A stretch of DNA of 39,168 nt from Malassezia furfur. Its lineage: Eukaryota. Below the pieces are notes generated by a model. It saw only the letters and a program-made list of their open reading frames with translations, was not told the DNA's origin and did no database searches. The stretch's first letter is position 1, and every line of letters begins with the position of its first letter. The translations under genes and the position numbers were made by a program. The stretch lies in assembly GCA_052055015.1 (NCBI GenBank), contig JBQJIT010000057.1; one strand, given 5' to 3'. This document shows positions 1 through 39,168 of the stretch, piece after piece.

Positions 1-658
1 TAGGGGGGGATGTAGGAAGTCTCGGTCGGCGTGCGGGCGCCGTCGGCGGCGTCGTCAGCATTGGTGCCTGTAGTGCTGGTGGCCGCGTCCTCGTCCACCG
101 GGGGCACATCGCCCCATACCCACGCATCTTCCTCCGCCTCTTCTTTTGCGCGGCACACTTCGAGACGCGCCTGCATGGCATCCGAGAGCGGCGCATAGTA
201 CACACACGCCGGCGCCGGCTTTTCGGGGGGGACGAGCAGGTCTAGGTCAGTTGGGTGTACGTACATTCACGCAGTCGTGCGCGCTGCTGCTGCACGGCCT
301 CTGGAAACAGGTGCGTTGTGTCGCGCGTCCATACCTGTTCGTCATCGGCCCACTCGTGGAGCTCGGCGAGGGCGCCCACGCCCATCACGTCTTCGAGCGC
401 GTATGCCACGTCCCACACGTTGGCGCCTGTGCGGTTCGCGTCCGCGGCACTCGCCGCGGCGGTGCGTGCCAGCAGGGAGACGTAACGCTGCACCAGCTCG
501 GCGAGCACGGCGACGGCGTTCGCGCTGCCGCCGTGGAAGCCCGCGGCGGAAAGCAGCATTGGCACGATGGTCATGAGCTGCGCATACGCAAAGTCGCGCG
601 CGGGACGCACGCCCGGCGCAACGCGGCGCAGCGCGGTGCCCGAAGCGTCTTTGCCCAT
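1..658 (-). CDS. TAF8: TFIID subunit TAF8-like protein (bromodomain-associated histone fold), 3' end outside the window; exons 658-265 and 241-1
   Basis: Histone-fold-like segment (LLSAAGFHGGSANAVAVLAELVQRYVSLLARTAAASAADANRT...DVAYAL). Removing the GT-AG intron 242-264 restores a frame that runs off the window as ...TSYIPP(Y), resembling the TAF8 YIP.(H/Y)LPP motif. ATG at 658. Confidence 0.7.
242..264 (-). other. 23-nt spliceosomal intron in the TAF8-like gene
   Basis: GTACGT donor, CTGAC branch point, TAG acceptor; removal restores the frame. An alternative in-frame donor GTGAAT would give 29 nt. Confidence 0.65.
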
Positions 659-718
659 CGCGGCGGTCGCCAACCCCCGTCGCGCCCGGCGTCTGCATGT
701 ACATAATTCCTCTACATC

Positions 719-3442
719 CTAGGTACGCGAGCGGGCGCTGAGCACTTCGAGCGCGCCGTTGGAGCGCAGCACGGCCATGTTCTGCATGCTGTACTTGCCC
801 TTGCGCCCGTGGTCGCCGAGGTTCTTGCCGCTCATGACAACTTCGAGCATGCGGCGCGCCTCGTCGAAGCGGCCCGCCGACAAGTACAGTCGGCCAAGCT
901 CGTAGTGCGCAAAGTAGGCGAGGTAATGGTCGTACTCCAGCTCCGCGCCGCGCGACGCGACGTACTGCAAGCTAGCCTCGGCCTCGCGCTCGAGCTGCTT
1001 CTTGGGCAGGCGCTTGGTGCCGTCGTCGTGCACGTGCGGCTCGGGGTACGCCATGTTGCGCAGGATGACGCCGCGCAAAAAGTGCGCCAAACACACGTCG
1101 TCGCTGTGCTCCGACACCCCCTCGTTCTCCTCAAGCGCTTTTTCGGCAAGTGGCAGAAGCACCTGCGAGAGCGAGCGGTACGAGGCCGTCGTATAGCAGT
1201 GGCACACGTACGCAAACTCCATGCACGGCAGCGTCAGGTAGCCCTGGTCGATCATCTTGCGGGCCTTGCGTGCAACAAACTTTTCCAGCGGGATACTCTT
1301 GCCGGCAATCTTTTGCGTGAGCGAGGGGACGTGGGCAAACATCTCCGAGGCGCGCTCGCGCGATGCCGCATCGCCGCGCTGGTACAGCGCCGCAGCGCCT
1401 GCATACGTATACACCGCCTTGGACCAGTTGTTTTCCTCGGCGAGAAGGGCAAAGTCGCGCGCCGTCTCCTTCCAGGCGCCGAGCGACATGGAACAGAGCG
1501 CCATGTCCCAGAAGCAAATGTGCTTGAGCTGCACATACTCTTCCTGGACGTCGCGCGCCTCCTCGAAACACTCGATCGCATCGCGCGACAGGCCCTGCGT
1601 GGAATAGAGTCGCCCGTGGAAGTAGAGGAAAAAGACGCCATGGGGGTAACGCGCCAGGTGGTAGTTGAGCACCTTCTCCGCAAAAGGGATGTCGACACCG
1701 GGCACGGGGATGAACGTCGAGATCACGAGGTGGTACATCAGCATCGCCATGTCGCAAATGACGCGGCGTACGCCCTCCGTCTCGACCGTCTCGCCCGGGT
1801 CCAGCACCTTGGCATCGGTCGACCACCGTCCCGCCCGCGTAAGCAGCTCCAGGCCCTTGTGCACATCGCCGCCGTACCCAAACACTTCCATAATCTTGAG
1901 CACCTTGCTCGGCAGCAGGCCCAGAATCAGGCTGATGCACCCCGTGCCAAGGTACACACCGCTGCGGAAGTCGTTGTCCGAGTGCGTCGCGCCCGACGTC
2001 CCCGCGCCGTGCTGCTCCTCCCACTCGACGTATTTAAGCAGACTGTAGTACAGGCCGTACGCCGAGCGCAGGTGGAGCGCCTCACTGAGCACTGCCAGCA
2101 GGTCGCCCGAGTGCAAAATGCTCAACACCGCCTTGAGCAGCATACATTCGGCGGTGACGAGTTCGGCATGCTGCTGCAGCGGCGTCATCGTTGCGACCCA
2201 TGTCACCGACGGGCCGGCGCCGCGGACAAAGCGGCCAAACGACGAGATCATCGACGACTTCTTGCGCAGCACCGAGGCAATGTGCAGTGCATCCTTGCAG
2301 TGGGAAATGGCCGTCGCCAGGTCATCCTGCTCAAACGTCATCATCGCCTTGATGGTAGAGAGCAACGCAAAGGCCACGGCGTGGTATAGTCGGTTCTCGG
2401 ACTTGTCCGTGACCAGCAGATAGGCCTCGTTCATGCGGCTGTTCATAAAGAGGTGCATCGCTCGGCGTGCCGTGTTCAGGTCCTCGTACAGCTCTTCGGT
2501 GCTCGTCTGCACGTCGGCCGTCTTGAGTTTTCCGACACGCTCCGCACGCCCTTTGGCCTGCTCATGGTGCAGCTGCGTGACCGATTCAACCTGTTTCTCC
2601 TTCGATGGGGGGCCGACCACCGCCTTGGACGTCGACATCTTGGCGCGCTCCTTCACACTTGGCCGCGACACCGTCTTTCCCTCTTCGGATGCTTGCTCGC
2701 ATGTCGGCTTGGAGTCAGACGTGCCGCGCTCGCGGCGGCGCTCGGCGGGCGCGTCGCGATGGCTGCTACGCTCCACTGGCGCCGGCGCCGCGGCACGCGA
2801 CTTGCTCGACGCACGGTTCAGCTCGCGTCGCGGCTCGCGCGTCGCGGCGCTCGTGGTGGCGCTTGCATCATAAAACACGTCATCTTCGTCATCGTCCTCG
2901 TCCTCGTCGTCTTCCACCACGGGCGCTGCGGCCACCGAGCGCTTGCTGGACGGCTTCGCGGTGCCGTTCACGCTTGGACGCTGCTGTGCCTCGGAGGGGC
3001 TTGTGCGGCGCGGCGCCTCTGTCGCGCTCGGACGCCGCGTCGACTCGGACGTACTGGGGCGGCGTGTCGATTCAGCGGCGCTCGGGCGGCGCGCACGACC
3101 GGCCGGTACGGCCTCATTGCGGCGCACGCCGTCCGCGCCGATCCCATTTATATCACCATTTGCCTGGCTGCGCTGCACGCCATTGGTCTCGCGCCCACTC
3201 TCGCTGCGTCGCCGCGTGGATGTACCGCGTTGCATTGCAGCCGCCGCGGGCGGCGAGGCCGACAGGTTCGACGAGCGACTCGACGTCGAGGCACGGCGGG
3301 TCGTGCGTGATGCCGGGCGCTCTGCATCTGTCTCTTGCAGCACAGCATCTGTCAGGCTCACCGGTATATCGCGTGTGCGGACGCGCGTCTCACCACTTCG
3401 CGCGGCGGAGAGCAACGTGCCCTTGCCCTGCGTACTTTTCAT
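719..3442 (-). CDS. IML2: IML2/TTC39 family TPR protein with a long disordered N-terminus
   Basis: 907-aa ORF; C-terminal two-thirds has IML2/TTC39 hallmarks (AMMTFE, SGVYLGTG..SL.L.LLP, LKIMEVFGYGGD, NNWSKAVYTY, KIAGKSIPLEKF..RK, AHYELG). Confidence 0.85.
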   Translation of the reverse strand: MKSTQGKGTLLSAARSGETRVRTRDIPVSLTDAVLQETDAERPASRTTRRASTSSRSSNLSASPPAAAAMQRGTSTRRRSESGRETNGVQRSQANGDINGIGADGVRRNEAVPAGRARRPSAAESTRRPSTSESTRRPSATEAPRRTSPSEAQQRPSVNGTAKPSSKRSVAAAPVVEDDEDEDDDEDDVFYDASATTSAATREPRRELNRASSKSRAAAPAPVERSSHRDAPAERRRERGTSDSKPTCEQASEEGKTVSRPSVKERAKMSTSKAVVGPPSKEKQVESVTQLHHEQAKGRAERVGKLKTADVQTSTEELYEDLNTARRAMHLFMNSRMNEAYLLVTDKSENRLYHAVAFALLSTIKAMMTFEQDDLATAISHCKDALHIASVLRKKSSMISSFGRFVRGAGPSVTWVATMTPLQQHAELVTAECMLLKAVLSILHSGDLLAVLSEALHLRSAYGLYYSLLKYVEWEEQHGAGTSGATHSDNDFRSGVYLGTGCISLILGLLPSKVLKIMEVFGYGGDVHKGLELLTRAGRWSTDAKVLDPGETVETEGVRRVICDMAMLMYHLVISTFIPVPGVDIPFAEKVLNYHLARYPHGVFFLYFHGRLYSTQGLSRDAIECFEEARDVQEEYVQLKHICFWDMALCSMSLGAWKETARDFALLAEENNWSKAVYTYAGAAALYQRGDAASRERASEMFAHVPSLTQKIAGKSIPLEKFVARKARKMIDQGYLTLPCMEFAYVCHCYTTASYRSLSQVLLPLAEKALEENEGVSEHSDDVCLAHFLRGVILRNMAYPEPHVHDDGTKRLPKKQLEREAEASLQYVASRGAELEYDHYLAYFAHYELGRLYLSAGRFDEARRMLEVVMSGKNLGDHGRKGKYSMQNMAVLRSNGALEVLSARSRT

Positions 3443-3718
3443 GTCCTATCGTGAGCGATGAAACGTACCCTCTCCCACTTTGGCTCGTAAAGGGCGGGAG
3501 CAACAGCCACTCGCTCAACCATCGTAGGTCGGTGACAAGCCCAACGATGCGCGCCAGCGTGAATCACGTTCAGGGACCCAGACAACCAGCTTGCTTCGAT
3601 TGGATCGGCTGCGCCCCACAAATTCCACGCGCAAGTGGGGCTGGGGCGACCACCGACAGAGGGGTGATTAGTCAGAGTGCATCACCTTACACGGCGCCGC
3701 CGCGGCACTACGTCGCTT

Positions 3719-4657
3719 CTATCGGCGATAGGATGCATCTACCTTGTCCATCAGGCGCATGTACGCAGAAAATTCCATCGTGCCCAGCGCACGCCCCGTG
3801 AACGTCTGCGCGGTCTCAAATGCACGGTGCGCTGCCGCAGGGTCAGGCATGTATAGACCTCCGCCAGCCTGCGCACTTGCCTGCGCGGTCGCCTGCAGTT
3901 CCGCAGAGCGCACTAGCATATACATGCGGTACCACGCACCGCCAATCGTAGCACCCGCTGTAATCACACCATGGTTCCGCAGAAGCAGCACATTGCGGTC
4001 GCCCAGGTTGCGCACAATCGTCTCTTGCTCCTTCTCGTCCACCACAATTCCCTCAAAATCGTGGTAGCCAGGGGGTCCAACGATCGACGAGGTCTGCGAT
4101 AGCGACGGTAGGTAGCCCTCTTTTGTGCTCGCGAGCCCAGTCACAACAGGGTGGTGGCAATGCAGCACGGCCTTGGCCGATTCGTGCCCGCTATTGTGGA
4201 TCGCCGAGTGGATCACAAACCCGGCACGGTTGACCTTGAAAATGTCTCCCACCACTCCCGGGTGCCGCAGCTTACCATGCGAGTCAATCTTCAGCAAGGA
4301 GCTCGCCGTGATCTCGTCATAACGCAGGCCATATGGATTAATGAGGAACGACTTAGAGCCATCGGGCTCCTTAACGCTCACGGTCAAATGGTTGATCACG
4401 TCGTCGTTCCATCCAAAGTAATTAAACAGGCGGTAACAGGCAGCCAGCTCAATACGCGCTTTTTGCTCTTCCACTGGGAACTCGCCCAAGATGGAGTGGG
4501 ACAATCGTTCTTGAATCCGGCTGCTATTTAGCTCATCCACAGCTGTGTATGTGCTTGGAGAAAACGAATCGCTTTGATGATGCAGAGCCGTTGTGTGAAG
4601 GCTGCGGATGGCGACAGCCATACCACGGGATGCGAAAGGGCGAGCGGGTACGAGCAT
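3719..4657 (-). CDS. Class II aldolase/adducin-head family protein, copy A, probable mitochondrial presequence
   Basis: RIELAACYRL, NHLTV, FLINPYGL.YDEITASSLLKID, AGFVIHSAIH, HCH, LLRNHG; Arg/Ser/Ala-rich N-terminus without acidic residues. Confidence 0.85.
   Translation of the reverse strand: MLVPARPFASRGMAVAIRSLHTTALHHQSDSFSPSTYTAVDELNSSRIQERLSHSILGEFPVEEQKARIELAACYRLFNYFGWNDDVINHLTVSVKEPDGSKSFLINPYGLRYDEITASSLLKIDSHGKLRHPGVVGDIFKVNRAGFVIHSAIHNSGHESAKAVLHCHHPVVTGLASTKEGYLPSLSQTSSIVGPPGYHDFEGIVVDEKEQETIVRNLGDRNVLLLRNHGVITAGATIGGAWYRMYMLVRSAELQATAQASAQAGGGLYMPDPAAAHRAFETAQTFTGRALGTMEFSAYMRLMDKVDASYRR
4194..4525. repeat. 332-bp near-identical direct repeat, partner at 5407-5738
   Basis: Manual alignment gives about 7 mismatches in 332 nt between the two aldolase genes. 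Confidence 0.9.
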
Positions 4658-4931
4658 CGTGATCGATAGTCAGGAACTAGCACATTGGAACAGCTCACTC
4701 CGTTAAAACAATAAACAATTGGCTGTTAGCAACGGTCCTGGTGCTTAGAGTACGGCTGCGTGGGGTGCACAGGCCAAAACTTGCAATGCAGCGCCTTGCG
4801 TACCCCACACGCCGAGAGTGCCCTGGACACGCCCTCATTGGTCCTCCATACGCGCACGCGCGGGGCTGGGGACGCACTTATGAGGGATTAGTCATCGTCG
4901 TACGACGTGCTACAGAACTAGGAACCGTAGG

Positions 4932-5870
4932 TTACAGCCGGTAAGAGGCATCAACCTTGTCCATCAAACGCATGTACGCGGAGTACTCCATCGTACCAAA
5001 TTCATGGCCGCTGAACGTCTTTGCTGTCTCAAAAGTGCGTTGCACGGCCTCAGGAGTAGACAAGTGCAGCCCACCACCAAATTGCGCAGAGGCCTGCGCC
5101 GTAGCTTGCAGCTTCGAGGAACAGATAAGCATGTACATACGGTACCATGCCCCACCGATCGTTTCGCCCGTCGTAATCACACCATGGTTCCGTAGAAGCA
5201 AAACGTTGCTGTCGCCAAGGTCACGCACTAGCGATGCCTGTTCTTTCTCATCCACCACAATGCCATCAAAGTTGTGATAGCCCGGCTGGCCTACCGTCGC
5301 CGCTGTCTGAGACATTGTCGTCAAGTAGCCATCTTGTGTGCATGCAAGCCCTGATGCGACAGGGTGATGGCAGTGCAGCACAGCGTTCGTTGATTCGCGA
5401 CCACTGTTGTGGATCGCCGAGTGGATCACAAACCCGGCACGGTTGACCTTGAAAATGTCTCCCACCACTCCCGGGTGCCGCAGCTTACCATGCGAGTCAA
5501 TCTTCAGCAAGGAGCTCGCCGTGATCTCGTCATAACGCAGGCCAAATGGATTGATGAGGAACGACTTAGAGCCATCGGGCTCCTTAACGCTCACGGTCAA
5601 ATGGTTGATCACATCTTCGTTCCATCCAAAGTAGCCAAACAGGCGGTAACAGGCAGCCAGCTCAATACGCGCTTTTTGCTCTTCCACTGGGAACTCGCCC
5701 AAGATGGAGTGGGACAATCGTTCTTGAATCCGGCTGCTGCTCATCTCTTCCACGGCCGTGTACGTGCTCGGCGAGAACAAATTAGTTTGCTGCCGCAGGG
5801 CCGTCGTGCTAAGGTTGCGGACAGCACCTGCCATGCCGCGGGAAGCGAGAGGGCGCGCAAGTGAAAGCAT
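4932..5870 (-). CDS. Class II aldolase/adducin-head family protein, copy B (tandem paralog)
   Basis: Same length (312 aa) and motifs as copy A, offset by 1213 nt. Confidence 0.85.
   Translation of the reverse strand: MLSLARPLASRGMAGAVRNLSTTALRQQTNLFSPSTYTAVEEMSSSRIQERLSHSILGEFPVEEQKARIELAACYRLFGYFGWNEDVINHLTVSVKEPDGSKSFLINPFGLRYDEITASSLLKIDSHGKLRHPGVVGDIFKVNRAGFVIHSAIHNSGRESTNAVLHCHHPVASGLACTQDGYLTTMSQTAATVGQPGYHNFDGIVVDEKEQASLVRDLGDSNVLLLRNHGVITTGETIGGAWYRMYMLICSSKLQATAQASAQFGGGLHLSTPEAVQRTFETAKTFSGHEFGTMEYSAYMRLMDKVDASYRL
5407..5738. repeat. 332-bp near-identical direct repeat, partner at 4194-4525
   Basis: Manual alignment as for 4194-4525. Confidence 0.9.
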
Positions 5871-6942
5871 AGTGAAGAGGAAAGGAATTCAGTGTGGGTT
5901 CAATGCACGCCTCGTTGGGGCTTATAAGCATTTGACAGATGTGATAACGGCCTTGATACTCTTCATGCGGCTGTGAATGGCAAGGGTTGTTCGGGCAAAA
6001 AGCCGCATTGCTCGCGGGCTAAATTGACGCATCAAATTACCTCGTCAACCCTACTTGCGCCCTGGATGGCCCTGAGCATGCTCATTGGTCCTTCATGTGA
6101 CTTAGGTAAGCGAGAAACGGAGTTCAGCGGCCCCACGCGGACCATAGCGGACCAGCTCAGGAACACAAGGTACACCCGGACGTAATCGCATATACGGACA
6201 GAAACGGCTCACTCGTTTCGCGAAGTTGCATATTATGACTGAGTGAAAAGTAGCGATGAAAATTTCAGCCGAACATGCATGATGTGACAGAATAGACTAG
6301 TCAGAATGGTGGAACGATATTCACACCACTGTGCAAGCAATCCGCGTGACGCCGCCTATTACTTGCCCACCACCAATGTAGCTTGGCTCTGTCGCTACAT
6401 TTTTGACTTATACTTGCATTTTGAGGGGACATGCACACATAAGAGCAGTTGGATAATGGGAATAGTTGCACTGGTCTTTGGTATCTCTGATGGGATTGCA
6501 CGGCATCACTAAAAATGAAACCCGGTTTATGCCAGCAACGAGTGTGGTAGCTACTGGTATAAGGACGTAAAGAACTTTTATGTCAAAAGATTGATTCCGT
6601 AAAGTTTGCCTTGCAATCCTAGAGAGGAAAAATGGCGTTATCGGTAAGAAACTCTAGGATGCACCAATCTCCAATTCTCGTGCTATTAAGCGGGTCAGAT
6701 CATCTTGTCTTACAAAATAGTACCATAGACCAATTGATTTAATGATATAAACCGCGAACTAAAGTACAAATTTGCATGCAGCCATCTACAGATATTGTAT
6801 CATATCTTGAGTGTTAAACCCACCACATGCCATTTCTTGCTAGACATAAAATAAGCAGAAGATCTCAAAATAAACTTGGCTAAAATTGAAGTGGTCGCTA
6901 AGCTGATTGCTTTGAGCAGCCTAGTCAAAACCCATGTGGCTG

Positions 6943-9378
6943 TTAGACGATGCTTTCAGTATCATTGAAAGGATGTAGCGGATCATAAGGGAATTTGCGA
7001 ATGGCAACATCTCCCGCATATTGATGGAGATCCCCATACGCGCTGGAAAGATTAAAAAGACCCCGCGGGTGCGGCAGTGAACCGAATGTGTGTATTTTAG
7101 CGTCATCCTGTTTCTTTCCGTACTGGATACGAGTCATTTGTTTCGTCTGGCGAGATGGATCATCTTTTAGGTAATTGTGCGGCAAGAGAACAAAGCTCGA
7201 TTGTGCGGTAGTCTGCACCGTGTTGGGAAGATCACCAGTATGTGGAATATGCGTCATTCCTAGATTTAACCACAACACAAGGTCTTCTTGATCGAGGGAA
7301 TCGCCATCGAGGAATTGACCGAAATCAACAATTGGGTTTCCTGGGTCCAAGTTGTTGTTTGCGTTGGAAGCGCGAGGCTCAGTGTCTTTCTGCTGCGTGA
7401 CATACATGTGATGTGTGGCAAAGTGCTGACTGTTGAGCAAATTGTCAGACTCCTGGATGGTGAGGTGGTGGAATCCCCCTACCCCAGGCATGATACGATA
7501 TCCTCTTGGCTCACCATTGTCATTTGTTTCATTCTTGTTGAGGACGAGATACTGAACCTGGCCATTGCCCTCGATGTTGATCTTGCCCTGGTCCTCAGAA
7601 TCAATCCAGGAGCGCTGCATTTTCATTGTGCTGCGCTGCTTGCCCTGTGTCCAAGGGTACGACTCATTCGACGCAAATGCGCCATGTTTTGCAAACGAGT
7701 TCTTCGTACCGAGCACGTCAACGTCAGCCTTGTATGTAAGTACATGGTCGTGCATGGAACCAGAGAGGCCACGGTGGATTCGGTATCCATATTCGTCATT
7801 CTGAGCGTAGAATGCACTTTGAATATAGCCACTAGCACTGACTTTTACCTCAATGGAGCCATCAAGATAAAAGTAGTACGTGAACGTATAGTCGTAATTG
7901 CCAACAGTCGAGACAGAACGAAGAACTAATGCCGTATTCCGGGTCACCGTAACGTACTTGGAAGATGAATGCCGCGATATCGGAAGCTGCATGTCCATTT
8001 CGAAAAGACAAATGGCATTTCGATGAGTGCGAGATTGCTCGTCGGCATGAAAAGTGGCGTTCATGTAATAGCTGTATGTGGGGCAGTCGTAACCGTCAAC
8101 CAGCTCGAATGCGTAAGCGCCAAACGAATAGAAAGTGTCAAGGTAGGAGGTTCCACTTTGCACTGGATCCGAACCGGCATAGTGCGCAATGGCTTCTTGC
8201 AGCCCCAGTTCATAGAGAATCGTCTTATTTTGAAATTTAACATCAAAAAGCCGAACGCCAGAGTCGCGGGTAAATGTAATGTAGAAGGAGAAATCCATCC
8301 ATTCCACATAACGGTTGCCTTGATCCACTGCAAAACGCTGGCCTTCCGGTGCAATACTAACCGGAGGTGCTTTCTCGTCCTGGGCCATGGCTTTGCCCCA
8401 TTGATCAGTACCATACCAGACATGTTCTCCACGCTCAATATATGGAGAGTTCAAGAGCTCAGGCTTTTTGATTTTGCCTTGCTCCCAAGCCGCACGGAAC
8501 GATTCCGTACTGTTCCAGAACTGTCCATTATAATACCATCCAGTAACGCTCCATCTGTTGATGTCTCGACCAGTAATGTCACACCTGAAAAACAGTCCTT
8601 GGGGAAGTAAGGTAGTTCCATCAAACTGGAATCCTTGTACATTTCCCCAGTATGAAACCCACAAGATAACTCGTCCTTCCTCTTGCCAAAGAGGGTCAAT
8701 CCCCCAAATGTCGCCTTGTGAGTGGTCATGAGTGGTGACGGTCATGTTAATCAGATCCTTCGTAATATCAGCGACGCCAGTGGATACATTCCTAAGAAAC
8801 TTAGTCTGTAGTTCCTCATCGGCGTTGTAGTTGCGAATCTTCATAGTACCTTTCGTAGACAGATAACTGAGGTCCAAAAGGTGTGTTTTGCTTGAAATCG
8901 GTAATGGTCCAACGCCAAAGTCCTCTACCCATGGCTCTTCCGTTGCGCCAAACATAATCGTGGCAACTGCGTAGCGATCGGGCTTGGGGCCATTACCAAA
9001 GAGATAAACGTATGCATCTGTCTGGTATGGTCAGCGACATTTCTTGAGGAGACTTACTTTATTGGGCGCAAGTAGGTCCACCACGCTGATTTTGTTATCC
9101 CAGGCCGTTGCGTTCTCAGCGCTCGTCAGGTTGAGGCCACTGTACTTATGTAGCCATTTAATCACAGAGGCTGCTTCGTCATTTGTAATTGAAGCCCAGA
9201 TGTTCTCTTTTGGAGCAAATGTCTTCGGCGCGGGATATCCGGAGTCTTTGAAGTCATTTTCATCAATATATCCGTCAGGATCTTCTTTCTGATAAACGTG
9301 CGGATGTGATAGTCGCGTAACTTTAGCTGATACATATGCCAAGATGGCCAAGGTGCCAAAGATGGGTTTAATCCTCAT
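6943..9378 (-). CDS. Secreted copper-containing (TPQ) amine oxidase; exons 9378-9058 and 9021-6943
   Basis: TVGNYDY (N-Y-D TPQ consensus), HDH and a distal His in THIPH as Cu ligands; signal peptide MRIKPIFGTLAILAYVSA; 36-nt intron 9022-9057 (GTAAGT..CTGAC..CAG) joins the two ORFs in frame. Confidence 0.92.
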
Positions 9379-10156
9379 CTTACACACGAAGTCTAATTTT
9401 CCTATCCTAAGTTTGTAATTTATATACGTAGCAAGTCTGGTACTTATCTTTACCCTATGTTTCAATCTTGGAGCTCGTTGATCGTTTCCACCTCATATCT
9501 TATCTTGAAGTCCAAGCCGACAAATGCCAAGCTTATTGACTAAGCAAAAAAAAAACCTTTCTAAGGAGCGTAAGTGCTCGAGCCATAACACTTTGAAGGG
9601 AAGGGTAAGCCTGGGGTCAAAAAAGTGCCCATTAGTAACTCGGTGACCCTTCCTAGAGGACATTAGAAGATTGAAAAGATCCAGCTGTTACACCGCCAGA
9701 GAATTCGCTATATCATTGAGACAGTTATTGCTCGGATTGTTTCATACTGTACTATAGTTCCGCAAGCACGTTCTCTTAGACTCAATACTCACTGCGGCGC
9801 TTGTACGGCCGTGTTCAGGCCGTAATATTTCTACCAGTTGTGTATAACGATCATTTTTGACATGATCTGCAACCATTTCTCTGGCATATACTTTAGATAA
9901 TTTCGGCTTTAAAACAGCTTTATCGCGCTCCAATAAGGCGTTTTCCGTCAAACATTTCAAAATTGCTTCCTCGTATGGCCAATGCATCCGCCCATATGCG
10001 GCTGTCGCTCTCCTCACGAATCGATATCAGGCAACAAGACATTTGGCGCATACACGATGTTTTTTTTTTTTTTTTTGACGCAAATATTTCCTCAGATAGG
10101 GTATGGTGTTAAGTGTCAGGTAAGGTTCATTTGTACGATTACTTGCAAGGGTAGAC

Positions 10157-11541
10157 CTATTTTACAGTCGTTGGCCTTGGCGAATCACGTTTCAATGCAA
10201 ATAAAGTTGCAGTCACAGCCAGCAAAAGCGCCAAAAAGAGATATTTCGACATTGTCGACGATGCAGATGGCGCTGTGGCATGCTCGCACGTACCCCGCTT
10301 GGTATTTTTAGCAGTCGGCTCCCAACGCGGCGGTCGTTCATACGGGTCGATTGCCTTCTTATCTAATGGGCGCAGCGCCATGATTGACATCATCTCGTAA
10401 AGAAGCTCTGCCGCTGCCAGTGCCGTCACCTCCCCGTTTGAGTCATACGGTGGGCTCACTTCCACAACTTCACAACCAACAAGGTTAAGCCCTTTGAGCA
10501 TGCGCACCACTGAACGCAGCTCACGCGACGTCAGACCACCACTCACCGGCGTACCGGTTCCTGGCGCAATCGAAGGGTCGAGGACATCAATGTCAATGCT
10601 AAGATACACGGGCGTGTCACCAACGCGCTCTTTGATTGCCTCCACAACGCCATCCGTGCCGAGCTTCTCCATCTCCCATGTTTCCAAGTAGGTAAATCCG
10701 AGGCTGTTGTCACGGTGATAATCGACATAGTCGGTACCACTAAGCAGCCCACGCAGACCCACGTGAATCGAGGAGTTGCGGATGAGTCCCTCGTTCGCGG
10801 CGTGGTAAAACATGGTGCCGTGCGTGTATCCCGAGATGTCGGAGCCCCACGACGCGGCACCATATGCAGCGGGTGCCCAGGTGTCGAGATGTGAATCAAA
10901 GTGGATCACGCTCACGGGGCCGTATACCTTGTTGAGTGAGCGAAGTACCGGAAGGGCAACCGAGTGGTCCCCACCCATCAGCGCGACACGCGGGTGCGAC
11001 TTTCCATCTTTGGCGACAAATGTAGGCTTGCCTTTGGAGGTCTTAGGTGGGAGCGCTTCAATGGAGCCCGGGCCGGTCGGTAGCGGGCGTGCGATTATGT
11101 CATCGTAGGCCTCCTCGATTTGGCGGAATGCCAGGTTGTTATCAAATGGTGTCACTGGCACGTCACCGCAGTCCATAAACTTGGTTTGCGACACGTATGG
11201 GTTGATGCCAAGGACAGGGTTGAATGAGCGGAACACGGTCTGTCGCGCACTGCCCTGGCGGATCGCGCGTGGGCCAAAGCGCGCACCAGGCCGATACGAC
11301 ACGGCAGTGTCTATCGGAACGCCAAGCACTGCGACGTCGTAGTATACATCTTCTTTCACCAGACTGCGCAAATGTGAGCATGGGACCACATTACATACCA
11401 CTTCTCGTGCGGGAGGTGCGCGAACGTCGAGATGCCAGAGAAATAAAAGTCAGGCACATCCCACTTGTTTACGGGCTCCGATGCCGATGTGAGTGCAGCG
11501 AAGACGCTGGCCACGAGCAGGGCGGACTTTGCGATGTACAT
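10157..11541 (-). CDS. Agmatinase/guanidinobutyrase-type ureohydrolase with signal peptide and C-terminal hydrophobic segment; exons 11541-11399 and 11363-10157
   Basis: SYRPGARFGP, GGDHS, DSHLD, HGT.F, SIDIDVLDP..APGTGTP, VEVSP; 35-nt intron 11364-11398 (GTATGT..CTCAC..CAG) gives ...LPHEKCLVKED. Confidence 0.9.
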
Positions 11542-11862
11542 GATGGATAGGAAGGAGCGGGAGTCGCTTGTCATCGGCTTGACTCCTAGGTCACAGAATG
11601 TGATTGGTTTATCGGTTTCATTGCGTGGCAATCTTATCAGAGGCGCATTGATATACAAATATGGAGGGGCGAAATTAAAAAATGAGGCTGAATGACACAC
11701 CGCTACAGTTTGTCCGCGTGAATGTCTAGGCCACTTCTGCGCCATCGCCATACCGATTAGCGAGCGCAAACCGACAAACGTCATGTTGTTACCTGCCAGG
11801 TAAATGCTGGTTAGAAGTCATGGCGTTGGTAATGTGTGCCAGCACGGAAATGTCAAGGCGTT

Positions 11863-12556
11863 TCAGTACATGCACCTACGCCATACGCGAGCCACCAGGC
11901 AGACTTTTTTTTGAATGGCATCATACAAGACTTCATTCACGTATAATACAAGGGTACCAATAACAATGGTTGAACCAATAAAAAAGACCGTCATGCATAT
12001 ATACACCGTTTTAGACGTCTTCGGGATGACCTTGCATGGGTTATGTGCTTCAACGACTATGATCGATAGCATGTCTGGTCTCTGGTAAGTCCAAGGGGCA
12101 ATCACAATAGACACAAGTACACTACAAAATCGGCCTTTTTCCTCTAGATAAGAGATATTCGATCATAAGTACCGGACTTCCCCATTACCGGAACCCGGAC
12201 GAGTCGTGCTTGAAATTATCACCGTATATGGAGGACACAGTCATGACCAGCAGACTGACGGTTGTAGCAGCCTTGCAGAGGCCGACCCGAAACTCCACCA
12301 CACCAATTCAGCGGGAGCCCCAGGTATTAAGCAAGAAATTCGAGCCAAGGACAAAGAACAGCATTACAATATCTAACATGCCGACGTTGCTCACATCGAA
12401 TAAAGCCAGTGGCACGCTCGTTAGCACATTTAGCCCGAGTCAAAGCATGGAAACCTTCATAATCCAAAAATTGATCGTGCTCGCCGCGCCAAGAGCAGTG
12501 TCGACGAACGCGCCTGTAAGCGGTGGATTGAGCCGCGGACAGGCAGCAGCGTGACC
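11863..12556 (-). pseudogene. Degraded fragment of a yeast amino-acid permease (YAT/APC family, Agp2/Put4-like)
   Basis: Manual translation: FVDTALG..STINFW...*...LNTWGSR*IGVVEFRVGLCK...GDNFKHDSSGFR*W, then frameshift to GRFCSVLVSIVIAPWTYQRPDMLSIIVVEAHNPCKVIPKTSKTVYICMTVFFIG...GTLVLY. These follow the permease blocks FVD.ALG, GE.EF....K, HD..GFRYW, GP.......GEA.NPR...P, FFI in order. Stops at 12440-12442, 12308-12310, 12185-12187. Confidence 0.8.
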
Positions 12557-13110
12557 ATCTTACTAAGGCAAATTTTGAGTCAAAAGAGCATGCCATTCAT
12601 ATGCAAGTATCCGATCATGAGCGAGGTGGGACCGGCGTTTTGGTGAGCCCAATGCTCGTGTTGAAGATATTGATGTCGAAACTACCAGCTATGTAGTACA
12701 TGATAATCTATCCTGCACTCAAGTGGCGTGGTTCGACCTTAGTGTTGGCATCTACGACGCAAATGGCAACCCTGTGGTCATAATTGCCCTAGAAAATTTC
12801 AGGCTTTGCCCCAGGGACACTTGGTGATGTCGCTGCCATGCCTGGGCCGGCCAATATTACTGCGAGCTCTCTTCAAGATGCACATGATGCGTCGTATCTG
12901 AGCCTACAGTCTTATCAGATGAGTGATTTTTAGACAACAGCTACCATACTGTAAGGAATTCCGAGAATTGTAGTGGAATTCGCTCGTGAAACGTATCAGT
13001 AAAGTCGCTTAAGACGAAGTAGCTCGTGCGTTACATTAGGCCTGATGCACGGGCCATGAAATACACAATCGGGTCGGCCGAATCTCCATCTTCGCTTGGA
13101 CACAGTCGCT

Positions 13111-13920
13111 ATGGAATGGGAGGTAGACGAGCTTGACCTAAGCGCTTATCTGCGACGAATCAACCACCCTCCTGTGGATCGTGCTACAACAGAATCACTA
13201 CATTCTTTGTGCAAAGCTCATGTCCTCAGTATTCCCTTTGAGAACCTTGATCCAGCATGTGGCATTGAGCCATCACTTGTCATGAAGGATGTACAGAGTA
13301 AGATCATCGACCAACAGCGTGGCGGATACTGTTTTGAGCACATCTTGTTATTTTCTGCGGCTCTTGAACAAATGGGCTACAGGATTTATCGCCGGATTTC
13401 ACGAGTTTTCCCGGACAAACCTGGTACCACCACCCATGTCCTTGTCGAAGTTTATACCGAGGATAACGACGGTAAATGGATGGCAGATGTGGGATTCGGT
13501 GGCGGTATACTTCATCCTATGCCCATTAGATTTGGAGCAATGGTGGACCAGCTCGGATTCCTGCATAGGATCGTGCGCAATGGCCCTTTCTGGCGCCTGG
13601 AGAAGAAAGAGGACTCGGAAAAGTGGGTCGCCCAGCACGAATGGAGTGAGCTTCCTATCAGGAAAGTTGATTTTATTGTTTTGAATCATTATACTGCTAC
13701 TTCTCCGAGGTCACCGTTCTTTGGCCGACCAGTTGTCTTGCGAATTAAAAATGGCATGCTGCACAAACTCGTTGGTAACAAGATTTACACTGTGAGTCCA
13801 GGGAAGCCAGATGTCTCCAAAGATGTTCAAAAATCGAACATTCTTCAGGTCCTGAAATCGCTAGACCTTGACATCAGCAATGATATCGTCCGACATTTGC
13901 AAGAAAATTGGTCAGAGTAA
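13111..13920 (+). CDS. NAT: Arylamine N-acetyltransferase, intronless, bacterial-like
   Basis: LDL.AYL.RI, IPFENLD, RGGYCFE (catalytic Cys), TTHV (His), ADVGFG (Asp); ATG at 13111. Confidence 0.92.
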   Translation: MEWEVDELDLSAYLRRINHPPVDRATTESLHSLCKAHVLSIPFENLDPACGIEPSLVMKDVQSKIIDQQRGGYCFEHILLFSAALEQMGYRIYRRISRVFPDKPGTTTHVLVEVYTEDNDGKWMADVGFGGGILHPMPIRFGAMVDQLGFLHRIVRNGPFWRLEKKEDSEKWVAQHEWSELPIRKVDFIVLNHYTATSPRSPFFGRPVVLRIKNGMLHKLVGNKIYTVSPGKPDVSKDVQKSNILQVLKSLDLDISNDIVRHLQENWSE

Positions 13921-14282
13921 AACCAGTCCCAAGTGGAGTAAACCTGTGCCCCTCAATGCAGTGCCTGCTTATCAGCCAGGACTAGTTACAACCAGCAACG
14001 CGCTCCAAAAATATAGAATACAAGTACAAATATGCGCACATACGGGATTGTCCTGGCTACATATAAGCTGAGGTATACAGAGTCAAGGAGGTTCACCTTG
14101 CGTAGATACAAGAGGTGGCAAAGAATGGACCTCCACATTGGGAAGATGTTTCGGCCTAGGGTCATGCATACAATAAACTTCTATCTTGCATTGAGATGCT
14201 AGAAGTAACGCCCACAATGCGAAAAACTTGTCAGAGTTCGAAGGTTATATTACAGTCTCCTCACTTTTAGCCGCGTTAAACA

Positions 14283-15485
14283 ATGCTGCTTCCAAAAGTT
14301 AGCATTCTGGTTTTTGCTGCTGGCGCATCCGCCACGATCTTGCGGCTTCCCCACCACGACCACAGAGTTGTGGTAGCTCGCCGATCGACCCCGTCCAACG
14401 CAGCCGATCTTGCACAAGTGAAAAGTGCTAGGCAGCAATGTGCTTCTTATGAAGATCAGGGTGTTGAGCAAATGAAGCAGCAAAATGAGTTCCCCGCGCC
14501 AGACCAAATTGCCAGCATTCTCGACAACGACCAAGAAGCAAGAGCGCTGTACAACGAGATTAAGGGCGGAATTCCTAATATCGATGTCCGTCAAGCATCT
14601 TCTGATCATACGAGCTTTGGAACAAATAACTACCCATCGTCAGACCCCGACTGCTGGTGGTCGTGGACAGGGTGTCATAAGCCCAAGCACCCTAACATTC
14701 TCCCAGACATTACCCAGTGCAAGGAGCAGAGTACCTGGGGTCTTACGTTTGATGATGGACCGTACTGCTCTCACAACAAGCTTTACAACTTTTTGCAAAG
14801 TGAGAAAGTCCGTGCGACTTTGTTCTACATTGGTTCCAATGTGCTTAACAACCCTTACCAAGCTCAGCGGGGTCTTGTGGACGGACATGATATTTGCCAC
14901 CACACCTGGTCGCATCGGCTGATGACAACGCTTTCGAATGAGCAAGTGTTCGCCGAGCTTTATTACGCTGGAAAGGTCATCAAGAAAGTGATTGGTGTGA
15001 CGCCGTTGTGCTGGCGACCTCCTCAAGGCGACGTGGACGATCGTGTCCGCTACATCGCCTCTGCGCTTGGCATGCGTACGATTCTCTGGAAAGAAGACAC
15101 GAATGACTGGAACATCCAGCCCGACGGTAGTGATTCGGTGTCAAAAATTGATGAAAACTATCGCAAGATCATCAATAAGGCCGGCTCAGAATCCCCGGTC
15201 GTGTTGACTCACGAGCTCTCCTCGCATACCATGAACGAGTTCATGAAGATGTATCCTGAGATCAAGAAGGCGTACCAGCATGTTTCTCCTTTGAGCGCTT
15301 GCTTGAATGTGCGTCATCCTTACAAGGAAAATATTACGTACCCCAACTTCTCCGAGTATACTTCGGGGAATCTCAACTACCAGTCGCTCCCGACAGGCAC
15401 GCAGATCAAGACGAAGCCTTCTGCGCACTACAAACCTGTACCGATCAGTCAGGAATCCCATGGATTCCACCATAACTCCTCTTAG
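14283..15485 (+). CDS. Secreted chitin deacetylase (CE4/NodB domain)
   Basis: Signal peptide; basidiomycete-type CWWSWTGC; TFDDGP, HTWSH, WRPP.GDVDDRVR, DTNDW, VLTHE. Confidence 0.92.
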   Translation: MLLPKVSILVFAAGASATILRLPHHDHRVVVARRSTPSNAADLAQVKSARQQCASYEDQGVEQMKQQNEFPAPDQIASILDNDQEARALYNEIKGGIPNIDVRQASSDHTSFGTNNYPSSDPDCWWSWTGCHKPKHPNILPDITQCKEQSTWGLTFDDGPYCSHNKLYNFLQSEKVRATLFYIGSNVLNNPYQAQRGLVDGHDICHHTWSHRLMTTLSNEQVFAELYYAGKVIKKVIGVTPLCWRPPQGDVDDRVRYIASALGMRTILWKEDTNDWNIQPDGSDSVSKIDENYRKIINKAGSESPVVLTHELSSHTMNEFMKMYPEIKKAYQHVSPLSACLNVRHPYKENITYPNFSEYTSGNLNYQSLPTGTQIKTKPSAHYKPVPISQESHGFHHNSS

Positions 15486-15775
15486 TTATCAATTTTTTTT
15501 TTTTCATTTGTTTATTATTTTGCTTGAGCTTTTCTATTTGCATCGTACGCTACAGGGCTTTATCCGGGGCCATCCCCGCCGCCGAATGATTGTAAAAAGA
15601 GCACTGCTATGGATCGCTATAATCGCAATGTACCTCGAGATTGATACCCTGCCAGTGTGGTTTTTTCGAAATAACTTGGCTGCGCAATATGAAATGCTTG
15701 CCGGCTTGTTTCTGCTCTTAGTTTGCACCGGAAATTGGGCGCATGGGTTCCCTTATTTGATACGATAGAGTAAGC

Positions 15776-17434
15776 TTAACACGCTTTTTCTTCGTCTTCT
15801 ACTTGAGTTCGATTCCTATCTATACATGGACCATCAAGTTCCTCCTTGGTCCTGGGATCGTTCGAATCAACAACAGCTTCAAATTCCGGTGGTTCGTCAC
15901 CGGTACGCTTGGACATGGCTCTAAGCTTTTCGCCATAGATATAGAATGCAACAGTAATTGGCATCATTAATGCAGCAAGGCCACCAAGCAAACTGCAGCC
16001 TCCCTGTAATGTGAGCTGTTTAAACATTGCAGTAGAAAACAAGGGAAAAGCGCCACCAAATCCGGAGCGAAACAATCCATTGCTAGTATAGGCAGAAGCC
16101 AAATAGCGGGGAAAATTTTCGCCTAGATAAGCATAAAATGCTTGGAAGATCAAGTAGGTGCTGCCCATGAACATAGAATAGGCAAGTAATGGCGATATCC
16201 AATGCACTGAGGTGAATGTAGTCCATCCAAACCAGAACACAGACGCCGGAAAAAGCAAACCACCAAAAAATCCAGGCTCCATACGATATTCAGGCTTCCA
16301 CTTCCCCGCTTTAAAACGCGGCAGAACAACCTTTTGGTTGTAAACACAGTAGCCCAGGAATACAATGACACAACCGATGTAGCCTCCCACGTATGCAATG
16401 CCTAAGGCACCCAAAGAAAAACCATGCTTGCCCCGGAATGTAAGTGGGAATGCTTCAAAAAAGCAATACATAATCCCATAAATGTATGCGAGGTAGATAT
16501 TGGTACAGAGAAGCACAGGCTCAGTGAATGTGAGTTCAAACGGACGGTATAAAGTCTCAACGACCAAGTCAGAAGCTTTAAAACGCCTGTCCTTCAATTC
16601 GCCTCGAGATCGGTACTTGTGAGACCCTGTCTTTTTGCGAATCTGTCGTGCTCGCCGAGTCAGGATTGTCTCGCCGCTTGTTTCGGGAAGTGTGAAGAAC
16701 AAAATAAGCCACGTTATCCCGTTCATGCAGAGCAGCGGCCAAATAGACCAGCGCCAACCTAGCTCCTGAACTGCGTAACTGGATACGATAGGCCCTAAAG
16801 TGGGTCCACCACATGCGCCAAGGTCCCAGAAAGCAAGGGCATTCATGAATCCGCCTTCAATCCGCCACATATCGCCAATACTTGCGCCCCCAGTCGTCAG
16901 AACAGGTCCGCCCAAGAAACCGGACACGAAACGAAGAATCATGTATCCAGCAATGTTGTTGACCAGTGCATTTGGGATCTGGAGCACACTAAAGAGACCA
17001 AGACCGAAAATGTAAGGTCCATTGCGGCCCACCCAGGATATTTCAGTGATGGGAGAAAGAAGACATGGTCCAACCCCATAGCCACAAACAAACAACGATA
17101 GGGATAGAGCCGCAACAACTTCCGACACATGAAAGTATTCGGCCATTTGCGGGATAGCTGGCGAGACAATGCTGCTCCCCATGTAAACTGTCATTGTCAT
17201 GAGGAACATCAGCCACGTCACGTAAAGCTTATACGTGAACGACCAGTTGTAGGGGTTTTCAGGATCCTCTTCGCCATACCAGCCAACCAAGATTTCGCCC
17301 GTATTCTCATCTTTAGTGAAGTATTGCTTCAAATATGAAATATCGACTTTCTCTGTCTGGGATTTGAAGCAATGCCCCCTTGAGACAAAGCGCACGAGAT
17401 CGCCGAACGCTGTGTCATAGAACAATGCTGCCAT
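15776..17434 (-). CDS. MFS drug:H+ antiporter, DHA1 family
   Basis: WYGEEDPENPYNWS, SLFVCGYGVGP...SP..E..GR, TGGASIGD, GPTLGP, LPET; about 12 hydrophobic segments; likely ATG 17434 (MAALFYDT). Confidence 0.9.
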   Translation of the reverse strand: MAALFYDTAFGDLVRFVSRGHCFKSQTEKVDISYLKQYFTKDENTGEILVGWYGEEDPENPYNWSFTYKLYVTWLMFLMTMTVYMGSSIVSPAIPQMAEYFHVSEVVAALSLSLFVCGYGVGPCLLSPITEISWVGRNGPYIFGLGLFSVLQIPNALVNNIAGYMILRFVSGFLGGPVLTTGGASIGDMWRIEGGFMNALAFWDLGACGGPTLGPIVSSYAVQELGWRWSIWPLLCMNGITWLILFFTLPETSGETILTRRARQIRKKTGSHKYRSRGELKDRRFKASDLVVETLYRPFELTFTEPVLLCTNIYLAYIYGIMYCFFEAFPLTFRGKHGFSLGALGIAYVGGYIGCVIVFLGYCVYNQKVVLPRFKAGKWKPEYRMEPGFFGGLLFPASVFWFGWTTFTSVHWISPLLAYSMFMGSTYLIFQAFYAYLGENFPRYLASAYTSNGLFRSGFGGAFPLFSTAMFKQLTLQGGCSLLGGLAALMMPITVAFYIYGEKLRAMSKRTGDEPPEFEAVVDSNDPRTKEELDGPCIDRNRTQVEDEEKAC

Positions 17435-18212
17435 TACAGTTGTCGTAGGTGCAGGCCATACAAGGCTTCTTGTACCAGAAACACTTGCACGTTCGAGTTT
17501 AATACACCAAAGGATGAAATGGAATCTTACGCCATCGCACCGGTGACTAGGAAGTGTGGAGACCTGCATCGGCAAGATCGCCGCTTTGGGAATTATGCCC
17601 GAGCTGTGGCCAAAGCAAAGCCGGCTAAGCAAAGCATGGAAGCGGCTTGACATCCGCATACAAATCAAAAGTGATACACCATAGGAACCTAGGATTTGTG
17701 CTTTGAATGCACTGGGATGTAGCCTTGTTTATAATATCCCCGTAAGTACAGAAGACTTCTATTGTTTTGGAGTACTATCGGTGCGTTTTGGACTAGCGCA
17801 CATGACATCGTCGAGCCGCGCACGAGCAAGCAAACTGACTCTATCCCCAGCTTGTCTTGGCATTCGGCTACCAAAATAACTTGGTCACTAGACCTACATC
17901 ACCGTATCTTGGGGGAAGACATCTTGCCAGGAGACACCATGTTTAGTCACAGCTGTCTCCGGCCAAAGGCTTATTCAGACGAGGTCGACATAGGCTACCC
18001 AGTGTGGAAAGGCCTGCTGCGGTCAGCGTGGGGACAATTTCGATTGACCCGCGTCGGGCTCGCGAATGCGCCGAGCTCGCCGCCGATAGGCTCGGGCGTA
18101 ATTTGTAGGCTCTGATTCGCCACAGCGAGCAGGTGGGGTTGTGGAGGCAAACGTCACCACGCCAGATTCGTGCCCCTAGCGTACCCCAGGCCCCATGTAT
18201 GTGAAAAAAAAA

Positions 18213-18234
18213 AAAATGCGGAACCCCGCATTTT
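18213..18234. promoter_or_regulatory. Perfect 9-bp inverted repeat AAAATGCGG-AACC-CCGCATTTT upstream of the ATO-like gene, containing a Mig1/CreA-type GCGGGG on the minus strand
   Basis: Seen directly, 55 nt upstream of the ATG at 18290 and adjoining a poly-A tract; function inferred. Confidence 0.4.
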
Positions 18235-18289
18235 GTTTTGAAGGGCTTTAAAAAGGCGCACAAAGACTTCGCACAGAATACCTTCCTCC

Positions 18290-19216
18290 ATGTCTGAGGC
18301 TGCCAACGTCACCTGGCAGACTACTCAAGGCGCTGACCAAAAGTCTGGCGATACGGTACACTTTGGAACTAAAACAATGGCGACTGCAGACGACCACCCG
18401 CTGACGCGCCATATGTCGCACGAAGAGCGGCAGACTGCCATTCGCGCGGCGCGCTTCGGCTACGGACCGCTTGCGTACACCTCCCCCGAAGAGCGTGCCA
18501 AGATGCTTCCGGCTTTCGGTGGTGAAATGCAACCCGGTCTGTACAAGGGTGTCGAAGAACGCAAGTTTGCTAATCCGGCTCCACTTGGCCTTTCGGCTTT
18601 TGCGCTTACCACGTTTGTGCTTTCGTTGATCAACATGGGCACGCTTAACCTCTCCAACTCGTCTATCATTATCTCGCTTGGATTTGCCTATGGTGGGCTG
18701 GTCCAGCTTCTGGCAGGCATGTGGGAAATGGCCATTGGTAACACATTTGGTGCAACTGCGCTGTCTTCGTACGGCGGCTTTTGGATCTCGTTTGCCATTC
18801 TGCTTACGCCGGGAGGTTTTGGCATCGAGGCAACACTCGAAAAAGCCGAGGGTGCTCGCGGTCTACTCGACAACATTGGGCTGTATTTGTTTGGCTGGTT
18901 CATCTTCACGTTCATTCTTCTTCTTTGTACGCTGAAGTCGACCGTGGCATTCTGCATGCTCTTCTTCCTTTTGGATTGGACGTTCCTCATGCTCGGCATT
19001 GCTTATATTCGAAATGATGGACAAGCACCGCATTCGGGCCTTCTTCGTGCGGGCGGTGCCTTTGGCATTGTAACGGCATTTGTGGCGTGGTACAATGCAT
19101 ACGCCGGTCTTGCTGACGAGTCGAACTCGTTCCTGCTTATCCCTGTCATTTACTTCCCTTGGACTGAGAGGGGGCGGAAGCAGTGGTTCGATCAGAAGAA
19201 CGACAGTATCGCATGA
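18290..19216 (+). CDS. GPR1/FUN34/YaaH (ATO/Ady2) acetate/ammonia transporter
   Basis: AFGG..QPG, FANPAPLGLSAFALTT, YGGLVQLLAGMWE...GNTFGATALSSYGGFW. Confidence 0.93.
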   Translation: MSEAANVTWQTTQGADQKSGDTVHFGTKTMATADDHPLTRHMSHEERQTAIRAARFGYGPLAYTSPEERAKMLPAFGGEMQPGLYKGVEERKFANPAPLGLSAFALTTFVLSLINMGTLNLSNSSIIISLGFAYGGLVQLLAGMWEMAIGNTFGATALSSYGGFWISFAILLTPGGFGIEATLEKAEGARGLLDNIGLYLFGWFIFTFILLLCTLKSTVAFCMLFFLLDWTFLMLGIAYIRNDGQAPHSGLLRAGGAFGIVTAFVAWYNAYAGLADESNSFLLIPVIYFPWTERGRKQWFDQKNDSIA

Positions 19217-19682
19217 AATATGGACTCAAAAGATCCAGATTCAACTCAAATTGCAAGGAAAGACAAGATACCTGGTTTGCTTGCCAAGTTTGTGGGCAAA
19301 CTAAAGCATGTCTAAGGCATTCTGATAGTTAAGGTTTAGGAGATTTCGATGTCACGAGGGAAAGCCAAATGAAGCCGAGACGAAACTAGAATTAGCTGCT
19401 GCACAGTTGTATCAGGTCGAGCTAAAGGAGGAGCGGGTTGTGATGTATACAATCGGCAAGGACGAGACCAAGCCAGAGATCCAAAAAAGGAATTGTGATT
19501 TTCAGTTATTTGCACTATCGATATGATGTGATTCATAAGTTGCATTTTCTTTGAGCTTGCGCACGGACCCATGCGACCCGATCCGATGAACGGGAAAATC
19601 ACTCGCATCGATTCTCGCCACATGGTCGACCGTCCACTATTCATTGATGACGAAGAAATCTAGTGGTGATTTTCATATTACC

Positions 19683-20714
19683 ATGGCTTCTACTGTACCA
19701 ACTCGCAATCTCGGTGGTAGTGCATCTAATATATCTGTTGGCGCCATTGGTTTTGGTCTCATGTCTCTGACCTGGGTTGCGCCTGAGCGTGTAGTGCCAG
19801 ATGAACAAGCCTTTCCCCTTCTTCTCAAGGCGATTGAGGGCGGTGCCACGTACTGGAACTCTGCGACATTTTATGGCTCGAACGATCCTTGGGCAAATAT
19901 TAAGTTGATCTCTCGTTTCTTTGAAAAGTACCCTGAGTACATGGACAAGATCACTCTTGGTATCAAAGGAGGTTTCAACCCCACAGGTAACCTATTTAAT
20001 CCGGATTCAAGCGAAGAAAATTTGCGTCGTGAACTGTCAGAGCTCAGACAACTACTCGGAAAGAAAAAAATCGATATCTATGGACCCGCCCGGAGGGACA
20101 CGAAAATCTCGGTTGAGGCAAGCACAGCGACTTTGGCGAAGCTTTGCAAAGAGGGCTTTTTCTCCCACATTGGCCTGAGTGAAGTCAATGCGGACTCAAT
20201 TCGTACTGCAGCAAAGGTGCACCCTATCGCAACTGTGGAAGTAGAGTACAGCCCTTTCTCTATGGATATGGAGTCAAACGGTGTACTTCAAGCTTGCAAG
20301 GAAAATGATATTGCCATCTTGGCTTACTCCCCACTCTCTCGTGGTTTCTTTACGGGCACTCTGCGCAAGCGCAGTGATATTCCTGAAGGAGACGTGCGAT
20401 TGATGCTCGACCGCTTCAACGAGAAGAATTTCGATTTTAACGTGCAGTTGACCGATAAGATCACTGAACTTGCCAGATCCATTGGTGTTGCCCCTACACA
20501 GTTGACGTTGGCTTGGGAGCTTCACCGTTATGATAAACTCATCCCTATTCCAGGTACAACGAAGACCGCAAATCTGGTACAAAACTTGGACAGTGCCAGT
20601 GTCTCGGTCTCGCCAGAAGTTCTGAGAAGGTTTGACACTCTTGCCGACGAAGTTAGTACAAAGGTGACTGGGTACCGCTACAATGCACACCTTAATTCCA
20701 CACTCGAGCTATGA
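19683..20714 (+). CDS. Aldo-keto reductase, pyridoxal reductase-like
   Basis: IGFGLM.LTW, WNSATFYG, IKGG, GPARRD, IGLSEV, EVEYSP, AYSPL.RG, IPIPGT. Asn and Ala at the usual catalytic Asp and His positions fit the pyridoxal-reductase branch. Confidence 0.85.
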   Translation: MASTVPTRNLGGSASNISVGAIGFGLMSLTWVAPERVVPDEQAFPLLLKAIEGGATYWNSATFYGSNDPWANIKLISRFFEKYPEYMDKITLGIKGGFNPTGNLFNPDSSEENLRRELSELRQLLGKKKIDIYGPARRDTKISVEASTATLAKLCKEGFFSHIGLSEVNADSIRTAAKVHPIATVEVEYSPFSMDMESNGVLQACKENDIAILAYSPLSRGFFTGTLRKRSDIPEGDVRLMLDRFNEKNFDFNVQLTDKITELARSIGVAPTQLTLAWELHRYDKLIPIPGTTKTANLVQNLDSASVSVSPEVLRRFDTLADEVSTKVTGYRYNAHLNSTLEL

Positions 20715-20840
20715 AGCATGGCACTGCATTACTGCAAGACTAGCGAGCTCCACACGTCGGCGCATTGACCAACAGCTTAAAGACATTCAGACACACGTCT
20801 GAGGCTTAACAAATAAACGTTCTGAAACTGAACCCCTACC

Positions 20841-22772
20841 TTATTTCGTAACACTAAACACACTAAAAGTACCGTGATTTGCATGCGCCACAGTACCATC
20901 TTCAGAGATAGACAGCTGTTTCTTCGACCCTTCTTCCGTGACCGTATGGCCTTTGCCGTTTCCTAGATCGGTGATCTTGAATACCGCAGCTTTCTTCGAG
21001 TTCTTCGTTAGCTTTAAGCTGGACGTAATGTATCGTGGGTGTCTGCCTGGGCTCGCAATTTTGAAGCGGTTGTCGCGCGGTTCAGAGCCTTGCCAATGAA
21101 CGACAAAGAGTTGATCATCGTGGTTGTGCTTTGGATGGGCTTTACTGGTGCCTAGGCGATCGGAAGAGTGACTCAATGCATGTCCGTGGGCTTCGAAGGT
21201 GAGATAGCGACCCTCGCTCAAATCTCCACGAACTGGCTTATAACCGGATTCGACCCGAAGTGCCTCTTCTTCGCTTTGCTTTCCATAAGGCACCTTTGGC
21301 TGCACCTTGTCTCTAAACCGGAGCTGGCAGACCCATGCGCCGTTGTATTGACCTGTAATAGGATCCTTGGAGGCCTCTGGAACTTGTTCAAGGCCAATGG
21401 TGCTGTAATCGGGGTTCGAGAAATCGAACGCCTTCACTAGGTTGCTCATGTGTTTCCTTCTCCAAGGGTTCATCTGCTGTGTCTTCCAAGGTTTTCCATG
21501 TGCTTTAGACCATTCCTCCAAAAAGAGGATTTGGCTTTCATGGGACGAATGTTCTGTGAAAACACCGCCGTTGCGGGTCCACGGAGAAATAATATAGAAC
21601 GGAAGTCGGAATCCTGGGCCTGTTGGCGTCAATCCAATCGACTTGTTGTAAGGATCAACCATCCACTCTCCTTTTGCATCTTGCGGAGGAAGCGGAGCAA
21701 TGACATGATCTGCCCAGCCTCCGGTCTCGTCGAAAGATACAATCAGAGCTGTGCTGTTCCAGTTCTTCCCGTGCATGACAGCTTCGGCAACTTTTCGCTG
21801 GAGCCATGCACCATCTCGTGGCGTATATGGCGGGTGCTCCGAAAGATCTTGCGGCGCAACGATGTAAGATATATCTGGTAAGTTCCCCTCCCTTGCATCC
21901 TTGTAGAAGCGCGCAAGTCCGGGGAATCCAACACTTCGTGCAGCGAAATCTTCGCGGCGTTTGGCAGCCTCTTGATATTGTGACCACTCCACTAACGTGT
22001 CATCGCCGAAGTTGTCGAAGTCTTGGTAAACTTGGAAGCTTATGCCTGATTCGTTAAGGTACTCAGGAACAGTTTTCCATGTCAGTGGTCGACATGAGAA
22101 CGGTGTACCATCGTCAGCCTTCAAACACTTTGGGTCCGAGTTGTTGTCAATCACTGGACCACCTTTATTCTTGGTGTCACCATTCGTTGCTGTTCCGTTC
22201 ACGTTAATGGTGCCGGAAAACCAAGACACTCTGTTTGGGTCCGTTGAAGATATAATAGACTCATAGTAGGCATCACCAACAGTAAAATTCCCAGCTAGAC
22301 CAAATTGAATGGGGATGTCTTCGCGACGGAAATAGCCAATGGAATAGGGAGTATTGGCTATAGCCCATTGATCGACCTCACCCTTGTTCCATGCCGCGTG
22401 ATTTTCGCGCCAGTCATTAGTTCCAGCAACCATGCACTGCGTGCGCTGGCTCCAATCACCGCCTTGCCAGTTCAAATGCCAAGGCATGAGCTCAGAGATA
22501 TCTTTAGGGGGCGTATCATCTTCAATTGTCTGATCGACCGGCTGATGAAATATACTCTTCCCTGTGTTCTTTGAAATATGCACGTTCGGATCTTGGAAAC
22601 CTCGTACGCCTTCCATTGTACCAAAGTAGTGATCAAAGGCGCGGTTCTCCTGCATGAAAAGGACAATATGCTTGATGTCCTGCAAGCCATGATGGTTCAT
22701 GTTGGCCGCAGCTACAGCTGTACAAAGCCCCACAAAACCAAACACAGCACACCATGCTGTTGTAATCAACAT
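20841..22772 (-). CDS. Secreted phospholipase C (phosphoesterase family, PlcN/PlcH-like)
   Basis: Signal peptide; IKHIVLFMQENRAFDHYFGTM.GVRGF, TDPNR, SEHP, DETGGWADHV, GPGFRLP..IISPW..GG. Confidence 0.93.
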   Translation of the reverse strand: MLITTAWCAVFGFVGLCTAVAAANMNHHGLQDIKHIVLFMQENRAFDHYFGTMEGVRGFQDPNVHISKNTGKSIFHQPVDQTIEDDTPPKDISELMPWHLNWQGGDWSQRTQCMVAGTNDWRENHAAWNKGEVDQWAIANTPYSIGYFRREDIPIQFGLAGNFTVGDAYYESIISSTDPNRVSWFSGTINVNGTATNGDTKNKGGPVIDNNSDPKCLKADDGTPFSCRPLTWKTVPEYLNESGISFQVYQDFDNFGDDTLVEWSQYQEAAKRREDFAARSVGFPGLARFYKDAREGNLPDISYIVAPQDLSEHPPYTPRDGAWLQRKVAEAVMHGKNWNSTALIVSFDETGGWADHVIAPLPPQDAKGEWMVDPYNKSIGLTPTGPGFRLPFYIISPWTRNGGVFTEHSSHESQILFLEEWSKAHGKPWKTQQMNPWRRKHMSNLVKAFDFSNPDYSTIGLEQVPEASKDPITGQYNGAWVCQLRFRDKVQPKVPYGKQSEEEALRVESGYKPVRGDLSEGRYLTFEAHGHALSHSSDRLGTSKAHPKHNHDDQLFVVHWQGSEPRDNRFKIASPGRHPRYITSSLKLTKNSKKAAVFKITDLGNGKGHTVTEEGSKKQLSISEDGTVAHANHGTFSVFSVTK

Positions 22773-22885
22773 GATTGTACAGCAATGGCTAACCTGGCAG
22801 GTCGATACTGCTCCCGCAAGACAGAGGTAACCCTCAGATTATATATCATTGCAAGATTGGGACGGTGTTATGCTGCAGGAGTTGA

Positions 22886-22891
22886 CACGTG
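22886..22891. promoter_or_regulatory. CACGTG E-box (Pho4-type) upstream of the PLC gene
   Basis: Exact CACGTG about 114 nt upstream of the ATG at 22772. Confidence 0.45.
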
Positions 22892-23185
22892 CGAATAAAC
22901 GATGCGGGGCAAGTCAACTTTACGGCGCGTGATAAATTCGAACACTCGGATTGGCTGGTCAGAGGCGAATCTCTCAGATGTCCGAGTTATGCAGACCTGC
23001 CAACTATAGTCGAGAACCAGAATGCCCAACCGTTGACTTTCATGGATTCTCGGTATGTTTGCAGCACTGGGCGAAAATATTACGTATGGTTCATTGTTAT
23101 GAATTGATCTAATTGATGGCCTAAGACCCGAACTGCTTCGGTCCAGTAGCTGCTGTAGGAGTGTCAAGGACTGATCAAATCCGCC

Positions 23186-25255
23186 CTAAGGAATACTACA
23201 TACTGGAGGTACTGGAGGAGCTGCCTGAAGTAATTCGGGCTGCTCTGCGATAGCCATAGCCATCCCACTCTCAAGGTGCACCAGCATATGACAATGAAAT
23301 GGCCACACACCAGGATTGTCGGCTACCCAACGAATGACAGCATAGCCCATCATTGGTATAACAAATGTATCACGCTTCATTTTATGCCTTAAGTCGTAAT
23401 TTTGTCCGCGATCAACAAAGTCATTGTAACCGCCCCAAACTGGGTCAATCTCGCCTGTCTCCATGACCCAAAATTTATGCCCATGTAGATGGAAGGGGTG
23501 TTCAGAATCATCATGATTGTTGATCACAAGCTCAATAACAACGGGCCTTTTAGGATGGGGCGACACCACCAATTCATGATCATGGTCAATTAGTTCAGCG
23601 TTTAACCATGAAGTTGGGTCGGAAGAATTTGCGTGTGAAATACGATGCAGCAAAGGCGGGCGTGGCACTTTACCGCTTCCACCGGCCCGCCATGTAGTAT
23701 GGTTCATGTAGCTCATTGGTACAATTCCATACTTTTCACGAGTTTGGACTGTTATCAGGACAGTCTCACGTATGTCGCCCCGTCCAAAATCTAGCACAGG
23801 GGCAGGGTCAGGAATCAGTGGAGTTAAGTCTTTGGTATCAATGTCATGGCAAGGTTCATTAGGGATCTTGGGATCTTTCACATTATCACCCCACGCGTGA
23901 GATGATGGTAGCTTGCTTTGAAATAAACGCCTCTGTAGCTGAGAAGACGCATATTGAGCAATTTCTTGGCGACCCTTTATGGCCCGCCGAAGAGGTGAAA
24001 GCCAGCTTCCCTTCGGTCCCGAGACTTGGTATCCCACAATAGCCTTTGTGACCAAATTCAAAACAGGGTTCATATATTGAAAACATTCGGCAGACATTTG
24101 TGACCGCATCCATACTAGACCCTGGTCGTCGAGGCGGTTAAGAAGCACAGAATATCGCTGACCTGTTGCGATTGGAAGCCGATGTACAGTGAATGGATCA
24201 ACCAGGACACCATCTGCCTCAATGACTGTCAAGGAATGACCATCAATCGAAAACGTCTGTTCGGCGAGAGAACCAACGTTGACTAGACGTAGCCGATAAC
24301 GCTTACCAGGATCCAAAGAAAATGTAGAATAATCACCGACAACATCCTTTCCCAATAGGTCTGCTGGGCAAGGCACTTGTGTGAGACGGCTATGCTCGCA
24401 GTCGAAGCGGTGCCTTCCGTTTATCAGACCACTGGCAGGTACGGGCTCGGCCTTCTGCATCCATCGTGAAACATAACGTGCCAAAACCACGGGCCCTTGC
24501 TCATGAAAATGATCCCCTAAAGCAATCGCGACATCTTCGTCCCAAGCAAGGAGCTCGGTTACATTTGTGCTGTACTTTTGTAAAAGCTTTGCTTCGTTGT
24601 GTCGAGAATGAACGATCAGCATTCCCCAGAGCCCATCTGCTCGCGACGTCCCGATATGTGAATGATACCAATGGGTCCCCACATCTTCTGGGTGTAGGGT
24701 AAATCGATAAGTAAACATTTCGCCTGGGTGGAGTATACATGAAGAGAACCCAGCTGCTCCATCCATTTCTTGTGTGCCCCGCATGGAAAGACCATGCCAA
24801 TGCATCGCAACATTCCTCTCAGTACCCCCTCGAAACACAGAGTCAATTTGTGATGACATGGGAGGACTAGGAAGGGTTTCATTGTCGAAAATGGCATTCC
24901 ATACTCGAATTACGAGTGTGTCACCTTCATTTGCTTCAATCAGAGGTCCGGGAAAAAGACCATTGATGGTGTACATGAGGCGGGGGATTCCATCAGGTGC
25001 TCGCATATCTCTGGATATTGTCCAGTTGTAATGGCGCTCTTTGGGAGGAACTCTGGTGGAAAAATTAGGGTCCATTGCAATAGGACCTTCGCTGACCGGA
25101 GATTCCAACCAGCGGCTGGAGACTAGAGGGAACGCATGTTTTCCGAGAAAATATTGATGTTGCGCATCAGAGACGATCCACCACACAACTGCCAGAAGAC
25201 CTGTTATCACAAATGCTGCCGCAAAAACCCAGGGGACAAACAAATGGCGATTCAT
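23186..25255 (-). CDS. Multicopper oxidase (laccase-like) with N-terminal signal-anchor
   Basis: HWHG, WYHSH, HPFHLHGH, HCHMLVHLESGM (Met axial ligand); ATG at 25255. Confidence 0.93.
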   Translation of the reverse strand: MNRHLFVPWVFAAAFVITGLLAVVWWIVSDAQHQYFLGKHAFPLVSSRWLESPVSEGPIAMDPNFSTRVPPKERHYNWTISRDMRAPDGIPRLMYTINGLFPGPLIEANEGDTLVIRVWNAIFDNETLPSPPMSSQIDSVFRGGTERNVAMHWHGLSMRGTQEMDGAAGFSSCILHPGEMFTYRFTLHPEDVGTHWYHSHIGTSRADGLWGMLIVHSRHNEAKLLQKYSTNVTELLAWDEDVAIALGDHFHEQGPVVLARYVSRWMQKAEPVPASGLINGRHRFDCEHSRLTQVPCPADLLGKDVVGDYSTFSLDPGKRYRLRLVNVGSLAEQTFSIDGHSLTVIEADGVLVDPFTVHRLPIATGQRYSVLLNRLDDQGLVWMRSQMSAECFQYMNPVLNLVTKAIVGYQVSGPKGSWLSPLRRAIKGRQEIAQYASSQLQRRLFQSKLPSSHAWGDNVKDPKIPNEPCHDIDTKDLTPLIPDPAPVLDFGRGDIRETVLITVQTREKYGIVPMSYMNHTTWRAGGSGKVPRPPLLHRISHANSSDPTSWLNAELIDHDHELVVSPHPKRPVVIELVINNHDDSEHPFHLHGHKFWVMETGEIDPVWGGYNDFVDRGQNYDLRHKMKRDTFVIPMMGYAVIRWVADNPGVWPFHCHMLVHLESGMAMAIAEQPELLQAAPPVPPVCSIP

Positions 25256-25345
25256 CAAGGCAAAACACGCCCACTAGAGATGTTCGCCTGTAACTGATTT
25301 GAACCATACATTCGCGGCAACAAACACACTTATTGGTCATTGGGG

Positions 25346-25413
25346 CACGTGCGCACTTTAAAATCTGGTGTCCGTGCGCCGGAGAGTACGCCGAGTTCGG
25401 AATGTCTTCCGAA
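25346..25413. promoter_or_regulatory. Divergent promoter elements: CACGTG (25346-25351) and inverted repeat TTCGGAA-TGTC-TTCCGAA (25396-25413, CGG-N8-CCG)
   Basis: Seen directly in the 208-nt spacer between the MCO and the PhnY-like gene. Confidence 0.55.
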
Positions 25414-25463
25414 ACTCTTCCGATCAGGCACGTCTCCTCTAAGGGATAAAAGCAACTACAGTC

Positions 25464-26363
25464 ATGGCCTCGGAACAGCAATTACCAATCTCCAAAGCAA
25501 TGTCTGAAACCCTTCTTAAACCTTACAGCCTCTCCGAAGAGCAGTTGGCCTCGTTCGACCGCAACGGTTTCTTGATTCTTCGTGATCTCTTTGACGAGTC
25601 GACCACCAAAGAGATCCAGCAGTGGTCCCAGAATGTACACGATTGGCCTTATGAGCCAGGAAAGTGGATGCCATATGAAGAGCAGCGCGAGGATGGCACT
25701 CGTGTCCTTTGTCGCACGGAAAACTTCGCCGACTTCCACGATGGCTTTGACAAGCTTTTCCGCGGTCAGCGCCTGCTGAGTGTCCTTGAGCAGATTAACA
25801 AGGAGCCGATGGTTCTTTTCAAGGAGAAGATTAATTATAAACACCCTGGTGCAGGGGGATTTGACGCTCACACTGATGCACCAGCCTACCAACATGCTGG
25901 TGTGCTGAGACATCTTACTATCAATTTGGCTATTGACGCTGCGACATCCGAAAACAGCTGTCTTGAGGTTGTCCCTGGGAGCCATAAGATGGATGTACCC
26001 ATTGGTGATGACAACTGCATCAAGCATGAGTGGGAAACCCAGCACGAATGGGTGCCTGTCCATCTTAAGCCAGGGGACACGCTCATTTTCGGCTCGTTCC
26101 TTGCGCACCGAAGCGGCTCGAACAAGTCTAAGAACCGCCGAGCTGCACTTTATGCAACATTCAACGCCTATTCGGATGGTGGTGATTGTCACAAGGCGTA
26201 TTATATTAAGCGTCGTAAGGAATGGCCTCCGACGGCTGAGCGTGTGAAAGACCAAGACTACTCTTACGGTGCGAAGCAATACGGTTTCGGGTCCCCTATG
26301 TGGGGTGCAACTGACCTCAGTCGGCTTCAAACTCAGCGCCTTGGACAAACAGGTACAGCGTGA
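25464..26363 (+). CDS. phnY: PhnY-like 2-aminoethylphosphonate dioxygenase (PhyH family, Fe(II)/2OG)
   Basis: HxD...H triad (AHTDAPAY, LAHRS) and 2OG-binding Arg (RRA). Blocks W...PGKWM.Y.E....G.R.LCR.ENF.D.H, VLFKEKIN.K.PG..GF, PP.AER....DYS closely match bacterial PhnY as I recall it. Confidence 0.85.
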   Translation: MASEQQLPISKAMSETLLKPYSLSEEQLASFDRNGFLILRDLFDESTTKEIQQWSQNVHDWPYEPGKWMPYEEQREDGTRVLCRTENFADFHDGFDKLFRGQRLLSVLEQINKEPMVLFKEKINYKHPGAGGFDAHTDAPAYQHAGVLRHLTINLAIDAATSENSCLEVVPGSHKMDVPIGDDNCIKHEWETQHEWVPVHLKPGDTLIFGSFLAHRSGSNKSKNRRAALYATFNAYSDGGDCHKAYYIKRRKEWPPTAERVKDQDYSYGAKQYGFGSPMWGATDLSRLQTQRLGQTGTA

Positions 26364-26405
26364 AAACAGTTTTTAATTTTCGTTCCAATAGAATACAAAT
26401 GAAGT

Positions 26406-28845
26406 TTAAGGACTCATTGCTGCAGTAAACATAGATGACAAGTCAGACACTTCAACGCCTGCTCCCAGCGTAGTATCTTCAAAAAGGTCAATTCCCGACA
26501 AAGGAATTTGTCCGGAAAGAAGGTCAAAGCTCTCTAAAGAGTTGATTCCGCCTACCTCTTCTTGGCGGAATTGTTGTTGCTCTAGGTTTGAGGCGTCAAA
26601 GGCGTTCACATTAATAGGCGATGCACGCACAGGTGGAGTCCAAGTAGGAAAATGTTGTGTTTGAATAGCGTGGGGTGTCTTAGGACGAGAGGTAGGACCA
26701 AATGAAGATTGCTTTTGGGATTGTTCCATCTTCGATTGGTATTGAGGAGTAGAAAAATAAGGCTCGCGATGTATAGATGTATAGGCAGCACGAATTTGTT
26801 CAATAGATTGTTTTGCCCCAGCAATGATGTTGACTAACATGTTTTCTTTTGCAACGCACTGAGCACCCGTGACGAGTGCTCTTAGAGCAGGATCAACGCT
26901 GCGCAAAACAGAGCGCAAATCTGCTCCACGTAAATGATGAGAATTTTCTTCATTCCCAAATTGCCTGAGTGCCTTAACGAGTAGAACAATCGCAAATGTT
27001 GTCATTGTGTGTGAATAGGAGGTGCTTCCAATAAGGACACTTAAATGAGCCACATCCGCTGCTAGAACCTCCAATATACGGTGCGCTGATTCGACGGCAT
27101 TTTCTGCAATGACGCGCCGGCGGTCTGCTTGAAAGCAAGCATGGTTTACTGAAGAATTTGATTCGCCCATCATTTCCTTCATTACCTGTGCAGAAAAGAA
27201 CACAGGCAACGCATTTCTGTCAGTTCGGAACGCCATGGAGTGTAGGAAAAGTTCAGCATACAGTCGCTGCCGGTTAATATCATTCTTTTCAAAAATATCA
27301 ACAACGGAGAATTCTCGTGACCAAGTTTGATACCATGCCTCAATTTGGCCTTGAAACCGGGCATGAAATGCGAGCCCCAATTCGTCCAAAGATGCATGAA
27401 GATCGGAGCCAATTTCACCGATAGCGTCGTGCAAGATCTCCCACATCTTGACCAAGGCGACTAGACGAGTATCGCTTCGATTTTCTGCCCATGTACAGTT
27501 GTTAAGCCATTCAACTGCTCGACGAATTACCTCATGTTGCCGAGTCATTGGTGGCCTCCGGTAAGGAATTGAGCTCTGATGATCTGCAATGTAGATCAAA
27601 TAGTATAACCGGGCCTCCTCGTAGGCGATGCGCAAGGGAGAATCAGTTTTGTTTGGTGAATGTCCCGCAGTATCTGATACACTGCGACCAGACGGAAGAG
27701 ATTGATCTTGACGTTTCCCTCGCAAAAGAGGGGCGCTTGGAACCCAATGAGCATAGCTCTCATGCATGTGTCTTTCTGTCACGATGCGTACGGCAGTTCC
27801 CACTAGGGTCCAGCTCACATCGTTCAGCCAAAATGAACCAATAACAAGTGCACGAATGTCATCGAGTGTCTGATGTCGACTGAAAGCTTGAATGGCTGCC
27901 AATCGAATAAATTCGCGGTAAAGAGATGGAAAGAGATGATGGTTGTTCGACGTTTGTTTCATGTGCAAGGCAGAAACACATAAAATTGAAACGAAGAGGA
28001 GCTTAGATGAGCTACGCATCTTCTCAATTGCCAAAAGAATCATGCGACGTAGGGGAGAATTTGCTGAACCTTCATATGAATCCACTTTCTCTGGCAAGTC
28101 TTGTATGCCATGTATGGTTCCGATCAGATGACAAATATGAGGGTCAAGGATCCGGAAGTAGAGATAAAACAATTCAACAGCCTCATCCAAAGTGATGAAA
28201 CCTTGTTGAAGGACGTCGCCGCGTATTGAAGATGACATGAGACCTGGAGACTCGCTACGCTCTGGCGAATCGAGAATATTGGATTCTGCAAGTGAGTCCC
28301 CCTTGTTCATATCGCTACCCGGTCGCAGTGCAGGTATGATATTGTGCCCATGCCGGGATGAAGGTATTTGATCTGTTGCTGTCCATTGCCCAGCCAGCCC
28401 CAAAAGCCCTTCGGATGCTAGCTCTGAATCATCTGCGGCATTTTGTTGGTTTGTTGCTTGCACGGCTGGACGTTTCCGAGGGGGTTCTTGGTGTACCGTC
28501 TGCTGCCTTACGAGTTGGGACAATGTCGTAGACACTTGGTCCAAGGAAAATCGAAGCGCCTGCATCTCTTTTTCCATGTCTGTGCGCCAATCATTTTGTT
28601 CGTCAAGTAAACTTTGAAGGTCCTTCTTGCGCCGCACGCATTCTATACCCTTTTGAGTGCAGCGACGGCAAGCCTCGTCCTTTTCGAGCATATCACATCT
28701 TAGCTGGGTGAATTATACTTAGTAGACGTACCTTGTGTTTTCTGCACGGATCACACGCTGTCACTTTGCGACTCACTACGAGTGACGGGCCACCGGCTTC
28801 AGCTCCGGTCTCCATCGCGGAACGTGCGATACTGCCTCGGGCCAT
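26406..28845 (-). CDS. Zn(II)2Cys6 fungal transcription factor; exons 28845-28732 and 28703-26406
   Basis: Splicing the 28-nt intron 28704-28731 (GTACGT..CAG) rebuilds ACDPCRKHKLRCDMLEKDEACRRCTQKGIEC, followed by a coiled coil and middle homology region (ARLYYLIYIADHQSSIPYRRPP). Start may be 28845 or 28815. Confidence 0.9.
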
Positions 28846-28943
28846 TCCCGAGACAAGTACCTCGTGAGATCTTGCATGCGAACATGTGCTAATCTTTAGC
28901 CAATAGATAACGAGTTTAAAAAATTTAGCACTCTTATCCTACG

Positions 28944-28949
28944 CACGTT
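28944..28949. promoter_or_regulatory. CACGTT (lower-affinity Pho4-type box) in the TF/transporter divergent promoter
   Basis: Seen directly about 90 nt upstream of the transporter ATG; a second copy (AACGTG) lies at 28821-28826. Confidence 0.35.
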
Positions 28950-29038
28950 CCAGAATGCAAGACAGAATTGAAATGCTGTAATGAACTCAAGCTATGGTTA
29001 TTTAATAGGCTTTGGCAAAGGGCCAAGCTATCACCAAC

Positions 29039-30595
29039 ATGGCTTCCCAGCTTGATGAATGGCAAGAAGACACCTGTGTGCCTAATAATCCCAAATCCGT
29101 GGACAGACCAGCTCGTGCCGGGGTGGATAAACTCAATGTTAGCTCAGTACTAATGGTTGTTTGGTCGGGCATTGCTCTGGCGTCAGATGGCTACAATTCC
29201 CAAGCACTTGGCTCTGTCAATGCAATCTTCAAGAAACTTTACGGAGATGAGTACTCTGGGGAAATGCAGGGCCGCGTCTCCAGCGCGTATTATGTTGGTC
29301 TCTGTTTGGGCTCCTTCGCCTTTGGTTTGCTCATCGACCGTTTCTCAAGAAAGACTGGAGTTGTTTTTGCAACTGCCCTAATGATTATTGGTGTTGCACT
29401 GTGCACCGGATCTTATGGACCCAGTCCTCACATGATGTTTTGGATGCTTACTGTGTCACGCGGCATTCTCGGGTTTGGTGCAGGCGGTGAATATCCTGTA
29501 TGTAGTACAGGTTCCACCGAAGCTGGTGACGAGACAAGTGCCGTTCGCAAGCATCGCGGCCTCATTGTCGGTCTAGTTGGATGCACTGCAGTTGACTTTG
29601 GCATCGTCTTTGGCGGCCTTTTTCCTCTTTGCATTCTGGCTGGTTTTGGATATAACAGCTCGACCCCGGCCGACCAGACTATGCATTTGAAAGCAGCATG
29701 GCGTGTTACTCTAGGACCGGAATGCATTATCCCTGCCACTGTATTCTTTTTCCGCTACAAGATGGCAAGCAGTACGGCGTTCAAAAACCATTCCATGACG
29801 AAAAGGATAAGCTTGAAGGTGTATATGCTTGTGGTGAAACGATACTGGCGTCAGATTATCGGTACTTGTTTGACCTGGTTTCTTTATGACTTCGTTGCTT
29901 ACCCGTTTGGTCTTTTCACACCTAACATCATTGACGGACTTCCGGGCAACAGCAAAAATCTCATTGTCTCGATTGGCTACAGTGCGCTGATCAACACGTT
30001 CAATATCCCAGGATGCATTCTTGGCTCGTTTTCTCTGGACAAAATGGGGCGCCGCAATACAATGCTTCTCGGATTTGTATCGCAAAGCATTATTGCCTTT
30101 GTCCTCGCAGGTGCTTTGGCTCCGATCCAGAAAGTATTCCCGCTCTTCATTATTCTCTATGGAATTATGCTGAGCTGTGGCGAGTTTGGGCCGGGTGTGA
30201 CTACTTTGCTGGTGAGCAGTGAATGCTTTCCAACCGCTTTCCGTGGGCATTTTGTTGGTCTCGCTGCGTCTGTGGCTAAGGCAGGTGCGGCGGTTGGCAC
30301 AGTGGTCTTCAACCGAATTCTTGCTCACTATGCAACGCCTGAGGAAGACACAACTACGCAAGGTCTTCGTGTGGCAGTTTTCGTTGGTGCTAGTCTTTCC
30401 CTCCTTGGCGCATTGGTCACCTATTTATGCATTCCTGGTGATCACGATCGCAATTTGCAAAATGAAGATATTCGCTTCCGTCAGTTCTTGATGTTGAACG
30501 GTATCTCTGGTGATACATTTGACGAGCCCAACGTTCTCCGCGTGGGCTCATTCAATGACTTCATGGATGACGACAAGCCCAAAATTGAAGCGTAA
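29039..30595 (+). CDS. Git1-like MFS transporter (phosphate:H+ symporter / glycerophosphodiester permease family)
   Basis: SGIALASDGY, DRFSRK.G, RGILGFGAGGEYP, WFLYDFVAYPFG, GEFGPG, ECFPTAFRG...G.AA..AKAGAAVG; ATG at 29039. Confidence 0.85.
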   Translation: MASQLDEWQEDTCVPNNPKSVDRPARAGVDKLNVSSVLMVVWSGIALASDGYNSQALGSVNAIFKKLYGDEYSGEMQGRVSSAYYVGLCLGSFAFGLLIDRFSRKTGVVFATALMIIGVALCTGSYGPSPHMMFWMLTVSRGILGFGAGGEYPVCSTGSTEAGDETSAVRKHRGLIVGLVGCTAVDFGIVFGGLFPLCILAGFGYNSSTPADQTMHLKAAWRVTLGPECIIPATVFFFRYKMASSTAFKNHSMTKRISLKVYMLVVKRYWRQIIGTCLTWFLYDFVAYPFGLFTPNIIDGLPGNSKNLIVSIGYSALINTFNIPGCILGSFSLDKMGRRNTMLLGFVSQSIIAFVLAGALAPIQKVFPLFIILYGIMLSCGEFGPGVTTLLVSSECFPTAFRGHFVGLAASVAKAGAAVGTVVFNRILAHYATPEEDTTTQGLRVAVFVGASLSLLGALVTYLCIPGDHDRNLQNEDIRFRQFLMLNGISGDTFDEPNVLRVGSFNDFMDDDKPKIEA

Positions 30596-30948
30596 ATCCT
30601 TTTTTTCACGCAAGACGATAAATTTGCGATGTTCATATAGCTGGTTTGGATTAACTGGCAGGGTATACAGGGAGAAAGTTCAGTAAAGAGTATGAGCATG
30701 AATCGATTACGCTCGTTAACCATTCAACAAAGATGGATTAACACTGCTTATACAATGTCATCGCTCGAATAATAAAAATAAAGAAAAAATGAAAAAGAAG
30801 TAGCCTCATCTTTTCTCTTCGTTATAATCCATGTCAGTAATAGCACCAAGTGAGAATCGTATATCAACCCCGGCCTCTTCATGGTGCGACAATTGCTAGA
30901 TTAGATACATTAGCAAAATAAATAAAATCAGCTTGGGGCCGTGGCGCA

Positions 30949-31003
30949 CACGTGTGTCTCGGACATGTCTCCTGTACCACGTGCCCATCGGCTATGATTC
31001 CGA
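30949..31003. promoter_or_regulatory. PhnZ promoter elements: two CACGTG boxes (30949-30954, 30978-30983) and TCGG-CTATGA-TTCCGA (30988-31003, CGG-N8-CCG)
   Basis: Seen directly within about 130 nt of the ATG. Confidence 0.55.
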
Positions 31004-31079
31004 GATAAATACGCACGGATCGCGGGCTTACCTTAAATACAAGAAGTTAATGACGCACGGCTTCCTCTACACAATTATA

Positions 31080-31744
31080 ATGGTAGAACCTCTGGCGACG
31101 ATGACAAGTCATACACCTGAAGCGCATGTTGCCCATATTTTTCAACTTCTTGAGGATCAAGGAAGAGGCGACTATCTCGGCGAGTCTATTTCACAACTTG
31201 AACATTGCCTACAAGCGGCCTACTTTGCCGAGCAGGAGGTCGACGACGAAGATGTAATTATCGCAGCCCTTTTTCATGACATTGGACAATTTCTTCCTAT
31301 GTCAGAGATTCAAAATTGCAAGGCCGGAGGGCCCATGATCGATGAGAAAATGGGTGCTAACGTTGGCCGTCACGGTCACGACGTCATTGGGCAGCGCTGG
31401 CTGCTTATACATGGGTGGCCTGAGAAGGTGGCAAGCTTGGTTGGTGCTCATGTGACATCAAAACGGTATGTGTACTTTAAAGACTAACTAGCAGTTTCCT
31501 AACGGCAACTCGACCTGACTATCTGGCTTCTTTGTCCGGTGCCTCGCAAGCATCACTCCGAATGCAGGGAGGCCCATTCACCCCCGAAGAAGTGGAAAAA
31601 TTCTTGAGAAACCCTGATCATGAGGAAATGGTGAGGCTAAGACTATGGGATGACCGGGCCAAAATTGTAGGACTGAAAACTCCGCCATTGCAACACTATC
31701 AGCCAATGGCAGAGCGTGTGCTTCGTCGTTCACTGGCAGTTTAG
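31080..31744 (+). CDS. phnZ: PhnZ-like HD-domain diiron oxygenase (C-P bond cleavage); exons 31080-31465 and 31495-31744
   Basis: YLGE.ISQLEH.LQAA, AALFHDIG, H..IG, HV.SKR, LS.AS..SL..QGG, LRLWDDRAK. The 29-nt intron 31466-31494 (GTATGT..CTAAC..CAG) joins two ORF-track pieces as ...SKRFLTATRPDYLASLSGASQASL. Start may be 31080 or 31101. Confidence 0.88.
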
Positions 31745-32465
31745 GACCAGATCTGGGTGAATTTAGAATATATAATTCTGAAGGGACAAGATGTCATCGT
31801 AAGAGCATTGGTCATGTACTTTTCGGTTCATAAACCCTAAGGCACACTGGTCTGTTAAACCACAAAATGGGTCTCTTCTTGTATATGAGAACAGATAGTT
31901 GAGCATTAGAGATGCGGATCACACCATAATACCCCGACAAGCCAGCTATTTGTCGTGTCGCATATTCAATATGTGGGGATGGGTAAAACGCTTATAGTAA
32001 ATAGTCCTTTCATTTTTAACAGGACAATCACTTAAATTTCCCCAATATGAGCTAGTTCCCCTTGTCCGAATAATACTGTGTGTGATATAGCCAGCGAGAT
32101 TTGATACCCAACCGTTGAATAAGAGCCTAATAGAGCTAAGAGTTATCGGCACCTAAATCGTATGAAGCTGTCTTGTTACGACAATTAAACCTGTGGTGCT
32201 GGCAGGCTCTAGAGAAACAAAGAATAACGAATCGTAGGAAGTCCTGCGTAGTCCTGACACATTGCATGAGAAGATAGCACGACTCCGCATCAGCAGTTAT
32301 CCCGAGTTTGTAAAAACTCGATGGATGTTTGTGAAATATATATATGAATCGGTGACGAGCCTCAACAAGAAGAGTTATTGCTGCCCTTGTTTGGTCTTGA
32401 AATTGAACATTGCATAGCTAAAGTAGTGGGTCTCAAATTCAAGGCCGAGCCGAAGTCGACAACTT

Positions 32466-34042
32466 TTAACGAGGGTATCGGAAAGTCGGCCTCTCTTTAT
32501 CAGTCAAGTCGGAAAGATCAATTTGTAGTTGATGATCCGAGTCAATGCCATCGATAGATGCCATTTTAGCATCTCTTTGACGGTTCCAAAATTTATGAAT
32601 GGCAGAAATAAGCATAACAAAAAGGCCGTTCACACCAAAGAGAACAATCATTGCAATCATCGGCGTCTTGGGATTGGGAGAGACACTGTATGTCATAGGC
32701 CCAATGATGTTTCCAGCGCCGTAGGCAAGTTGAAGAGTGGCGTTAAAAATGAGACGCTTCGTTGTTCCTGAAACAGAGACACTCTGCCAGTTGTAGAACA
32801 TCGGGAGAGGGATGGCAAAGAATAGGACAAGACAGAGACCTTGGTGTAAGACAACCGTAGTCAAAGAAAGAACTTACCAGCCATTCGGGACGAGTTCTGA
32901 TCAGGTCCCAAAGCTACCATCATGATGCTGCCCACCATGGCAATAACCAATCCAATCATCGATGGGATATCACGACGGTTGCAATATGCAAAAATTGCGG
33001 CTCCCATAAATACAGCGACAACTTCAGACAACCCCTGTGCCATTTGCAATAGAGACGTGTTTTCATTGGAGAAGTCGAACTCTTTGATAATTTGACTGCT
33101 GTAAGATGTAATGCCACCGTTCGTCACACAGATGCACGCATATCCCAAAAAAAACATATAGAGTCGAATGTCCAAGAGAGCTTCCTTAAACTGGGACCAT
33201 TTAAAATGAGAATTGTGGATACCTGATTGGTTCTCAGCCACGCGATAAATGGCAATACCACGCTGTTCTTCGCTGAGATACTTGGTAGTATCTGGCGAGG
33301 TTGGCATAACGAAAAAGCACAGTATCCCCCAAGAGAAAGTCAGCACACCCAGTATAATGTATAGTTCTTGCCATTTCTTGATGTGAGCCGGTTCGCCCTG
33401 GCGAAGAATACCATAGGTGATGATACCAGCAAAAATAAAAGCCCATCCATTAAACGAAAACCAGATGACTGTGCGAATCATCTGCTCCCTGCGGGTATAA
33501 AACCGCCCAGTCATAAGGATCAGGCCCGGCGTGATAGCCGCTTCAAAAAGGCCCAGGAAAAAGCGGACAGTCAATAGCCCTCCATAATCATGGCATGCAG
33601 CGTGCAATGCGACCACTACTCCCCATACAGTAACAATGCCAGACACGTAATAGCTCAGTGGAAGGTGCTGCAAAAAATACACGTGGATCGGGGTTCCTGT
33701 AAGGTATCCGAAATAGAATATACTGTTAATCCAGGTGAATTCCCAGCTCGATTTCAGATGAGTATCTTCTTTAATATTCAAAAGAACGGCCGAGTTCAAT
33801 AGAATTTTGTCCAGCATTTGAACTGAGGGTTAGATGATTGCAATTTCCTTACATAGTACACAGCCGCACATCAACGGTATGAGGAGTAGATCGATTTTAC
33901 GAAGAACTTGTTTTTGCTGCTCTTTCGACGGTTCCCAGGCAGGAACAAGGTCCACGACTTGAACGTGCTTGCCTGGTTCGTTGTCTTTATCGGTTAGGTC
34001 TACCCCGTACTTCTCAGTCTCGATATCTTTTACCGTTGACAT
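32466..34042 (-). CDS. Allantoate permease-like MFS transporter (ACS/Dal5 family), copy 1; introns 33823-33852 and 32840-32877
   Basis: LRKIDL.LIP, SIFYFGY, RFFLGLFEAAITPG, FYTRREQ..R, SGTTKR, GNIIGP, DLTDKE.P.FRY; both introns are GTAAG..AG and restore the frame. Confidence 0.88.
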
Positions 34043-34374
34043 GACAGGGCAGTCCGTGTCGGACAGACGTCCAAGAGATTTGTTTTAAAAGAACCGTTGA
34101 AACCCCATATATTCGCCAAGTGATAAGCGCGTCGCGAGATAAATACCTGAACCAACTTATTAGGGAGAGATAAGGACATGGTGGTAAATAAGATTTAATC
34201 ACGATCGAAAAGCCTATAGCATGTATGCACGAGCCCACATGGGTCCGCAAGTATCCGATTTGTGCATGACGATGGTCCCTGATGACTCGATATCCGCAGT
34301 TGCCTAAGTATGCCACAAGGACTGTAGCGTTGTGAATGGTGCAAACATTGTCTGCGACGAGATAGCGCATCTAC

Positions 34375-35172
34375 CTAAGCGGTTTTGGTTGCGATGATGT
34401 TGCCATGGGGTACCATGTACCAGCCATTGGGAGCACCTTTCCAACGGCCAAATGCCGCCGAAATCTCCTGCATGTGTTCTTCCGAGGCGCCGTGTTCCTT
34501 GGCTTGCTTGTAGATGTTTCCGGTCAGAATGCGTTTTTCCCACATTCCGCCCCAGTAGTTCCGGGATTCGGGCGTCGCAAAGCACCATGCAAATGCGCCA
34601 GGTTCGATTTGTGTAAAACCTGCCTGCTGTGCCCAGTCTAGCAGCCTGCGCCCGGCGTCTGGCTCGCCGCCGTTCGAACGAGCAATCTTCAGGTACAGAT
34701 CCCTCCATTCGTCCAGCTTTGGGTCGCTTGGGTACCACGTGTAAGCAGAGTAGTCACTGTCGCGCGCAGCGACAATGCCGCCCGGCTTGACTACGCGCCT
34801 CAGCTCTTTCAAGGCCTGAACAGGGTCACCGACATGTTGAAGTACTTGGTGAGCATGTACTACATCAAAGGTATTATCAGCAAAGGGCAACGCGTGAATA
34901 TCACCGACGCTGTATTCTAACTGCACTCCACGACGCTCAGCCTCAGCCCGCGTGACACCAATCGCCTCCTTATCCATCTCAAGGGCGGTGACTTTGCCCA
35001 CGAGAGGCACAAAGTCGCATGTTATGGTGCCGGCGCCCGAACCCACGTCGAGCAAGTGCTGCTCTTTCTTCAAGTAAGGAAGCAAGTACTCGGCAGAGTT
35101 CTGAGCGGTGCGCCACTGGTGGCTAGCGAGGACAGAACTGTTGTATCCATGCGTGTAACGGGCCTGCGTCAT
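34375..35172 (-). CDS. Class I SAM-dependent methyltransferase (UbiE/Methyltransf_11-31 type), copy 1
   Basis: YTHG...VL.SH.WRTA.NSA.YLLP, LLDVGSGAG, GDIHALPF.DNTFDVVHAHQVLQH, RRVVKPGG; ATG at 35172. Confidence 0.88.
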   Translation of the reverse strand: MTQARYTHGYNSSVLASHQWRTAQNSAEYLLPYLKKEQHLLDVGSGAGTITCDFVPLVGKVTALEMDKEAIGVTRAEAERRGVQLEYSVGDIHALPFADNTFDVVHAHQVLQHVGDPVQALKELRRVVKPGGIVAARDSDYSAYTWYPSDPKLDEWRDLYLKIARSNGGEPDAGRRLLDWAQQAGFTQIEPGAFAWCFATPESRNYWGGMWEKRILTGNIYKQAKEHGASEEHMQEISAAFGRWKGAPNGWYMVPHGNIIATKTA

Positions 35173-35309
35173 TTTTGCCAGAAGTTGAGAGGGGCCGGCG
35201 CAAGTTAGCCTGCTTATATAACTTTCTATGTGTGGCGGTGCATGACTCCTGCCGTACATCGCGAAGTGGGTGTGGAGGCCGGCTCCTTTGGGGCCGGCTC
35301 TGGGTCAAG

Positions 35310-36149
35310 TCACTTGCGCGCGAGAATGTGCGAATGCGGGACCATGAACCAGCCGCACGGAGTGTCTTTCCACGTAGCCCAGGCCTGTGAAATGCGCTGA
35401 AGCTCCTCCTCGGTTACCCCTCGCGACCGTGCCTGATCAGCAAAATCGGAGTGCACGATGCGCTTTTCCCACGAGCCGCCCCAGTGTTCCCGGGTCTCGG
35501 GTGTCGCGAAGCACCATGTATAGATCCCGGGTGTGATATCGGTAAACCCTGCCTGCAATGCCCAGTCGAGTAGCATGGCACCTGCGTTAGGCTCTCCACC
35601 ATTCGACCGAACCGTATCAATGTACAGTTTCTTCCACGACTCGAGTCCCTCGCTGGTAGGGTACCCCGTAAATGCGGAATAGATGCTTTCGCGACACGCC
35701 ACAATCCCACCTGGCTTAAGGACACGGTGCATTTCCTTCATCGCTTCGACTTGTTTGCCCACATGCTGCAAAACTTGGTGCACATGGACTACATCGAACG
35801 TGTTATCCGAGAAGGGTAAGCGGTGGATGTCGCCCAAGGCATAGTCCATCGACACGTTCTGCCGCTGGGCTTCCTTGCGCGTCACATCAAGGGCCTCGTC
35901 GCTCACCTCCAGCGCGGTCACACGATGAACCAACCCAACAAAGCCGACAGTGATCGTACCCGCGCCTGACCCGATGTCCAGCAAGTGCTGCTCTTGATTG
36001 AGTAAGGGCAACAGGTGCCCCGCGGAATTGTATACGGTACGCCCGCGGTGGTTCGCTAGCACGGCATCACCGTAGCCGTGTGTATAACGAGAACCGGCCA
36101 TAGTCGAGAGTGCGCGGACCATCCCGTGCGTGAAACGTGCGCTGGTCAT
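35310..36149 (-). CDS. Class I SAM-dependent methyltransferase, copy 2 (tandem paralog); starts at 36149 or 36101
   Basis: Collinear with copy 1 (LLDIGSGAG, FDVVHVHQVLQH, NGGEP.AG, W.MVPH). Confidence 0.88.
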   Translation of the reverse strand: MTSARFTHGMVRALSTMAGSRYTHGYGDAVLANHRGRTVYNSAGHLLPLLNQEQHLLDIGSGAGTITVGFVGLVHRVTALEVSDEALDVTRKEAQRQNVSMDYALGDIHRLPFSDNTFDVVHVHQVLQHVGKQVEAMKEMHRVLKPGGIVACRESIYSAFTGYPTSEGLESWKKLYIDTVRSNGGEPNAGAMLLDWALQAGFTDITPGIYTWCFATPETREHWGGSWEKRIVHSDFADQARSRGVTEEELQRISQAWATWKDTPCGWFMVPHSHILARK

Positions 36150-36223
36150 GGTGGGGTGGGCACGGGCCAGGCTGTCTCCCTCCACGTCGGAAATATGGGT
36201 ACAATTTGTACTACAGTGGAGCA

Positions 36224-37760
36224 TCAATACGGGTATCGGTAAGAGGGCCGCTCCTTGTCGGTGAGGTCGGACAGGTCTACGTCGAGTTGCCCGTCCTGGT
36301 CGAATTTGTCCGCGAACAATGCTTGTCTGTCACGTCGCCGATTCCACGTAAAATGCACAGCGGTAAGGCACATCACAAAGCCGGCTGACACGGCAAACAT
36401 TACGAAGTCGACCGTCTTGGCGACGGTGTATTGTGGCGCGTCTTTGCTCTGGTACACCTGGGGACCAATTATGTTTCCCACGCAGTAGGCGATCTGGAGT
36501 ACCGCATTGAAGATGATTCGCTTTGTGGTGCCGGACACTGCGCCGCTCATCCAGCTGTAAAACATAGGGTAAGAAACCGGGAAAAAATAGAGCAGAGTTA
36601 AGCCGGCCATGCGCGACACTGACTGGCTTGCATCCAGCACGGTCATCATGACGCCACCGGCGATGGCGACGGCGTAGCCAAACAGACACGGCACGTCGCG
36701 CCGGCCGAGCCACAGGAATAACGCAGTGCCGAGCACCACAGCTACGACCTCGCCGGCGCCTTGGCACATGCCGAGCAACGCCGCCTTGGGGTTAGAGAAG
36801 TGGAAGGCTGTGATGATTTGGGACGCAAAAATGCTAATCCCACCATTGGTGATGTTCACAGTGCAGAATGCAAGGAAGAAAATGTACAGTCGAATATCGG
36901 TCAGAGCCTCGATCACCTGGTACTTTTTGATGCGGGTGTCGTGGATACCTGATTTGTTGGAGGCGACCCGCAGGATGGCGACGCCACGCTCGCGCTCGGT
37001 AAGATATTTGGTCGTCTCTGGGGAGGAAGGCATAATGAAGCTGGGTTAAGGCAGAAACGTACAAGCATAGGATCCCAAACGACACGGTGACAACGCCGAC
37101 GCCGACGAACATTTCTTGCCAGCGGTTGAGCGTCGGCGCGGGATGGATGAGGATGCCGTAGGTCATCGCGCCGCCCACGATCATAGCCCAGCCGTTCATC
37201 GAGTACCAGATGGCCACGCGGATCACCTGCTCTTTGCGCGTGTAAAAACGGCCAGTCAGGAGGATGAAGCCTGGATTGATCGCTGCCTCAAAAAAGCCCA
37301 GGAAAAAGCGCACGGCAAGGAAGGCGCCATAGTTGAGCGCCGCCGCATGACATGCAAGCACCACGCCCCATACAATCACTACCAGCGAGATGTAAGGACT
37401 GAGGGTAAATTTTTGCAGGGCGATGGCATGAAGCGGCGTGCCAGCAAGGTAGCCGAAGTAGAAAATGCTGCCGAGCCACGAATATTCCTGTTTTTCGAGG
37501 CCAAGATCTGCGCGAAAATTCATCAAGTTCGCATAGTTGATGAGTGTTTTGTCGAGCATCTGGAGCAGCACGCACCCGCTCGCGAGCGGAAGAAGCAGCC
37601 AGTCGAGCTTGTGGAGTACATGCTGGCGCTCGGCCTCGCTGATGTCCTCTTCGGGCACGAGCCCGGCAACGCCCGTATGCATGGCATGGTGCTCCATTTC
37701 CTGCGAAATGTCCAACACGTGGACGGAGGCCTTGTCGCGGTCCTCGGCGGTCGAAGACAT
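36224..37760 (-). CDS. Allantoate permease-like MFS transporter (ACS/Dal5 family), copy 2; exons 37760-37063 and 37040-36224
   Basis: Paralog of 32466-34042; removing the 22-nt intron gives GILCFFIMPSSPETT, matching GILCFFVMPTSPDTT in copy 1. Confidence 0.88.
37041..37062 (-). other. 22-nt spliceosomal intron
   Basis: GTACGTTTCTGCCTTAACCCAG: donor GTACGT, branch TTAAC, acceptor CAG; boundaries fixed by gap-free alignment to the paralog. Confidence 0.85.
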
Positions 37761-37892
37761 GGTGTCGAGACGCGTATCGAGGCGCGCCTGATAAGGTGTG
37801 GAGTGCTATCCCCTGGGGCGCTGGATCGACCCCCGCGCCTATCTCGCAGCCCCACCTCCACCTACCTGGTCCGTGCGCAGCACGTCGTGCGG

Positions 37893-39168
37893 CTACTTGG
37901 GGTTGCTATGGAAGCCCAGCACGCCAGGCAGGTCGCGCGCTCGGAGCTCGGCGCGGTGTACGCGCGAGTCACCGGTAAACAGGCGACGTGCCTCGTAGGC
38001 CTGTACACTGGCGTCACGTGTGCCGACAGTGATGTGCGCTGTGCGCTGCCGCCGGCGCAGCACGTCTTCGGTCACGTCGGGCAATGCATCGGAGTGCATG
38101 CGGTCGATCTCGAGCGCCATCACATCATCGTTCCAGCAGAGCGCCGCGACATGCAGCGTAAACGCGGGCCGGTCGGCCGCATTACGGATCGCGATCGGGT
38201 ACAGCTGGTCCCACAGCGCGGCTGCCTCGGCTTCCTGGTCGCTGCGATGCACGAGCGTGACGTGCTGCCGGTTCATAACGCGCCCGTTGGCCCGCATCGC
38301 CTCGATCAGCGGCATAGCCTGTGCGCGAACCTCTTCGGGCAGCATCGCGAGCTGCTGCAGCACAAAGTCGAGCACGTGCACGTGGACAAACACACCAATG
38401 TACGATGTGGGATGCACCTTGGTGGGATCCTCGCGCGCGACGTCTGGCAGCGCCTTTTTCGTCGTCGGCGCATATGTGCGCGCGGCCTCGAGCGCATGTG
38501 CTCGCTCTGCCTCGCTTGGCATCGGGAGCGCGAGCAGTGGGCACAGTACCTCGAGGACATGCTGGAGCGCCGCGTCGAGCGATGCGTCCAGCTCCATCCA
38601 GACGGCATCGGAGAACTGGTCGTCGGATGCGCCGACGGTACCCTCGCCGCTGGTCTGCGCCTGGAAGCTCTGGATTTCCTTGAGGAAGCGCGTGAGGATA
38701 GCGTCGTACTGGAACGGCGCGGTGCGGTCCTCGACGCGCAAACACTGGTGCCGATCGCCGCGGTCGACGATGCGCGCAGCGCACACGTGCTGAACGGCGG
38801 CGTGCGACAGGCCGTCCAGGCGCCACGCCAGCGCCACGAGGCGCACGCGCGGGCCTGGCTGTCCGTTCTTTTGGGGGCCACTCACGCGGCGCACCAAATC
38901 GACGATCTCGTCGCGGTGCTTGCGCAGGTGGTTGTTGCGGTCGGCGATCACCACGTCGTGCGTGTCAAGCGCCTTTTGCACATTGCTCAGGAAAGCAGGG
39001 CCCGTGCGTTTCGTCGTGACGTCGTCGCTCTGTACATGCGCCCACCCAAACAGCTGCGCGAGTGCCACGCCCAGCGCCGTCTTTCCGCAGCCAGGAACGG
39101 CGATCGGCACAATGAGCGTCTTGGCAAAGGGGCGGTCGTCGGCGCGCAGGTCGCGCGCGGGGCCGCCA
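37893..39168 (-). CDS. TRL1: Fungal tRNA ligase, kinase and cyclic phosphodiesterase domains (5' part outside the window)
   Basis: P-loop PIAVPGCGKT...FGWAHVQSDD, VIADRNNH, two 2H motifs HVTL and HITVGT. Confidence 0.92.
   Translation of the reverse strand, partial: GGPARDLRADDRPFAKTLIVPIAVPGCGKTALGVALAQLFGWAHVQSDDVTTKRTGPAFLSNVQKALDTHDVVIADRNNHLRKHRDEIVDLVRRVSGPQKNGQPGPRVRLVALAWRLDGLSHAAVQHVCAARIVDRGDRHQCLRVEDRTAPFQYDAILTRFLKEIQSFQAQTSGEGTVGASDDQFSDAVWMELDASLDAALQHVLEVLCPLLALPMPSEAERAHALEAARTYAPTTKKALPDVAREDPTKVHPTSYIGVFVHVHVLDFVLQQLAMLPEEVRAQAMPLIEAMRANGRVMNRQHVTLVHRSDQEAEAAALWDQLYPIAIRNAADRPAFTLHVAALCWNDDVMALEIDRMHSDALPDVTEDVLRRRQRTAHITVGTRDASVQAYEARRLFTGDSRVHRAELRARDLPGVLGFHSNPK

Follow-up and report, generated by a model that had tools for sequence, protein, structure and literature searches.

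How a fungus might coordinate its genes for phosphonate breakdown, a process well studied in bacteria, is the question raised by the stretch of DNA analysed here (the window; 39,168 bp). Homologues of its genes suggest that the window comes from a Malassezia-like basidiomycete yeast. Judging from its genes, the window holds a phosphonate-breakdown cluster with two oxygenases whose substrate and activity are predicted (Table 1). The phnY product matches PF05721 (E = 2.9e-31) and its closest named homologue, at 77% identity, is an annotated 2-aminoethylphosphonate dioxygenase; on the NCBIfam PhnY-type model its 193.5 bits fall short of the cut-off of 500. The best solved-structure match of the phnZ product is PhnZ itself (4mlm, E = 3.2e-16), and TIGR03276 gives 73.4 bits on phnZ exon 1 alone, under its cut-off. 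In excerpts of the review literature the fungal side is represented only by the enzymology of a fused PhnY–PhnZ enzyme (PMC10574752), and no paper on the regulation of phosphonate breakdown in fungi was found in the literature searched, which was available in part.

Table 1. Genes, palindromes and E-boxes of the locus, in window coordinates.
Feature	Position	Strand	Remarks
PC-PLC / acid-phosphatase-family phosphoesterase	20841..22838	-	has an E-box, without a palindrome
E-box GCACGTG (ACACGTGCG on the + strand)	22886..22892	-	~50 bp upstream of the phosphoesterase ORF
Multicopper oxidase	23186..25255	-	divergent from phnY; 208-bp promoter common to both
E-box GCACGTGC, palindromic	25345..25352	.	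phnY / multicopper-oxidase promoter
Second CGG-N8-CCG (CGGAGAGTACGCCG)	25380..25393	.	4 bp upstream of site 1; without T/A flanks
Site 1, TTCGGAA-TGTC-TTCCGAA (TCGG-N8-CCGA)	25396..25413	.	divergent multicopper-oxidase / phnY promoter
phnY, PhnY*-like PhyH-family 2-oxoglutarate dioxygenase	25464..26363	+	alternative start 25500
Zn2Cys6 / Fungal_trans regulator, 794 aa	26406..28815	-	exon 1 28815-28732, intron 28731-28704, exon 2 28703-26406
GGAACGTGCG, CACGTT-type half E-box	28819..28828	+	regulator / transporter intergenic region
N7 palindrome CTCGGG-CCATT-CCCGAG, CTCGGGCCATTCCCGAG (TCGG-N7-CCGA)	28836..28852	.	between regulator and MFS transporter
Inverted copy of the 10-mer GGAACGTGCG	28943..28952	-	regulator / transporter intergenic region
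MFS transporter related to phosphate:H+ symporters	29039..30595	+	
Second CACGTG	30949-30954		phnZ promoter
E-box GCACGTG	30978..30984	-	phnZ promoter
Site 2, TCGGCTATGATTCCGA (TCGG-N8-CCGA)	30988..31003	.	phnZ promoter
phnZ, PhnZ-like HD-domain oxygenase, 211 aa	31080..31744	+	exon 1 31080-31465, intron 31466-31494, exon 2 31495-31744

An earlier note on this DNA had pointed to inverted CGG triplets upstream of both oxygenase genes and predicted that they bind the cluster regulator. Each of its three motifs lies exactly where it was placed: TCGG-N6-TTCCGA is present with identical spacing in the phnY and phnZ promoters (sites 1 and 2), site 1 is a perfect 7-bp inverted repeat as described, and all three elements contain the two opposed CGG triplets of a Zn2Cys6 site, spaced N8 twice and N7 once. 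The note was silent on the phnY site being in a bidirectional promoter common to the multicopper oxidase, its centre being 149.5 bp before the divergent ATG 25255. The same centre is 59.5 bp upstream of phnY ATG 25464 (95.5 bp from ATG 25500), and that of site 2 is 54.5 bp upstream of phnZ ATG 31050 (84.5 bp from ATG 31080). The N8 sites are thus almost equidistant from the first ATGs, and at 54-60 bp they may be located in the core promoter or the 5' UTR. The CGG-N8-CCG copy beside site 1 is a possible tandem site, and site 2 starts 4 bp after an E-box. The N7 element is centred 29 bp before the regulator ATG 28815 and 195 bp before the transporter ATG 29039.

The motif counts by themselves are unremarkable; it is the placement that stands out. 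TCGG-N8-CCGA has two matches in the 39,168 bp against a shuffle mean of 0.57, and TCGG-N7-CCGA has one against 0.52 (at least one in 40/100 shuffles). TCGG-N6-TTCCGA occurs in exactly two places, sites 1 and 2, and all three TCGG-N7/8-CCGA copies fall inside the three intergenic regions of the cluster (25256-25463, 28816-29038 and 30700-31079), which sum to 811 bp or 2.1% of the window. The commonness of the motif in unrelated sequence, which the note had named as counting against its prediction, depends on the form taken: bare CGG-N8-CCG is common (17 in the window against 9.6 expected, 13 of them outside the cluster promoters), and specificity is limited to the extended TCGG...CCGA form, which in the window is cluster-intergenic only. 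Among the enriched 6-mers of the three promoters TCGGAA ranked fifth, and no k-mer of these promoters was significant after multiple-test correction.

Chance would explain the pattern as two short CG-rich palindromes that happen to lie in two promoters. The motif was defined after the data had been inspected, and at least two TCGG-N8-CCGA copies arose in 9/100 shuffles. We simulated random 250-bp promoter pairs from a first-order Markov sequence built on the lower-GC core. Some CGG-Nx-CCG spacing (x = 0-15) was common to both members in 89/4000 pairs, and an inverted repeat with 4-bp arms of any sequence and equal spacing was common to 262/3000. In contrast, TCGG-Nx-CCGA was common to both members in 0/4000 pairs, and the any-arm pattern with a ±1 spacing in a third region appeared in only 6/3000 triples; TCGG-N8 was the sole repeat observed in the locus that fits this pair-plus-third-region pattern. 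The similar ATG distances of the two N8 sites also argue against chance, which we consider highly improbable.

The cluster gene that could read these sites is a genuine zinc-cluster gene, in agreement with what the note had claimed. Its spliced N-terminus contains the six-cysteine pattern CX2CX6CX9CX2CX6C, the protein matches Fungal_trans PF04082 (E = 4.6e-7), and Zn_clus PF00172 is present in its homologues. The last cysteine is followed by a heptad-patterned run of hydrophobic residues at 3-4 spacing. A single-sequence monomer model of a 100-residue fragment, which has no bearing on dimerisation, gave one long helix over residues 2-71 (block-mean pLDDT 89-99 for residues 11-70). The family is small, with 18 homologues at E<=1e-8 and none functionally named; by name, a ClrB protein was absent among these 18.

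Comparison with relatives and distant loci suggests that this regulator family is linked to PhnY. The longest contig was equal for regulator and PhnY homologues in five cases (10552, 98260, 6747, 29789, which is Violaceomyces palustris, and 84779), in which the two genes presumably lie on one contig. The ascomycete-like metagenome contig L016 carries a full-length regulator homologue directly after PhnY (tblastn E = 3e-40; Zn_clus Pfam match), with a linker after the zinc cluster that is shorter by one residue. PhnY–PhnZ adjacency was found in 30 of the 80 metagenome loci kept. Conservation of the motif, examined in cluster promoters totalling 4,260 bp and drawn from six independent ascomycete-like loci, gave a divided answer: the inverted CGG recurs at N7 (four CGG-N7-CCG against 0.67 expected; P roughly 0.005 before correction for 16 spacings), whereas CGG-N8-CCG was observed 0 times against 1.2 expected. 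The homologous promoters L001 and L012 retain TCGG-N7-CCGAGAA with 3/7 spacer bases differing, but this arm conservation carries little weight because the two promoters are 81% identical overall.

Because the placement of the motif is non-random and the regulator is linked to PhnY, a Zn2Cys6 site is the best reading. Both TCGG-N8-CCGA palindromes, and with less certainty the TCGG-N7-CCGA element, are predicted recognition sites of the cluster-encoded Zn2Cys6 regulator, an assignment that we regard as evenly poised. The prediction of the earlier note thus stands as to real, non-randomly placed motifs and a genuine Zn2Cys6 gene in the cluster, but the spacing that recurs in distant loci is N7 and not N8. 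The palindromes could also be functional and yet be read by a different factor, for example a Zn2Cys6 protein whose gene lies outside this cluster, since many members of the Zn2Cys6 class bind CGG triplets in inverted arrangement. The N8 spacing is already used by another family, that of ClrB, according to excerpts of PMC13267753. Against this, a Zn2Cys6 regulator encoded in a cluster usually controls that cluster, as is predicted of GliZ (PMC4006717, in excerpt), and the regulator–PhnY linkage is conserved; we regard such a factor as quite improbable.

The palindromes are present in the promoters as the note had stated, but a second common element, the E-box, had been overlooked. GCACGTG/ACGTGCG-type E-boxes are the highest-ranked k-mers common to the three promoters, with ACGTG, ACGTGC and CGCACG heading the ranking and each present in all three. 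Four of the nine ACGTGCG copies in the window are within the four promoters, and in the lower-GC core GCACGTG is confined to three places: 22886 in the phosphoesterase promoter, 25345 in the phnY promoter and 30978 in the phnZ promoter. These boxes precede plausible phosphorus-acquisition genes (phosphoesterase, PhnY*-like, PhnZ-like), and CACGTT variants precede the phosphate-transporter-like MFS gene. In the distant cluster promoters (4,260 bp) CACGTG was found 7 times against about 1.1 expected from the remainder of the loci. The sequence fits the reported NUC-1 DAP-seq consensus GCACGTG (PMC12506109) and the CACGTGG recognised by Pho4 (PMC5559640), both as given in excerpts. E-boxes alone could account for co-regulation. 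All of these genes being plausibly phosphorus-scavenging, their promoters might be under phosphate-starvation control by a Pho4/NUC-1-type bHLH factor, with the CGG palindromes incidental or minor. Such control leaves unexplained why a Zn2Cys6 gene is retained in the cluster across phyla and why TCGG-Nx-CCGA is cluster-intergenic only; moreover, CACGTG shows no overall enrichment across the window (13 observed against 11.8 expected) and is read by several bHLH factors. We consider E-box control with incidental palindromes unlikely, and the E-box and palindrome readings are mutually compatible.

The N7 element may work either as a site on the DNA or as an RNA hairpin within the mRNA leader of the regulator. 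On the regulator's sense strand, nucleotides 28826-28862 fold at -21.3 kcal/mol (z = -5.47), with 0/200 shuffles folding equally well, compared with -11.9 kcal/mol for the opposite strand; the strong folding is therefore confined to the sense strand. The hairpin is kept in a 111-nt context, ends about 12 nt ahead of ATG 28815, and contains ATG 28845 in frame with it. The N7 element, perhaps along with sites 1 and 2, could act at the RNA level, as a 5' leader hairpin whose loop presents an upstream AUG in frame and which modulates translation or start-codon choice. On the other hand, any GC-rich perfect 6-bp palindrome folds well, and the regulator leader may begin downstream of the N7 element. 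RNA folding of the phnY and phnZ sites is weak (z = -1.5 and -0.5), so an RNA reading cannot explain the shared motif, and we judge it very improbable.

For the palindromes as sites of the cluster regulator, we infer as follows how the regulator would bind, dimerise and activate, and which factor would occupy the E-boxes. Two regulator molecules would pair by means of the helical heptad stretch located after the zinc cluster, and each zinc cluster would contact one CGG triplet in a Gal4-type fashion. The dimer, positioned about 55-95 bp upstream of the start codons, would activate the PhnY*-like dioxygenase and the PhnZ-like oxygenase; via intergenic or bidirectional promoters it would probably also activate the phosphate-transporter-like MFS gene and perhaps the multicopper oxidase. 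It would act jointly with a Pho4/NUC-1-type bHLH factor on the GCACGTG/CACGTT boxes in the same promoters. With this dual input, C–P cleavage would answer both to phosphate scarcity as a global signal and to a specific pathway signal.

Taken together, these elements would make up the first eukaryotic phosphonate-catabolism circuit described, a synthesis that we offer tentatively and consider somewhat unlikely in its entirety. A Zn2Cys6 activator linked to PhnY*/PhnZ genes from ascomycetes to Malassezia-like basidiomycetes would read TCGG-N8-CCGA, with the ascomycete N7 spacing tracking the one-residue shorter linker. It would act combinatorially with a Pho4/NUC-1-type factor on adjacent GCACGTG, so that C–P cleavage would require both a shortage of phosphate and a pathway signal, and the leader hairpin would add translational control of the regulator. 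The kind of regulation is ordinary for fungal clusters. The predicted site, the candidate regulator and the likely phosphate-starvation co-input form a directly testable model of how a skin-yeast-like fungus would come to draw on C–P compounds for its phosphorus.

The two oxygenases resemble those of the oxidative 2-aminoethylphosphonate pathway of bacteria and fungi, in which a PhyH-family PhnY* dioxygenase is near a PhnZ-type HD oxygenase, but they score under the NCBIfam equivalog cut-offs. Unlike the fused fungal PhoF (PMC10574752, in excerpt), they are encoded by two separate genes with the regulator and transporter between them. The sites resemble those of Gal4/Put3/Ppr1-type Zn2Cys6 homodimers, with inverted CGG triplets at fixed spacing in co-regulated promoters, and in the cluster regulator, too, a helical heptad stretch comes after the six-cysteine cluster; in contrast, the spacing is N8 (N7 once) and the regulator is a member of a small, uncharacterised family. 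The CGG-N8-CCG geometry is that of the cellulase regulators ClrB/CLR-2: ClrB is reported to bind CGGN8CCG, and losing either triplet abolishes its binding, but their regulon consists of plant cell-wall enzymes (PMC13267753). The gliotoxin cluster regulator GliZ, for which a cluster-wide TCGGN3CCGA is predicted, is also a cluster-encoded Zn2Cys6 protein with a TCGG...CCGA palindrome in intergenic regions, both cases being sequence-based predictions; its spacing is N3 and its cluster makes a secondary metabolite rather than scavenging a nutrient (PMC4006717). The likeness to the Pho4 and NUC-1 regulons, with GCACGTG/CACGTG in phosphorus-acquisition promoters (PMC12506109, PMC5559640), concerns the E-boxes and not the palindrome. 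In fission yeast the Zn2Cys6 factor Pho7 is reported to drive the phosphate-starvation regulon through 5'-TCG(G/C)AxxTTxAA (PMC5559640). A by-eye comparison of both strands with the site as given there found that none of the three window sites fits. Pho7 and the cluster regulator are alike as Zn2Cys6 proteins over phosphorus-acquisition genes, proposed in the case of the cluster, and both sites start with TCGG, but the Pho7 site is asymmetric, unlike the palindromes of the cluster.

The gene order around the phosphonate cluster was read from open reading frames and Pfam matches, and homology points to a Malassezia-like basidiomycete yeast as the source of the window. The HD-domain protein, a 211-aa product whose gene model with a 29-nt yeast-type intron was defined through fused fungal homologues, has PhnZ (4mlm, E = 3.2e-16) and TmpB as its best solved relatives. 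The PhyH-family dioxygenase is up to 92% identical to unnamed relatives and 77% identical to its closest named homologue, a Malassezia yamatoensis protein annotated as 2-aminoethylphosphonate dioxygenase; its nearest NCBIfam model is a PhnY-type hydroxylase, with a score below the cut-off. The MFS transporter is nearest to phosphate:H+ symporters and the neighboring phosphoesterase to PC-PLC and acid phosphatases. The regulator gene contains a 28-nt intron, and the spliced N-terminus carries the zinc-cluster signature CX2CX6CX9CX2CX6C. These homology, structure and motif matches make the gene labels of the earlier note (phnY, phnZ, zinc-cluster regulator and transporter) reasonable. In many basidiomycete and ascomycete homologues of the dioxygenase (P0021, P0042, P0047, P0048, P0058 and others), PF05721 and PF01966 are fused in one protein; in the five fused homologues used for the PhnZ-like gene model, the PhyH part is N-terminal and the HD part second. 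The two enzymes in the window are encoded by separate genes 4.7 kb apart.

Genes and promoter elements in and around the phosphonate cluster (genes from open frames and Pfam matches; window positions)
Feature	Position	Strand	Location or remark
Class II aldolase pair	3719-4669 / 4932-5888		80% amino-acid identity
PF04185 phosphoesterase	20841-22838	-	
GCACGTG	22886		~50 bp before phosphoesterase ORF
Multicopper oxidase	23186-25255	-	
GCACGTGC	25345		phnY / multicopper-oxidase promoter
CGCACGG	25371-25378	-	phnY promoter
Second CGG-N8-CCG	25380-25393		4 bp upstream of site 1
Site 1, TTCGGAA-TGTC-TTCCGAA	25396-25413		phnY promoter
GATAAAAG box	25446		
PhyH-family dioxygenase	25464-26363	+	
Fungal_trans protein (regulator)		-	between dioxygenase and MFS transporter
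10-mer GGAACGTGCG	28819-28828	+	regulator / transporter intergenic
N7 element, CTCGGGCCATTCCCGAG	28836-28852		regulator / transporter intergenic
10-mer GGAACGTGCG, inverted copy	28943-28952	-	regulator / transporter intergenic
MFS transporter	29039-30595	+	
CACGTG	30949		phnZ promoter
GCACGTG	30978		phnZ promoter, 4 bp before site 2
Site 2, TCGGCTATGATTCCGA	30988-31003		phnZ promoter
TAAATAC boxes (two)	31006, 31033		
CGCACGG (two copies)	31011-31018, 31053-31060		phnZ promoter
HD-domain protein	from 31080	+	
Methyltransferase pair	34375-35304 / 35310-36329		57% amino-acid identity

The cluster is located in a lower-GC core of ~30 kb (4701-34400, GC 0.48), flanked by DNA of GC 0.63 (1-4700) and 0.60 (34401-39168). 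This core is dense in catabolic or scavenging genes: the phosphonate cluster, the multicopper oxidase and the phosphoesterase, together with a copper amine oxidase, an arginase-family gene, an arylamine N-acetyltransferase, a polysaccharide deacetylase, MFS transporters, GPR1/FUN34 and an aldo-keto reductase. One tandem paralogue pair sits at each border.

The classic Zn2Cys6 site consists of inverted CGG repeats. The earlier note had proposed such a palindrome, shared by the two oxygenase promoters and with a near variant between regulator and transporter, as the binding site of the cluster regulator; all three elements are present exactly where it placed them. Beyond sites 1 and 2, the window contains no further exact match to the 16-nt TCGG-N6-TTCCGA. 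As a caveat, bare CGG-N8-CCG is frequent, with 17 copies in the window (13 outside the cluster promoters); only the extended TCGG...CCGA form is informative. The window counts of the extended form are by themselves nothing unusual: TCGG-N8-CCGA occurs twice against 0.57 expected, with at least two copies in 9 of 100 shuffles, and TCGG-N7-CCGA once against 0.52. It is the placement that stands out, as all three copies lie inside the three intergenic regions of the cluster, whose combined length of 811 bp is 2.1% of the window. The two N8 sites are also at near-equal distances from the first ATG, 59.5 bp for phnY and 54.5 bp for phnZ. Among random 250-bp pairs simulated to match the lower-GC core in composition, both members had a common CGG-Nx-CCG spacing in 89 of 4000 pairs and a common TCGG-Nx-CCGA in none of 4000. 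For inverted repeats with 4-bp arms, whatever the arm sequence, both members shared one in 262 of 3000 pairs, and a third region also had it at +/-1 spacing in 6 of 3000 simulations.

The half-sites were also compared by eye with consensus sequences for a heat-shock element and for Pho7-type and Rgt1-type sites, and these readings were set aside. The phnY site falls within a 208-bp bidirectional promoter (25256-25463) that also serves the multicopper oxidase (ATG 25255), so that this iron- or copper-related enzyme and the two iron-dependent oxygenases may be under joint control. The CGCACGG, TAAATAC and GATAAAAG boxes, taken together, suggest additional shared promoter elements or TATA-like boxes.

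The N7 element is centered 29 bp before the regulator ATG at 28815 and 195 bp before the transporter ATG, and itself holds an ATG (28845) in frame with the regulator. Homologue N-termini give no decision between the two starts, most being automatic calls that begin inside exon 2. On the minus (regulator sense) strand, positions 28826-28862 fold into a ~14-bp hairpin that includes G-U pairs, at -21.3 kcal/mol and with z = -5.47, equalled by none of 200 shuffles and kept in a 111-nt context; the opposite strand reaches -11.9 kcal/mol. AUG 28845 is placed in the hairpin loop. The RNA folds predicted for the phnY and phnZ sites are weak (z = -1.5 and -0.5, respectively). The N7 element could serve the transporter as an upstream site, act as a site of autoregulation, or belong to the regulator leader as an RNA element.

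When k-mers of the three promoters were ranked without bias, ACGTG, ACGTGC and CGCACG came out on top, each in all three regions, with TCGGAA fifth among the 6-mers; no k-mer in this ranking would survive multiple-testing correction. Within the lower-GC core, GCACGTG occurs in only three places, the promoters at 22886, 25345 and 30978. The 223-bp regulator/transporter intergenic region has two inverted copies of GGAACGTGCG, ~115 bp apart with the N7 palindrome between them. GCACGTG is the DAP-seq consensus of Neurospora NUC-1 (PMC12506109), and CACGTGG is contacted by Pho4 (PMC5559640). The E-box occurrences and these consensus sequences make bHLH-mediated phosphate-starvation control either a well-supported companion of regulation through the palindromes or its rival.

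Conservation was examined in 80 metagenome loci kept from a scan with the PhnY alignment. Most are bacterial-type PhnY-PhnZ pairs and about a dozen are fungal-like, with none of the 80 closer than 56% identity; scanning genome contigs with PhnY, and separately with the regulator alignment, turned up no relevant match. TCGG-Nx-CCGA counts across all 80 loci proved uninformative, as the base composition of GC-rich bacterial loci yields many copies. The promoter sample comprised eight regions from six independent ascomycete-like loci (4,260 bp), with the other 31,673 bp of these loci as background. Left out were L012 (homologous to L001), L062 (duplicate of L061), L016 (without phnY upstream DNA), L073 (inconsistently overlapping MFS and PhnY matches), L002 and L003 (compact operon-like layout), L080 (no motif of any class, unclear gene model) and all lower-identity bacterial-type loci. 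CGG-N7-CCG was found four times in these promoters (twice in L001, once each in L006 and L020) against 0.67 expected from five background copies, CGG-N8-CCG not at all against 1.2 expected, and the remaining CGG-Nx-CCG spacings three times altogether. CACGTG occurred seven times against ~1.1 expected from a background of mostly coding sequence. The homologous L001 and L012 promoters, 81% identical, both keep TCGG-N7-CCGAGAA with three of the seven spacer bases differing, a site similar to the window N7 element (TCGG-GCCATTC-CCGAGA). This sample, a small one, points to CGG-N7-CCG as a site of fungal phnY promoters, with a spacing unlike the main N8 motif of the earlier note.

The regulator family is small: residues 1-420 retrieved 18 homologues at E<=1e-8, none with a functional name. 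In five cases the regulator and PhnY homologues have the same longest-contig size (10552, 98260, 6747, 29789 in Violaceomyces palustris, and 84779) and are thus taken to share a contig. Direct evidence of linkage comes from L016, a metagenome locus whose PhnY is most similar to a Dothideomycete protein and is directly followed by a full-length regulator homologue (tblastn E = 3e-40, Zn_clus Pfam match and full-length alignment). In L001 and L020 the transporter, too, is linked to PhnY. After the last cysteine, the regulator has hydrophobic residues spaced 3-4 apart, and a single-sequence model of a fragment gives one long helix over residues 2-71 (block-mean pLDDT 89-99 over 11-70), compatible with a dimerization coil. 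Compared with L016, Violaceomyces (P0132) and P0131, the window's clade has a linker longer by one residue behind the last zinc-cluster cysteine (regulator alignment A3, columns ~78-82); a link of this difference to the N8 or N7 spacing of the half-sites is speculative.

We infer that a regulator dimer would bind the TCGG-N8-CCGA sites, and perhaps the N7 site, to activate both oxygenase genes and probably the transporter, with a Pho4/NUC-1-type factor on the E-boxes providing a phosphate-starvation input. We give this whole model an even chance. The analysis itself establishes the motifs, their placement, the gene identities, the zinc-cluster signature of the regulator and its linkage to PhnY, while binding, dimerization, the direction of regulation and which factor reads the E-boxes belong to the inferred part of the model. 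The sequence observation of the earlier note is confirmed; its assignment of the palindromes as regulator binding sites is plausible and partly supported, and incomplete without the E-boxes.

The literature searched, as far as its text was available, yielded nothing on the regulation of fungal phosphonate catabolism; for fungal PhnY/PhnZ, a review describes the fused PhoF enzyme (PMC10574752). Fission yeast Pho7 is a Zn2Cys6 factor governing phosphate genes, with an asymmetric site that the window sequences do not fit by eye (PMC5559640). The N8 spacing of sites 1 and 2 is documented for ClrB (PMC13267753), and GliZ provides a precedent for a TCGG...CCGA palindrome predicted across the intergenic regions of a cluster (PMC4006717).
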